From: Piromyces finnis finn
Lineage: Eukaryota > Fungi > Neocallimastigomycota
Assembly: GCA_002104945.1 (NCBI GenBank)
Contig: MCFH01000025.1
Span: 1 to 64,000 of the forward strand
Direction of reading: 5' to 3'
Length of the DNA stretch: 64,000 nucleotides
Below, piece after piece: positions 1 through 64,000 of the stretch. Numbering within the stretch: the first letter of the stretch is position 1; the number at the start of each line of letters is the position of its first letter. A program made the translations under genes and the position numbers. The notes below the pieces were generated by a model. The model was not told where the DNA came from, did not search any database, and saw only the letters and a list, made by a program, of their open reading frames with translations.

Positions 1-165
1 ACTATTACAATTTTTTTATTTTAATTTTCTTATTTATTATTATCCTCATACAATGAGGACTTGCAATCATTAAAAAAAAAAAACTTTCAATTAAGGATTG
101 TCGCTTATTATTGGAATATTAACAATAATAAACTTTTTATTTTACGATTTCATTCAATAGTGCGT

Positions 166-1719
166 TTAAGCCTTACCAGCCATCTTGGCATCCATTTCTT
201 CAAGAGTAAGACCCTTACATTCAATAACGTAGAATTGAGAGTAAATCCAAGCGAGGAAACTGGCAGCAGCAAAAAGAATGAAAGTGTTAGTAGACCATTT
301 CTTCATGAGGAATGGACCAACAAAACCAATAATCCAATTGTTTAAGAAGTTAGAGACAGTACCAACAGCAGAACCCTTAACTCTGACACGAAGTGGGAAA
401 ACTTCAGCTTGGTAAACCCATGGAACTGGACCCCAAGTCCAAGCGAATGAGAATACGAATAAGAAAACGGAAGCAACAGCAGCGTATTGCCATCCCTTGA
501 TTGGTTGTTCAATGAACTTACCATTAGCATCCTTCTTACCACCAGTTAACTTAGAGCAAGCCCAAGTAGAAAGATGGAAGACCATCATCATAAGAGAACC
601 AATAACTAAAGAGTCTTACGACCTAATCTTTCAATACCCCACATACCTGGGAAGGTGGAAACAAAGTTAACGAGGTTGTTGACGTTTGGTAATACAACAG
701 TAGACATAACCTTGTTGAAACCCATTTCAGAGTAAATTTGACTTTGGTAGTACATAATAACGTTAATACCAGTCCATTGTTGGAAAAGTTGCATTAAGAA
801 AGTAATGAAAGTACGACGACGAATGACGGAACTGAAAAGTTTCACCGAATGAAGAGGAACCAGCAGCACGAGTAGCAGCAACATCTTCTTGAATAGCCTT
901 AAGTTCTTCTTGAACAACAGCATCAGAAGTAGAGGCGGCATTAAGCTTAGCAAGAATTTCAACAGCTTCTTCATCACGATCCTTAGAACATAACCATCTT
1001 GGGGACTTTGGAACGAAGCACATAAGAGTAGCAAGACCAAGACCTGGAACAACTTGTAATAAAAGAGCTAATCTCCATTCAAGGTTAGAGATTTCTTCAT
1101 CACCCTTTCTAGTGAAAGAAAGTAAACCTTCTGGCTTACGGTTAGTCTTGTACCAGATAAGAGCATTGATAAGAGAAGCAACAATAATACCAAAAGTAGT
1201 CATAAGTTGATAACAAGAAGAAAGAGTACTCTAAGGTTAGATGGAGCAACTTCTGAAATGTAGGTTGGGCAAAGTACACCATTACAAACCAATAGAAAGA
1301 CCAGTGATAAGACGACCAATGGCAATCATAACAGAGGAACGGATAGAAGAACCTTGAATAATAGCACCACAGGTGAAGATACAAGCACCAACCATAATGG
1401 TTCTTTGACGACCAAACTTTTCACCAAGGTAAGTAGCCATAAGAGCACCACAAAGAGCACCAAGAACGAAACTAGAAGTAATAACACCTTCAAGGAAAGC
1501 CTTATTACCTTTTTCTTCTAAATCACGGTACATAGCCTTTGAGGCATCATCAGTAGATTCACCAACTTCATCAATAGCTTTTCCCTTCCATTCGTGGAAT
1601 CTGAAGAAAATACGGAATGAGTCCATAACAAGAACAACATTCATAACACCAACTTCATAACCAAAAAGAAGACCACCAAGTGAGGCGGTAACAGCGACTA
1701 AAAATTGAAAGCTGTTCAT
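166..1719 (-). CDS. MFS sugar porter (hexose-transporter family), copy 1; intronless, ~517 aa once single-base indels are corrected
   Basis: Motifs GGLLFGYEVGVM, GRLITGLSIG, YISEVAPSNLRG, PKSPRWL, QQWTGINVIMYY, WGPVPWVYQAEVFP, KGLTLEEMD spread over ORFs 1282-1719, 763-1203, 606-1052 and 166-591. The frame breaks are 1-bp indels that are absent at the same positions in copy 2. Confidence 0.93.
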
Positions 1720-2084
1720 TTTTTTTTAAAAAAAAAATTAAACTTAAATTAAACTTAAATTAATATTATTATTAATAATAATGATTTTTTTTTAAAAGAA
1801 AATTTATTTCTTTTATACAAAATTTCAATATAAAGATAAAATCATAATATTTAATTATAATTATATATAATTAATTGTATTTGTATATAAATTATTTTAA
1901 ATTAATAATTATTTTCAATTTATTTTAATATGTTATGATTATTGCTTTATTATATTTATTATTTTATGAATATTAAAATTTAATTTTAATTCTTTCGAGA
2001 ATTAAAAATAAATATTAAAATAAATTATAATATAATATTTAACTTATATATAATAAACTTTACATTTGTTTCAAAAATGTACAC

Positions 2085-3023
2085 AAAATTTATATTATAT
2101 TATATTATTATATTATAATATATTATATTATATTATTTATTATATTATATTATATTTATTATATTATTTTATTTATATTAATATTATATTATATTATATT
2201 ATATTATATATTATATTATATTATATTATATTTATTATATTATATTATATTATATATATTTATTATATTATATTATATTATATATATTATAATTATATTA
2301 TATTATATTATATTATATTATATTATATTATATTATTATTTATATTATATATTATATTATATTATATTATTTTATATTATATTATATTATATTATATTAT
2401 ATTATATTATATTATATTAATATTATATTATATTATATTATATTATATTATATTATATATTTATATTATATTATATTATTTATATTATATTATATTATTT
2501 ATATTATAATTATATTAATATTATATTATATTATATTTTTTATTATATTATATTATATATATATATATATTATATTATATTATATATATTATTATATTAT
2601 TATATTATATTATATTATATTATATTATATTATTTATATTATATTATATTTATATTATATTATATTATATTATATTATATTATATTATATTATATTATAT
2701 TATATTATATTATATTTATTATTTATATTATTTATATTATATTATATTATATTATATTATATTATATTATATTATATTATATTATATTATATTATATTAT
2801 ATTATATATTATATTATATTATATTATATTATATTATTATATTATATATATTATATTATATTATATTATATTATATTATTATATTATTTATAATTATATT
2901 ATATTATATTATATATTATATTATATTATATATTTATATTATATTATATTATATTTATTATTATATTATATTATTATTATATTATATTATATTATTTATT
3001 TATTTATATTATATTATATTATA
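2085..3023. repeat. Imperfect (TATTA)n pentanucleotide tract, ~0.9 kb
   Basis: Continuous tattatattatattata repeats with occasional tttat variants. Confidence 0.97.
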
Positions 3024-3838
3024 AAAATCATAAGATAAACTTAATAAAATAATAATTTATATTTTTATTAAAATTTTTTAATTTATAATATTTAAAGTTT
3101 AGTAATTATTAGGAATTATATAAATTTAACTTTTATTTTAAATATTTTTAATAAATTGATAAAAATAATATTTTTTAAATAACACATAAAATTTATGAAT
3201 TTTTAATTTTTTTAAGATTAAATATATTTTATTATTTACTAATAATAATTTAACATTTTTTAAATTATAAAAGAAATTATAATATTTTACAAAATTTAAA
3301 ATTTGAATAAAGTTTTTTATTAAATAATAAATATCCTCTTAAAATGAAACACTAAATTATTAAATATATATTAAAAGAAAATATTTTAATATATATTTAA
3401 TATTGTAATAACCAATAAATTTACATCTCAATTGTTTAAATAAAAAAGGTTAATAATAAATTTAAATTGTAAAAAATAATTTATTTAATTAATTATAAAA
3501 ATTTCTATTTATAAAATATTATATTATAATTTATTTTAATATTTATTTTTAATTCTCGAAAGAATTAAAATTAAATTTTAATATTCATAAATATAATAAA
3601 TATAATAAAGCAATAATCATAACATATTAAAATAAATTGAAAATAATTATTAATTTAAAAATAATTTATATACAAATACAATTAATTATATATAATTATA
3701 ATTAAATATTATGATTTTATCTTTATATTGAAATTTTGTATAAAAGAAATAAATTTTCTTTTAAAAAAAAATCATTATTATTTAATAATAATATTAATTT
3801 AAGTTTAATTTAAGTTTAATTTTTTTTTTAAAAAAAAA

Positions 3839-5392
3839 ATGAACAGCTTTCAATTTTTAGTCGCTGTTACCGCCTCACTTGGTGGTCTTCTTTTGGTTAT
3901 GAAGTTGGTGTTATGAATGTTGTTCTTGTTATGGACTCATTCCGTATTTTCTTCAGATTCCACGAATGGAAGGGAAAAGCTATTGATGAAGTTGGTGAAT
4001 CTACTGATGATGCCTCAAAGGCTATGTACCGTGATTTAGAAGAAAAAGGTAATAAGGCTTTCCTTGAAGGTGTTATTACTTCTAGTTTCGTTCTTGGTGC
4101 TCTTTGTGGTGCTCTTATGGCTACTTACCTTGGTGAAAAGTTTGGTCGTCAAAGAACCATTATGGTTTGGTGCTTGTATCTTCACCTGTGGTGCTATTAT
4201 TCAAGGTTCTTCTATCCGTTCCTCTGTTATGATTGCCATTGGTCGTCTTATCACTGGTCTTTCTATTGGTTGTAATGGTGTACTTTGCCCAACCTACATT
4301 TCAGAAGTTGCTCCATCTAACCTTAGAGGTACTCTTTCTTCTTGTTATCAACTTATGACTACTTTTGGTATTATTGTTGCTTCTCTTATCAATGCTCTTA
4401 TCTGGTACAAGACTAACCGTAAGCCAGAAGGTTTACTTTCTTTCACTAGAAAGGGTGATGAAGAAATCTCTAACCTTGAATGGAGATTAGCTCTTTTATT
4501 ACAAGTTGTTCCAGGTCTTTGGTCTTGCTACTCTTATGTGCTTCGTTCCAAAGTCCCCAAGATGGTTATGTTCTAAGGATCGTGATGAAGAAGCTGTTGA
4601 AATTCTTGCTAAGCTTAATGCCGCCTCTACTTCTGATGCTGTTGTTCAAGAAGAACTTAAGGCTATTCAAGAAGATGTTGCTGCTACTCGTGCTGCTGGT
4701 TCCTCTTCATTCGGTGAACTTTTCAGTTCCGTCATTCGTCGTCGTACTTTCATTACTTTCTTAATGCAACTTTTCCAACAATGGACTGGTATTAACGTTA
4801 TTATGTACTACCAAAGTCAAATTTACTCTGAAATGGGTTTCAACAAGGTTATGTCTACTGTTGTATTACCAAACGTCAACAACCTCGTTAACTTTGTTTC
4901 CACCTTCCAGGTATGTGGGGTATTGAAAGATTAGGTCGTAAGACTCTTTTAGTTATTGGTTCTCTTATGATGATGGTCTTCCATCTTTCTACTTGGGCTT
5001 GCTCTAAGTTAACTGGTGGTAAGAAGGATGCTAATGGTAAGTTCATTGAACAACCAATCAAGGGATGGCAATACGCTGCTGTTGCTTCCGTTTTCTTATT
5101 CGTATTCTCATTCGCTTGGACTTGGGGTCCAGTTCCATGGGTTTACCAAGCTGAAGTTTTCCCACTTCGTGTCAGAGTTAAGGGTTCTGCTGTTGGTACT
5201 GTCTCTAACTTCTTAAACAATTGGATTATTGGTTTTGTTGGTCCATTCCTCATGAAGAAATGGTCTACTAACACTTTCATTCTTTTTGCTGCTGCCAGTT
5301 TCCTCGCTTGGATTTACTCTCAATTCTACGTTATTGAATGTAAGGGTCTTACTCTTGAAGAAATGGATGCCAAGATGGCTGGTAAGGCTTAA
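3839..5392 (+). CDS. MFS sugar porter, copy 2 (inverted duplicate of 166-1719)
   Basis: ATG at 3839 (ATGAACAGCTTT), stop at 5392; same protein as copy 1, broken by different 1-bp homopolymer indels. Confidence 0.93.
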
Positions 5393-5991
5393 ACGCACTA
5401 TTGAATGAAATCGTAAAATAAAAGTTTATTATTGTTAATATTCCAATAATAAGCGACAATCCTTAATTGAAAGTTTTTTTTTTTAATGATTGCAAGTCCT
5501 CATTGTATGAGGATAATAATAAATAAGAAAATTAAAATAAAAAAATTGTAATAGTAATAATAGGATAAGAAAATAGAACTTAATAAATTATAGAAAATAA
5601 TAAATAATTTCTACATAAATTAAAAAGAAAAAACCTAAATATAAATTAATGTAAAGCTTAATTTTAATTGGTTTAATTAAAAAATAATAAATTTGTAAAA
5701 ATAAAAATAAATAGATAAACCTTTATTATTTAAGGGATTTATATAAAAGGTTATTTATTGTTGAAAGATTTGTAGTTGTTAAAGAAAATGGTAGTCATTC
5801 TTTTTTTTTTTCCTTCTCCTTTTTTTATTTTTATTTAAATTGTATTGTTAAAAAAGATGATAATTTCCTTTTAAAATGTTATGTATTTGATTGAAGGTTG
5901 AACGTTTTTTAGGTGTATGGTATGAAAAAGGCATAAAGCTTTGATTTGATTTGGTAATATGAAAATTATAGTTCTTTATCCGTGGTATTCG

Positions 5992-8900
5992 TGCCTTCAT
6001 TTATTTAATAAATGTAGTTTCTCAAGGGGGTCTACTCATGCTCATGGTACTGAGAGAGTAGAAAGAATTAAATCCAAGTATTGCGCAATGGATACTTGGT
6101 TAGTCTTTATTTGGAAATATTATTAGGACTAAGCTCATGGTACTGAGCGAACAGAGTTGATAATTTGAGTGTTAGTTGTTATATCATATATCCCTTACAC
6201 CTTCAACTTATTTTTTAGATAGTAGTTGCTTTAACAACTTTTATAACATATTATTTTAAACTTAAAATTGTTTGATTCGGTAGTATTAAATACTGATTTT
6301 GAATATTTCTTGATTTCTTTTTATTTTAGCTTTCATCGATAATTTGTTATCCCAGTTTACTACTTATTCTCTTTGTTCTTTTATTCCTTTTTTATTCTTT
6401 ATATGTTGATTAGTCAGATAGTTTTGTTTTTTCAGTTATTGGTTATTCCTTTCATTTATTCTTGAGTTTCGTGTGGGGTGCAGCTTTCATTACTATAATC
6501 ATATTTAATCTTTTATTTTTTCTATTTTTATTATTTACGAGGGGCGCGGCTTTTTTTTATTTTTCCTTTATGATTTTATATGATTCTAGTAATATCTTTT
6601 TTTATTTCTTATTTTTTTGTAACTCTAGATTTTCCAAGGAATCTCTTTTCTACTAACATTCTTTTGTATACTTTTTCTATCTCTTTTCTATATATATTAT
6701 TTCTTATACTTTATATTATATGTATATTTATATATCTGATAACTTAATTAGGTTTATTATGGACTATTATGGTAAGTATTAACACCTTTTTTTCTTTAAC
6801 ATTTCTATTATCAAAGCTTCTATCCTGGAAAATCGAGTATTCTATTTTTATATTGTAAATACTACTCTTGTTTCAATTTTATCTTTAAAAAAAAAAAAAA
6901 AAAAAAAATTTTATTATGTTTACCCAAAATTCTTCAACTTTTTTCCATTATTTTTGTTTATAAACAACTTTTCACTCTTATTATCTCTCTACCTTACAAC
7001 ATAAACAACCTATATGAATGTTCAATTTCAACAATCAGAATCAACACAATACAATAATCATCCAATAAATTATACAATTCTTATTAATATAAAGAGCTTT
7101 CAAAATACCAGTTATAATACAGAAATCCAAAGTGATAGATATTCAAAATTTATCTTCCCGTTTAAAGTCTTCAGTAGAGTTAGAACTAAGTTTGTCAACA
7201 ACTTAGCCACTTTTCCAGTTATAAATTTAAAATATTGTTTGACAAATAATCCACTTGCTATATAATATATCCGTCTTTACTATTATTATTTTTATTTTAC
7301 TATATATTTTATTTCATTATCTTATTTATATCATTATATCAATACTTCAAACTATTAATATCTATTGTCATAATAAGTTCTTTCAAAATGAACAATACCA
7401 ATTGTACTGTACCTACCTTACGACGTGGTCTTCGTTTCTTCGGATCTAACTCCAATAAATCATATCTAATTTTTATCCATGATCTTAGTTCATGGTCAAA
7501 ACAACGACTAATGGAATTTCTTTTAAAGGACATTCAACCTTTCAATGATATTCTTCAATCCCTCACCAAAAAATATTCACAATCACTCGGTATCTATTTC
7601 ATTCTTAAAGTCAATGGAAAATGTCCGCTTAAAGCCATGTTACTTATACACTCACTTTCTGAAAAACTCCCAATCTCTAGTAAAATATCTTGGAAATTCA
7701 TTGATAAGCTCAAAAACAATAGATCATACAAAAACAAACGATCTATCAAATCTACTACTGGTCCACTCTCTGACGATTTCTATTTTAGTCATCTAAGCTC
7801 TAATGCTTCCTTTTTCAACTTATGTACTTGTTGGAACATCAATGGTTGGAACCCGGAGAAAAAGGACGGTGTTTTATACTTCATCTCTGTTTTCAAACCT
7901 GTATGTGTCTGTCTTCAAGAAGTAGGTAACAGCCAATTCCTCTGTGGTAATGCAATTTCCTCCCCATGCCTACTGAACTATAAACCAGTACACAGACGTG
8001 CTAATCCTAAAGTTCCAGGTATGAGAGGACTTTACATTGGTGTTCATAATTCTTGTTCCTTTACTCCTGAACCTCTTCTATATAAGTACATCATTTCAGT
8101 TACAATATTGTCATTTTGGAACCAGAGATGTACCATTGGTAATATTTACTTCCCGCAAACTAGATGGCCGGATGCTAGATTAATTGCCTTTGATGAACTT
8201 GATAAGTGGTTAACAACGCATAACAAATTCAACCACCCAGCTATCCTTGTAGGAGACTTTAATATGTCAGCTATTAAAATCAAATCTTATATATCACAAC
8301 ACTTCCCGGATTGGACTATGGCTGAGTTAACTGGTAATAATTTTACCTGGGAAAAAGGATCTAAATCTTCATGCATTGATCATATTATATACAACAAAGC
8401 TATGACAGAACACATAAACAAATCTTCAGTTTGTGAAGTTTTCCACGATGTTTCTGATCACAAACCGATCCTTGTGTCTTGTAAAAAGACTCTTCGGATG
8501 ATTTCAAAAAAGCCTAAGAAGACCTTTAAGTGGTCAAGTCATATCTGTAACACAAAGTGTTCTGACATTCTTACTAGTAATCGCTTTGCTGTTCTAGCTT
8601 CCGAGCTTGAAGCTAATTGCGATAGCCTTTCGGCTGACGATATGGTTTCAAGATTTTTAGATACTTCCAAAACTATAGGTAAAGAAATAAAAGCCATTGT
8701 GCCTGCAGATTTAAAAGGTCCAGCATTCCATTGCCCTCAATACATCAAAAACTTATCACATGAAAAACACCTGGCTTACAAAAATATTAAGCCCCTTTCA
8801 GATTGCGCTGACATGGAAAATTATCTTAACCAGTTCTCCATATACCAAAATCTATGTAATACCATCAAAAAGGTTAAGAGCAAATTCAGATCCAATCTCT

Positions 8901-11736
8901 ATAAAGCTAATATTGTTCTATCGGTAAACATTTTATTGATAAAAGCTTTAGACAAGGTTGGAAAGGCCTTAAAAAACTTGCCAAACCAAGTTATTCGTCC
9001 TCCCATGTTTCAACTATTAAGGACAAGAATGGCAAGGATTTATTTACTCCTCAAGAACAATTAAAACGTTGGGCTGAACATTATGAAAATCTTGCATCTG
9101 ATGTTACAAATCACAGCTTAAATCGTGGTTACTGGGAAAGAGCCTTCCAATTCAACCATATCAATCAAATAGCATGGGATATAAATGGTCCCATTTCTAT
9201 TGAGGAAATTAGAAATGTTGTTCTGTCAATGAAGAATAACAAGGCTCCAGGTCCCGATGGTATCCCAATTGAATTTTTCAAAGCTTTCTTTTGTAACGAA
9301 GAACTGGAGAAAGAACATAAGTCTGCTGGAAATTGTCTTAAATTAATTTTTTAATAAAATCTGGAATGGTTCCTTTCCTTTGAAATGGAACTCTGCTTCC
9401 ATTGTTTCTATTCCAAAGAAAGGCGATCTTTCAGACTGTAATAATTATCGTGGTATTTCTCTCATCAATGTAGGTCTTAAAATTATTTCAAAAATTGTAA
9501 CTAATAGAATTTCAAAGTATGCTCTTTCTCATAATTTTATAAGACCTGAGCAATTTGGTTTTCGCAATAAAGAAGAATGTATTAGCTTATTTATTTCCAT
9601 TAGAGAAATCTGTCAAAGAAGGAAATTTAAAGGAAAAGCCACTTATGTCGCCTTTCTAGACCTTAAAAAAGCATACGACTCAGTTCCTATTTTTAATATC
9701 CTTACAAAGTTATATAAATTAGGTATACGTGGTAAATGTTTTGATTTTCTCAATAATCTCTACTCTACCTCTAAAGTTCGTGCACGTTTCTTGGATATGC
9801 TTTCCAATGAATTCCCTGTAAACCGTGGTGTAAGACAAGGATGTCCTCTTTCTCCTATACTGTTTAACCTCTTTATCAATGATATTTTAAATAAATGTGA
9901 AAGGCTTGGAGTTAGCTTAGGTAATAAACGTTGTTGTGGTGGCCTTTTCGCTGATGACATTGTTTTGATTGCTCCTAGTAAGAAGAACCTTCAAAAGATG
10001 CTCAATCTAGTCCTTGATTGGGCTAATTTAAATGAAATGTCTTTTGGAATAAATAAATGTGCAACTATTGTTGTTAAACCTATCAACTTTAATAGATCCC
10101 CTAGTTATGTCGACCCAACATTTTACATCGGTATGTACTCGATTCCAAAGGTTTCTTGCTATACTTATTTGGAATCCCATTCGACGAAGATCTTTCTTTG
10201 ACTCCTATTCTGTCTAATATGTACAAAAAAGTTCAGAAATCTTTATTCTCTTTTAAGAACTTCCTCACCAACAATTGTGTTCCTATTGGCTTAAAAAAAC
10301 ATAGTAATTCATTCTTATATTTTAAGCAAAGTCTCTTATTATGCTCCTTTGCTTGGTTCCAACAAAAATAGAACTAGAAGAGTCCAATCTCTTATCAATA
10401 CTGCTGTTTTATGGAGTGTCAATAGCTTTCACAATAAAAGTTTTAATAACAAAGATTTTGTTTTTGAACGAAATTCATTTATTAGTCTGTATGCTCTTAC
10501 AAGAGATATGAAGATCCCTACCCTTTCAGGTATTTGTGCTGCGCAACAAGTGAAATGCTTTGTTAAATGGAGAAAATCAAATTGTATAATTAAAGACCTC
10601 GTCCGATCTATTCCTCCCATGTCTCATTACTCTTGGGCCAAAGAATCTTGTTCACTACATAAGAAGCTTATGAAAATAAATATTAAAAGTACTAAAGATA
10701 TTAGAGAATATTATTGGAATAATAGTAGCCTAAATAATGGAAGTAAAGCCCTCAGATATACTAACAACAAATTCCTTAATTCAAATCGCCTAATGCATAT
10801 CGGTCTCAACAAACCTCACTTAAATTTAGGAATTACCTGGATTATTCGTATTCGATGCGGTTATGAAAATACTACCCGAATTGCTATTGCCAGTAATAGA
10901 GTTACTCCTGACTGCCCTCGTGTCTGTCCATGTTGCGGATATGACGAACAATCTTTTTACCATTGGATATTAGAATGTTCTGCATTCTCTGAATACAGAG
11001 CTTCTTCACTTAGCTTTCTTGACGATCTTTTTACCCTTTTTTACAATAAATATAAGAATCAATTCATCACATACTTACTCCCCGAAACGGAAGTAAGAAA
11101 AATAATTTATAACTATATTTTTACGTTCCTTCTTGGTGGAACTTTAGCTTATGATGAGCTACAAATCGATAAGGCGGAACAAAGACATTTGAATGAACAG
11201 CTTTACAGTTCATCGGGGTCTCATGTTCCATATGTAGAGGGTCTCGCGGCTTTTCTTACTAAAACAATCCCTATCATTAGTAGCTCTATGAAGCTACTTT
11301 TTGATAGGTTTAGTAAGACACCTAACGTAATCAAGAGCGCCGACGTCGTACCGATATGGCAAAGGAACATTTCCAATGTTCCGTACACAGGGTTCAATGT
11401 TAGTATTTCCTCAAATTCGAATGAAAACATTATGAACTCATGGGAGAGTTTAGTGGACACCACACTATCATACCTGATGTTACTTCTTTTTTTTATTTCA
11501 TTTAATTTATTAGGTAGGGACCAATCCCACACAGTACAAATTGCAGAGTTCATTGAACTTTTATGCAACTTAAATAATTATTTTATATTTTTTTATATTT
11601 ATATTTTTATTTATATATATTTTATTATTTTTATTTATTATTTATTATATCATTATCAATATGTATTATCACCTAATATTATGTAATATCACTAATTAAG
11701 TAAGTAATAAATAAAAGATGTGTATTCTCTTCCTAG

Positions 11737-11769
<33 letters not shown>
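5992..11769 (+). mobile_element. Full-length non-LTR retrotransposon (LINE; APE endonuclease + RT + C-terminal Zn knuckle) with poly(A) tail and 13-bp TSD
   Basis: TSD TCCGTGGTATTCG at 5979-5991 and 11770-11782; poly(A) ending at 11769; APE motifs CTWNING, CLQE, GDFN, IDHII, SDHKP; RT motifs YRGISL, QFGFR, FLDLKKAYDSV, GVRQGCPLSP, LFADD; CPCCG..H..LEC knuckle. Confidence 0.95.
6916..11686 (+). CDS. LINE polyprotein (N-terminal domain, APE, RT, CCHC); apparently one long ORF broken by frameshifts
   Basis: ORFs 7388-9064, 9380-10201, 10156-10371 and 10349-11686 are colinear domain pieces. The start at 6916 follows a 22-A tract (6887-6908) and is uncertain. Confidence 0.8.
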
Positions 11770-11772
<3 letters not shown>

Positions 11773-13310
11773 GTGGTATTCGATCATGGTCAGTAATATG
11801 CTATGGGAAAAACTCGAGGTTATTCTAGAAGATAAATTTAATTCAGTTATTAGTGTTAAATATTTTCAAACTTTCAATGATCACTTTTTCTTAGTCAAGG
11901 TTCATGGTTCATCAAAAGATTGTATTAAAATCTTACACATGTTAAAGAAGAAACTTTCAGTTACCTCAATTTCCTTTTCAGCTCGTAGTAGAAGGAATCA
12001 CAAATACACTTTTTCCACTCTCAAACGTAAAATTTTAGTTTCTAATAAACATCAACATTCTATTCAACAATCATTTCAACAATCAGTTCAACAATCACAT
12101 CAACAATCCGATCTTCAACAAGATCTTCAACAAGATCTTCAACAAGTTTCCCATCATGAAAATATTCCAGATCTACAGCAAACACAATTTCAATCTCAAC
12201 ATTCAACAATTAATTCTAATAGTTCTATCAACTCTGATAACAGTTCAATAGTTGATAGTTCTTCAGTTTCACAGCCATCTAGTAATAGTTCTACTTATTC
12301 CTCTGATGCATCATCCATAATAATGATGACTTTAATAATAGTAATAATAGCAACGATTCTTCCTCATCCAACAAGCCTGATAACTTTTCTTTTTGTCTTA
12401 GTTGGAACACCAATGGGTGGAATCACGAAAAGAGAGATAATATTAGCTATTTCACAGCTATTTTCAAACCATTATTTTATGTTTCCAAGAAACTGGTAAT
12501 GGTTCTAGATCGAATACAGATTATCCTTGTCGTGTTACTTTGCGAAACTATAGACACCTTTTCAAGAAAGCTGAAGAATTATTGATTGGCATGAGAGGTT
12601 TATATTTAGGTATTCACAATTCGTGCCAAGCCTCACTTTAAAACCACTCATGTAAGTATAATATTTCTATTTATATTTTTAGTCTTTGGAATATATTCAG
12701 ACACTCGATTGGAATATTTATATGCTTCATAGTCATCACAATATTTATGTTGATTAAGCAAAGTTAGAAGTTCGCTTGTGGTTACAATTTCACCCATCCT
12801 ATCCATCGATTCTTGTTAGTGATTTTAATATGTCTAAAATAAAATTATTCAACTGGTTATCATCTAATGGATTAGGAGATTTGAAGTTCTTCCATTGAAG
12901 ATTCTTCTATCTTTTGGATGAGAGGTGATCAATCTTCCGACATTAACCATGCTCTTATCAATTCGAAGATGAAAGATCTTATTCACTCAGGATCATTTAT
13001 AAATAATTTTTATCCTGTATCAGACCATAAGCCACTTCTTATTAATGGTAAAATTATTCCTATGGAAGATTTTTCTAATGACTTTAATGTTCTTAAGAAA
13101 ATTCTGAAATGGAATAGATTAAAATGTATTGAGGAAAAGAAATCTCTTCTTAGTCATAATAAATTCCAAATTCTTTCATCAAAACTCAATGATTCTAATG
13201 TTTCTACAGATGAACTTTCCAAAGAGTTTACTTCAACCGCTTTTTCAATTGCAGACGAGCTCAGTATTACTTCAGTAAATAATGTTATATAAAATCTTTA
13301 TTTCATATTT
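11770..13310 (+). pseudogene. Older, degenerate LINE (N-terminal domain, Q/S-rich linker, APE endonuclease), 3'-truncated; its 5' stub lies at ~5959-5991
   Basis: Across frameshifts it reads CLSWNTNGWNHEKRD..FKPL..FQETGN and YPVSDHKPLL, paralleling the first LINE. Removing the younger LINE fuses ATG 5959 (MKIIVLYPWYS) in frame with ORF 11720-12499 (PWYSIMVSNML). Confidence 0.85.
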
Positions 13311-13522
13311 CACATCAAATTTTTAATCATCAGAAAATCAAAATGAAATTGTAAAGAATATTTAAAAAAGAAAGAGTTTATTGTATAGAGAATTTATTAA
13401 AAGGATTAAAAGTTACTATAAGTTCATTAATTACATTCACAAAAAATGTATAAAGATATAAATATATCTTTAAATCATTAATAATTAATTAATAATTATT
13501 AATAATAATTCTGATATTTAAT

Positions 13523-13941
13523 TGATACGGGTTAATTTTATGTAGAAAGAATTAAACTTTAATTAATATATATATTTTATTAATAATTTATTTATAACGT
13601 TCCAATATTTCTATTCTGTCTAAATACTAAAACGTTCTGTCGTTGTCAAATATTAAAATTCTAACTAAAACAAGAAGCCCTTTTTAATAATATTTATTCT
13701 AGTCTATTTATACTAATGAGGCTTACTTAATAATTAATTGTCCAATTATAAGGCTGGAACTATATGGATCATTCATTTACAATACTCTTTTACATTACAT
13801 GATTTTACATTTGTCGTACATTTACATTATATTCTTATACATTGTAAAATAATTAATATTATAATAAATCTATATAAATTTAATATTAGGAAAAATTACT
13901 AATATAATAATATGTTCAAGTCACATATTATTTTTATATCA
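13523..13941 (-). repeat. 3' LTR of outer Gypsy
   Basis: tgatacgggtt...tttttatatca; purine-rich tract (gcgaggggatttt on minus) lies just inside it. Confidence 0.93.
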
Positions 13942-14097
13942 AAAATCCCCTCGCTATAGGAGAGCGAAGTATAATTAAGATACAAATTTTTACTGAGCGT
14001 ATCTGGTTATAATATTAATTTTCTGGTTATAAAACTAAATTTCTAAAATTAAAAAAATTGAAAAAAATGAAAAAAAATTGAAAAAAAAATACTAATA

Positions 14098-14133
<36 letters not shown>

Positions 14134-14439
14134 ATTATTATGATTAGTTATATATACTAATTACTAATTAAACTAATTATTATTGTTATTATTATTATTA
14201 TTTACTATTATTATAATTATTATTTATTATTATTCTCAATAATCTACGGTAGGCTACTCGAGGTTTAGCAAGGTCGAACAGGAGTTAATCGACTTTTCGA
14301 AATTTGAAATCCCTTTTTGACTTTTTCAATTTCAATTTCGAAATTTCAAATTAATTATTTTTTTTTTTTTTTTTTATATATATAATGTTTAAACATATCT
14401 AATTTGTAAAATATCATAAATTTTAAATAAAGTGTCGTC

Positions 14440-16574
14440 TCTCATAACGAAATATTTTCTTTATAAGGGAGGATATTCTTCATATGTGTATACCTGGTTA
14501 GTTCTTGTCCCGTATTGTAGTCCTTGAGCTTGACTGTATTCCAGGCGATATCTAAGATTTGATAAGGTCCTTTAAAATATGGGTCCAATTTTGTTCTGTT
14601 GAAATTCCTTAATTTGACTAGATCGCCTATTTGTATCTTCCTTATGATCCATGCTTATTTTACTTTGTCTTCTAGCTTCCCAATACTTTAGAGTACCTAG
14701 CATTTTTGAAGCGCCTTCCTTATCCATTTAGCGTGATCCACGAACCTTTCCATTATAATTTCTTCTGTGGATCTTCCTAAAGTTTCTTGATATGTTTCCA
14801 TTAGCACTAAATCTATTGGGCGTGCATCCTTTCTTCCATATACAAGTTCAAAACTAGAGAATCCAGTTGTAGTAGATATACTGGTCCTTAACGCCCATAG
14901 AGCTACTGGTAAGTATTTGTCCCAGTCTTCATTGTTCTCTACTAAGAATCGTAGCTGTTTCCCAATTTCCCGATTCTTATTTTCCACTAGACCATTCGAC
15001 TCTGGGTGATAGGTGGATACGAAGTGTACATAAGTATCATATAAATCTAAAAATATTTTTGTATAGTCGGAAGTAAATTGTACACCATTATCCATTAAGA
15101 CCAATTGTGGGACTCCGTGGCGACTAAATACTTCGGTTAGGAATTCCGCTACATCTTCTGAGTGGTCGTTGACAACGCCTTCGCCTCAGGCCATTTTGTA
15201 AAATAGTCCACAGCTACAATAATATATTTGTTATCTTGCACAGTAGTCTTTAACGGGCCTATTATGTCCACGGCTATTCTGACAAACGGTGCTTCGACTG
15301 GTGATGCAAATCTCTCGGTTCTTTCAGGTAGAGGTTGGGACTTCCGTAACTGACAGATTTTACACGTAGAAATATAGGTTTTTATATCTAAAACCATGTT
15401 CTTCCAATAATACTTATCCTTGATCCTTTGGTAAGTTTTCTGCAGTCCTCATGTGCGATTTTATGGTTTTTCGCGATGACCTGGATCTTTTCCAAGGGTT
15501 CGTCAACAATCTTTCTTAAGTTATCATTATCCCTGAAATATAACAGATTATTTATTCTTATTACTCTTTCTTTTAGAAAGTTTTCATAACCTCTGAGATA
15601 TATTTATCATTTTCCTCGTTTTCTTCTTCTGACATTAATTCAGGCATCTTAGTAGGTTCTTCTACAACTTGTTTTCTCTGTTTCCGAGCTAATAAAGATT
15701 CTTCTTCATCACTTTCGCTTTCATTATTTCTGACTCAAGGTTGGTATCATTTAGTGTGCTAACTATTGCATTTGCGTTCGCTTCCTGACTGTTATCCTCT
15801 TTTAATGACATCCGGGATAATGCGTCAGCTAAAATATTCGCTTTTCCAGGTTGATATCTTACTTCTACCATGTTTGGCTAAAGTCATTAACCCAGCGAGC
15901 GTGTTTTGAAGTTTGAGGTTCATTTTTATTAATGATAGCAACTAGCGGAAGGTGGTCCGTATATAAATAGTTTTATACGGATTTCCTAGGACATAATGAC
16001 GAAATTCCATCAGGCAATAATGAGCAGCGGTACTTCCAGTTCAGTAATAGGTAGTTTAATTCAGCTTCTTTAGTGCACGACTAGCATACTTTATAGGATG
16101 CTCTACCCCGTCCTCCAAAAGTTGCAATAATACGCCGCCAATACCACTGAAACTGGCGTCCGAGCGGATAATGAAAGGAATATCATAACGAGAAAACACA
16201 GAATAGGGAAGAGGCCAAATATTCTTAGCAGCAACGAACGACGAATTGCACTCAGAATCCCAAATAACTTGGCGTCTTTTCTAAGGATTTATTTAAGGGG
16301 CAGTAATAGAAGCAAAGTGATCAATAAATTCCCTATAATAACCAACCATTCCAAGAAAAGAACGAATTTCAGTAACAGATTTAGGAGGATCTAGTTTGAG
16401 TATATTATCGACCTTAGATTTAATAGGAAGAAGACCATTAATAGAAACAACATGACCCAACACTTCAACTTCCTGTAAACAGAAGTGACACTTCTCAATG
16501 TTGACCTTTAAACCATTATCGCGAAGGATCTGGAAAACCTTTTTGATATCACGAAGGTGTTGTGAGTAAGAAGG
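14440..16574 (-). CDS. Outer Gypsy pol C-terminal part (RT thumb, RNase H, integrase), frameshifted
   Basis: RYQPGKANILADALSR (RNase H end), integrase zinc-finger and DDE motifs in ORFs 15149-15397 and 14697-15104, GPY motif near 14570. Confidence 0.88.
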
Positions 16575-16590
16575 AGAATTGTAATGAATA

Positions 16591-17278
16591 TGTTACGGTT
16601 CGAGGAATTTACTTTTATTTATAAAATATTAATAAATTTATTAATACTCAAAATAATATTAAAATGAAATAAGAAAAATTGTTTATTAATAAAATTGTTT
16701 ATTAAGATATAATATAAATTAAAAATAAAATAAAATAAAATAAAAATATCTGTATATTCTCTAATTCTTATAATATACACCTTTTATACTTTTTGTAAAA
16801 ATTAAGTAGTGTTAATTAAAAGAATTAGTCTTTAATTATTTACATAATTTTAGTATTTAAATTACTTTTAAATGAATAATAAATTACATTACTATTAATA
16901 AATATTTATACATATTATTAAATTGATTAACATACATTAAAAGTTTACTTTAAATATATTTAACTAAAAATTTTACTATTTACAGAAATATTATTCATAA
17001 TTTTAATAATAAAAATTCATTAACTTGATAAATTAAACTAAAAGTTCAATAAACTATAATTTCAATATATTATATACTAAATAATTTTAAGTTTAATAAA
17101 ATAAAATTTAAGTTCAATAAAAAATAATTATTAATAATTTTAAATATAATTTAAGTGTATACATTAATTTACAAATAAGAATATTGTAAAGTTTTCATAC
17201 ATTTAGGAACAATAATGAATGGATTAGGTCATAATCATAATTATGACAAGAATAACATTATTTGTTGGTTCCTTAACA
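16591..17278. mobile_element. Solo LTR of a third family, inserted 11 bp inside the chromovirus 5' LTR
   Basis: Ends TGTTACGG / CCTTAACA (7/8 inverted match); 4-bp TSD AATA (16587-16590, 17279-17282); removing it restores the sequence seen at the start of the 3' LTR (tgtaatgaatactagaaat). Confidence 0.9.
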
Positions 17279-18581
17279 AATACTAGAAATAACTAATTGT
17301 CTTAGTGGTTAGTAGCTAAGACTTGAGTCTGAATGACACTAGTTCGAGACCTCATAGATACTATTTTAAAAAAATTATAATTTATTTATTTATTTTATTT
17401 TTAAATTTTATTTATATGAAGATTATTGATTGGTTAAGAATTTTAAGTTGAAAAAATTTTATAAATTAATTTAAAAAATTTTTAGTATAAATACGAGTGA
17501 ATTTTCCCAAATATTTAAAGAATCGAGATTTATTAATAAATAATTATATTATTAAACACTTAACTTATTAAGTTAAATCTATGTGTTTTAATGATATTTT
17601 ATAAATTAATAATTTACAGAATATTTTAAATGTTAATATTACTAAGTTATTTAGTAAATATTATAATTTGTTTTATTGTTAAAGACACATTTCTTTACAA
17701 TAAAATCTCCTTATAATATAAAAGCTTAATACCTTAGTGTTTAAGGAATTGTTATAGATAAAACTTTTAAGTTTTATTGTTGAAGCTTTCTTTAAAGAAA
17801 TATTTTTACTTAAAGTAGTAGAATTAGTACGCTTTAGAAGCGGTATATAATTCAAACTATAAAAAGTAAAAGATTAACGGGATCGAGTTAACCTGTACAA
17901 TAATTGGGTTGGCAGCTCTGAGCTATTCTACTTTGAATAAGGAAGTAGGAGAATCCGAGGTACACCACGTACAAGACGCTGTAATAAGCAAGCTGGCGTG
18001 AGATTTATAGTTGTATACTATCTTTTGCTGTTTGATTATAGACCGGAAAATAGCCGGAAATGCCTTACTTTAATAAAATAATATTTCTTAATTAATACAT
18101 TTTAAAATTAAGTTTTCTAATAAAACAATTTCTAATTTTTAATTATAATTATTAATTGTTAAGACAATTTATAAAATTGTAATAATATAAAATAATATTC
18201 TTTATAACTCCTTTAGCGTGAGAAGTTAAACTCTTATACATAATACTTCTACTTCGGATAAGGTTGATATAGGGAAAGAAAACCTGTAATAATTTTTATT
18301 GCTAACAATAAGTTAGACACTAAAAAAATTTTTACACCGTTCCTTTCTTTATTAATTTAATTAATATTAACAATCGACTTTATACGTGTTATCGTGAAGA
18401 GCTACGAAGGACTTATTATAAAGAATAAAACAGGTTATATATTTGATGGTTTAACACTATATAATCTGGTTTATATTATTATTTAATAAAAAATTTACTC
18501 AATTAATAAATATAATTAAATACTTTATTCTATTATTTTACAAACTTATTAAAGTTTATTAAAGAAAACATCATAAATACT

Positions 18582-21500
18582 ATGGAAGAGAACGAAACAA
18601 CCACATGGATAATAATAATATTTTCGAAAACGCAACTCTTAAGGATGGTTTTGCAGGGGATCACAGTATCTGAAGGGTTCTTAGCTAAGGTGGAGCTAGT
18701 GTTTATGCTATATCCTGAACGGTATCAAACGACGCAACCAAAATTCTCTATATATATCAAGACTTTATGGGACGCTATGAATTGGGCTGCTACTCTTATA
18801 AACAACCATGATCCGTGTCTTAATAACTACCAAGCTTTTGTTGACAGGTTTAAGGCTTTTTATGGATATAACGATGCTACCTATGTTGCAAATCAAATGC
18901 TAGAACCTTAAAACAACGCCGATTAGGAGGAATTAGAGGCTATATCTTAGAATTTAACCGCTATGCTGATGAATCAAACTGGAATGAACAAGTCAAAATG
19001 GATGCATTTATAGCTGGCCTTAATCAACAAGTTGCCGTTCGTATTTTGGAAATGTTTCCGGGTCCTAGGATCTTCTTTCATTACAGACTATTGCTTCAAG
19101 AATCGATTCAAGATTATCTAACATCATACCTTTTCCCTTCTGGTTCAAACAATGACCGAAACCGAAAGAAAAGATCTTTTCATCACTCTTCAAAAATAAC
19201 AAAGTCCATTACAAACAGGAATAACCATGGCCCTATCTCAAACGAAGAAAAGGAAAGAAGAAAGAAAGAAAATCTTGTGTGTATTGTGGTGCTTCAAGTC
19301 ATAAGCTTAATATTGTCCAAAAAGAAAGAATAAAGATCGTGAAGATCCTTCACTAATATCTATTCCCACACTTATATCCGCTCCTAAAGAAAAAACAAAA
19401 CTCATAATAAAATGACAACTAAATTTAAACTTTCTTATGAACTAAATACGGATATTCTTATTGATCAGGATCCAAACTTAATTTAATTGATGTAGATTAC
19501 TGTAACGATAATAACATTCCTTATCATGATGACGGTAACCTCCCAAATATCGTTGTATCGGTGTCGACATCTCTTTTGGAATTACATCTCCTTTGAATCT
19601 TCGCTACAAAGATATCTCTGTCGAACACAATTCTATGTAACTGATCTACCTTATTATCTTGTATCTTGGAATAGACTGGCTTAAAGAAACAATCCTTCTA
19701 TCGATTTCACAAAGAACAAAATTTATTTGTATCCGATTACTGTTATAATCGTTGTATAACACTCTCCAATAATGTCCCTGAATTTCCTGAAGAAGATCTG
19801 CTTTTCCTGCAATGGAAGATCCTTCCTACGAACCTCCGCATGATTCATTCGTTACCCTATATATGTCGATAACAAAACATCCAATCTCAAAACGAAAACT
19901 AATCGTACTGTACTATTCTCTGTTCGGGTTCTTCAAAAAATATTAACAATTCTGTTCTAAGAAGTCTTCTGTTAACTTTTCTACTTCGTCTCTCTCAAAT
20001 CAAGAACCAACTTCTGTTTTGACTCTTTTTCTGATTCTAATATTCAATCCAATTCTATTCTCAAATCCGATTCAAACTCTAAATCAGAACCCAATTCTTC
20101 TATTATACTTCGGATGTTCTCTCTGACTTTGCTGATGTCTTCAATGAATCTAATGCTGAAAAACTTCCTCCACACCGTCCATACGATTGTAAATAAAACT
20201 CAAAGAAATTCAAAACTGTTTTATGGACCGATTTATCCTCTAACAGAAACCGAATCAATTGCTTTAGAAGAATATATAAAGAAAATCTCAAGAAAGGATT
20301 TATTAGAAAATCAAAATCGCCCTGCGGGAGCTCCTATTCTGTTTGTACCTAAGAAAAACGGTCAACTTCGTATGTGTGTTGACTATCGCCAATTAAACTC
20401 CATAACTATTCGTGATTCTTATCCCCTTCCTCTTATACAAGATATGCTTGAACATCTTGGAAAAGGGAAGATTTTCTCAAAATTGGATCTTCGTTCTGCC
20501 CATAACTTGGTCAGGATTAAAAGTGGTGATGAATATAAAACCGCTTTTACTTGCAAGTTAGGTCATTTTGAATACTGTGTGATGCCTTTTGGGTTGAAAA
20601 ATGCACCTGCTGTTTTTCAACATTTCATTAATGATGTTCTTGAAGACGTTCTTGGTAAATTCGCTTTCTTTTACATAGATGATATTATTATTTTTTCCTT
20701 GATTATAAATCTCATATATCTCATGTCAAAACTGTTTTGAAACACCTGAGGGATGTTGGGCTCTATGCTAAATTGGAAAAATGCGAGTTCTTTGTTTTCT
20801 TTTATTGATTTCCTTGGTCATAGGATTTCTACTGATGGTATTCACATGGACCCAAATAAAGTTTCTTCTATTTAAACTGGGCCTACTCCATCTAATGTTA
20901 AAGAGGTTCAATCTTTTCTTGGTCTTGCGAACTACTACCGTCGATTTATTCCAAATTTTGCAAAGATCGCTCATCCTTTGCATAAACTTTTGAAGAAAAA
21001 ATGTTAAATTTGCATGGTCTAAAGAAGCTCAAGATGCTTTCGATTCACTCAAGTCCTTATTTATTTCTGCTCCTGTTCTTATATTTCCTAATCGTGAACT
21101 TCCATTCATAGTCGAAACTGATTCAAGTAACTTTGCCATTGGTGCTATTCTCTCGCAAGTCTCTCCAATTGATAATATGACCCATCCAGTTGCTTTCTTT
21201 TCTCGCTCTCTTACTGGTCCTGAACGTAATTATCCAATATATGATAAAGAGCTCTTAGCTATCGTTGCTGCTCTTGAAACATGGCGTCATCTACTTAAAG
21301 GCTCTTATTCTACTTTTAAGATTTACTCGGATCATCGAAATTTACTCTATCAAAAGAAACCTGAAAAAATGTCTCAACGTCTTGTTCGCTGGGCTTTGTT
21401 TCTCTCTGAATTTAACTTTGTTATTATTTATCGTTCTGGTTCTTCTAACGGTAAGCCTGATACTCTATCTCGTCGTCCTGATTATGCTATCAATTCGAAT

Positions 21501-22980
21501 TCCTCTTCTGAATGTTCCTTTTAATGTTCTTCGCCCTGAAAAACTTTTGTGCCATTGTGACTTCTGTTTCGTCCATTAGTGATTCTTTTCTTTCCGAATA
21601 TATAAATGATGACTTTTACAATAAAATCTGTGAATATCTTGATTGTAGGAAACCTCCAATACCTCATCCTCAAATTGACAAATTTTCCTTAAGCAATAGT
21701 TTTCTCCTTTTTTACTGACAAATCTATGTTCCTCCTAATTGTCGTCTTTCAATTCTTAAACTCTGTCACGACTCTCCTTCAGCTGGTCATTTCGGAATAA
21801 AGAAAACATCTTCTCTTATTGCTAGAGACTTCTGGTGGCCTTCTATTTCTTCTGATGTTAAAGACTACGTTCTTCTTGTGAAGTTTGTTGTCGTTCAAAA
21901 ACCTTTCGTCATAAACCTTATGGTCTTCTGAATCCTCTTGATATTGCTGAGCGTCCTTGGTCATCCATTTCAATGGATTTCATTACAGATTTGCCTTCAT
22001 CTTCTGGTTTCACTTGCATTCTTGTTGTTGTTTGATCGTCTTACAAAAATGGTTCATCTCATTCCGTTCAAAAGTATTCCTTCCGCCGCCGAAACAGCCA
22101 CAGCCTTTATTGATAATATTTTCCGTCTTCATGGCTACCTGAATCTATTGTCTCGGATAGAGGTTCTCAATTTACTCTAATTCTTCCAATCCATCTGTTC
22201 CTCCCTTGCATTGAACTTAAGTTGTCTACTCCATTTCATCATCAATCAAACGGTCAACGGAGAGGGTGAACTCCGTTATAGAACAATATTTAAGATGTTT
22301 CTCAAATTATAAAGGTTCAAATTGGAAAAGTTTTCTTAGTCTTGCAGAATTTAGTTATAACAACGTGGTTCAAGAATCATCCAAATTTTCTCCATTCTTT
22401 TTGAATTACGGCTTTCATCCAAAATATTCACCAGTTATTCCAGACTTATCTAAAGTCCCAAGAGCAGAAGAGTTTACAAGAGATTTTAAAACTTAATTAA
22501 TACCTTAAAGAAAATTTAAAATCTGCCATGGAAACCCAGAAGAAGCATGCTGACAAACTTAGAAAAGAAGCTCCCGAATTTTAAAGTTGGGTGACAAGTT
22601 TGGCTGGATAGTTCTTTAATTATCCACAAAGGAATAAAAATTTTAAGCCAAGAAAACTCGGCCCATACAAAATCTTGGAAAAATATCAAATGTTACATTT
22701 AAATTAAGTCTCCCAAAATCTATTAAATTCATCCATTATTCATGTATCCAATCTCGAAATATGTCGAAGATAAATTTGGAAGATCTCAACCGCCACCGCC
22801 ACTATTACCGTTGACAATGAAGAAGAATACAAGTTGAAGAAATTCTGGATAAAAGAAGACATTACGGAAAAATACAATACCTGATTAAATGGAAAGGGTA
22901 TTCAATCAATGAAGCTTCGTGGATCCTGAAGAAAATCTAAATTGCAAGGGCTACTTAAAAATTTAATAGAAAGAATAAAA
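18582..22980 (+). CDS. Chromovirus gag-pol (gag with CCHC knuckle, protease, RT, RNase H, integrase, chromodomain), many frameshifts
   Basis: [65 protein letters not shown]; chromodomain-like [26 protein letters not shown] at ~22815-22945. Confidence 0.9.
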
Positions 22981-23698
22981 AATAGTTAAAAAATTCAAAT
23001 TATATTATTATTAATATTAAAATCACAATTATTTATTATCAAAACTTATTAATATTATCAATATCAATTTATTTATTAACATTTATTAATATCAATTTAT
23101 CAATATTTATTTTAACTTTATATATAAAAAAAAAAATGTATTTATTATATAAATGTATTTATAATTAAGAAAATTCACTCCTTAGTTTAGTTTATTAAAA
23201 AAGAAAACATATATTAAATATTAAAATCTAGATTCGTCGGTATCCGAATCTGGAGGGACCATGTAATGAATACTAGAAATAACTAAATTGTCTTAGTGGT
23301 TAGTAGCTAAGACTTTGAGTCTGAATGACACTAGTTCGAGACCTCATAGATACTATTTTTAAAAAAATTATAATTTTATTTTATTTTATTTTTTTTAAAT
23401 TTTATTTTATATGAGATATTGATTGGTTAAGATTTTAAGTTGAAAAATTTTATTAAATTAATTTAAAAATTTTTAGTATAAATACGAGTGAATTTTCCCA
23501 AATATTTTAAAGAATCGAGATTTTATTAATAAATAATTATATTATTAAACACTAACTTATTAAGTTAATTCTATGTGTTTTTAATGATATTTTTATAAAT
23601 TAATAATTTACAGATATTTAAAGTGTTAATATTACTAAGTTATTTAGTAAATATTATAATTTGTTTTATTGTTAAAGACACATTTCTTTTACAAGAAT

Positions 23699-26570
23699 AA
23701 ATATTATGTCATCAAGGTATACTTGAATACAAACATTGAGGAGGTCAAGAAGATACGATTTCATCTCTCTTTGAAAGGTCGCCGGCGCGTTTGTTAAACC
23801 AAAAGCATGACTACCGTAATCAAAATTTCCAAAGCGGTGGTAATAGCTGTAATACATTGTCTTCTGGTAGCATAGGAATTTGGTGTATCCACTGAATAGA
23901 TCTAAGGCCGTGAAAAATCTTGCACCAGTCTGGATTCAAAGCTTCTCTAATGTTGGAATAGAGTAAGCATCCTTTACAGTAATATTATTGACTTTTCTAT
24001 AATCTGCACAAAGACGCCATTTATTGTGCTTTTAGGAACCATTACAATGGGAGAAGCCCAAGGGAATGGGATGAACAATAAGGCCTTTATCCAGTAGTTT
24101 TTGAAGTTCCCCTTAAGAGCAGCTAGTTGAACTTGTGACAACTTCCGAACTTTAGCTTTAATGGGTTAGCGCCCTCAACAAGTTCAATGTGGTGTGACGG
24201 AGTTTTGAACGTTGGAGATCATCAGTGGAACAAGCAATAACATCACGAAAGAAAATAGAAGACTTTGGAAAATCATCTACAACAACGGTTCTCAGACTTA
24301 TATGAAGGAATAAGATTATGTAATTCCTCAACTTTACCTAGAATTAAATCCTCCTTATTAAGAATAGGCTCGTTCTTGAGAGCAGCTACAATTGTTTCCT
24401 ATCAGAAGAGGGAAATAAGTAACAGTAATAGCACAAAGAGTTAAAAGAATTAATATCAATAATAGGAGTGAGAGGTTCCAGAGTACCTTGACGTGTCTTA
24501 ACACAAACAGTTTTATCGACTGCATCAACAATAATCCGTTGATCATGTTGAACTTTCAAACCAATCAGAGCATCATAAAATACGTCGTCATTATCGCAAA
24601 TGCGGAATAGGACCGGAAAGGTAAGGAACCAATACACACATTGAGTTCAACCAAATCAAAGGTACGAAGGTTATCATCAGCCATAGCCTGTTGAATTTTT
24701 GCTGTATACTTGGCCTTCAATTTTGAAATCGTTTATATTAATCTAACAAGATTTCCTCGAAACCAAGTTAATATTCTGCAGGAATCAACTAAAAGAAAAG
24801 CCTTATGTCCATTCAGTAAGGCATGAACTACGGCAATGTCGTGGTCTTTTACGGCACCCGACACATAGTCTGATGAGGATTATTAACGACTTGTAGTTCC
24901 AGCGGCTTATTATCCTGTTCGACCATACCCATGACAATAGAGCTAGAGGGAACACGTTCCTTCTTTAAGTTGTTGGCAAGATCCATACGAGATTGGTTGG
25001 ATAATTCCAAGAGTTGGGCGAAAGTCACATTAGCCTTAGTATTTTTCAAGTCTTCGCAGATATCATATCTATTTGTCCCTTGAGATAACTTCATGACTTG
25101 TATAGTTTTCTCTTTTGGGCCTAAGGCTGTACAAGTGCGCTTCCGATATTAGGAAGGAAGTAATAGGACTTTTACTTTTCTTTTCACTTTTCGGCTTGGA
25201 AACATTTTTAAAAGATACAGATTTAACATGGCTCTCGGACTTACGGACATCTGGAGGTGCCTGAGTTTGTTCAAAAATCCATTTCAACACTACTTACGTT
25301 TGGAACGAGGGGGATTCGAACGCATGACCTGGGGACTGGGGGTTCGAGACAGTGCCCGCTGCACCATTGTGGTTATTTTCCTGAAAATTTTTGAAGAGGG
25401 AAGTCACCTGGGGGTGTGCTGAGAATGGTTGTGAGCTCACCGGAGATGTAGGAGGAGGAGTAGTATCAGAATTCGAGGAGGTGAGCGAGTTGCGTCTCTT
25501 CGTTTGAAGCTGATTCCTCCTCATCTGTAGGGTCTAATTTCCTTTTAGCTACAGCAATTATATCCTTTTTGACCGTAGATTCCGATGGTGAGTGACCCAT
25601 TTGGTTACTGGAGGTGGATCGACCTCCATTTAGTGATTTAAACGACCACAGTCTTTTTGGAGTGTTCCTGGTTGATGGCAGCGATAACACACTTTTTGGG
25701 AAAAGTTACCAGACGCATGAGGGGTATCCTAGGCTGAGTGTAATTGAAATATACCTGTTTTGATACTGATTTGGAGGATTATAAGCAGGATAAGGAGTGT
25801 AATATTCAGATTGATGATAAGTGGCATAACCATCACCCATTGGTCAGGAGGCCTGTTGTTGAAATAAGGATCTGAGTAACTAGGTCCAGGAGCTTGGACA
25901 GGAGCAACCGGTGTTGAAAGGATAATTGTAACTGGAATTATTGGAATATCCATAAGAATAAGGGTTAGGATTGGAATAATGACTATCCATCGGACGATAC
26001 TGTGGTGTATAAGCACCATGAGATTATAACCAGGAGTAAAGCTACTGGAATAAGAGGCGTATTCTTTCCAGTATTCGTGGTTCTTTGCAGTTTGGCAAGC
26101 TCATCAATAGTTGCGGGCTCGCGAATGGTGAGGGCATGTTGTAATTCTGGACGACTACGGATAGCATGCATATAGTCGTACACAGAAACTCTGGGGCGAT
26201 ATTCCGCATCCAAAGAATGGTAAAGGTCCAAAAACCTATTATTGAATTCATCCATGTTTCTCCAGGACGAATAACCATATCTTAATCGGCGAAAACCATC
26301 CTGTTTGTTGTTCCAATAGGCTAAACCTATTCCTAATTGATGGCATACATTCATCCAAAGAGGGTGCCTGTTCCACATGCGTTCAAACCTAATTAGTTCA
26401 TCAACAATTTCTGGGAAATCGATACAACCGACAATGGTATCGAACTTTTCATTCTCATCAACAATGCCTTCTCTAGAAAACCATGCTTCCATCTGACGTT
26501 TCCACACATCTTCGTTGCAATGGGTTTTGTCCAAGATAGGAAGTCTATAATACGAAGATCTATTAGCCAT
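23699..26570 (-). CDS. Outer Gypsy gag-protease-RT (N-terminal part), frameshifted
   Basis: ORF 25983-26570 gag-like; YDICEDLKNTKANVTFAQLL motif; LVDS protease region near 24790; FGLTNAPATFQR and VYLDD RT motifs. Confidence 0.85.
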
Positions 26571-26617
26571 AGCAAAAATTTACTGAAATTTAAAGGGTTA
26601 GGTATTAATGAGTAAAC

Positions 26618-26670
<53 letters not shown>

Positions 26671-27085
26671 ATTTAACTGAAATAATATAACAAACTAATT
26701 ATTTAATATTTTTATTTATCAAGTTTAGTTTTCGACCTCCACTTCGGGCCCTCACTAATAAATACTTTTATTCTAACAGTGGGTTAGAATGGTGATATTT
26801 CTTTAATAGCTGCCGGAAGCGCTCTACTCTCCTAATGAATATTTAAGAACTGATATGGTAGTTACCAACTCTTAAATAACCTCAATAAATAACTGGAGTA
26901 AATATACTAAACTTTAATAATTTATACGCAAGCGTTGTAGCTGTCTAGTATAAACTACTTAATTATATTATATTATTAAAAGAATAACAACTTTTTATAT
27001 CCTTTTCTACTTCTAAGTAGTAAAGGAGGAAAATAACAATAAAACTTGTTTTAAAAAATCGAAAAAAAAAAACACTATTCTTTCT

Positions 27086-27104
27086 ATCCCCGATATCTCC
27101 ACCA
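27086..27104 (-). promoter_or_regulatory. Primer-binding site, complementary to a tRNA 3' end (probably tRNA-Ala)
   Basis: Minus strand TGGTGGAGATATCGGGGAT, 3 nt inside the 5' LTR; its complement ATCCCCGATATCTCCACCA ends in the UCCACCA typical of eukaryotic tRNA-Ala. Confidence 0.75.
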
Positions 27105-27107
27105 AGT

Positions 27108-27528
27108 TGATACGGGTTAATTTTATGTAGAAAGAATTAAACTTTAATTAATATATATATTTTATTAATAATTTTATTTATAACGTTCCAATATTTCTAT
27201 TCTGTCTAAATACTAAAACGTTCTGTCGTTGTCAAATATTAAAATTCTAACTAAAACAAGAAGCCCTTTTTAATAATATTTATTCTAGTCTATTTATACT
27301 AATGAGGCTTACTTAATAATTAATTGTCCAATTATAAGGCTGGAACTATATGGATCATTCATTTACAATACTCTTTTACATTACATGATTTTACATTTGT
27401 CGTACATTTACATTATATTCTTATACATTGTAGAAATAATTAATATTATAATAAATCTATATAAATTTAATATTAGGAAAAATTACTAATATAATAATAT
27501 GTTCAAGTCACATATTATTTTTATATCA
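27108..27528 (-). repeat. 5' LTR of outer Gypsy
   Basis: Matches 13523-13941 apart from a few small differences; followed on the minus strand by the PBS. Confidence 0.93.
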
Positions 27529-28018
27529 TAATGAAAAGATTATTTGTTAATTTTACTATATAAATTTATGAAATAATTTAGATAAATATTTAAATTAATG
27601 AATAATTAAATTTAAATATTTTAAGCATTCAAATTAAATCTTAAAAAGTTTTTATTTAATTAAAATTAGTTTAAAACTTCAAAGTCAAAGTAGTTTTAAA
27701 ATAGCATTTTTCAATAGTAATTATATAATAAATAGTATTATTAATATTAAATTAATATAGAAGTAATACATGGACTATATTCAATTTACAGTTTACTCAA
27801 ATTGAATCAAAAGTGTATCTAATTAGTTTTAGTATAGGTTTATTATTTTATTATTTATTTAAATTAGTATTAAATTAGATTGGTTTATTTTATATTAAAT
27901 ATGTATATAATTAAATAGATATATCAAATTATAATATATAAAAAATATAAATACATGTAATTTTTCTTAATAAAAACGATGTAATTGTTATTGACTACAA
28001 TTTATTTAATAACTAAGT

Positions 28019-28560
28019 TCACACAAAGGTAAAAACACTATTCTGTCTGAGAAGACGAACAATAACATCTAAGGTATTGTTCAATGACAGCATTAGTAAG
28101 CTCAATTTGTCCGTTGGATTGTTGATGATGAGCAGTAGCAAGATTTGGTTTGACTCTAAGAGCAAAGCAAAAAGAAGTTCAAAATTCAGAAGAGAATTGA
28201 GAGCCGTGATCGGAGATAATGGTTTTAGGAAAACCATGATAACGAAAAACATTTGAAAGGAGGAGTCTAGCTGTGAGATCAGCCGAAGCAATGAATTAAA
28301 TGGATCATCTTTGTAAGGTGATAAGCGACCACCATAATACATGTACAATTTTGAGAATTTTGGAGAGAAACTATGAAATCCATCCCAATGATTTCCCACG
28401 GTTTATTTGGTACAGGAAGTGGCTGGATTTTTCCGTAAGGTTTGTGGCGGCGTATTTTGTTTTTTCCACAAACCTCACATGAAAAAACGTAGTTTTGTAC
28501 GTCATTACGCATATTTGGCCACCAATAATAACGTTTTAGTTTTTCAAGGGTTTTATCAAC
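28019..28560 (-). pseudogene. Gypsy integrase fragment
   Basis: SCEVCGKNKIRRHKPYGKIQPLPVPNKPWEIIGMDFIV, LTKMIH and QYLRCY motifs across frameshifts. Confidence 0.85.
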
Positions 28561-28605
28561 CCCCTGATGACTATTGTTTATTAAATAATCTAAAGATATA
28601 TATTA

Positions 28606-29009
28606 TGATACGGGTTAATTTTATGTAGAAAGAATTAAACTTTAAATAATATATGTTTTATTAATAATTCTATTTATTACGTTCCAATATTTCTATTCTG
28701 TCTAAATACTAAAACGTTCTGTCTTTGTCAAATATTAAAATTCTAACTAAAACAAGAAGCCCTTTTTAATAATATTTATTCTAGTCTATTTATACTAATG
28801 AGATTTACTTAATAACTAATTGTCCAATTATAAGGCTGGAACTATATGGATCATTCATTTACATTATTCTTTTACATTTGTCGTACATTTGCATTACATT
28901 CTTATACATTGTAGAAATAATTAAAATTATAATAAAACTATATAAATTTAATATTAGGAAAAATTACTAATATAATAATATGTTCAATTCACATATTATT
29001 ATTATATCA
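28606..29009 (-). mobile_element. Solo LTR of the outer-Gypsy family
   Basis: Homologous to 13523-13941, more diverged; 4-bp TSD ATTA (28602-28605, 29010-29013). Confidence 0.92.
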
Positions 29010-29710
29010 ATTATATCTTTACAATATTATTAATACAAAATTAAATTTTATAATATATATGTACAATATACAATCAAAAACAATATCATTACAAGTAATA
29101 AATAATATTTTAGATTATTTAATATATGATAATGTTTAATAAGCTTATTTAAATTTTTCTTATTAGATTATAAAACAAGCTTTTATGACTTATATTCTAT
29201 GAAGATTCTATTAAACTTATATTAAATAATAAAGTTATCATTTTAGTAAATATTACTATTATTAAAAGCATTTTTTTTAATTATAGTAATTTATTTTACA
29301 TACATAATACACTATGTAATTTATTAATTTTTATTATGAAACTTTTAGTGTTGTGTAAATATTTTTGATACTAACTTTTTTTTGAAAGTATTATTTTATT
29401 AAGCTTTACATTTAGTATACTATTAAATTACTATATTATTTCTTAGTAAAATTATTCTTAAAACTTAAAAAAACTATTTTATAGAATAGTATTGTACTAG
29501 TCCTTATATTTCTCAGAAATGATTTACTCAATTTTATATATATATTAGGATTACGATTGTAAATTGTAATATAAAGCATATTCGATTTATAATTTTTTTA
29601 TTTCTTTAGCATTTATAAATCATATAAAATGAAAATTTAATAAAATCTAAATAATAATTCTAACTATTTAAATATTTAATAATCCTAGTTTTATTTACTT
29701 TTAATTTGAA

Positions 29711-31906
29711 TTAAAAGTAAATAAAACTAGGATTATTTTTTAAAGATTTATATATTGTACCATCTATACTTCTATTTAATAATAGATAAGGTTTATTAGG
29801 AAAACTATCTTGAAGTTTTATATTTGTAGCTTGACATGGATAATATATATTATCTTTCCATACACCAAATACCACAACTTCTTTTTCATTTATGTTTTTA
29901 AAGTAATGATATCCTGAAATCTCTTTAATTTCCTTATATAAAGTTGAATATGGAGGTAAGGTGTCATTAAATATATCTTCATTAATTATTGGAATTTCCG
30001 GCAATATATTAGAATATGTAGACTTCCATAAATAATACTTTTTATTAGAATCATCTGATATTTTTTTCTCTGCTATCAAAATAACTTTATCTTCTTCTGA
30101 GATAAATTGTGAAATATATGAATCTCTATTGTTTTCATCAATAATAATTATGTTATTTTTTTTGTACATTGATAATATTGCTTGTACAAATACATCGTTA
30201 ACGAAAAATAAATTAGTTTCTGGTTTTACTATATATTCATATCTATAATTTGGACGAAGGTATAACCTAGTAGTGTTCATCATAACAATTATGAATGGAT
30301 ATGAAGAATTAAAATTATAAACGAAATTATTTACTCCATATGGATATATCTTCATTTCATTATCTACGGAAAATGATAATATATTTATATTGGTATAACT
30401 ACTTTCCATTTTTAATATATTTAATTGTTTATTTAAAAACTTTTCTTTTAATATGTTTAGAAAGTGTTGCTGAGATGGGATATTTATATAAGTACTACAT
30501 TTAGAACATATTTTAAATTTCGAAAATATTTCTTCAATGTCAAAATAAATTCTATATAAATTTGGTAATTCATACCCATAAGAAATAAATAAGTTTGATG
30601 GTAATAAACCAATAGATTGTTCAACAATATTATACGATATATTAGTAAAAATAATCTTTTTTTTACTTTTAGCTTTTTTAATAGTTTTAACGCATTTAGG
30701 AATTCCAGGATTATCACCAGACCTTCTATTTTGATTTATAGTTATTGTGTACCCAGAGCCCTCTGGAGATTTATAATAATTATTATTCCATTGAACATAA
30801 GGAATATTGTGTTTGATACAATATTCTTTATCAGCAATAACAGGATAAACTTTATCGACATTCCTATAATATCTTGTATAAAATTTCCCAAATAATCTAT
30901 TATAATTTATTTTTATAGGTATTTTAAAGAATAAAGTTTTATTTTGAAAATAATTTATATGGAAATTAATATATAATAAATAAATATAGTTTAACAGAAT
31001 TTTTACTGATAAATACATATACCATTCTAGATTTTTAATATGAATTGTTTCATTATATTGTTTATGTTTATTATATAAAAATATATCTATTGAAGTATTA
31101 AATAAGTTTAAAGAATACACTAAACTTTCTTGTTTTTTTATTAAACCACTTTTTTCATTTGTATAAAGATAGGGATATAAATTATTTTCATATAACATTA
31201 AATCAAATAATTGAAAATCAATTGATATCGGGTATATTAATGTTATATCTGATGGAATAAATCTTATAAAAGTATTATCAATTGAACAATTTAAGAATGG
31301 TAATAATAAGTAAATAATGTTAGAATATGATTCTTTATCTGAAAAAGTAATTTTGGATTTTGTAATTTGTATTACATCATGACAACATTTAATAATAATA
31401 TAATTATCTACATTTTCAAGTTTTCTAAGTCTATCAAATCTTATTAATTCTTGGTTATATGAAAATGAATCAATAAAATATTTATTTACATATTGAAAAT
31501 GCTGTATACCTTGTATAAAACTTGCTATATATTGGCAATTATCAGGTAAATTTTGAGTAATTATTTTTTCATATGTTTCTTTAAAACTAATTGAGGGTAA
31601 ATTAATTGGAATATAGTATTTTGTTTTAGTTGTATCTTCTAAATAATATTTATATTTTATAGGTTCATTTTTTATTTTTTTTTCTAAATTATCATAAAGT
31701 GAAAATAATAATGATACTTTTTTTATATCTACATTAGAATTATCCTTATACTTTACTATATATTTTTCTTTGGATAATTCATTACAATCAATAATATTAA
31801 TTCCTTCAAAAAAAGAAAATACTTCATTATTAATTAATATTTCAAGTTGATATGGTAGGGCTTTGTATTTTTCTAATATTGTACGTATTAAATTTATTAT
31901 ATCCAT
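29711..31906 (-). CDS. NCLDV-type early transcription factor large subunit (vaccinia A7/VETF-L-like), 731 aa
   Basis: Intact intronless ORF. Ordered segments LFDLMLYENNLYPYLYTNEK, LFGKFYTRY..YPVI..NNYYKSP..GY..NQN..PGIPKCVK and GLLPSNL..LYRI follow the conserved core of A7-like proteins as I recall it (YSR..P.I..Y.CP..YPG..N..PCC, then G.LP..YR.G), with most Cys lost. It lies head-to-head with a D6-like gene. Confidence 0.62.
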   Translation of the reverse strand: MDIINLIRTILEKYKALPYQLEILINNEVFSFFEGINIIDCNELSKEKYIVKYKDNSNVDIKKVSLLFSLYDNLEKKIKNEPIKYKYYLEDTTKTKYYIPINLPSISFKETYEKIITQNLPDNCQYIASFIQGIQHFQYVNKYFIDSFSYNQELIRFDRLRKLENVDNYIIIKCCHDVIQITKSKITFSDKESYSNIIYLLLPFLNCSIDNTFIRFIPSDITLIYPISIDFQLFDLMLYENNLYPYLYTNEKSGLIKKQESLVYSLNLFNTSIDIFLYNKHKQYNETIHIKNLEWYMYLSVKILLNYIYLLYINFHINYFQNKTLFFKIPIKINYNRLFGKFYTRYYRNVDKVYPVIADKEYCIKHNIPYVQWNNNYYKSPEGSGYTITINQNRRSGDNPGIPKCVKTIKKAKSKKKIIFTNISYNIVEQSIGLLPSNLFISYGYELPNLYRIYFDIEEIFSKFKICSKCSTYINIPSQQHFLNILKEKFLNKQLNILKMESSYTNINILSFSVDNEMKIYPYGVNNFVYNFNSSYPFIIVMMNTTRLYLRPNYRYEYIVKPETNLFFVNDVFVQAILSMYKKNNIIIIDENNRDSYISQFISEEDKVILIAEKKISDDSNKKYYLWKSTYSNILPEIPIINEDIFNDTLPPYSTLYKEIKEISGYHYFKNINEKEVVVFGVWKDNIYYPCQATNIKLQDSFPNKPYLLLNRSIDGTIYKSLKNNPSFIYF

Positions 31907-32344
31907 TTTGATTTTAGTTCAATTCTTTACTATATAATTAATATTTTCTAATTCACAAAATATATATTTTTTGTAAATTTATTCTAAACAAAAATTTAAT
32001 ATATAATTTATAATTTGATAGGATAATAAAAAATTGTTAATATGAATTTAATAACTTTAATTGTGATAGTATCAGAATTTAATTAGTTAAAATTTGGGTT
32101 TTTAATATTTACTATATTTATAGTAATTTATTATTACGAAGTATTACAAATATGTATATATATAGCTTATACTACATTATTAATACATTATTAATACATT
32201 ATGTTAAATGTATTAAAGATTATTAGAATATTTAATTTTATTATAAATCTTAAATATATTCAATTAATTAAAGTTTATAATAAAATTAAGAAATTCTAAA
32301 AATCCTCAAACCTGATTTCATTATGAAATTCAATGTTTGATGTA

Positions 32345-32484
32345 TAAATAAAATAAAATAAAATAAAATAAAATAAAATAAAATAAAAAAAAAAATAAAA
32401 TAAAATAAAATAAAATAAAATAAAATAAAATAAAATAAAATAAAATAAAATAAAATAAAATAAAATAAAATAAAATAAAATAAA
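32345..32484. repeat. (TAAAA)n microsatellite
   Basis: Direct inspection. Confidence 0.95.
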
Positions 32485-33749
32485 CGGAACATAATTTTAA
32501 TGAAAATAATAGAAATAAATATATGGAGATGATATTTTTTTTTCTTCTTGAACGTAATTTAAGTCTTTTATAATTAATTCGTAAAATCACTATCATTTAA
32601 ACCTTAATTTTCGGATATAGATTCTTTGATAATAAATTGGAATACATTAATTCTAAAATATATGAAGACTTTAGGGTTAATATGATGACACCATTAAGTC
32701 TTGACTAGTTGTCTTGGTAAGAATGGATTGTTGAATTAAATCTTCAAATCTAATTTTGATGCTATTATTAATATTTGGTTCACAGGTACCTATTACATTT
32801 TCTTCACTGCCTGTTGTTATGATTCTTTATTTGGATATTGATACCAGATTTTGTCAATTATATTCTTCTTATTGATTTTTGTTGATATCTTTTGAAAATA
32901 GGACTTTATCTAAAATATCTCAGTAGCATTAACCCATGGATTGTACCATAACCTTCAAATATACATAAAGATTTGTTTTTCAATATTATCGACAAAATGT
33001 CCGAACATTGTATTAATTTTTTCGAAGTACGAGCCATTTGTACAAGCTTTAAAGTTTTTCCATCTTTTCCTATGCAGATTAGGTTATTATAATATTAAAT
33101 TCTTATAATATTTATTATATAATTTATATCACATGAAATACCATATCATATGATAAATTATGTATATATTAATGTGAATAAACAATTATACCTAGGCCAC
33201 CATAAATAAAATCTAAATGCCACATTGAATTTTTTAACATTAATTAGTACATTATATTAATAAATAAGGTTATATACTTTATTTAATTTTATAAAAAATA
33301 TTAATTTTAAATTATTAATCAAATTTATTAAATAAACACATAAAATAATTCAAAATAATCATATAACAACGTGACCAAAACTTATTGAGGCGTAAACATT
33401 TCACAAGATAAAAAAAAATTAAGTGAAAAAACACAAATTTATTTTATTAATTTAAAATTTAAATAATTATAATGTAAATTATGTTATGTAAATAATTTCT
33501 TTTATTTATATTTATATTTATATTATTATATTTTTATTATACTTTAATAAATATTTTTATATTTTTTATATTAGTTTTATATAGATTGTTAATTAAATAA
33601 ATAAAGAAAATATATATATTTTTATTTCATGTATTTATTTTTTAGCTTATTTTATAATTAACTGTCGAAGTAATATTTTTATTAATAAATTAATTTTAAC
33701 TATTAATAGATTTAATTATTCCTAAAAAGGAAAATATATGTGATTTATT

Positions 33750-35280
33750 AAATTTAAATAAATATATTATTTTAATTTATTAATAAACTTTATATATTAT
33801 AAAAAAACATTATTAAAAAATGACCAAATTTTGAATATCTTTTTATAAGTAAAATAACTAGATTTATTTATTTGAATTTAAGGCATGATATATACTTTAT
33901 TAATTATTTTAATTAAATTATATTATTATATTCATAAGGAATTTTATGACTATAATAATATTTATGTTTATTACATTTTCTATTTTTATTTATTAATAAA
34001 CAAACAAACTAAAATTTAACTACTTAGTTTATTTGTTTATTTATATGAATTTAATTTTAACAAAAATTTTAATATATCCATAAATTGATGGATGATATAC
34101 ATATTTGAAAAAATTAATTTATTTTATATTAGTATAAAATAAATTAATATACTAATTAATCTTATGTATTATAAAAATATAAAAACCCAAAATATAACTT
34201 TTGAATTTTTCTTGTAGTAAATAATTGACTAAGTTTATTTATTTAAATTTTTAAGAAAATATAGTATTAAAAATATTTTATCATATTCCTTACTTTTATT
34301 TAATTAATTATTTATGTTTTATATATTTTCTACTTTTTTATACGAAGATTTAATTATTAAGTTTATTTACATATTTCTTACTTTATGAATTGATTCTAGA
34401 CAAAAATTTAATATATCCATAAATTGATAGGATAATAAACAATTAAAACATTTAATATAGTAATAAACTTTATATATTATAAAATATTTTAAAAGAAAAA
34501 GTTCAGAATAACTTTAAATTTTCTTTCGTAATAGATAATTGATTCAGTTTATTCCGTTTATGTTCAAATTTTTATGAAATGATTCTAGACAATAAAAAAT
34601 TAATATATCTATAATTTGATAGGATAATGAATAATAAAATAATTAATATAGTATTAAACCTTGTATTTTATAAATACTATTAAAGAAAAGTCCATAATAA
34701 CTTTTAAGTTTTCTTTTGTCATTTATTCAAATTTATAAGATATTTTATAATTTTTATTTATTAATTATTTTAATGCAAATTATATTATTATATTCCTAAA
34801 ATATTTTATTTTACTTCCTACATTCTTTTATTTAATTATATTTATTATATTTTCTCTTTTTTATACGAAAATCCAACTATTAAGTTTATTTGCATGTTTC
34901 ATACTTTATAAATTGATTCTAGACAAAAATTGATAGGATAATACGCAATTAAAACAATTAATATAGTAATAAACCTTATGTATTATAAATATTATAAAGG
35001 AAAAGTCTAAAATAACTTTAAGTTTTCTTTTTGTAATAGATAATTGACTCGGTTCATTTATTTAATTTTATATGAATTGATTCTAGACAAAAATTTAATA
35101 TATCCATAAATTGATAGGATAATAAACAATTAAAAAATTAATTAATATATTAACTTAAAATGAAGTAAAGACTATAAAAGAAAAGTCAAAAACAATTCCG
35201 AGTTTTTATATTTTTTTAGTAAACAACTTTTTAAAGTAAAATAATATAATTCGGTTCTTTTATTCAGATTATAGGATTTT
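33750..35280. repeat. Degenerate tandem-repeat array with core GATTCTAGACAAAAATTTAATATATCCATAAATTGATAGGATAATAAA
   Basis: Core starts at 34392, 34581, 34915 and 35079, with variants near 34045 and at 31981. A higher-order ~520-bp duplication relates ~34275-34760 to ~34800-35280. Confidence 0.85.
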
Positions 35281-35444
35281 ATCTTGTTAGGTTTAATCAT
35301 AATATTTATACTAAAATTTAATTGTTAATTTTATTTCCTTATATCTAAAATAATTTACTAAATAAGTTTATTTCTTCCTTTTGCCTAAAACTTTCATCAT
35401 CATCATCATCATCATAATAATAATAATAATAATTAGTTTTTATT

Positions 35445-38400
35445 ATGTCTTATCCCGATATTAATAAATTATATAACTATCGAGAATTTAAAGAAATATT
35501 TACTAATGAAAATTTATTGGAGGAAAAACTCCATATGAAAAGATATCAAATATTACCTTCTAGGTATATGTCGAGTGATAATGAAGCTGTTAAAAGATTT
35601 TTAATCTACCATCCACCGGGTTCAGGAAAGTCATATACTGCATTATGGATACTGCTAAACTTTATAAATTTTTATGAAAAACCAGCTATTATCCTTGTAA
35701 AGAATAAAGAATCGATAATAAATTTTAAAAGTCGTATTGAATCATGGTATTCATTTACATTTAACTTTTATAAACCTCCAGAAGGTATAACAAATTATCA
35801 ACAATTTATAAAAAAATATATTGAATTTTATACATATTTTTCATTTTTCAAATCTATAAAAAATATAGAGGATATTAAAATGCATGAAAATAGATTTATT
35901 ATTATTGATGAGATACATAATTTTCGAAATACTAAAGAAAATAAATTTATATATAAAAGAATTAATAAATTCTTAAGTTCTATTAAAAATGCAAGAGTAA
36001 TATTTATGTCAGCAACACCGATATTTGATAACTATAATGAAATATCAAGTTTAATAAAATTAATAGTACCAACTATTAATAATAATACTGATTTTACTCC
36101 CAAAAAAGTAGAAGAAATAATGAAAGGACACGTATCATATTATGGATTAAATCCGCCAGATACAATTGTTAATTATAATGGTAAGTGTATTCAAGGAATT
36201 AATAAATATAAAATATTTGAAATTCCTATGAAAGGATTCCAACTTCAATATTACCAAAATTTAACCAAAAATGTTAAGAATTTAAATAGTATGGAAATGG
36301 GAATTAATTTAACGAAAGCAGCTATTGGTGTTATTGATTTTAATAATTTTAAATTAAATATTCCCCATGATACTAATAATGAAAAAAAACGTTATATATT
36401 CAAAAATGGTCATATCATTTATAATGATATAGAAATTCAAAAAACTATAATAAAGCATTCAGAAAACCTCAGTGATTATTGTTGTAAATTTTACCATTGT
36501 CTAGATATTATTAATAAGGCTAATTCATCAGATGGTCTTGTTTTTATATATTGTAATTTAATAGAAGATATCGGTATATATTATTTTGCAGCACTACTTT
36601 GCTCTATGGGATATAATTATGTATATGATAATAAATCAGCAAAGCGATTTAGTAAAAAAAAATTTTTAGATAAAGAATTTGATTACCCAGAATTAAAAGA
36701 AATAAGAAGAGGTAATAAAAAAAATAAAAAATGGAATTTTACATTTATTACAGGTGATAAAAGATTATGTCCAAATGTTTTAGAGCGTTTAGATATGTTT
36801 AATAACTCTAATAATAAAGATGGCTCAGCAATCAAAGTACTCATAGGAAGTGATATATTGTCAGAAAGTGTTGATATTTTGAATGTACGTCAATTACATA
36901 TATTAACACCCCATTGGAATTATGAGAAAATAAATCAAATTATTGGACGTGTTCGTAGAGTAGGATCTCATATGGCGTTACCCCCGGAACAAAGAAATGT
37001 TAATATATATTTATATTCAGCATATGATCCAACAAAACAATATTCAGATTCTATTAACTATAGTATTGATTATTTTAAATATATAAAATGCGAAAATAAA
37101 TATAATCAATCATTACAATATTATAAGGCATTACAAAATGCTTCAATAGAATCATTAGTTATTAAGAATTTATCAAAAGATCACAATCTTAAAAGTTCTC
37201 AATATTCTCATTTATATATAGAAAAAAAATTACCAATATATCTTTCTTTGATGTGTAACTATCTAAAAACAGCTTTAGATTCATCCGATTATGTTAATAT
37301 TAACGATATAATAAAAGAAGTACCTGTATTAAATATATCCATTATTAAAGAAATAATAAAAATTATCAAAACAAATAACATTATAATAAATAATAGAATT
37401 TTAGATTATTCATGTGGATTAATGTATTTGAAAATGACATCAAATCTTCGTATTCACAATGATACTAAAAATCCCACTAATATAAATCCTTTAATTTACT
37501 TACTTGATCATAGTACAAATTCATCTAAGTCGCTAACGTCAGGTTTTAATAATAGTGGAGTTTTGAATAATGAAAATAAAAAAGATATAGAAATAGAAAA
37601 TAAAACTAATACTTTAGAACATTTACTAGAAAATAATTTAAACAAAGAATTTTATAATATTATATTAAATTATTCACACACAGAAATACTTGAAGTTATT
37701 AAACATAGTTTAAAATATAATATAAAGAATATTAAGTATTTCTTTAGTCCTTACTGGTTAAAATATGATGATTTATTTTATATATCATATATTTCAACTA
37801 TAAAAAGCAATTCTTATTCTAATAACAAGAATAAGTCTATTACTGACTTTAATAATATAATTTATTACAGTGATAAATCATTTAAAGAATGGTCAATCCT
37901 AAAAGATTCTGAATTGAATAAAATTTCTAAAATAGTTCAGAAGCATTATAAAGAAGAAAAATCAAAGAGAATTAATAATAATAAAAAATTTGCATTTATG
38001 TTATGCAATGATTTCATAATTCGATATGTTGATTCATGCAAAAATGTTTGTAGTAATGAAACATCTAACACTAAAGATTTGCGAAATTCTAATCGTGGAA
38101 GAAGTGTTTATAACTTTGGTAATAAAAAAGAATTAATAGAAAAGCTAATATGTTCGATGTGTTTTGATGATAATGAAAAAAAATTACATCAAATTGAAGG
38201 TTATAGAATTATTACACCAGAAAATATTTTAGAATTAAATAAAAATAACAATGAAGATACTACTAATTTAATGAATCATATAATAAAAATTATTACAAAT
38301 AATAATTTAGAAGAATATTGTTGTAAAAGACCACATCAAGCATTTTTAATGTATAAATTATTCTGTTTATTACCAAATTTACTCAAAATGACGAAAGATA

Positions 38401-38459
38401 ATATTATTGAAGAATGGAAAAAGTATTTATTTAAATATAATTTAATAGTTATTTTATAA
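35445..38459 (+). CDS. NCLDV-type SF2 helicase/NTPase of the D6/D11 family, most likely VETF small subunit (D6-like), 1004 aa
   Basis: Intact intronless ORF: LIYHPPGSGKS (Walker A), IIIDEIHN (DExH), FMSATP (motif III), ESVDILNVRQLHILTPHWN..QIIGRVRRVGSH..LPPEQRNVNIY (motifs V-VI in D6/D11 style), and a long C-terminal extension with NRGRSV..KKELI. Confidence 0.85.
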   Translation: MSYPDINKLYNYREFKEIFTNENLLEEKLHMKRYQILPSRYMSSDNEAVKRFLIYHPPGSGKSYTALWILLNFINFYEKPAIILVKNKESIINFKSRIESWYSFTFNFYKPPEGITNYQQFIKKYIEFYTYFSFFKSIKNIEDIKMHENRFIIIDEIHNFRNTKENKFIYKRINKFLSSIKNARVIFMSATPIFDNYNEISSLIKLIVPTINNNTDFTPKKVEEIMKGHVSYYGLNPPDTIVNYNGKCIQGINKYKIFEIPMKGFQLQYYQNLTKNVKNLNSMEMGINLTKAAIGVIDFNNFKLNIPHDTNNEKKRYIFKNGHIIYNDIEIQKTIIKHSENLSDYCCKFYHCLDIINKANSSDGLVFIYCNLIEDIGIYYFAALLCSMGYNYVYDNKSAKRFSKKKFLDKEFDYPELKEIRRGNKKNKKWNFTFITGDKRLCPNVLERLDMFNNSNNKDGSAIKVLIGSDILSESVDILNVRQLHILTPHWNYEKINQIIGRVRRVGSHMALPPEQRNVNIYLYSAYDPTKQYSDSINYSIDYFKYIKCENKYNQSLQYYKALQNASIESLVIKNLSKDHNLKSSQYSHLYIEKKLPIYLSLMCNYLKTALDSSDYVNINDIIKEVPVLNISIIKEIIKIIKTNNIIINNRILDYSCGLMYLKMTSNLRIHNDTKNPTNINPLIYLLDHSTNSSKSLTSGFNNSGVLNNENKKDIEIENKTNTLEHLLENNLNKEFYNIILNYSHTEILEVIKHSLKYNIKNIKYFFSPYWLKYDDLFYISYISTIKSNSYSNNKNKSITDFNNIIYYSDKSFKEWSILKDSELNKISKIVQKHYKEEKSKRINNNKKFAFMLCNDFIIRYVDSCKNVCSNETSNTKDLRNSNRGRSVYNFGNKKELIEKLICSMCFDDNEKKLHQIEGYRIITPENILELNKNNNEDTTNLMNHIIKIITNNNLEEYCCKRPHQAFLMYKLFCLLPNLLKMTKDNIIEEWKKYLFKYNLIVIL

Positions 38460-39574
38460 GTACTTAAAAACAATTTTTTAAACAAAAAAAATCTAAAAAC
38501 CATTGATAGATTAATTTCTTCTTTTTTATTTATGTATAAAAAAAAGAAAGAAGATGTATTTAAATTTAAATTCATTAAATAAATAAATTAAAAATTTCTA
38601 ATTAATAAATAATTTACTCACTATCATTACTTCAAGGGTAAAAAATCTCTTTTTTTTTAAAACATAATTTGGTTTGGAAAGAGATAAATTTTAGTTACTA
38701 TGTTAAGTGTTAGTAATTTTTTTTTCTTCAACTTTATTATTTTATATACATTAATGCTTTATTTCGTTTTTTTAATTATTTCTTTGATGGTATTTCATTT
38801 TTCTTATTTATATATTATAATAGTAATGCTTTTTTATTTAGCTTGAAAATTTCCAAGGTTATTTGGTTATTTATTTATTATAATTACCATCATTATTTTG
38901 AACATTTATGAGAGTATTTGTAAAAAAAGGACTTTTATTTACCTATATTACCTATATCATATATTTATAAACACACGTAACTAACTTATTGATATAAGTT
39001 TCTTTTATGTTGTAGTAATTTAATATTAGTTTATTTATAATTTATTATATTAGGTGAAAAAATATTTTATTACTATTAACTTCTCTCTTATTATTAATTT
39101 CACTTATAATCTTTTCTTATCAATTATTAAAACTCTTCTCTCATTATTAATTATTTTTACATGGATATTTTTATATTATAAAATTCCTATAATTGAATAT
39201 CAATTATATAATGTAATGTATTTATAATATATGAATAATAATTAAATAGGATATAATATAATATATTTTACATTTTATATGAAATATTACTATATAAGGA
39301 AAGGTAATGTAATACAAATAAGTATTACAATAAAATTAATACTAATATATAATATTAATATTTAAGAATATAATGAAATATGTACATGAATTCTATAACT
39401 AATATATAAATAATGTATTATAATATATATCAATTATTATATTATTATTATGAAATATTATATATAAATTTTTAAATATGAAATTGAATATTTTAAATAA
39501 AAAAATTATTTTAAATATGGCTAATATGTAGCTAGACATATAAATTTCATATCATTATTGATACTATACATCTA

Positions 39575-39735
39575 CATTATTCTTTTACATTACATTTTTA
39601 CATTAGTCATACATTTGTATTACATTCTTATATATTATAGAAATAATTAATATTATAATAAAAACTATAAACTTAATATTAGGAAAAATTTGCTAATATA
39701 ATAATAGGTTCAAGTCACATATTATTTTTATATCA
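39575..39735 (-). mobile_element. Truncated, diverged LTR remnant of the outer-Gypsy family
   Basis: tattaggaaaaatt..ctaatataataata.gttcaagtcacatattatttttatatca matches one end of LTR 13523-13941. Confidence 0.85.
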
Positions 39736-40329
39736 TTATAAAAATATAAACATGCATTAAAAGAAAAGTGTTTTAAACATAATGACTACGTGTTTTAGAG
39801 ATAGTTATTTTTTATTTATTATATTTTATATGGTCACATAACCTTATATCTTATTATATAACTGTAATATTTACAACATAACTTTTTCTCTTTGTTAACC
39901 ATAATAATAAAATTATTTATTAATTAAATTTATTTCACAATTATTATTATTATTATTATTATTATTAAATTACACATTATATTTGTTAAATAAGAGAATG
40001 TAAAAATACTCTTATTAAGTTATAAATAAATTATATAAGAAAAAAAACTTTTATAAATAAAATACTTTTACAATATGTAAATTATAACGATTTCATATAA
40101 ACTAATATTATAAATAATTAAATTATTAAATATTAATTATATTTAATTTTAATATTTATTTATATATATATATTTATTTTATTATTATTACAATAATAAT
40201 GCAAAATTATTTAAACATTCTTTATTGCGTAATTGATAATATTATTATATAGTTCATATTTATTAATTTATTATTATAAAATATAATATTAATAACGATA
40301 ATAATAAAGTAATTACAAGAACTTATTTT

Positions 40330-40977
40330 TTAGAGTTCTTGATTCTTTTTACTATCTTCTATCTTCTTTTGAATCTTTTCCAACTTTTTTCTTCTTCTAT
40401 CTTCACTATCTTTTCTTCTTTTTTCAATCTTCTTGGCGTAATCTTCTTTATCAGCTAACCAATTAGCTTTATTTTCTTCACTATCAACAAGTTCATAAAA
40501 TGAACCATTTTGCATTGCTTTTTGTAAAGCAAAACTATTACCAAAGAATTTACCATTAACAAAAATAAATGGGAAGGTTCTTTGGGCAGTCATTCTAAAT
40601 AAGGCATCTCTAATAGCAACTTTACGAGCTTCATTTCCAATATTGTTTAAATTTAGTAGAATAAAAATTATAAGATATGAATATTACATATTTAAAAAAT
40701 TATAAATTTTCTTATTTAATTTCAGAAAAATATATATTATCTCATTTATTATTATTATTTAAAAACTAAGTAAAAGTATACTTACGTTCGGCATCTACTT
40801 CCATAATACCATATGGAACTTTAGATTGAGAAATAGCTAAACGGGTAACTTTGCTTCTTCTGTTAACATTAATAATTATTTTAAATATTTAAATTAATAT
40901 TCATTAAATTAATTTTATAACACTATTTTATATTTAAGATCTCTTGTCCCTCCCCTTCTTCTTTCTTTCTTTCTTTC

Positions 40978-41008
<31 letters not shown>

Positions 41009-41578
41009 CACTTACTCATCATTTCCATCAATAAATAAAACTACTTGTTGTTCTAAACTAAATTTTTTAACTAATTGACCAACAGGTTCTTCCATATATT
41101 CTTTGACTTTTAATAAATCTGGTCTATTCTTGAGTCTTTCATAAGTTCTTTCTTCCTTAAGAATATCTTTAAGGAATGCTTTTTCTTCCAAAGTAAGAAC
41201 ATTATCATACATGTCTAAATTAATTTCATCCTCTAATTTTTTTTGAATATCTTTATAAGCAGAATGATTAGCTTCATTATATTCTGTTACAAAAACCTTT
41301 TCAGTGGTAGGTTCATTAATTGATTTATTTAATAAAATTTCAATTTTTTTTGAATATAATTCTGGTTGGAATTGCTTTAAATAGAGAATAAAACCACCAA
41401 CAATAACTGAGGCAGTAATAATGACAGTAATTAAAAATTTTATGCAATGACAACCACAATTACCACAACAACCTTTACAATTTGATTTTTCAATCTTTTT
41501 TTCAGTTGAGGTATTGTTTTCTTGAATTTCAGAAGGTTTAGTTTCCTTCTCTTTAGTATTTCTTTTGTTTACTGCCAT
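40330..41578 (-). CDS. Membrane-anchored glutaredoxin-like protein, 3 exons (41578-41016, 40859-40786, ~40630-40330)
   Basis: GTAAG donors at 41015 and 40785; spliced C-terminus IRDALFRMTAQRTFPFIFVNGKFFG resembles the Grx TVP/GG region; one hydrophobic helix (FLITVIITASVIVGGFILYL); no CxxC. The third-exon acceptor is ambiguous. Confidence 0.72.
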
Positions 41579-41666
41579 TCTTTTATATATTATTTCTAAA
41601 ATTATTTTTTAAATAATTTCTAATGTTATTTATTACTTATCTTTTATTTATCTATCTATCTATTTA

Positions 41667-41697
<31 letters not shown>

Positions 41698-42422
41698 ATT
41701 TTTATTTTTATTTTAATTTCTATTTTTATTTTTATATTTATTTTTATATTTTTATTTTTTTATTTTTATTTTTTATTTTTATTTTTTTATTTTTATTCTT
41801 ATTTTATTTTATTTAACCTATTTTTTTTATTTCGATCTGAAATATTTTATTCTTTTACTTCTGTCTATTAATGTATTAGAAAATATTAAAAATAAAGTTC
41901 ATATTGAGATTGTTATTAATATTTTTTTGTAGTAGAATAATGTAATGTAATTATATTAATAATAAAAAGTAGCAATAAAAATCTTCAAAAATATCAATAT
42001 AATTATAACTTAATAAAGAAAATTTTAATATAATAAAATCTTAAATAAATATAAATTGGTTTTTTAATTTAAAAATCATTTATTAATAAGGTTAAAAATT
42101 AATAAATCATATGATAATATAATTAAAGATCTATGTAGACACTACGTTTAAATATTTATTATATTAATCACATATGTACATAATATATATTATATGTATA
42201 TAAATAAGTGTTTATAATTTGTATTTAATATGTTAAAACCTTTTTTTTTTTTTTTTTACTTTATTTTAAATATAATAAATAAGAATCATAAAAGAACAAT
42301 GAAACAACGCAGTAACAATAAATAGAATCTTTTAACATAACAATTATAAATATAAATAATTTAATATATAAAAAAAATTCTTTAATAACCGACACAAAAA
42401 TTTAATATATATATACTTTTCA

Positions 42423-42457
<35 letters not shown>

Positions 42458-42472
42458 TCATAAATACATATA

Positions 42473-42919
42473 ATGTCTGATTTTAATTTTGATATTACAT
42501 ATCAAACAAGCGGAAATAATTATAGTTATGGAAAAAGTCCTTTCAGACAAATCCAATATTATTTAACTAACAGAATTATAGGAAAATATAGTAAATCAAT
42601 ATTTATTGATGGATTTATAAATTTTTTAACACAACATATTAATTATTCTGATATATCTTATGATGATGAAAATAATGAAAATCGATTTAGTAATTTGAAT
42701 GTTAAAATGTTATATTTTGTTTATATTATTAAAACATTTGAGTATCCAGATTTAAATGAAAATGACTTAATTGATGCTGAACATAAAACCGTAATTAAAC
42801 CTATATTTGAAGATATATTACAAATAAAGGATCCTGAAAATTATGAAGATTATTTTCTTGATATTATACGTTATCTCACTATATTTGATAAAATTATTAA
42901 TGATGATTTTATTATTTAG
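42473..42919 (+). CDS. Intronless 148-aa acidic protein of unknown function, possibly viral
   Basis: Clean ORF in otherwise nearly pure A/T DNA, with coding-like composition; ends ..FLDIIRYLTIF.. Confidence 0.6.
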   Translation: MSDFNFDITYQTSGNNYSYGKSPFRQIQYYLTNRIIGKYSKSIFIDGFINFLTQHINYSDISYDDENNENRFSNLNVKMLYFVYIIKTFEYPDLNENDLIDAEHKTVIKPIFEDILQIKDPENYEDYFLDIIRYLTIFDKIINDDFII

Positions 42920-43563
42920 TAAAATATTATAAAATTTTGATTTTAAGTATAATATATATATTCTATTTTTTATTTTTATTTCATTAAACTCATTTCAATA
43001 AATAAATTGTTTATTATTTACTTAAATTTCGAAATTGTGGATAGAAATTGGTATTTATTTTAATACTTATTTATCTTTATTTACTTTTTAACAAGTTCAT
43101 AATGATTTTAATTAATAAAATAAATGTATTTATTGTTAATATAATTCAAAATTAAAAAATAAATTAATTCTTTAATTTTTATTTAATAATAATAGATATA
43201 AAATATATCTTGTCATAAAATATTTATAATATTATATATATATATATTTTATTATTATTATTATTATTTTATCAATTAATTCTTAAAATTGCCGAGACAA
43301 ACATTTATTGAAAATTGTTTACTACCGTTGGAAATATCTTTTTTTTGAAGAGATATAATAATGAAATTTCAAAAGAAATGAATTTTGGTTTTTTATTTAT
43401 AGAATTATTTCCGCTCCTTTTATTAATTATTACTTTTTCTTTTCAAAATAAAGAATTAAATATTTTTGTGTAATTGATGGTTATTAATATTTTTGTAAAT
43501 TTATAATGCATAAACAATGTTTATAATAATAATGATAATAACAAATAAAATAAAATAAATAAA

Positions 43564-45729
43564 TTAAGGTTCACAAGACATTGAGTATGCATACTCTAAG
43601 AAAATATCGTCTATATCTAACATATTGGAAGCAAATGGATAGTAATGAATTTCTTTGTTATTAAGATCATGAACAATGCCATTTTCATCAGTTGTTAAAT
43701 CTTCCATACATTTAACCAACTCTCTTTGTAAGTATCCAATAGAAGATGTATTTAAAGAAGTTGATATAATTCCAGCACGTCCAGATTTTGAGTGAATAAA
43801 TAATTCTTTTGATGATAGACCTTCTGAATAAGAACCTTTTATATATAAAGATGGTAGAACAGCTTGAAATCCAACTGCTACTAAGATTTGTGATATATTT
43901 TCTTTACTACCTTTGGAACCACTATTTACAATATTAGTTAAATTATTGTCAATTGAGCCAATTATTTCTGATAAAGAAAAATGTCTATTAACATCTTCAT
44001 TTGATAAATTTGTTTGACTTAAAATATTATTTTGATCAAAAATTAGTGAATCAATACTTGATAAAGGAACATCCGTTGCATTATTAGATATATTATCTAT
44101 TATTGGTTTAAATGAAGTTTTCATATTTTCATTAGCTATACAATCAGCAATGGAAATAGTAATTGTGTGAAATAAATTATACTCATGGACCATTTGTTGA
44201 ACATTCCACATAAATTTCAAGTAAAAATCATTACCATAATTACTTATTGCATTAAGTAGAAGTGTTTGATTATTACCATTAATAACCCCTAACGAAATAC
44301 CACGATCTATAATTAACTTATTATTATGTTTTAAAGTTAATGTTTTAGGAAGTAATAAAGATAATAAGTGTGCATATGGAATATTTGTTGTATTCATTCT
44401 TTCATTATAAAATTCACAAAATTTTATCCATTCTTTAGTTGAAATATTAAGTTTTTTACATATTCTTTCAATGATAAAGGAATCAACAATGTGCGTATCC
44501 CTTGTCATATTATATAATCCTGTTAATGTATCTTGTATAAATTTAATCATTATAGAAGCGTCTTTAAATGATCGAATATTATTTGATATATTTAATTTGG
44601 TTGCCAATTCTTTTTTTGCTTCTATTCCCGGAAGCCAAAATATATTCATCTCATCACCATCAAAATCTGCTTGAAAAACATTTGCTATTAATGGGTTGAT
44701 TTGGATTGTACGACAATTACTTGGAAAAGAACGAATTGCTAATATTGACGTAGATTGAAGTGTAGGTTGTCTATTGATAATGACATAATCATTTGGTTTA
44801 TAGCCAAAAGAAACTAATCTATCAGTAAACTCTTTTGGAATTAATATTCTATCAATAGGGGTATCTATATTTGGCACAATTACACTACGTAAACAAAAGT
44901 TTTGTCTTTTTGATAAGCACATGCTTCTAAATATTCCCTTTTTTCCGGATAATAATTGTTTAATATAATTTTTATTTGTAGTTTCAATTTTACCTGTTGA
45001 ACATTTCATTCCTAATACTTTTTTATATAAATTATACACTCTTAGTGAATAACTATTATTAATATTTTCATCATTTTGATATTTTTGATTTAAATCAAAA
45101 AATTTTAGATATAATGAAGTAATGTTATTATGCAATATTACATTACTAGAATCTACTATAGATGGTCTCATATTTATTGGTAAAATTGGAATATTTTTAA
45201 TAAATACTCTAAGTAATTTAGATTTAAGTCCAGGATTGTTACTAAAATCTGAATTATAAATTTCTTTATACATATCTTCTACTGATATTTGTTTGTTTCC
45301 AAATGAAAAAGCATATTCTGATTCTTGAGGTTTATTAGACTTTTTGTTTTTATATTTATTTACTTTTTTTTCGTTATCGTTTTTGTTTTCAGAATTTGAT
45401 TTAAATAAAGAAAATGTTGTGGATACTATTTTTTTTTTACAGCAAATTGACTTTACATTATTTGAACTATCATATTTTTTACAAATGGGACAAATGTGCG
45501 TTATTTCTTTACACAAAGTATTCACGAATAAAGGATGAACAATTCTTTGAAAAAGGGGTATTCTTCCTAAATGGCCTGGACATTCAATAATTTTCTTACA
45601 TTGTCTGCATGGTAACTGAGGATTAAGTGTATATGAAGTTGTGTTGTCAATTAATTCGTCTTTATTATTTATTAAAATCGCTTTTTTTTCAAGTTTTTCA
45701 TCATCATATAATTCAAATTTTAAATGCAT
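43564..45729 (-). CDS. Streamlined multisubunit RNA polymerase largest subunit (RPB1/beta-prime N-terminal part), virus-like, 721 aa
   Basis: Zn clamp CRQC..ECPGH and CPIC; LSGKKGIFR; RSVIVP; NRQPTL; catalytic QADFDGDEMN; SGSKGS..NISQI; bridge helix GRAGIISTSLNTSSIGYLQRELVKCMEDL; no introns, no heptad CTD. Confidence 0.93.
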   Translation of the reverse strand: MHLKFELYDDEKLEKKAILINNKDELIDNTTSYTLNPQLPCRQCKKIIECPGHLGRIPLFQRIVHPLFVNTLCKEITHICPICKKYDSSNNVKSICCKKKIVSTTFSLFKSNSENKNDNEKKVNKYKNKKSNKPQESEYAFSFGNKQISVEDMYKEIYNSDFSNNPGLKSKLLRVFIKNIPILPINMRPSIVDSSNVILHNNITSLYLKFFDLNQKYQNDENINNSYSLRVYNLYKKVLGMKCSTGKIETTNKNYIKQLLSGKKGIFRSMCLSKRQNFCLRSVIVPNIDTPIDRILIPKEFTDRLVSFGYKPNDYVIINRQPTLQSTSILAIRSFPSNCRTIQINPLIANVFQADFDGDEMNIFWLPGIEAKKELATKLNISNNIRSFKDASIMIKFIQDTLTGLYNMTRDTHIVDSFIIERICKKLNISTKEWIKFCEFYNERMNTTNIPYAHLLSLLLPKTLTLKHNNKLIIDRGISLGVINGNNQTLLLNAISNYGNDFYLKFMWNVQQMVHEYNLFHTITISIADCIANENMKTSFKPIIDNISNNATDVPLSSIDSLIFDQNNILSQTNLSNEDVNRHFSLSEIIGSIDNNLTNIVNSGSKGSKENISQILVAVGFQAVLPSLYIKGSYSEGLSSKELFIHSKSGRAGIISTSLNTSSIGYLQRELVKCMEDLTTDENGIVHDLNNKEIHYYPFASNMLDIDDIFLEYAYSMSCEP

Positions 45730-47773
45730 ATTTATATTTTACTATTTATATTCTACTATTTATTTAGAAAGAATATTATATTTTGTTTTTATTTTTGTTT
45801 TTGTTTTATTTTATATTAATATTTAATTCAATATAAATAGAAAATGAGAAAATGTAATTGTGATATTGGGATATATTAATTATAAAATAAAAAACACCAA
45901 TAATTCTATAGTAATTATTTATTATATCAATACATTACATCATAAAAATCATAAAAATATTGTAATTTTAATTAATAATAAATAACAAAGAATTTTTAGA
46001 TTAATCTTAATTATTAATAAAACTTGAATTATAACATCCACTTCTCTTATATCCACTTCTTATAATTTTTTTTGTAAAAAAATGTTTTAAAATATATATA
46101 TATTTTTTTTTACAATAAAACAAAAAAAAAAAAAAATAAGTAAACAAAGCTTTAAAAATAAATAATAGTTTTTATTTTCTTCCTAAAACTTTTAATTATA
46201 TTTTAGTCAGTAAAAATTACATTTCTTTTCCTTCTCAAAATAATTTACATATTTTTTTTGTTTGATTTATTATCCTTTTTTTTTTTTTTTTTTTTTTAAA
46301 CAAATTTTTAATATAAATAAACAATACAATTAAAAATTAAAAATAAAATCTATCATTTTATAATTCTTTTAAATATTTAAAATATTTAAATTTGAATAAG
46401 TTATTCCATAATTTAAATAACTTAAACATTTTAATATTAATTCTTATTTAATTATTCCATAAAATATATTTAATAAATTTTATATAATTATTTATTATTA
46501 AAATTAAATTATATAGAGATGACATTTACTAAGTTATGGTGAAATCTTATTAATTATAAGGCAAACTTAGTTAATTCACTGTTTCTCTACTCCAAAAAAC
46601 AAGCTTTTAAATTTATCTATAGAGCTGGAAAGAAATCAGGTAAGACTTTTTTCTAGAAGAAGTGATCATGTTGTTGATTCATCTACTATTAATAATACTT
46701 CCTGTTTCATAATTAAATCAAAATTTTTAATAAATCATTTAATAAAAAAAATAAAAAAATAAAAAGTGCATATAATTGTTTTGAATATTTAACTAATAAT
46801 CTTTTACTCCTTAAATATAATTACTTGATTTATTTTAATTAAATTATTTTATAATAATTCATTATTAAATTATCTATATAATATTTTTACATATGATCAA
46901 ATTTTATTTTTGTCTTTTTATTTTAATTGTTTTTATTAAATGAGAATTTAATTTCCCTTCTTAATTTTTCATTTCACGAGTCATACAAGTTATGAATAAT
47001 GAACATTATGAAGTCAAAATACATTCATATTCATTGAAAAATGAGTGTAAAACAGCGTTTTTATTCTTTAAAATGGTATTATATTTCCTTTTATCCATTT
47101 CATTTTCATAAGATTATTAAGTCATACAAAAATACAATTTTTATTATATATATATAAAACGAACTCAATTATTTTCAATTATTCCATTTAGTAAAGCTGT
47201 TGTATATGCATTTCTATTGTTTATATATAAGAAAGGTAAATATTCATATTTTAAGAAAAATAATTAGAACTTCTATAATTATCTGTTAATATAAAAAAAA
47301 AAAAACTTTGCATTTTAATCCTTCTTGAAAGTTATATTATAATTTAATTAATTCTTTCAAAGTTTTATAATTTTTGGTGGTTAAATAGTTTCCTTCAGCA
47401 AAGAAGTCAACATGTCCATAATTATAATCATCATAACATTTTTAAAATTACAAAAAACTATACTTTTTCTATAATACTATATAAATAATTAAATAACAAT
47501 TAAATGCTTATTTGGTTAAAACATATGATAAATCTTATTAATATCATTTTTGTTTTTATACTCCATTTTATTATTATAGAAATATTGTCATATTAAACGA
47601 AACAGCATAAAAAAAAAAAATTAATAAAATAAAAAGTAACAAAGTTTATTTAAATAACTGATAATATTCATTATATTTATGAAATTATATATCATTTATT
47701 TAATTTAATATTTCTATTTTACAAATTTTTTATTGCTGTTCATCGTGTATTTATTTATTTTTTTCTCTTAATA

Positions 47774-48895
47774 CTAATATTTATATTTTTTAGTGATAAA
47801 AACGATCAATCCTATATAAAAATTAATCAAGGAACGCGTGTTTACTGATGCATTCCATTGTCCTTGTTTAACCATTGAATATGTACAAAGGTAACCATTA
47901 ATTAAACCAGTAATCCATTCTTTTTCTTTACCATAACAACGAATATAGAATAAATGCGTTAAAGCAATATTTGAAAGAATAGCTGCTGTCCATTTCCAAG
48001 TATTGAACGATACAAACTTGTAATTAAAACCACCAATAATGAATCGATAAAAAATATATCTAAACATTAATTCTTCAATAATTGGAATAATGAAACAAGA
48101 ACAAAAAAAACGAATGATATTAATAAACAAAATCTTTACGGTATTATCGAAATGATTTTCTGGATTCCATAATAATTTATCATTTAATGCATTATCAGTG
48201 TTACATTGTATTGTTTTTTTTATATTATATTTATCTTTTACAGACAATGTTTGATGATTTTTAGGTTTAATAGAATCTTGTATTAAATTTTTTTGACTTT
48301 TTAATATTTTTTTGTTAGTTTGATATAAACTATTACTTTTTGGGGTATATAAACATTTATTAAAAGAATTTACTTGAATAATTGGATTATCTAACCATGG
48401 TTGGCCAAAAATAATAGCAACAATAAATCCAACGATACTATTTTTAACAGAAAGTTTGGAAGGTATCCAAAATTTTAAGGTATAGACATCAGAGATTTCG
48501 GGAATCAATTTCTTCGAAATAACTAATATTAAAATTATATAAATAAAGTATATAGCAAATCTTGTATAATAGATATAAAGATTTGAAGTATCTTTTATAT
48601 TTGATATTTTAAAAATTAAACAATCTTTCAGACAAATTTTTATTTTATTAGGCTTATTATTATTTTCTTCCTTAGAATTATTATAAAGTTTATTTGATGA
48701 TGTATTAGTAGTTGAGTAATCCTGATCATTATCATTATTTTTTAATTCATAGTCATCTTTCTTTTTTGACTCTTTACTTTTTATATAATGTTTATAGTTT
48801 TTTAAATTTTCAAATACACCGCCAATATACAATGAAAGTGGAATTGATAATACAAAAGGAATCACTATTAATAATAAATTAAGTATTTCTATCAT
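47774..48895 (-). CDS. CPBP/Abi (CAAX-protease-like) intramembrane protein resembling the bacterial PEP-CTERM-associated type
   Basis: Intronless multi-TM ORF; IRFFCSCFIIPIIEELMFRYIFYRFII (EExxxR), ALTH, and RSLIN at the usual HxxxN position. Confidence 0.7.
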   Translation of the reverse strand: MIEILNLLLIVIPFVLSIPLSLYIGGVFENLKNYKHYIKSKESKKKDDYELKNNDNDQDYSTTNTSSNKLYNNSKEENNNKPNKIKICLKDCLIFKISNIKDTSNLYIYYTRFAIYFIYIILILVISKKLIPEISDVYTLKFWIPSKLSVKNSIVGFIVAIIFGQPWLDNPIIQVNSFNKCLYTPKSNSLYQTNKKILKSQKNLIQDSIKPKNHQTLSVKDKYNIKKTIQCNTDNALNDKLLWNPENHFDNTVKILFINIIRFFCSCFIIPIIEELMFRYIFYRFIIGGFNYKFVSFNTWKWTAAILSNIALTHLFYIRCYGKEKEWITGLINGYLCTYSMVKQGQWNASVNTRSLINFYIGLIVFITKKYKY

Positions 48896-49878
48896 GATAG
48901 TAAAATAAGAATATAAATAATTTATATATAAAGAGAGGAAGATTTGATAATATTCTATATCTGAAATTTTTATATATATATAAATTAATTATGTTATTGT
49001 ATTTTTTATTTTTTTTATTTTTTTTTATTTATTTATTTATTTGTTTATTTTGTTTAAAAATTTAGAATTAAATAAATATTATTTCATAATAAAATAATAA
49101 TAAACTTGATATTATTAATCATTTATTATTATTATTATTATTCAATGTTTTAAAATTTTGTAAATTTTTTTCTTAATAAAACTTGAATATTTATTGAATA
49201 TATAATAATATAAATTATGAATTAAGAAACAGTTTTATTTTAATTATTGTTTAAAACAAACTATTTAAAAAAAAAAACTTTTTACTAAATTATTATTTAA
49301 TTAAATATATTTTTTATTTGTTCATTTATTTAATTATTATTTTGTTATACTTAAATTTTATATAATATAAATTTTACTATAGATTTTATTTATTATGTTT
49401 TAATATTTGTCTTTTCTTTAAATATCAAAATATTTCTTCTTTTCGTCTTATACTAAGTTCTTCTTAAACATACATTCAATTAGTTAAATATCCAATTATA
49501 CTTATTAAACTATATAATATATTATGGATTATAAATTCATATTATTATCATTACATTACATACTCCTAAATTTACATTACATTTTTTACATTATTATACA
49601 TTATTTCAAATAGGTCTAATTTGTAGTTTATATAACTCTATTATTTATTAAATTTATTAAAAGTCAATTTTATATTAATATATATATTAAAAAGTTTAGA
49701 TTTATATAATATATATATATATTTTATTCCACTTAAACATTTTATTATAATTACAAATTAACTTTTTCACTTGCTAAACAAATTAATATATCATTCAATT
49801 GTATATTGATAATTAAATATTATTTATATAATGATTTATTGAAAGGTTTAATAATTTTTTCTTTCAATTTTGTTTTAT

Positions 49879-50463
49879 TTATAATAAACCATACTTGAAT
49901 TTAATTTCTTTAGTTAATATATCTTTATTAACTTCAACATTACTGTGTAAAATTTCAATGACTTCACGTTTGGTAAACTTATTTTCCTCAGCATATGTTA
50001 CAAGATATTCTTTATCATCAATAATTAATGGGAAAACAAAGAAACGATAATTTTCTGGATTTTTTTTTAATTTAACTTCTTTCTTTATTTCATTATAAGA
50101 AATTTCTAAAGCTTGTTGAATATATGGTGTAAAAAAAATTGGGACTTCATCAAGAATGTTTTCTTTTTCAGCTTTTTTTGTTTTGGATTTAAAACAAAAA
50201 GTATCCTTTAATTGCGTTGTAATATGGGGTTTAATGGTTGAAATAATATCTAATGGAAATTGTTCTTTGTCAAATTCATTTAATAATTTATATAATAATT
50301 CAATTGTTGTTGTCAATTTTTTTACAGTGTAAGATTTTTCTTTTTCACTTATGGATGTTTGAATTGCAATGGCGTTTAAAACTATGTCGATCGAATCTGA
50401 TATTACATTTCGATTTAATTCATTTAATCTCTTTTGTGATAATGCTTTTATTGCTTCGCTCAT
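49879..50463 (-). CDS. Intronless ~194-aa K/E-rich protein of unknown function, divergent from ATM/TEL1
   Basis: Clean ORF; ATG at 50463 (MSEAIKALSQK) is more plausible than the upstream TTG; no recognisable motif. Confidence 0.65.
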   Translation of the reverse strand: MSEAIKALSQKRLNELNRNVISDSIDIVLNAIAIQTSISEKEKSYTVKKLTTTIELLYKLLNEFDKEQFPLDIISTIKPHITTQLKDTFCFKSKTKKAEKENILDEVPIFFTPYIQQALEISYNEIKKEVKLKKNPENYRFFVFPLIIDDKEYLVTYAEENKFTKREVIEILHSNVEVNKDILTKEIKFKYGLL

Positions 50464-50828
50464 TGTTAATAAAATCTTTTTTAAAAAAAAAAACAAATAT
50501 ATTTTAAATAAATATTAAATATTAATATATTTTTTAAACTATATAAATGTATAAATGTAACAATTAAAGATAATATTTACCAAATAAAATAAAATTCTTT
50601 TAATATATATATGTATATGTATTTAATTTATAATTATCTAAAAATTAATACATTACGTAAATGTTATTAAATAACTCTACTAAAAAATTAATGAAAATTT
50701 TAAAAAGTTAATAAATAATATTCATACTCATTTAAATGACATTAATATAAATTACAATAATGAAATAGTAATTGTATTTGCAAAAATTTATTATATTTTA
50801 AATTAATGTTAATTTAGTATCTTTTATA

Positions 50829-53800
50829 ATGGAAGAAGATAATAATTACAAATCAATTAAACAATTGTGTTACCTTTTGGATGTAGAAAAAAAAATTGAA
50901 ACTAGAAATAGAATTTTTACTCAATTAGTTAACTCACTTCAACAAAATATCTCTTTATTTAGAAAGTCATATAAGCTTCAGAAATTAGTTATATCTTTAT
51001 TTTTAAAATTTATAGAAAAACAAAAAAATGATTGTATTAAAAAAAATTATACAGATTCCTCAATTCAAAAATTATCCAGTTATATAAGAAATTTAAGAAA
51101 GTAAAATTTATTATATTTTTATTATTATTATTTTGTCTATTGTTATTTATTATATATATAATAGTAAAGCACATTTCAAAAATTAAAAGCTATTTATTAA
51201 TTTTATTTGGTTTTTATATACTATTATTTAACAAAGAATAATAGAGAAGCTAGCTTATCATATAAAAAAAAAAAAATAGTAACTGATTTAATAATATATA
51301 TAAGAAATACTCTTATTATATGGCCTTCACCCCTCTATACAAAAACTGTTCAAGAAAATATAAAAATCTTAAGAATTTTGTTAACTTATAATAATTATCG
51401 TAGTAATATTTCTAATGATTTAAAGTCAAGCATTTTAGGTTTGTGTATGCAAAAATTAATAGCATATAATTGCTTTGAAGAAAGTATTATATTAAATGAA
51501 GAGACAAAGTATAAAAGTAAGGAGTATATAGAAAGTGATGATAATGAAGATAGTGATTATGAAGAGAATGATGATGACGATGATTATAAACCATCAGAGT
51601 CCGAAACTGATTATAAAAGTTCTAATGGTCATGATAAAAAAATAAAATCATTAAATGATACAAAAAGGAAAAAAGTATTTCAAAATAGTTTTTCTAATAA
51701 TAGAAATTCCTCATCTTCAATATTAGAAATTTTAGAAATTTCAAAATGTTTTTCTTTTTTAATACCTTCCACTGAAATTGTATATAATGAATTTTCATTA
51801 GAAGAGGAAAAACTTTTTACTCATCCAAGTACATTTGATTATTCTTCATTATCTTTTATTAATACCTCTAAGTTGTCATCTTTTATTAATGATTTTATTA
51901 GTAATAGAGATGAAAAAAAATTAGATGCAACTTCACAGTATGATGATTTATATCCTTCTAGCATTACATTACAATCATTACTTATTTTCTTCAAAGCATA
52001 TTTAATTGGTTATATAAATAATTGTAATTTGAATGGTAGTAAAATTAATGAACAAAAATCCTTTGTTCAGATTATAGGATCAATAAATTTTATTATTCAA
52101 GAAATATTAAGAAATAATTTTTCTTTAGCCTTGTCTTTTGCAACTAAAATTTTTGATGACATTTTATCTCAGTGGGATACAAAACTATTAGAAATGAAGA
52201 TTCAAAATATTAATTTTTTTAGAATTTTCATTTTAATGATTAACAGACCCAAAAAACCATTTAGTAGTAATTATTATAAAATTGATAAGGAAACTAATAA
52301 TGAAAAACAAGGATTTAAATCAAGTGAAAAGATAAATTGTATTATTAATAATAAAAATAAGGAGAAGCAATCAACTATTTCATCTTCATCCTTTCTTTAT
52401 TATGATTTCAAAAAATATCTTTATAGATTATATTTAAAAATCAAATCGTGTGAAGGAAGTGAATTTATTAAAAAATTTATTGTTGATCATTTATCAAGTA
52501 AAGATGTATCATTTGGTGAATTCTTAAATAATCAACAAAAGTCCTCTTTTTTTGAACCATTTCATAATAAAAATGATTATAAAAAGGATTCATTTACATC
52601 TTTTTTTTCGCCCATTTTCTTTGATGATATTTCCCTTAAGTATACCCAAAAATTTTCTAAATATCCGTCTTATTTTAATAGTTCATATTCATCCGATGAA
52701 CTAGTTTTTATAAAATGGGCATTCTATAATTTAGTTTCAGATTTATATTTTTTAATTTTAAAGATTTGGCAAGATCATATCGATGAATTACAAATACTAA
52801 TGAATTGCGAAAATAATACATCAAAATATAAAGAAAATAATAATTGCAAAGAAAAAATAAATGAAACTGTAGATAACATGAGTATTAGTTCATGCTCTAC
52901 TGAACTTTTATTTCATAGTGATGAAGAAGATAATAAATTTGAAAAAGAAATTCAAGTAGAACCTACTGATAGTAATAGGAATGATAGTTTAAATTTAAAA
53001 AGCTTAAATGATAAAAATTTGATGGATAAGCTTGAAAATGATTTTATAAATATTGAGTTTGATATATTAAAATCATTCGATTATTTTTTAATCTCACATA
53101 AAAACCATGTTGTCCTTTTTAATATACAAGTTATTTTATTTTTATATAAAAAGTGGGGACATTTTATTATGAAGGATTTCACTGATAAGTTAGTTGAATT
53201 ACTATCTTTCTTTTTAATTGAAGATGTGTCAATAGAAGTTCAGATATGGGTTATAGCAGCATTAGCTCAAATTAGTAGTAATTATTCAAATTGTGAGTTT
53301 GATAAGTCATCTTTATCTACAATATTGTCAAAGCCGTCAGTTAATGAAAATAACTTTTGTGATAGTAATTATAATAAGAATGTATCTTCAGATAATAATC
53401 GAAATTTAACATCGTTTACAAATTATTCATCATATAATAAAACAATGAAAAAAACTAATACTTCTCCATCTATCGATAAAAATAATAATATAAATACTAC
53501 AAATCCAATATTTTTGATGTTAATTTCACGTGTTAATCTTTTAAGTTGTAATAATTCTATTGAAATGATGTGGAATTCTATTTGGAATACATTATTACAT
53601 AAAGTATTAATTAATAATTTAACGGAACCATCTTTTTATTTTCTTGGAAAAATAATCAAGGAGAATGTTTTAGCAGAAGATGTTGTTTATACAGGATGTA
53701 ATTTTTTATGGAAAAGTATTATAGCAAAATCTATTCCATTAGTTCCCTCTGGTGTAAATTTTCTATTAAATTATTTAAATAAAGATAATAACACAATTTT

Positions 53801-56800
53801 AACTAGTCATTCCTTAGTCCAAAACTTATTACAATGGCTTCTTAGTTATTTCCAAACTGGTATTGAAGTGATGAATAAACAAATTTATAATGATATTAAT
53901 GATTCAATATCCTTAATAAATACATTGGAAGAGGTACATTTAACGCCCTCTCCTTTTAATCCGTCACATACATATAATAATAATAATAATAACAACAATA
54001 ATAATAGTAATATTAATTCAACACAGTTCTCAACTAATTTGTTTTCAACCGTTAAGAAAAGTTCTACGTCGGAACAAACAAAATCTTTGAATAGACAAGA
54101 TAACATTGATCAAATTTGTTTTTTACGTACACCACAATTAATTGCTATTTTTTTATCATTATTTGTAACATCAATTAATTTTAATAATGATGTTATTAAA
54201 GAGAATAACATTCAATATAATCAGTTTCAGCAGTATATCCCAATTGAAGAAATGGCATTTGAATATCAATTTTTAAATCAATATTTGCATTTAAATTATT
54301 TTAATTATGGTTTTTTAAAGCAATTTATCAGTTTTAATAGAGTATCAAATTCCTATGATGAATTATTAAATAATTTTCAAATAAAAGATAATTTATTATC
54401 TCATAACATTAAGGAAAATAATAAAGACTTAATAAATGATTTTGAATATAGACAAGAAAGAAAACAACAAACTAATTATTATAAAGAATCAGAATATATT
54501 AGTCTGAAAGATAAAGATAAAGTATTTACAAAATCTGAAAATTCTGAAAATGGTAAAAATAAGAAATTAAAATTCAATACTTTAAGTTCCGATAATGAAA
54601 ATAAAGAAAAAATAAAATCCTTTCTTGTGGAATTAATATATTATTGTATAAATTGTAAATTAAATATTTTTGATAATAATAATAAAGTTAAAAATGATTT
54701 TGTAAATGTATTTAATCACCAACCTAATACTCTCAATAGTTTAAATAAAATTCCTTCAAAATTGTTTCAAGATGATTATCAGGATAGAAAAAATCTAAAA
54801 TCTATTAAAAAGAGGAAAATTAATAATATTGAATCAAATAATATAATTACTTTTTTTTCGGAACCTCAACAAAAAGATATTTTTGATGATTTAAATGAGC
54901 CATTATTGAACATTAATCAAGAAATCGCTTTTAGGCTTCAAAATTTAATTTGTTGGAAATTACATTTTTTAAACATTTTGTTAAATTTTATTGATATAAT
55001 ATTACATACTTCAAAAAAAATTTTGTTGCCAGAAAATATTAATACATTTATTAAGAATTATTACGAAGCCAAAAAAACTTTATTACATAGTGATCTAATT
55101 GATCTTCTTTTTCCGAATCTTTTAAATGATTATACTTTTATAAAGTTGCTACCAGATTTTTTTGAAAATATAATTAATGATCTCAAACTTTTATTCCAAC
55201 TTGATGTTGACAAAGAAGATTTAATACCAATTATTGACAGCCTTAATAATTGTTTTAATATTGGAAACGAATATTATTCATCAAATAATGATCCATTTTC
55301 ATTATATATAAGTGATCTTAGTAAATATATTTATAATCAATTTATTCAGATTGATGGACTAAATACTTTGAATGATATAAAAAAAAATTCATTTAATTTT
55401 TTTAAAGATACCCAAAAAAATAGTATTTTGTTAAAGAGAATCTATTATAAATTATTATTAAAAGAGAAGAACATAAATGATTTGATACAGTTAATAGAAA
55501 GTTATTTTGATTTGAAACCATATTCACAACAACAAGATAGTAATAAAAGACCTAATAATGATAATGATGATAATATTACAAGAAATAATAAAATGGTTAT
55601 TAATTATGATTATGATTTAGATATTAATAAAAGTATTCAATACTATTTGTATTTTCATCCGTTTGTCAGTAAACCAAAAATTGTTTATTTCAATAAAATT
55701 TTGACAACTTCATTAATAAATTTAATTAGTATCAATATTTCTAAAGATATTAAATATAATAATAAATATATATCGTTTTCAGATTACATAAGTTCATATA
55801 CTAAAGAAAATTATTCTCTAAAAAATTATTCTGAAAGCCTCTTTTTATTGATTCCAAAATTATCTACACATTGTATTATATCATATCAATTTGTTCAATT
55901 TATTCATTTCCATAAAGGTAGAGTTAATATTTTATATTTTATTGTTATGTTGTAAATAATCATTTTATAATATTTATAAACTTTTTAATTTATAAAAAAT
56001 CTACTATTAATACAAATAATCATCATTAATTAATAATTTTAATTTATTTATTTACTACTACATAGTTTATTTCAATATAGAAATTTGTAAACAAATTATT
56101 AATATTTTAGGAGAATCTTTAAATGATTTTGATATGAAGAATGATAAGTGGACATTATGCATTATTCTTAAATGCTTGCAAGACATTATTAAATGCTTAG
56201 AAAAGATTTTGAAAAATCCGGAAAACATTGTACCTATAATAAAACCATTTTTAAAATATTTTGTAAATAAATGTCATATATTACATTGGAGAGTTAAAAT
56301 TGAATTTATTAATTTTTTGGTTGACTGCATTATATTAGATAATGAAAAAAATATTTTTCAAGATGAAAAAGACCTTTTATATAATACATTATTAAATTTT
56401 ATTAATGATCAAGATCAATATGTTCGCTATGTATTTTCGTTAAATTTATCAAAATTCTTTAAATCGCTCCCTCAATTGAAGCAAGTAAAATTATATAAAG
56501 ATATCTATCAGCATGCTAATTTTGAAATAGATATTACTAATAATGCAACATCTTCAACTATTACTTATTCTAGCAATTATATAGAACAACAAATCTCGTA
56601 TGCTTATCAATTTTTTGTCATTTCAAAATATAGTTTTATTTGTAGGAATGAAAGTATATATCAACTTTTGTACTTTTCAAAAAATGATAATCTTCACTTT
56701 ATTATTACTAATCTTTTAGAAACTCTTGCATATGATTTAGGATCTAGAAATTATTTAATACTTCTTAAAGAGCATTTATCTTCACTAATTTATTTATGGA

Positions 56801-59800
56801 TTAGTGATGATAATGTTCAATTAAAAGATTTTCCTTTTTATTATTTTAATTATGAATCTCTAGCGTCTTTTATTAAATATAATTATAAATTTATTATTTC
56901 TAATCTTATTTTAAAAAAGCAATATGAAGAAGTTGAATATATTTCAAAACTTATTAAAAAATCAATAAAAGATATGATTATTGATTCATTGTCAATAATA
57001 ATAGCATATACTCTGCCTTTGCTTTTCCAAAATGATCAAAATCTTATTAATTATGGAAAATCAATTTATAACGAGTATATAAAAATATATCTACCTGGTG
57101 ATCTCTTTAAAAATTTATGTAAAGAGAAAATTCTAAATATTATATTAGAATTATTGTATTTAATTAATGATACCAAATCTTTGAATTTTTCTAATTCACT
57201 TAATTTAAATATTTCAAGTATTTCCATTAATGATAAACCTTTTAATCAAATTGATAAATTAAATTTAAATATTAAATTTCCAAATTACGAAGGTGCCTCT
57301 GTTTTAAAAGCTATTGATTATATACTGGTTTTAATTAATGAAAATTCATTAACTAACTTTTTAAATATCTATCGATTACCAAGTGTCTTTAATTTTTTTC
57401 ATAAAAAAATAGAAATGACTTTATATGATGAAGAGCGTCATAGATTAATTTATATCTATAAATATATAATGAATCATATTAACAATACCATTTCTCAACC
57501 ATTCTTATTTAAAAGTATTATGATAAGAATGTTAATGTATATGGAGAATAAAAGCCTGTTTAATATGTCTTTAAATATTATTGAAGATATTCTTAAATAT
57601 TCAACTGTCTCTGAAGTAGTTATAAATGAAAATTTAATACAGATAGCTACTTTATTATTACAACAAATGAACACTCAATCAGATTCTACTTTTAGTAAAA
57701 AAATCAAAGCAATATTAGTAAAGTATTTTCAGGTTAATCTTAAAAATTGCCCTAAATTTATAAGAAATGAATTGTTTAAAAATAATGAAACTGATTTTAT
57801 GGAAATATCTGAGTTTGATGATGAAGGAGATAGTTCATTTAATTTAAATGATATCATAAAGTATAATGAAAATGACTCTTATTCTTCTGTAATTTTTACA
57901 ATACAATATCTTCGAACTCAATTAAATAATAAAAATATAATTAATAAATTAGCTGATTCAATAAATAAAGAACCATTAGTAAAATTGTTTAGAAAAATAT
58001 TACAATGGACAAATAAGTTTCTTATTACTCATGAAATGTTAGAATGCATAGGAAAACTTGAGCCATTATTAAATGAGAATCTTATCGATTTTAATACAGA
58101 TGAGGATAAAATCACTCATGAAGATATAATAATTTCAAATATTTCAAAAGAAACACAAGAAATTGTTTTATGTCCTGGTCATATTATTGTATTAAAATAT
58201 ATTAATGAATGTTTGTACGACAAAAATATCAACATTGTTTCTATATCAATTGCTTTACTTCAATCAATATTTCAGACTAATTCTGGAAATTTTGCATTCA
58301 ATCAATTAGAAGATCAATATAAAAGATATTTAAGTATTTTTATACCCGACCAAAAATCATATATTTTTTCCAAAAATTATTTTTGTTTTACAAATGAATA
58401 TAAGGATATTGAGAAAGAAGAAACGTGGAGTTCTCATAACAAAAACTATAAAGAGTGGATTATTAATCTTTCTTGTTCATTAATTATAGCTTTTTATACT
58501 GATGAAATTTTTGATCAATTAATAGTATTAATTGAAAAACATTCAAAATTTTCAGAATATATATTACCATATATTATTTATGCTATCCTTATAAATGAAC
58601 ATTCCAGTAAAAAGTCATCAATGTTTAATGATAAACAAAATTATTCATGTAAAAGCCACTATTATTTGGAAGAACAACAGCAATTTATTGATAATATTCG
58701 TCAATGTATTAATGATTCTGCATTTAATATTTTATCTAAAGGGATAAATTATATACTAAAAAATTTTGAAAATGAAAACATAAAAGCATTAAGAATTATT
58801 TTATCCGTTTTAATTTTTTTGAGAAAGCAACCTATTCCTAATGCCACTACACAATTTGACAATAATTATTGGTTAAGTTTAGATTATGAATATGTTGTTA
58901 AGGCGGCAATAAAATGTAATTTATATAATGTAGCACTTCTCTTTATTGAAATTAGTTTTGATAACCATAGTCGTAATTGTAATAGATCCGACCTAAAAAA
59001 TAATAAACGAAAGAAAAGTTCAATTAGATCTAAATTTGAGGTGGAAGATAATGTTAAAGAGATGAAATGGTATCAAGATCTACTTATTGATATATATCCA
59101 CATACTGATCAAGATGATTTTTATGCATTAAAATATGAAATTACCAAAGATATCAAACCTTTGCTAATTAAATATGAACATGAAAAAAACTGGAGAAAAC
59201 AATTAATTTTATATGAACGATTCCTTCATGCTGGAAAATCATCTGCATTTGATCCTTATATGATATATTCCAATATTGCAAAATCACTTAATAGTTTAAA
59301 TCTTTACCATATATCCTATAATATGATTAATTCAGTTTATTCTATTAATAAGCATAGTAACACTAACTTTTTATTTGATGAGGATCTCCCTTTTCTTGAA
59401 TTACAATATGAGTCAGCATGGAAAATATCCCAATGGGACTTTGAACCAAACATTCATTCGAAAATGCTTCATCCAGAATCACTTGGTATTAATTATCATA
59501 TCTTTAATTGTTTAAAGTATTTAAAAAAAATGAATAATGAAAGTTTTAATAATTGTGTTGAAAATGCATGGTCTTTTATTGAAAATAACATTAAACTTGA
59601 TAAATTTAATATAAAAAAACACAACTTTTTATCTATTCAATTGATTATTGAAATTCAAGAAGGATGGGAAATGCTTAATAAGAAAACAATAAAATATTTA
59701 GATTTATGGAATACGAGAATGAAAGTCATGAAAGATAGTGAATTTGAAACATTGGAATCTATTTTGATGTTACGAACTGCTATTTTAAATATTATCATTG

Positions 59801-62800
59801 AATCTTTAACGCCTTCTCTTCATCATTTAGCAGATTCCAACAACAATTTAGATCTAAATAATTATCAAGCGTTTAAAACATTTATCATTGATAATTTATT
59901 TACTATTTCTAAGATTACTCAAAAGACAGGAAATTTACAAAGTAGTCAAAATTCTATAGAGCTTCTTAAATATATCATAAGGGGTAATGAAAAAGACATT
60001 GACACACAAGATCTACAGTTGTATAATCGTTTGGTTGTAGAAGAAGCAAAATATTTATGGATTCAAGAAGAACATTCTATAGCAATTAATATGATTCGTA
60101 AGCACATTGAAACAATAACATCTTCAATTTCAATGTCGAATAATGAAAATTCATGGAACAAAATTGAAATTTTGGAAGAAGAAAAGAATGAGATTTTATA
60201 TAAATTACTTTCTTGTCTTGGTAATTGGATTGGTACTCAAAGATTAGAAAACCCAATGTCTGTTATTGAAAATTATATGGAAAAAGCCGTCAAATTAATG
60301 GAAAGTAACAATCAATCTAATCGGTCTTGCAAAGTTTATTTTAAATTTGCAGATTATGCTAGCAATCAATATAAAATAATGTGTCAACCGGATAATTGTG
60401 TTCAACAAGAATTATTACATTATAAAGAAAAGGAATTGAATGTTTTAAATATATCTATTAAAAATTCTAAATCCACTACTGAACGTAATAAGTACGAAAT
60501 TCAAAAACGACGTATTGAAGCACAAATTGAATTAGATAAAATAGAGATTAATAGAGTAAACCAAACTCGAGAAAATTTTTTGGTAAAAGCAATAGAAAAT
60601 TATTTGAAAACCTTAAATTATAGTGATGAATATAATATTTGTGCTTTTAAGTTAATTGCACTATGGTTTGGAAATAAAAATAATAATCTCATAAATCAAT
60701 ATATTTATAAATATATTAAAAGTATTGAATCTCGAAAGTTTTTGACGCTTATTTATCAACTTTCTGCTCGTATGTCCCTTTCGAGTTCAAGTCAAAAAAG
60801 TAAATATTTTGTATTAACAGTAAATGCTTTAATTCAAAAAATGATTATTGATCATCCATACCATTGCTTATATCAAATTATTGCTCTCAAAAATGGGGAT
60901 ATAATTTCTTCTCATGATGTTCAATACTTTTCTTCACCAGAAAAACGAATTCAACATATGAATTCTGGAGTGATAAATCAACAAACAAAATTACGTATTC
61001 AGGCAGCAGCAGCAATGCTTCATTCTGTAAAAAAGTTCCGTAATATAGCACAAGCTGTTCAAGAAATTGAATTTATTTCTGAATCTTATATTGAATTAGC
61101 TTCTCTTAAGTTTATTGCTAGTGATCGTAAAAAATTGATAAATAATAAGAAACCAATTGCCTTTGGTACTAAATTGAAGCTCTCAAAAGTAAAAGAGCTA
61201 GAAAGAGTACCTATCACCACAAAAACCCTTCCAATTGACCCTACATGTACTTATAATAATATAGTATATGTAAAAGATTATAAGCCTTCTTTTCAATTAA
61301 TTGGTGGAATTAATTTACCAAAAGTCATTGAATGTATTGGAAGTGACGGACAAATATATAAACAATTAGTCAAAGGATCAGATGATTTACGACAAGATGC
61401 TGTCCTTTCAAAAATATTTAATTTAATGAATTTACTACTTACCAAAAATCAATCCACAAGAAAACGTCATCTTTCTATTCGAACTTATAATATTATTCCA
61501 CTATCACCAAGAAGTGGTATTATTGAATGGGTACAAAATACTATTCCTTTTGGTACTTATTTATCAGAAGCTCATCCAAAGTAAGTTTATTTAAATATAT
61601 ATATATACCTTAATGATTAATATTTACTAAAAATTAAAATTAAATTTTATAATTAAATATTAAATTAATAATTGCTGATATAATATACATTTTTTTTTAT
61701 TTTGAACTCTTTTTAATATAAAAGGTATAATAAAAATGATATTCTACCATTGGAATGTCGTTTAATGCTTCATAATGAACAACAACGTAAAAATTCTACA
61801 ACTAAATCTAAACTTGCTGTATATAACAATATTACTGATAAATTTAAACCAGTTTTTCGATTTTTCTTTCAAGAACTGTTTAAGGATCCATTTGAATGGT
61901 ATATCAAAAATTATTAATAATATAGAATATTTTTAATAAAATATTAATTATATTAAATATATATTATTATTTAATATAATTAAAATATTTTGGATATTCC
62001 AATCGTTTATTAGGTATAATAAAAAAGTTGTATATACAAAAAGTGTATCAGTAAATTCTATAACAGGTTGGGTCGTTGGTCTCGGTGATCGTCATTGTAT
62101 GAATATTCTAATAGATTTAGGAACAGCTGAAGTTATCCACATTGATTTGGGTATTGCATTTGATGTTGGAAAACTTCTTTCTATTCCAGAATGTATTCCG
62201 TTTAGATTGACTAGAGATGTCGTAGATGGTATGGGGATTAATGGTGTTGAAGGTATATTTCGTAAAAGTTGTGAAGAAACACTTCATGTCATACGTAAAA
62301 ATTCAAATGTTTTATTAACTATATTAGATGTTTTCAGGTAAGATATTTTATAATATTTATATTCATATTATTTTTTTCCTTCTAAAAATATATTCGATTA
62401 AATCATTCATACGAATATATAATGATAGAAAGAGTTAAAAAGTAACATTTATAGATAAAATTGTTATATTAATTAATTATTATTATTTTTATTTAAACCT
62501 AATATTTGTTTTTATTTTATATCATATTTTATTTTTATATTAAAAACATTATATTATTAAGATATGATCCATTATATAACTGGTAATTTAATTATAATAC
62601 ATACAAAATAAAAAAAAAAAAAAATATTTAATAAGAATTTTTTATTCTTACTATAATATTAAGGACTATTTCTCCATTGAAAATGGCTCGTCAAGTTAAA
62701 GAAACTAATCAAATTCAAAATGAGTTAAGTGGGAAAGAAGAGGAACTTGATGATAATGAAGAATTTCGATTATCAAACGATAAAAATATTGATAATTCAC

Positions 62801-63057
62801 AAGAAACAAAAAATAATGATGATATTGAAAGAGCCTTTTTTGGTGTTCGTACTAAACTTTCTGAACAAATGAGTGTCGAATGTCAAATTAATGAATTAAT
62901 AGAAATGGCTATAAATCCTGAAAATTTATCGAGACTATTCCCAGGTAATTATTATTATTAAATATATTATAAAAAACTTAATAATAATATTTTTTAATCA
63001 ATAATTCTATATTAATTTATATATTTATTAAATATAGGTTGGCAACCATATATGTAA
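50829..63057 (+). CDS. TEL1: ATM/Tel1 PIKK serine/threonine kinase, 8 exons (approx. 50829-51100, 51245-55917, 56081-61580, 61725-61900, 62014-62337, 62561-62582, 62663-62944, 63038-63057)
   Basis: TAN-like N-terminus; FAT region; GGINLPK, QLVKGSDDLRQDAV, GLGDRHCMNILID, IHIDLGIAFD; FATC ending LFPGWQPYM-stop; GT-AG introns that keep frame where I checked. Confidence 0.9.
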
Positions 63058-63535
63058 TTTATATTTCTTAACCCCTTCATTATGCATTAACCAATACTTT
63101 TAAAATATTTTTAGAATAAATAAAATTTATTTCATTACATATTACAATTTTAATTTAATATAATACATGATATAATAAATATAAATATAAATATAATAAA
63201 TAAATAAAAATAATAAAATCACATTTCAAAATAATAACAAAATAAGATTCACAAATAACATAAATTTTACTTTATAAATTTATAATTATTATTATTATTA
63301 TTTATTAAATGGAAAACTAACAATTGTTTTTAATTTGTTTGTTTTTTAATTGCCATTTTTTTAAAAAAATTTTTACAAGAAAATTATTTATATTTTAAAA
63401 TGAAAAAAAAAAAAAATGAAAAAAAGCTTTTTAACATTTTTACATATTTATAGGTAAATTAATAATCAATATTTATTATCCTTTTTTTTTTATATTTATT
63501 ATTATTATTTCTTTTATTTCATTTTTATGAAATAC

Positions 63536-63871
63536 TTAATCAAATGGTATTGGTCTTGGTAAATGACTGTGTTGATTATTTTTGTCATCTGCTGCTGCAC
63601 CAAATGGACTTGGTATATGAATACCACAGCAACATGGCGCTTCTTGTCCCATAGCATAAACATGAGAATGGTCATGTTCTTCAGGAAGTGCACCATGAGT
63701 TCCATGGAATCTAATAAGACTTCCAAATAAAAAGTGTTGCATAATCGGTAATTTTCCTAATACTTCAGCTTTATACATTTTTATCATACCAGAATTAACT
63801 TTCATCCATTTTTTTACACCACTGATATCATCAAGCATAGGTGAATGCCATCTTAAAGATGCTGTTTTAAT
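63536..63871 (-). CDS. RRD2: PP2A phosphatase activator (PTPA), RRD2-type, last exon; the gene continues beyond the window
   Basis: [53 protein letters not shown]; AG acceptor at 63872-63873. Confidence 0.88.
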
Positions 63872-64000
63872 CTTTAAAAGAGAAAAAAATGAAAATGTTG
63901 ATATTTAATTAATAATTAATACAAAAGTGTATTATTATTTTAATCGTAATTAATTTTTTTATATAATTATAATTAATGATTAATATCATCTTTATGTTTA

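Follow-up and report, generated by a model that had tools for sequence, protein, structure and literature searches.

The region between 29.7 and 50.5 kb (29711-50463) of contig MCFH01000025.1 from Piromyces finnis is very probably an eroded, rearranged and non-autonomous relic of an NCLDV-like element of the 'fundsalphavirus' type. The window, i.e. the whole stretch analysed, comprised the first 64,000 nucleotides of this contig; its annotated proteins map to assembly GCA_002104945.1, to which the named P. finnis proteins also belong. Five of about 20 element genes are kept in it, coding for a VETF-L-like protein, a helicase, the N-terminal piece of RPB1 and two small core proteins, and two host-type genes as well as one LTR fragment lie between them. 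This type of insertion has been known in P. finnis since 2020, and the genes described here are in unusually good condition given how eroded the site is. The following features were annotated:

29711..31906, minus strand: predicted VETF large-subunit-like protein, 731 aa, intact, 0 breaks (ORF and predicted fold)
35445..38459, plus strand: D6/D11-family SF2 helicase, 1004 aa, intact, 0 breaks (Pfam, PDB, fold)
39566..39747, no strand assigned: host LTR remnant within the gene cluster, 87% identical to upstream LTR copies
~40333..41581, minus strand: intron-bearing, host-type gene for a glutaredoxin-like membrane protein (NCBI model of 311 aa, weak PF00462 match)
42473..42919, plus strand: small core protein, 148 aa, intact, homologue of the 145-aa p145 (tblastn 42% identity, E 2e-28)
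43564..45729, minus strand: RPB1 N-terminal subunit with an archaeal A'/Rpo1N-like split, 721 aa, intact, 0 breaks (Pfam, PDB)
47774..48895, minus strand: Rce1-like CAAX protease ORF, 373 aa, host-type neighbour (Pfam PF02517, 7.6e-5)
49879..50463, minus strand: small core protein, 194 aa, intact, homologue of p194 (tblastn 63% identity, E 3e-73)
51207..61584, plus strand: host TEL1/ATM-type kinase gene bounding the relic (TPR_ATM and PI3_PI4_kinase domains)

The three long, intronless and unbroken ORFs reported in the earlier note were found, each running from an ATG to a stop codon without internal stops. Their lengths lie far above chance expectation, since in 200 simulations under a first-order Markov model of the region 26001-51200 the longest run without a stop was 92 codons on average and at most 144. 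The ORFs of 148 and 194 aa derive from the same element and extend the relic to position 50463; the 194 aa were counted from the ATG aligned with the relatives, the mechanical ORF beginning at a TTG at position 50496. Together, the five ORFs contained no break in 2,798 codons and showed 42-66% amino-acid identity to the compact element (tblastn). The GC content was 0.20-0.25 in the ORFs vs 0.11-0.17 in the spacers, in which (AAATA)n, (AAT)n, (TTTATT)n and similar arrays were detected, confirming the earlier description of AT-rich spacers with microsatellites.

Searches of the 731-aa protein against Pfam and PDB sequences, profile searches included, gave no match. Its AlphaFold model had a pLDDT of 63 (about 85 for residues 1-320). 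A PDB fold search with this model returned 7amv_K first (E 2e-4), followed by TBP folds, and in BFVD the top entry and most other entries were NCLDV VETF-L-like proteins (E 1.7e-12 and weaker), the top ones annotated as 'early transcription factor large subunit'. The TM-scores of the fold matches were 0.15-0.25 and the C-terminal half of the model was weak. The reading of this ORF as VETF-L is supported by the predicted fold only, so that the protein is a VETF-L homologue by fold; it shares 55% identity with its compact-element homologue and 62% with the L004 copy.

The 1004-aa protein is a helicase of the D6/D11 family. It contains the Pfam domains ResIII, DEAD, SNF2 and Helicase_C as well as helicase motifs I, II, III and VI, and its PDB sequence matches were NPH-I (2e-20) and VETFS (1e-7). 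The family profile likewise matched vaccinia NPH-I (1e-19) better than VETF-S (2e-7). The earlier family assignment holds, whereas the specific label VETF-S is not established. In the fold search 7amv_W (3e-6) preceded NPH-I (1.6e-5), with a low-confidence model (mean pLDDT 51) too poor to choose between the two.

The 721-aa ORF encodes the N-terminal subunit of an RPB1 that is naturally split in this lineage. Its Pfam matches extend over Rpb1 domains 1-4 and into domain 5, of which the first 53 positions are covered, and its best PDB sequence matches were archaeal Rpo1N proteins (2e-35) with the same end at the split point. The catalytic loop D355/D357/D359 and the zinc cysteines are present, and only one of 96 otherwise invariant columns deviates. 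In the relatives the C-terminal piece is a separate gene, which is absent from the window. The earlier note had correctly recognized an RPB1-type subunit, but it is not a truncated gene, a split RPB1 being normal here. Neither of the small proteins had a Pfam or PDB match. In the compact elements the p145 gene adjoins PolB, and p145 homologues are conserved in L014 and L016; p194 has 84 invariant columns across four lineages.

The proposed embedding in a fungal chromosome is supported, as the element genes lie inside a fungal contig of 749,539 bp, with host transposons on one side and TEL1 (ORFs of 1582 and 1816 aa) on the other, and their composition and GC3 match those of host genes. The first 5.5 kb of the contig form an inverted palindrome typical of a long-read artefact. 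The relatives of the LTR remnant (87% identity) were located at 13496-13944, 27107-27531 and 28578-29010. This family forms an outer LTR pair, whereas the inner element that carries the Ty3/Gypsy-type RT and RNase H is bounded by other LTRs. The remnant is present as claimed; its attribution to the same family as the upstream Gypsy is therefore only loosely right. The 13% divergence of the fragment may predate its insertion and thus does not date its residence. The glutaredoxin-like gene, also noted earlier as intron-containing, indeed has an intron, since its model covers 311 aa over 1249 nt; a membrane helix is predicted in the first exon and the C-terminal part of glutaredoxin lies in the last. 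This gene had no tblastn match to compact-element proteins, and the Rce1-like ORF had none to element proteins.

The intact relatives of this locus are compact units of about 42.3 kb with about 87% coding sequence. Contigs of 42,285-42,490 bp from different sequencing runs had different starts and bridged each other's ends, i.e. they were circularly permuted. The units encode PolB (domains DNA_pol_B_exo1 and DNA_pol_B), a D5 primase-helicase, RPB2, N- and C-terminal RPB1, a TFIIS-like zinc ribbon, a capping enzyme/methyltransferase, one D6/D11 helicase and one VETF-L-like protein, and carry chitin-binding and lectin proteins as cargo. Their gene order is common to P. finnis contig 83, Neocallimastix 'constans' and Anaeromyces robustus. 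An NCLDV-like derivation, as put forward earlier, is retained, but not a giant genome, the relatives being compact elements of about 42 kb. Most core genes of the compact elements are preceded at 40-100 nt by an A-rich, TGA-containing motif: AATGAT occurred in 14 of 20 upstream regions (expected 2.7) and AAAATGAT in nine of 20 (expected 0.6), the motif density upstream being 8.5 times that in the rest of the element. The motif was retained in the contig-83 copies, in which four of 11 genes are interrupted; none of the five window genes carried it in the 150 nt upstream.

Relative to the compact elements, gene order and orientation in the window are altered, and the intergenic spacers measure 0.6-4 kb vs about 0.2 kb. 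Beyond the five ORFs, tblastn revealed no window sequence matching compact-element proteins; about 15 genes are gone without trace, and no remnants of PolB, D5, RPB2, the RPB1 C-piece, capping enzyme or TFIIS were detected in the 64 kb at E<=5, which agrees with the reported lack of a DNA polymerase gene. The 'intact module' described earlier is therefore incomplete, with RPB2, the RPB1 C-piece, capping enzyme, TFIIS and the upstream motif all missing. Since these genes and the promoter motif are missing, the window copy cannot transcribe or replicate anything alone, which rules out a self-sufficient extra transcription system. Many other partial, rearranged or duplicated copies occur in the same P. 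finnis genome. The closest relatives, L004-L006, share 62-71% amino-acid identity with the window proteins; they are not collinear with the window and have no flanking gene in common with it, and their orthology to this locus is accordingly unproven. Independent metagenome contigs showed the same dispersed style, with an adjoining transposon family that is also present in the window.

As to whether the locus is decaying or domesticated, two alternatives left side by side in the earlier note, the evidence leans mildly towards retention by selection. We consider it slightly better than an even bet that purifying selection kept the five ORFs after integration. A young, neutral endogenous viral fragment, in which the ORFs are intact for lack of time while loss, rearrangement and spacer growth took place rapidly at or soon after integration, is possible but rather doubtful. 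Apart from ORF decay, the locus shows all the marks of age: none of the five genes has kept its upstream motif, fifteen genes have vanished, and two host-type genes are interspersed together with an LTR fragment of 13% divergence. Moreover, the compact, motif-bearing copies, which look younger, already have interrupted genes (4/11), and VETF-L and RPB1N, two of the three large ORFs, evolve no faster than their compact-element counterparts (relative-rate tests not significant). Youth would fit the many partial or duplicated copies in the genome, the premature stop codons and frameshifts described in endogenous elements by Gong et al. (PMC7017919), and a later preprint that terms the elements NCLDV pseudogenes. 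It would also fit the helicase, which has 1.5-1.8 times as many private changes as its relatives (p 1e-5 to 7e-3) and deviates at 37 of 266 otherwise invariant columns, and the dN/dS of 0.62 of the 148-aa gene; both are likewise consistent with a partial relaxation of constraint. Pairwise dN/dS was 0.14-0.35 for four of the five genes, values that are not assignable to the time after integration because dS against every available relative was 0.7-1.6. The protein collection held no second sequence identical to the window proteins, so that no transcript-derived copy, and hence no sign of expression on record, was evident, which is a weak negative.

Three further explanations appear highly improbable. 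For a latent functional provirus or episome copy, with its early-transcription machinery ready to fire, speak the intact ORFs and catalytic motifs and the existence of intact compact relatives in sequencing runs; the absence of polymerase partners, PolB, D5 and the upstream motif from the 64 kb, and the scrambled gene order with host genes and an LTR remnant in between, show that the locus is not a reactivatable provirus. A misjoining of viral or episomal reads to a fungal chromosome would be in line with the palindrome at the contig start, and the assembly in the P. finnis genome paper was reportedly built from error-prone long reads. Such a chimera is hardly compatible with host sequence on both flanks in a 749-kb contig, with an LTR between the element genes of the same family as three upstream copies, with host-like composition and GC3, and with the metagenome contigs of the same dispersed style sharing the transposon family. 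Nor is an integrated yeast-type cytoplasmic linear plasmid (a pGKL2-like VLE) any more plausible. A helicase of the D6/D11 type, a self-encoded RNA polymerase, a capping enzyme and an upstream element with TGA are found in both systems, and the cargo of the compact unit includes chitin-binding and lectin proteins. In addition, one weak RPB1N match was a fused beta/beta-prime protein (P0167). However, the PolB domains and D5 primase-helicase of the compact relatives are unlike a protein-primed VLE polymerase, their RPB2 is separate and their RPB1 split instead of reduced and fused, they have a VETF-L homologue, and, instead of being linear molecules that end in terminal repeats, they are circularly permuted. 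Furthermore, a published VLE survey detected none among zoosporic fungi except one Kappamyces contig.

For the eroded NCLDV-like relic, the following course may be envisaged by analogy with poxvirus VETF and the yeast VLE helicase. In the compact element, the helicase and the VETF-L-like protein would bind the TGA motif, and the bound pair would recruit the element's own polymerase. After integration, purifying selection may have retained the five ORFs; their products might work in trans alongside the many other copies in the genome, or the host may have co-opted them.

The poxvirus early system (VETF with D6 as small and A7 as large subunit, NPH-I D11 and the viral RNA polymerase; PDB 7amv, 6rfl) provided the best structural matches to the 731-aa protein and the helicase (7amv_K, 7amv_W and 6rfl_Y), and its early promoters are AT-rich with TGA, like the upstream element of the compact relatives. 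In contrast, sequence identity to the window proteins is only 10-19%, Pfam Pox_VERT_large and NPHI_C were not matched, poxviruses have two D6/D11 helicases where this lineage has one together with a split RPB1, and the window copy has neither polymerase core nor motif. The likeness of RPB1N, which stops at the same point of Rpb1 domain 5 as the A'/A'' split, to archaeal Rpo1N (A') is one of architecture only; in the trees of Gong et al. 2020 (PMC7017919) the lineage's polymerase groups with NCLDVs. Yeast VLEs of the pGKL2 type (Sykora et al. 2018, PMC6211774) resemble the compact units in being AT-rich and compact, with their own polymerase and capping enzyme, chitin-binding cargo and a single D6/D11-like helicase, the proposed binder of a TGA-containing upstream element. 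Both the VLE upstream conserved sequence (UCS) and the poxvirus early element are rich in AT, contain an invariant TGA and have been proposed as VETF/helicase binding sites (PMC6211774), the UCS lying 20-40 nt from the ATG vs 40-100 nt for the compact-element motif. Unlike the compact units, VLEs lack VETF-L and D5; they are linear molecules bearing terminal proteins, and their reduced polymerase has two subunits. Endogenous giant-virus elements in eukaryotes such as Physcomitrella, Euglena and Acanthamoeba similarly place core genes in chromosomes, transposon-invaded, multicopy and variously eroded. They usually span tens to hundreds of kb with many genes, whereas the source genome here measures about 42 kb and the relic has retained, all unbroken, no more than transcription-related genes and two small core genes.

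The closest known system is that of the fundsalphaviruses, endogenous NCLDV-like elements of fungi (Gong, Zhang & Han 2020, Virus Evol 6:veaa008; PMC7017919) found in P. finnis, Anaeromyces robustus, Neocallimastix californiae, Piromyces sp. E2 and Pecoramyces, with DNAP, D5, D6/D11 helicase, SAM methyltransferase, RPB2, RPB5, RP1n and RP1c as common genes. The host species is the same, the D6/D11-like helicase, split RPB1, RPB2, D5, DNAP and SAM methyltransferase match the present lineage, and in both cases retrotransposons lie nearby and some copies are broken. The published screen used DNAP as sole probe together with DNAP flanks, so that the DNAP-less window locus would escape it. The published gene list is without VETF-L, whereas the present lineage has a VETF-L-like gene, and only endogenous copies were reported. 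The present analysis goes beyond that work with circularly permuted, intact 42.3-kb units, the upstream motif, and the contrast between intact genes in a dispersed locus and interrupted genes in compact copies.

The segment of the window from 29711 to 50463 is a genuine, chromosomally embedded relic of an NCLDV-like class of fungal elements, the fundsalphaviruses, which is already known since Gong et al. (2020) described members in P. finnis. The earlier note had read this segment as an intact giant-virus early-transcription module (VETF-L, VETF-S and RPB1) that was either decaying or domesticated. Its three long open reading frames (ORFs) without stops were confirmed to the nucleotide. These ORFs, the other genes of the relic and the surrounding elements are the following.

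Features of the relic and its surroundings (window positions)
7388-12499: LINE-like element with endonuclease and reverse transcriptase
13496-29010: nested LTR structure
13522-13944 and 27107-27531: outer LTR pair, 99.3% identical
17279-17703 and 23269-23697: LTRs of the inner Ty3/Gypsy-type element, 93.6% identical
20114-20740: reverse transcriptase of the inner Ty3/Gypsy-type element
21177-21521: RNase H of the inner Ty3/Gypsy-type element
28578-29010: extra LTR copy
29711-31906, minus strand: VETF-L-like ORF, 731 aa
35445-38459, plus strand: D6/D11-family helicase ORF, 1004 aa
39566-39747: LTR remnant
about 40333-41581, minus strand: intron-containing glutaredoxin-like gene
42473-42919, plus strand: p148, 148 aa, homologue of the 145-aa element protein, 42% identity (tblastn)
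43564-45729, minus strand: RPB1 N-terminal piece (RPB1N) ORF, 721 aa
47774-48895: intronless ORF of 373 aa, Rce1-like CAAX protease (weak domain), between RPB1N and the 194-aa gene
49879-50463, minus strand: p194, 194 aa, homologue of the 194-aa element protein, 63% identity (tblastn)

Markov simulation of window 26-51 kb, a region of about 20% GC, gave for the longest stretch without stops a mean of 92 codons and a maximum of 144 in 200 runs, so that the three ORFs lie far beyond chance expectation. The surroundings proposed for them were likewise confirmed: the spacers are AT-rich (GC 0.11-0.17) with dense, short AT-rich tandem arrays, the glutaredoxin-like gene lies between the ORFs, and 87% identity links the LTR remnant among the genes to three LTR copies, located at 13.5, 27.1 and 28.6 kb. 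The LINE-like and nested LTR elements are located upstream of the relic and a TEL1/ATM-type kinase gene downstream. Annotated gene models of the window, which are truncated, belong to contig MCFH01000025.1 (749,539 bp) of GCA_002104945.1, and proteins listed by NCBI as Piromyces finnis come from this assembly too. The GC3 value failed to separate host, relic and compact-element genes, the pooled GC3 of the latter being an approximate background. At a distance of 24 kb from the relic, the first 5555 nt of the window form an inverted palindrome whose arms share 90.9% identity along 5.6 kb and which looks like a long-read hairpin artefact of the contig end.

Exact-protein look-ups led to contigs in many public sequencing runs (SRR25667292-326, SRR18693153 and SRR14695932 included), namely compact units of 42,285-42,490 bp that are 85-89% coding, encode a complete NCLDV-like set for replication and transcription, carry only intact genes and occur in dozens of runs (L001, L007, L010 and L040 are Logan assemblies of SRR18693153, SRR25667315, SRR25667310 and others). 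The first half of their gene order reads p227, p282, helicase, p268, TFIIS-like, VETF-L-like, RPB1C (the C-terminal RPB1 piece), PolB, p145 and p194; the second half reads D5 primase-helicase, RPB2, an 808-aa capping-enzyme/methyltransferase, RPB1N, p207, p469 and large proteins, of which the last two contain a B-lectin domain and ricin-B plus chitin-binding domains, respectively (cargo genes with B-lectin, ricin-B lectin and chitin-binding domains at 17677-22820 in L010 and 4771-7600 in the compact contig L017). Across runs the contigs were equal in length and differed in their start points, and one contig spanned the ends of another; this arrangement implies a unit that is either circular or present as tandem repeats. 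The core genes from two unrelated runs, SRR18693153 and SRR14695932, differed by 2 nt across ten genes, too few for this comparison to carry a signal of selection. Two copies on P. finnis contig 83 share this gene order, as do those of Neocallimastix 'constans' and Anaeromyces robustus. The contig 83 copies (L014 and L015) lie about 54 kb apart and share identical helicase interruptions, and on contig 62 a partial copy is duplicated in inverted orientation (L044). No capsid or packaging ATPase was recognised among all proteins of the compact unit by Pfam searches at E<=0.1, and PDB phmmer searches for a capsid with the 469-aa and 723-aa proteins were negative; these methods are weak and absence is not thereby proven.

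The window genes have their nearest relatives, at 62% and 71% amino acid identity, on gut-metagenome contigs that show no collinearity with the window. Few ORFs, a GC content of about 20% and a transposon akin to one in the window give these contigs a chromosomal look as well. One of them, L006, carries the closest VETF-L and RPB1N relatives, and its positions 1866-2467 match window 10522-11123, a transposon-derived segment, at 72% identity, which suggests that L006 originates from a related fungal chromosome. About 118 bp 3' of the VETF-L stop (window 29593-29710) could also be aligned to L006, and the sequence 5' of this gene could not. IMG/VR returned no relative by VETF-L alignment or RPB1N scans. 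A scan of JGI metagenomes with the helicase alignment returned helicases at 21-36% identity only, and none of the seven contigs checked carried another element gene. An environmental contig of 28.5 kb (protein P0084) from JGI sample 3300078620 contained a split RPB1 (694 and 354 aa), RPB2, PolB, D5, an SF2 helicase, an XPG nuclease, DUF5757 and, adjoining RPB1N, a 719-aa ORF without Pfam match. This relative may point to a broader clade of small NCLDV-like genomes.

The naming of the three long window proteins in the earlier note proved essentially correct, with different kinds of evidence for each. For the 731-aa protein, none of 12 family members had a Pfam match at E<=1 (Pox_VERT_large included), PDB phmmer and PDB profile searches at E<=10 yielded noise, and a profile search of 1.84 billion representative proteins returned anaerobic-fungal relatives only. 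Its predicted structure had a pLDDT of 63, with about 85 for the N-terminal 320 residues and values below 70 for half of the model. The best PDB fold match was the vaccinia VETF large subunit (7amv_K, E 2e-4, 473 columns), and numerous TBP chains came next. At the top of the 61 BFVD matches with E<=1e-3 (best E 1.7e-12) stand proteins of pitho-, marseille-, irido-, asfar-, mimi- and entomopoxviruses that bear the annotation early transcription factor large subunit; TM-scores of the fold matches were low (0.15-0.25). The identification as VETF-L, on which sequence searches were silent, is thus supported by the fold only, the predicted structure being that of a probable VETF large subunit homologue. 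In the compact elements of three fungal genera the VETF-L-like gene is placed between the TFIIS-like gene and RPB1C, two genes from the helicase. Heterodimer formation with the helicase and binding of early promoters are traits of the VETF-L family and putative functions of the 731-aa protein.

Pfam analysis of the 1004-aa protein predicted ResIII, DEAD, SNF2-rel and Helicase_C domains. Helicase motifs I (G59-T60-G61-K62-S63), II (D155-E156-x-H158), III (S189-A190-T191) and VI (Q498...R502...R505) are intact. Among PDB sequences the only strong matches were vaccinia NPH-I (2e-20) and VETF-S (1e-7), and the family profile ranked them in the same order (1e-19 versus 2e-7). Judged from its sequence, the protein is an SF2 helicase of the D6/D11 family, with the poxvirus D11 and D6 proteins as closest solved relatives. 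The designation as VETF-S therefore stands at the level of the family and is not established for the subtype: sequence favours NPH-I, although no NPHI_C domain was found with Pfam, whereas the fold ranking placed VETFS (3e-6) just ahead of NPH-I (1.6e-5). This ranking comes from a poor model (pLDDT 51), so that D6 and D11 are both candidate subtypes. The lineage of the compact elements has one D6/D11 helicase only.

The 721-aa protein contains Rpb1 domains 2, 3, 4 and 5 (positions 1-53) above the Pfam cut-off and a weak domain 1. Among solved structures, archaeal Rpo1N/A' chains are closest to it and have the same end point. The protein retains the aspartate triad D355/D357/D359 as well as the zinc ligands C41/C44/C50/H53 and C80/C83/C96. 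In the relatives the C-terminal piece is a separate gene of 354-513 aa (439 aa in the compact unit), and RPB2 comprises 1074 aa in the compact relatives. The RPB1 identity was upheld and the reading of the gene corrected: it is the N-terminal subunit of a naturally split RPB1 and not a truncated gene. RPB1C and RPB2, both needed for an enzyme, are absent from the 64 kb searched.

The two small genes were found by tblastn of the proteins of one compact relative against the window. Neither the p145/p148 family nor p194 had a Pfam or PDB match; p145 and p194 adjoin PolB and D5 in all compact copies. No further element gene was detectable in the 64-kb window by tblastn, even at E<=5. The 373-aa CAAX protease ORF has no counterpart in the compact element. 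From the gene set shared by fundsalphaviruses the window has the D6/D11 helicase and RP1n (the N-terminal RPB1 piece) only, and its genes are 42-66% identical to those of compact copies with the full set in P. finnis itself and two other genera.

For 20 genes of the compact elements (L001, L007, L010), k-mers were counted without bias in the 150 nt that precede each gene. AATGAT occurred in 14 of the 20 regions (2.7 expected) and AAAATGAT in nine (0.6 expected). The motif, A-rich with TGA (AAATGAT and variants), precedes most core genes and is missing upstream of most cargo genes; in 13 of the 14 regions the ATG follows a copy at a distance of 40-105 nt, and the motif density upstream is 8.5 times that in the rest of the compact element. 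The P. finnis contig 83 copies have retained it (checked in L014). It is absent within 150 nt upstream of all five window genes, two of which have microsatellites there. [quoted passage not shown] By analogy, VETF-like initiation in the compact elements may reasonably be inferred. As for the module described as intact, its ORFs are indeed unbroken, but the term says too much: without most of the polymerase, the capping enzyme and promoters, the window locus cannot work alone.

What has kept these ORFs open was assessed from signs of age and of preservation. Only five of about 20 genes are left in the window copy, their order and orientation are altered, the spacers measure 0.6-4 kb compared with about 0.2 kb in the compact element, two host-type genes as well as an LTR fragment lie between the element genes, and the upstream motif is lost; together these features suggest age. 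On the other side, 2,798 window codons contain no interruption and the catalytic motifs are intact. At otherwise invariant family columns RPB1N deviates in 1 of 96 and VETF-L in 6 of 98, and Tajima relative-rate tests against the compact-element homologues were not significant for either (p>0.1). The unbroken ORFs, intact motifs and unaccelerated RPB1N and VETF-L suggest preservation. The helicase deviates in 37 of 266 such columns and has accumulated 1.5-1.8 times more private changes in the same test (p 1e-5 to 7e-3). In the contig 83 copy L014, which bears the motif, four of 11 genes are interrupted (p227, RPB1C and PolB once each, the helicase twice). Four genes had pairwise dN/dS values of 0.14-0.35 and p148 had one of 0.62; because dS is 0.7-1.6 and not assignable to the time after integration, these ratios are uninformative on that period. 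No orthologous locus of the window relic was found.

On this evidence we consider it evenly balanced whether the five unbroken window genes have been kept by selection. Unbroken frames would also be seen in a young neutral insert that is simply too recent to have been broken; in view of the eroded arrangement of the locus, which suggests age, we regard this explanation as possible but rather unlikely. Other readings of the locus are each very improbable; those of cellular paralogues and of a yeast-type plasmid were rejected on gene content. Going further, and with more doubt than we attach to recent neutral insertion, we tentatively propose that the window holds a selection-kept chromosomal set of viral transcription proteins that acts in trans on resident 42-kb elements, the 42.3-kb units being the extant replicon. 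Two of its members, the VETF-L-like protein and the helicase, would form a promoter-recognition pair, joined by one polymerase subunit and the small core proteins p148 and p194, and the set would either help the 42-kb elements or restrain them as an incomplete, decoy-like set. Under this proposal the window locus would be a part of the NCLDV machinery that has been domesticated in a fungus, and the 42.3-kb units would be a capsid-poor, minimal NCLDV-like replicon of anaerobic gut fungi.

Anaerobic gut fungi are important for fibre breakdown in herbivores, and DNA viruses of fungi are, to our knowledge, almost unknown. Preserved ORFs in an eroded site provide a concrete, testable case for fungal co-option of viral transcription proteins. 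The window locus adds a DNAP-less, previously unscreened insertion type to the endogenous NCLDV-like elements of P. finnis, and a VETF-L homologue is now identified in the fundsalphavirus lineage.

Gong, Zhang and Han (2020) screened 1,006 fungal genomes with DNAP and described fundsalphaviruses from P. finnis, A. robustus, N. californiae, Piromyces sp. E2, Pecoramyces and fungi of other phyla, with D5, the D6/D11 helicase, a SAM methyltransferase, RPB2, RPB5 and a split RPB1 as common genes and with a position near Pithovirus in the DNAP tree (PMC7017919). For the NCLDV affinity of the lineage we rely on this tree and on the best BFVD match, a Pithovirus protein. The 2020 paper contains neither the present locus without DNAP nor a VETF-L homologue, and it reports neither the upstream motif nor intact 42.3-kb units in permuted form. 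In the literature searched, the name fundsalphaviruses occurs in no further paper, and a 2026 paper on Mycodnaviridae makes no mention of anaerobic fungi. Yeast-type VLEs have been surveyed, with a single Kappamyces contig as the only record from zoosporic fungi. VLEs of the pGKL2 type possess a protein-primed PolB with terminal protein, a linear genome with terminal inverted repeats and a reduced, fused polymerase, whereas the compact relatives have a PolB with exo1 and DNA_pol_B domains, a D5 primase-helicase, a separate RPB2, a split RPB1 and circularly permuted contigs. The lectin and chitin-binding cargo of the compact units may recall the chitin-binding killer-toxin subunits of yeast VLEs. 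Should the 42.3-kb units exist as free replicons, they would rank with the smallest genomes of NCLDV-like type that have their own polymerase and would bear directly on the relationship between giant viruses and yeast killer plasmids.

What the first reader, a model, noticed from the sequence alone, without database searches (positions are those of the whole stretch)
43564..45729. Minimal RPB1 that stops at the archaeal A'/A'' split point, with a QADFDGD active site
Seen: all N-terminal catalytic motifs are present, but the protein ends ~40 aa after the bridge helix (GYLQRELVKCMEDL..GIVH), so the trigger loop and later regions are missing. Only ~20 aa separate RSVIVP from the NRQPTL region, the loop before the bridge helix is short (GFQAVLPSLYIKGSY), and the invariant NADFDGD reads QADFDGD. 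Known: archaeal RpoA' ends at about this position with RpoA'' separate, and the pGKL2 plasmid RNAP also places the beta-prime C-terminal part in a separate ORF. Inference: a naturally split, highly reduced RNAP whose partner genes lie elsewhere; the clean stop suggests design rather than decay.
Basis: partly seen in the sequence, partly recalled or inferred. Interest (0 to 1): 0.8.

Follow-up and report, generated by a model that had tools for sequence, protein, structure and literature searches.

The report
Naturally split fungal-virus RNA polymerase half
This intact gene encodes the front half of the largest RNA polymerase subunit of a giant-virus-like element already described in gut fungi and moss, where the back half is a separate gene; the gut-fungus version has also lost two normally conserved parts and swapped one active-site residue, and is likely still a working enzyme design.

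Summary
Observation confirmed; the main idea is already published. ORF 43564-45729(-) encodes a 721-aa RPB1 N-half ending about 11 residues short of the Thermococcus A' end. All 23 of 25 close homologues (gut fungi, metagenomes) that reach the C-terminus stop at the same place; all 25 have Q for N in NADFDGD. Four named homologues lie on contigs whose lengths match 'fundsalphavirus' contigs of Gong 2020, where RP1n and RP1c are separate genes. Maumus 2014 described the same fission in moss and made the archaeal comparison. A related viral contig carries a standalone 373-aa RP1c with the trigger loop, 17 kb from RP1n. Trees place the gene among compact viral RP1n; an archaeal origin is rejected (AU test). 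Not found in the papers I searched: the N-to-Q swap and a 24-aa F-loop deletion; a 57-aa dock deletion is shared with moss elements. This scan noted the F-loop loss before, on another piece of this genome. No RP1c, RPB2, PolB or D5 lies in the 64-kb window, and no whole genome was held, so whether this copy has partners is open.

The parts
43564..45729 (-). RP1n: N-terminal half of the largest RNAP subunit (clamp Zn sites, active site, pore, funnel, bridge helix), 721 aa
44653..44673 (-). Catalytic loop QADFDGD (Q353 = yeast N479; D355/D357/D359 = D481/483/485)
44764..44775 (-). NRQP motif; R320 = yeast R446 / E. coli beta' R425 (E. coli equivalence recalled), the main 2'-OH selector, retained
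44794..44820 (-). Junction of a ~57-aa deletion (yeast 373-438; the dock domain, boundary recalled)
43843..43860 (-). Junction of the 24-aa F-loop deletion (yeast 770-799)
43705..43812 (-). Bridge helix (yeast ~810-845, boundary recalled), followed by a ~46-aa tail and the stop
35445..38459 (+). Intact D6/D11-like SF2 helicase, 1004 aa; best solved relatives vaccinia NPH-I (E 2e-20) and VETF-S (E 1e-7); a listed fundsalphavirus gene type
29711..31906 (-). Intact 731-aa orphan; its 16 homologues are from gut fungi or metagenomes, and 5 of them share the longest-contig length of an RP1n homologue (18858, 42490, 168386, 127315, 309320). Likely an element gene, possibly VETF-large-like (not significant)
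42473..42919 (+). 148-aa orphan ORF convergent with RP1n; membership of the element unknown

Best explanation
The gene is an intact N-terminal half (RP1n) of the largest RNA polymerase subunit, likely from a fundsalphavirus-type element inserted in an anaerobic gut-fungus chromosome, and its product would pair with a separately encoded C-terminal half (RP1c) and an RPB2 to make a cytoplasmic, virus-type RNA polymerase. Shown: RP1n carries the clamp zinc sites, the three catalytic aspartates, the ribose-sensing arginine and the bridge helix; the family stops at one place; a related viral contig and published maps have RP1c as its own gene. Inferred: RP1c supplies the trigger loop, jaw and clamp C-terminus by non-covalent assembly, as archaeal A'' does; the cut falls in the foot region, which the lineage has dropped. 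The dock was lost early in this lineage, which suggests virus-specific initiation with the helicase and perhaps the 731-aa protein rather than TFIIB. N-to-Q likely keeps an amide near the NTP ribose at little cost, and loss of the F-loop likely changes how trigger-loop closure is stabilised. This copy is a scattered remnant: three intact element genes over 16 kb, with an intron-bearing host glutaredoxin between them and no RP1c, RPB2, PolB or D5 in the window. It could work only with partners from other copies.
For: Family: 25 homologues at 50-72% identity; the 9 named to a species or strain are all Neocallimastigomycota. 23 of 25 reach the terminal motif and end within 17 residues of the window's stop; 2 break off before the bridge helix; none continues. 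The length window searched (396-1262 aa) would admit a ~1090-aa fused form, and the unfiltered library search lists no longer hit at 50% identity or more among its best 150. P0007, P0018, P0025 and P0015 have contig lengths 127315, 168386, 246453 and 68043, equal to four fundsalphavirus contigs in Gong 2020 Fig. S2; RP1n is drawn on all four and a separate RP1c on the first three. Maumus 2014: no moss element has an unsplit RP1, and both halves have omega<1. IMG/VR contig behind L081/L161: dock-less RP1n (780 aa) and a standalone RP1c (373 aa, trigger-loop motif kept) next to PolB, about 17 kb apart; 4 more standalone RP1c of 331-409 aa. Tree: gut-fungal clade (SH-aLRT 100) inside a compact viral clade (99), archaea apart; AU test rejects gut+archaea, dlnL 97.4. 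E. coli N458S lowers binding selectivity only 4-fold, R425K 17-fold (PMC7862312).
Against: No gut-fungal RP1c or RPB2 sequence was retrieved here: the one RP1c search returned 14 proteins, none named as gut-fungal. Their existence rests on figure text from Gong 2020, whose column layout can be off. The window lacks all the partners tested, and the element is not compact here. The window copy has 8 private changes at 211 otherwise invariant columns (range 0-15, median 3 among 21 rows) and I664 where most orthologues have T, so mild drift is possible. The tree used the quick method, the gut branch is long (1.46), several rows fail the composition test, and no named moss or Mortierella sequence was in it.
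Confidence: 0.82

Rival explanations
1. The host has domesticated the element's transcription genes: RP1n, the helicase and the 731-aa gene are kept and expressed as chromosomal genes, with RP1c and RPB2 kept at other loci, and they serve the fungus or maintain a resident element.
For: Three long ORFs are intact while replication genes (PolB, D5) are absent from the window. Spacing is host-like and AT-rich, with an intron-bearing glutaredoxin in between. Four runs guessed to be RNA (3 studies) hold 74-97% of the gene's words, and one 2535-nt contig covers the ORF with short flanks only.
Against: The runs are only guessed to be RNA, and contigs cannot show transcription; the contig end upstream of the ATG coincides with a skipped repeat. 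Homologues are multicopy with dead copies: 3 of 25 have lost a catalytic Asp, as repeated insertions would give. Gong 2020 found no shared flanking host genes.
Confidence: 0.12
2. A truncated pseudogene of a full-length RPB1 that lost its last ~370-600 codons.
For: No C-terminal half or RPB2 in 64 kb; slightly raised private substitutions.
Against: 23 of 25 homologues, across several genera at 50-72% identity, end at the same conserved terminal motif; 14 more distant compact relatives end near there too; no RP1c relic downstream of the stop.
Confidence: 0.02
3. An RNAP of a pGKL2-type cytoplasmic linear plasmid inserted in the chromosome.
For: pGKL2 also divides beta' between ORF6 and ORF7 and uses a related helicase (PMC6211774).
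Against: pGKL ORF6 fuses beta and beta' parts in one chain (P0110 shows such a fused architecture). The window protein is a free-standing RPB1 N-half with its own clamp and no Rpb2 domain. The mapped elements carry D5 and UDG.
Confidence: 0.03
4. A horizontally acquired archaeal rpoA' gene.
For: Best PDB sequence hits are archaeal A'; the end point is similar.
Against: 166 bits against a cut-off of 819 for the A' family; AU test p 1e-82 against grouping with 6 archaeal-type A'; no adjacent A''; viral helicase neighbour.
Confidence: 0.01

Closest known systems
Fundsalphavirus endogenous elements of Neocallimastigomycota and other early-diverging fungi (Gong, Zhang and Han 2020, PMC7017919)
   Same: Separate RP1n and RP1c genes, D6/D11 helicase, multicopy insertions near retrotransposons; four named homologues match its contigs by species and length.
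   Different: The main text does not discuss the N-to-Q swap, the dock loss or the F-loop loss (parts 1-2 of 3 read). This copy lacks PolB, D5, RPB2 and RP1c in the window, so a PolB-baited screen would miss it.
Physcomitrium patens NCLDV-like regions (Maumus et al. 2014, PMC4083422)
   Same: RP1 fission into RP1n/RP1c, called analogous to archaea, both halves under purifying selection; no capsid or packaging ATPase found. Its RP1n alignment shows the same dock-region gap.
   Different: Moss copies keep NADFDGD. Their F-loop region was cut from the passages shown to me.
Archaeal Rpo1N/Rpo1C (A'/A'')
   Same: Split after the bridge helix, end within about 11 residues.
   Different: A' keeps the dock, F-loop and Asn; A'' is usually the next gene (15 such loci); phylogenetically separate.
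Yeast virus-like element pGKL2 RNAP ORF6/ORF7 (PMC6211774)
   Same: Cytoplasmic, reduced RNAP with beta' divided between a15 and a16; helicase partner.
   Different: ORF6 is a beta/beta' fusion; here RP1n stands alone.

Membership tests
Fundsalphavirus (Gong 2020) | RP1n homologous to those on fundsalphavirus contigs | tested here: met
   P0007/P0018/P0025/P0015 at 57-65% identity; species and contig lengths equal four listed contigs. The match is by length, not accession.
Fundsalphavirus (Gong 2020) | RP1 encoded as separate RP1n and RP1c | tested here: inconclusive
   RP1n ends at the family stop; RP1c shown only in a distant relative and in the paper's map; none in this window; genome not held.
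Fundsalphavirus (Gong 2020) | Linked D6/D11-like SNF2 helicase | tested here: met
   35445-38459, 5.1 kb from RP1n; NPH-I hit E 2e-20.
Fundsalphavirus (Gong 2020) | PolB in the fundsalphavirus clade (the paper's defining marker), with D5, RPB2, UDG, methyltransferase | tested here: inconclusive
   PolB, D5, RPB2 and capping-enzyme profiles from distant relatives found nothing in 2393 window segments or six frames (best iE 0.28). UDG was not searched by profile. The rest of the genome could not be searched.
Multisubunit two-barrel RNAP largest subunit (RPB1/beta') | Three catalytic Asp in DFDGD, NRQP Arg, clamp Zn ligands, bridge helix | tested here: met
   fold matches RPB1 chains (VIA Z 24.6, rmsd 16, 500 aligned; model pLDDT 71.5, pTM 0.54)
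Multisubunit two-barrel RNAP largest subunit (RPB1/beta') | Polymerase activity with RP1c and RPB2 | not testable with these tools
   Needs reconstitution.
Archaeal RpoA' | Curated family score and monophyly with A' | tested here: not met
   166 vs 819 bits; AU test rejects.
pGKL2-type linear plasmid RNAP | beta and beta' regions fused in one ORF | tested here: not met
   No Rpb2 domain in the 721-aa ORF.
Mycodnaviridae | Clade membership by marker phylogeny | not tested
   A term search of PMC13533422 gave no mention of Neocallimastigomycota or RNA polymerase; no sequences were compared.

The most novel reading that the evidence does not exclude
Gut fungi carry a still-active, capsid-less cytoplasmic replicon of about 20-40 kb, derived from giant viruses, whose three-chain RNA polymerase core has shed the dock, foot and F-loop and rewired the 'universal' NADFDGD loop to QADFDGD. 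This chromosomal copy is a transcribed deposit of its transcription module, and the enzyme is a natural minimal RNAP showing that the F-loop and Asn are dispensable for catalysis.
Probability: 0.25. Interest if true: 0.65.

Novelty: new member of a known kind. Interest (0 to 1): 0.3.

Why it matters
The split itself is published, so the headline is not new. What may be useful is the enzyme. A recent paper argues that rim-helix/F-loop closure is a conserved step of every nucleotide addition cycle (PMC13342826), and NADFDGD is called universally conserved (PMC13198411). This clade, conserved across gut-fungal genera, has lost 24 aa of the F-loop and fixed N-to-Q. It is a ready-made natural test of both claims and a candidate minimal RNAP. 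It also bears on the question Maumus 2014 left open: whether these capsid-less gene sets are fragments of large viruses or small replicons in their own right.

Tried and rejected
Whole genome: not held. Close relatives in IMG/VR: none by peptide patterns or by a degenerate QADFDGDEMN pattern; none in GTDB genomes. RP1c, RPB2, PolB, D5, capping enzyme, VETF-L-like, SSB, FEN and PrimPol: nothing significant in the window by tblastn (RPB2 not included there) or HMM. 731-aa ORF as VETF large subunit: hhalign lands on the DUF5757 motif of L081 but at probability 0.1, E 0.64; Pfam blank, PDB blank, Atlas hits 0.81-0.82, lead only; left as a lead. 148-aa ORF: no usable hit. No clear terminal repeats bounding an element among the repeats shown for 26-51 kb (20 of 54 direct families, 25 of 384 inverted pairs). 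GC3 does not separate element genes (0.09-0.14) from neighbouring host genes (0.14-0.16). First fold with close homologues only was poor (pLDDT 47.5). No RNA holder is listed on record; reads were laid on RP1n only, so the helicase and the 731-aa gene have no read evidence. Paper searches: 'QADFDGD' 0 papers; 'fundsalphavirus' 1 paper; searches gave no further account of these elements apart from Gong 2020 and Maumus 2014. Subscription papers are not covered. The egovirus preprint has no fungal link (passages).

Full report
Observation. The window is very AT-rich and holds sugar-transporter genes, retrotransposon pieces, an Rce1-like gene and an ATM-like kinase. ORF 43564-45729(-) is open for 721 codons. 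It matches Pfam Rpb1_1 to Rpb1_4 and only the first 53 of 267 positions of Rpb1_5. Aligned to yeast Rpb1, Q353 stands at N479, the three aspartates and R446 are kept, about 57 residues are missing between yeast 373 and 438, and 24 between 770 and 799. Naming these the dock and F-loop, and the foot for the region where the gene is cut, rests on recalled domain boundaries. The chain ends about 11 residues short of the end of T. kodakarensis A'. Contigs from 2 of 4 runs laid cross the stop with no differing letter.

The stop is a family trait. One search gave 25 homologues at 50-72% identity, then a drop to 28%. The 9 that are named to a species or strain are Piromyces, Neocallimastix, Anaeromyces or Orpinomyces; the rest are metagenomic. 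In the alignment, 23 of 25 reach a conserved terminal motif and end no more than 17 residues past the window's stop; P0015 and P0020 break off before the bridge helix; none continues. All 25 have Q; 21 have QADFDGD exactly, 22 keep all three Asp, and 3 look dead. Among 349 other sequences with the motif, 342 have N, 2 have Q (both this family) and 5 have G, A or H, so N is not strictly invariant. The R-to-N spacing across the dock is 38 in the 22 homologues where it could be measured, against a median of 95 in 314 others. The F-loop spacing is 29-30 in 18 measurable homologues, against 44-57 in 14 compact relatives and a median of 54 in 158 others; four other compact proteins (P0147, P0164, P0194, P0227) have 32, so the loss is not unique to gut fungi.

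It is a known element. Gong 2020 (PMC7017919; main text parts 1-2 of 3, and supplement parts 1-4, 6 and 7 of 7 as extracted text) describes fundsalphaviruses in five gut-fungal genomes. Their maps list RP1n and RP1c as separate genes, e.g. UDG-RP1n-methyltransferase-RPB2-D5-PolB-RP1c-helicase. Four of my named homologues have the species and contig length of contigs in that figure (127315, 168386, 246453, 68043). The paper places the moss elements within the same group. Maumus 2014 (PMC4083422; passages, Discussion and supplement passages) states that RP1 fissioned in the ancestor of those elements, compares it with archaea, reports omega<1 for both halves and finds no capsid or packaging ATPase. 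Its RP1n alignment shows the same dock gap with NADFDGD kept. No gut fungus appears in the parts of Gong's capsid and ATPase trees that I read (parts 6-7); part 5, where the ATPase tree begins, was searched only for Neocallimastix.

Independent check on a relative. The unfiltered search found a broad set of 650-745-aa RP1n-like proteins. One sits on a 40-kb IMG/VR contig, of which I read positions 6795-40098. It encodes a dock-less RP1n and, 17 kb away beside PolB, a 373-aa RP1c that starts about 10 residues before the conserved stretch leading into the trigger loop. It also encodes D5, a capping enzyme, an SSB-like and a DUF5757 protein. I recognised no RPB2 or capsid in that part; not every ORF was scanned. 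Four more standalone RP1c were found, none named as gut-fungal. Among 47 complete IMG/VR RPB1 ORFs with a measurable bridge-helix motif, 4 others also end soon after it, so cutting at this point recurs.

Origin. FastTree on 74 rows and IQ-TREE LG+C20 on 36 of them (bacteria and redundant rows left out, rooted on archaea) put the gut-fungal clade inside a supported clade of compact RP1n (99), next to other split viral RPB1s (98). Holding it with 6 archaeal-type A' costs 97.4 log units (AU p 1e-82). The long branch and compositional bias make its exact sister unsure. Top fold hits in the viral library are pithovirus-like and iridovirus RPB1s, in line with Gong's placement.

This copy. Neighbours are an intact NPH-I/VETF-S-like helicase and a 731-aa orphan whose homologues share contig lengths with RP1n homologues. 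A glutaredoxin with spliceosomal donor sites lies between helicase and RP1n. No RP1c, RPB2, PolB, D5 or capping enzyme is detectable in the window. The copy has 8 private changes at 211 invariant columns, high but within the family range. Four runs guessed to be RNA hold the gene, and one contig covers little more than the ORF: a weak hint of expression only. An unreviewed note of this scan reports a broken RP1n copy elsewhere in this genome and the F-loop loss; I confirmed the deletion myself but could not see that copy.

Mechanism. RP1n would provide the Mg-binding loop, clamp and bridge helix; RP1c the trigger loop and jaw; RPB2 the second barrel (inferred from RNAP structure and from archaeal and pGKL2 precedents; PMC6211774 passages). 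N-to-Q is probably mild: in E. coli N458S lowers binding selectivity 4-fold, whereas R425, kept here, is the main determinant (PMC7862312 passages). F-loop loss is the more surprising change, given its proposed role in stabilising the closed trigger loop (PMC13342826 passages). Dock loss suggests TFIIB-independent, virus-type initiation (inference).

Verdict. The N-to-Q swap was not found in print by the searches named, and it and the F-loop loss give the family modest value as a natural RNAP mutant. Interest 0.3.

Noticed in passing
window 31982, 34394, 34583, 34917, 35081 (+): A degenerate ~45-bp AT-rich motif recurs five times, in one orientation, only between the divergent 731-aa and helicase genes; its 16-base core has 4 matches vs 0.69 expected. 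Possibly an element origin or promoter repeat, or a host repeat.
   Followed up: partly
window 40330-41578 (-): Glutaredoxin-like gene with an N-terminal hydrophobic segment and GTAAGT intron donors at 41015 and 40785, lying between the viral helicase and RP1n.
   Followed up: partly
window 166-1719 (-) and 3913-5392 (+): Two near-identical, frameshifted sugar-transporter-like copies in inverted orientation around a very AT-rich spacer; may be an assembly or long-read artefact.
   Followed up: no
window 27108-27528, 28606-29009, 39596-39735: Dispersed 54-230-bp repeats (94-96% identical between the first two sites) near the retrotransposon block; the second copy ends 700 bp from the 731-aa gene.
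   Followed up: no
P0127: A compact RP1n with a ~250-aa C-terminal extension that by eye resembles the primase-like ORF at L161 6464-7336, rather than RP1c.
   Followed up: no
P0147, P0164, P0194, P0227: Other compact viral RP1n proteins also lack the F-loop but keep N where the motif is seen; P0147, P0194 and P0227 are not sister to the gut-fungal clade, so the F-loop was probably lost more than once.
   Followed up: partly
L029, L049, L054: Full-length ~1500-aa RPB1-type ORFs with GADFDGD or HADFDGD: other natural replacements of the 'invariant' Asn.
   Followed up: no
L161/L162 (IMG/VR contig 3300036715_003133): The split-RNAP relative also encodes a 1026-aa MutS-like protein, dUTPase-like, globin-like and FEN-like ORFs (named by eye).
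   Followed up: no
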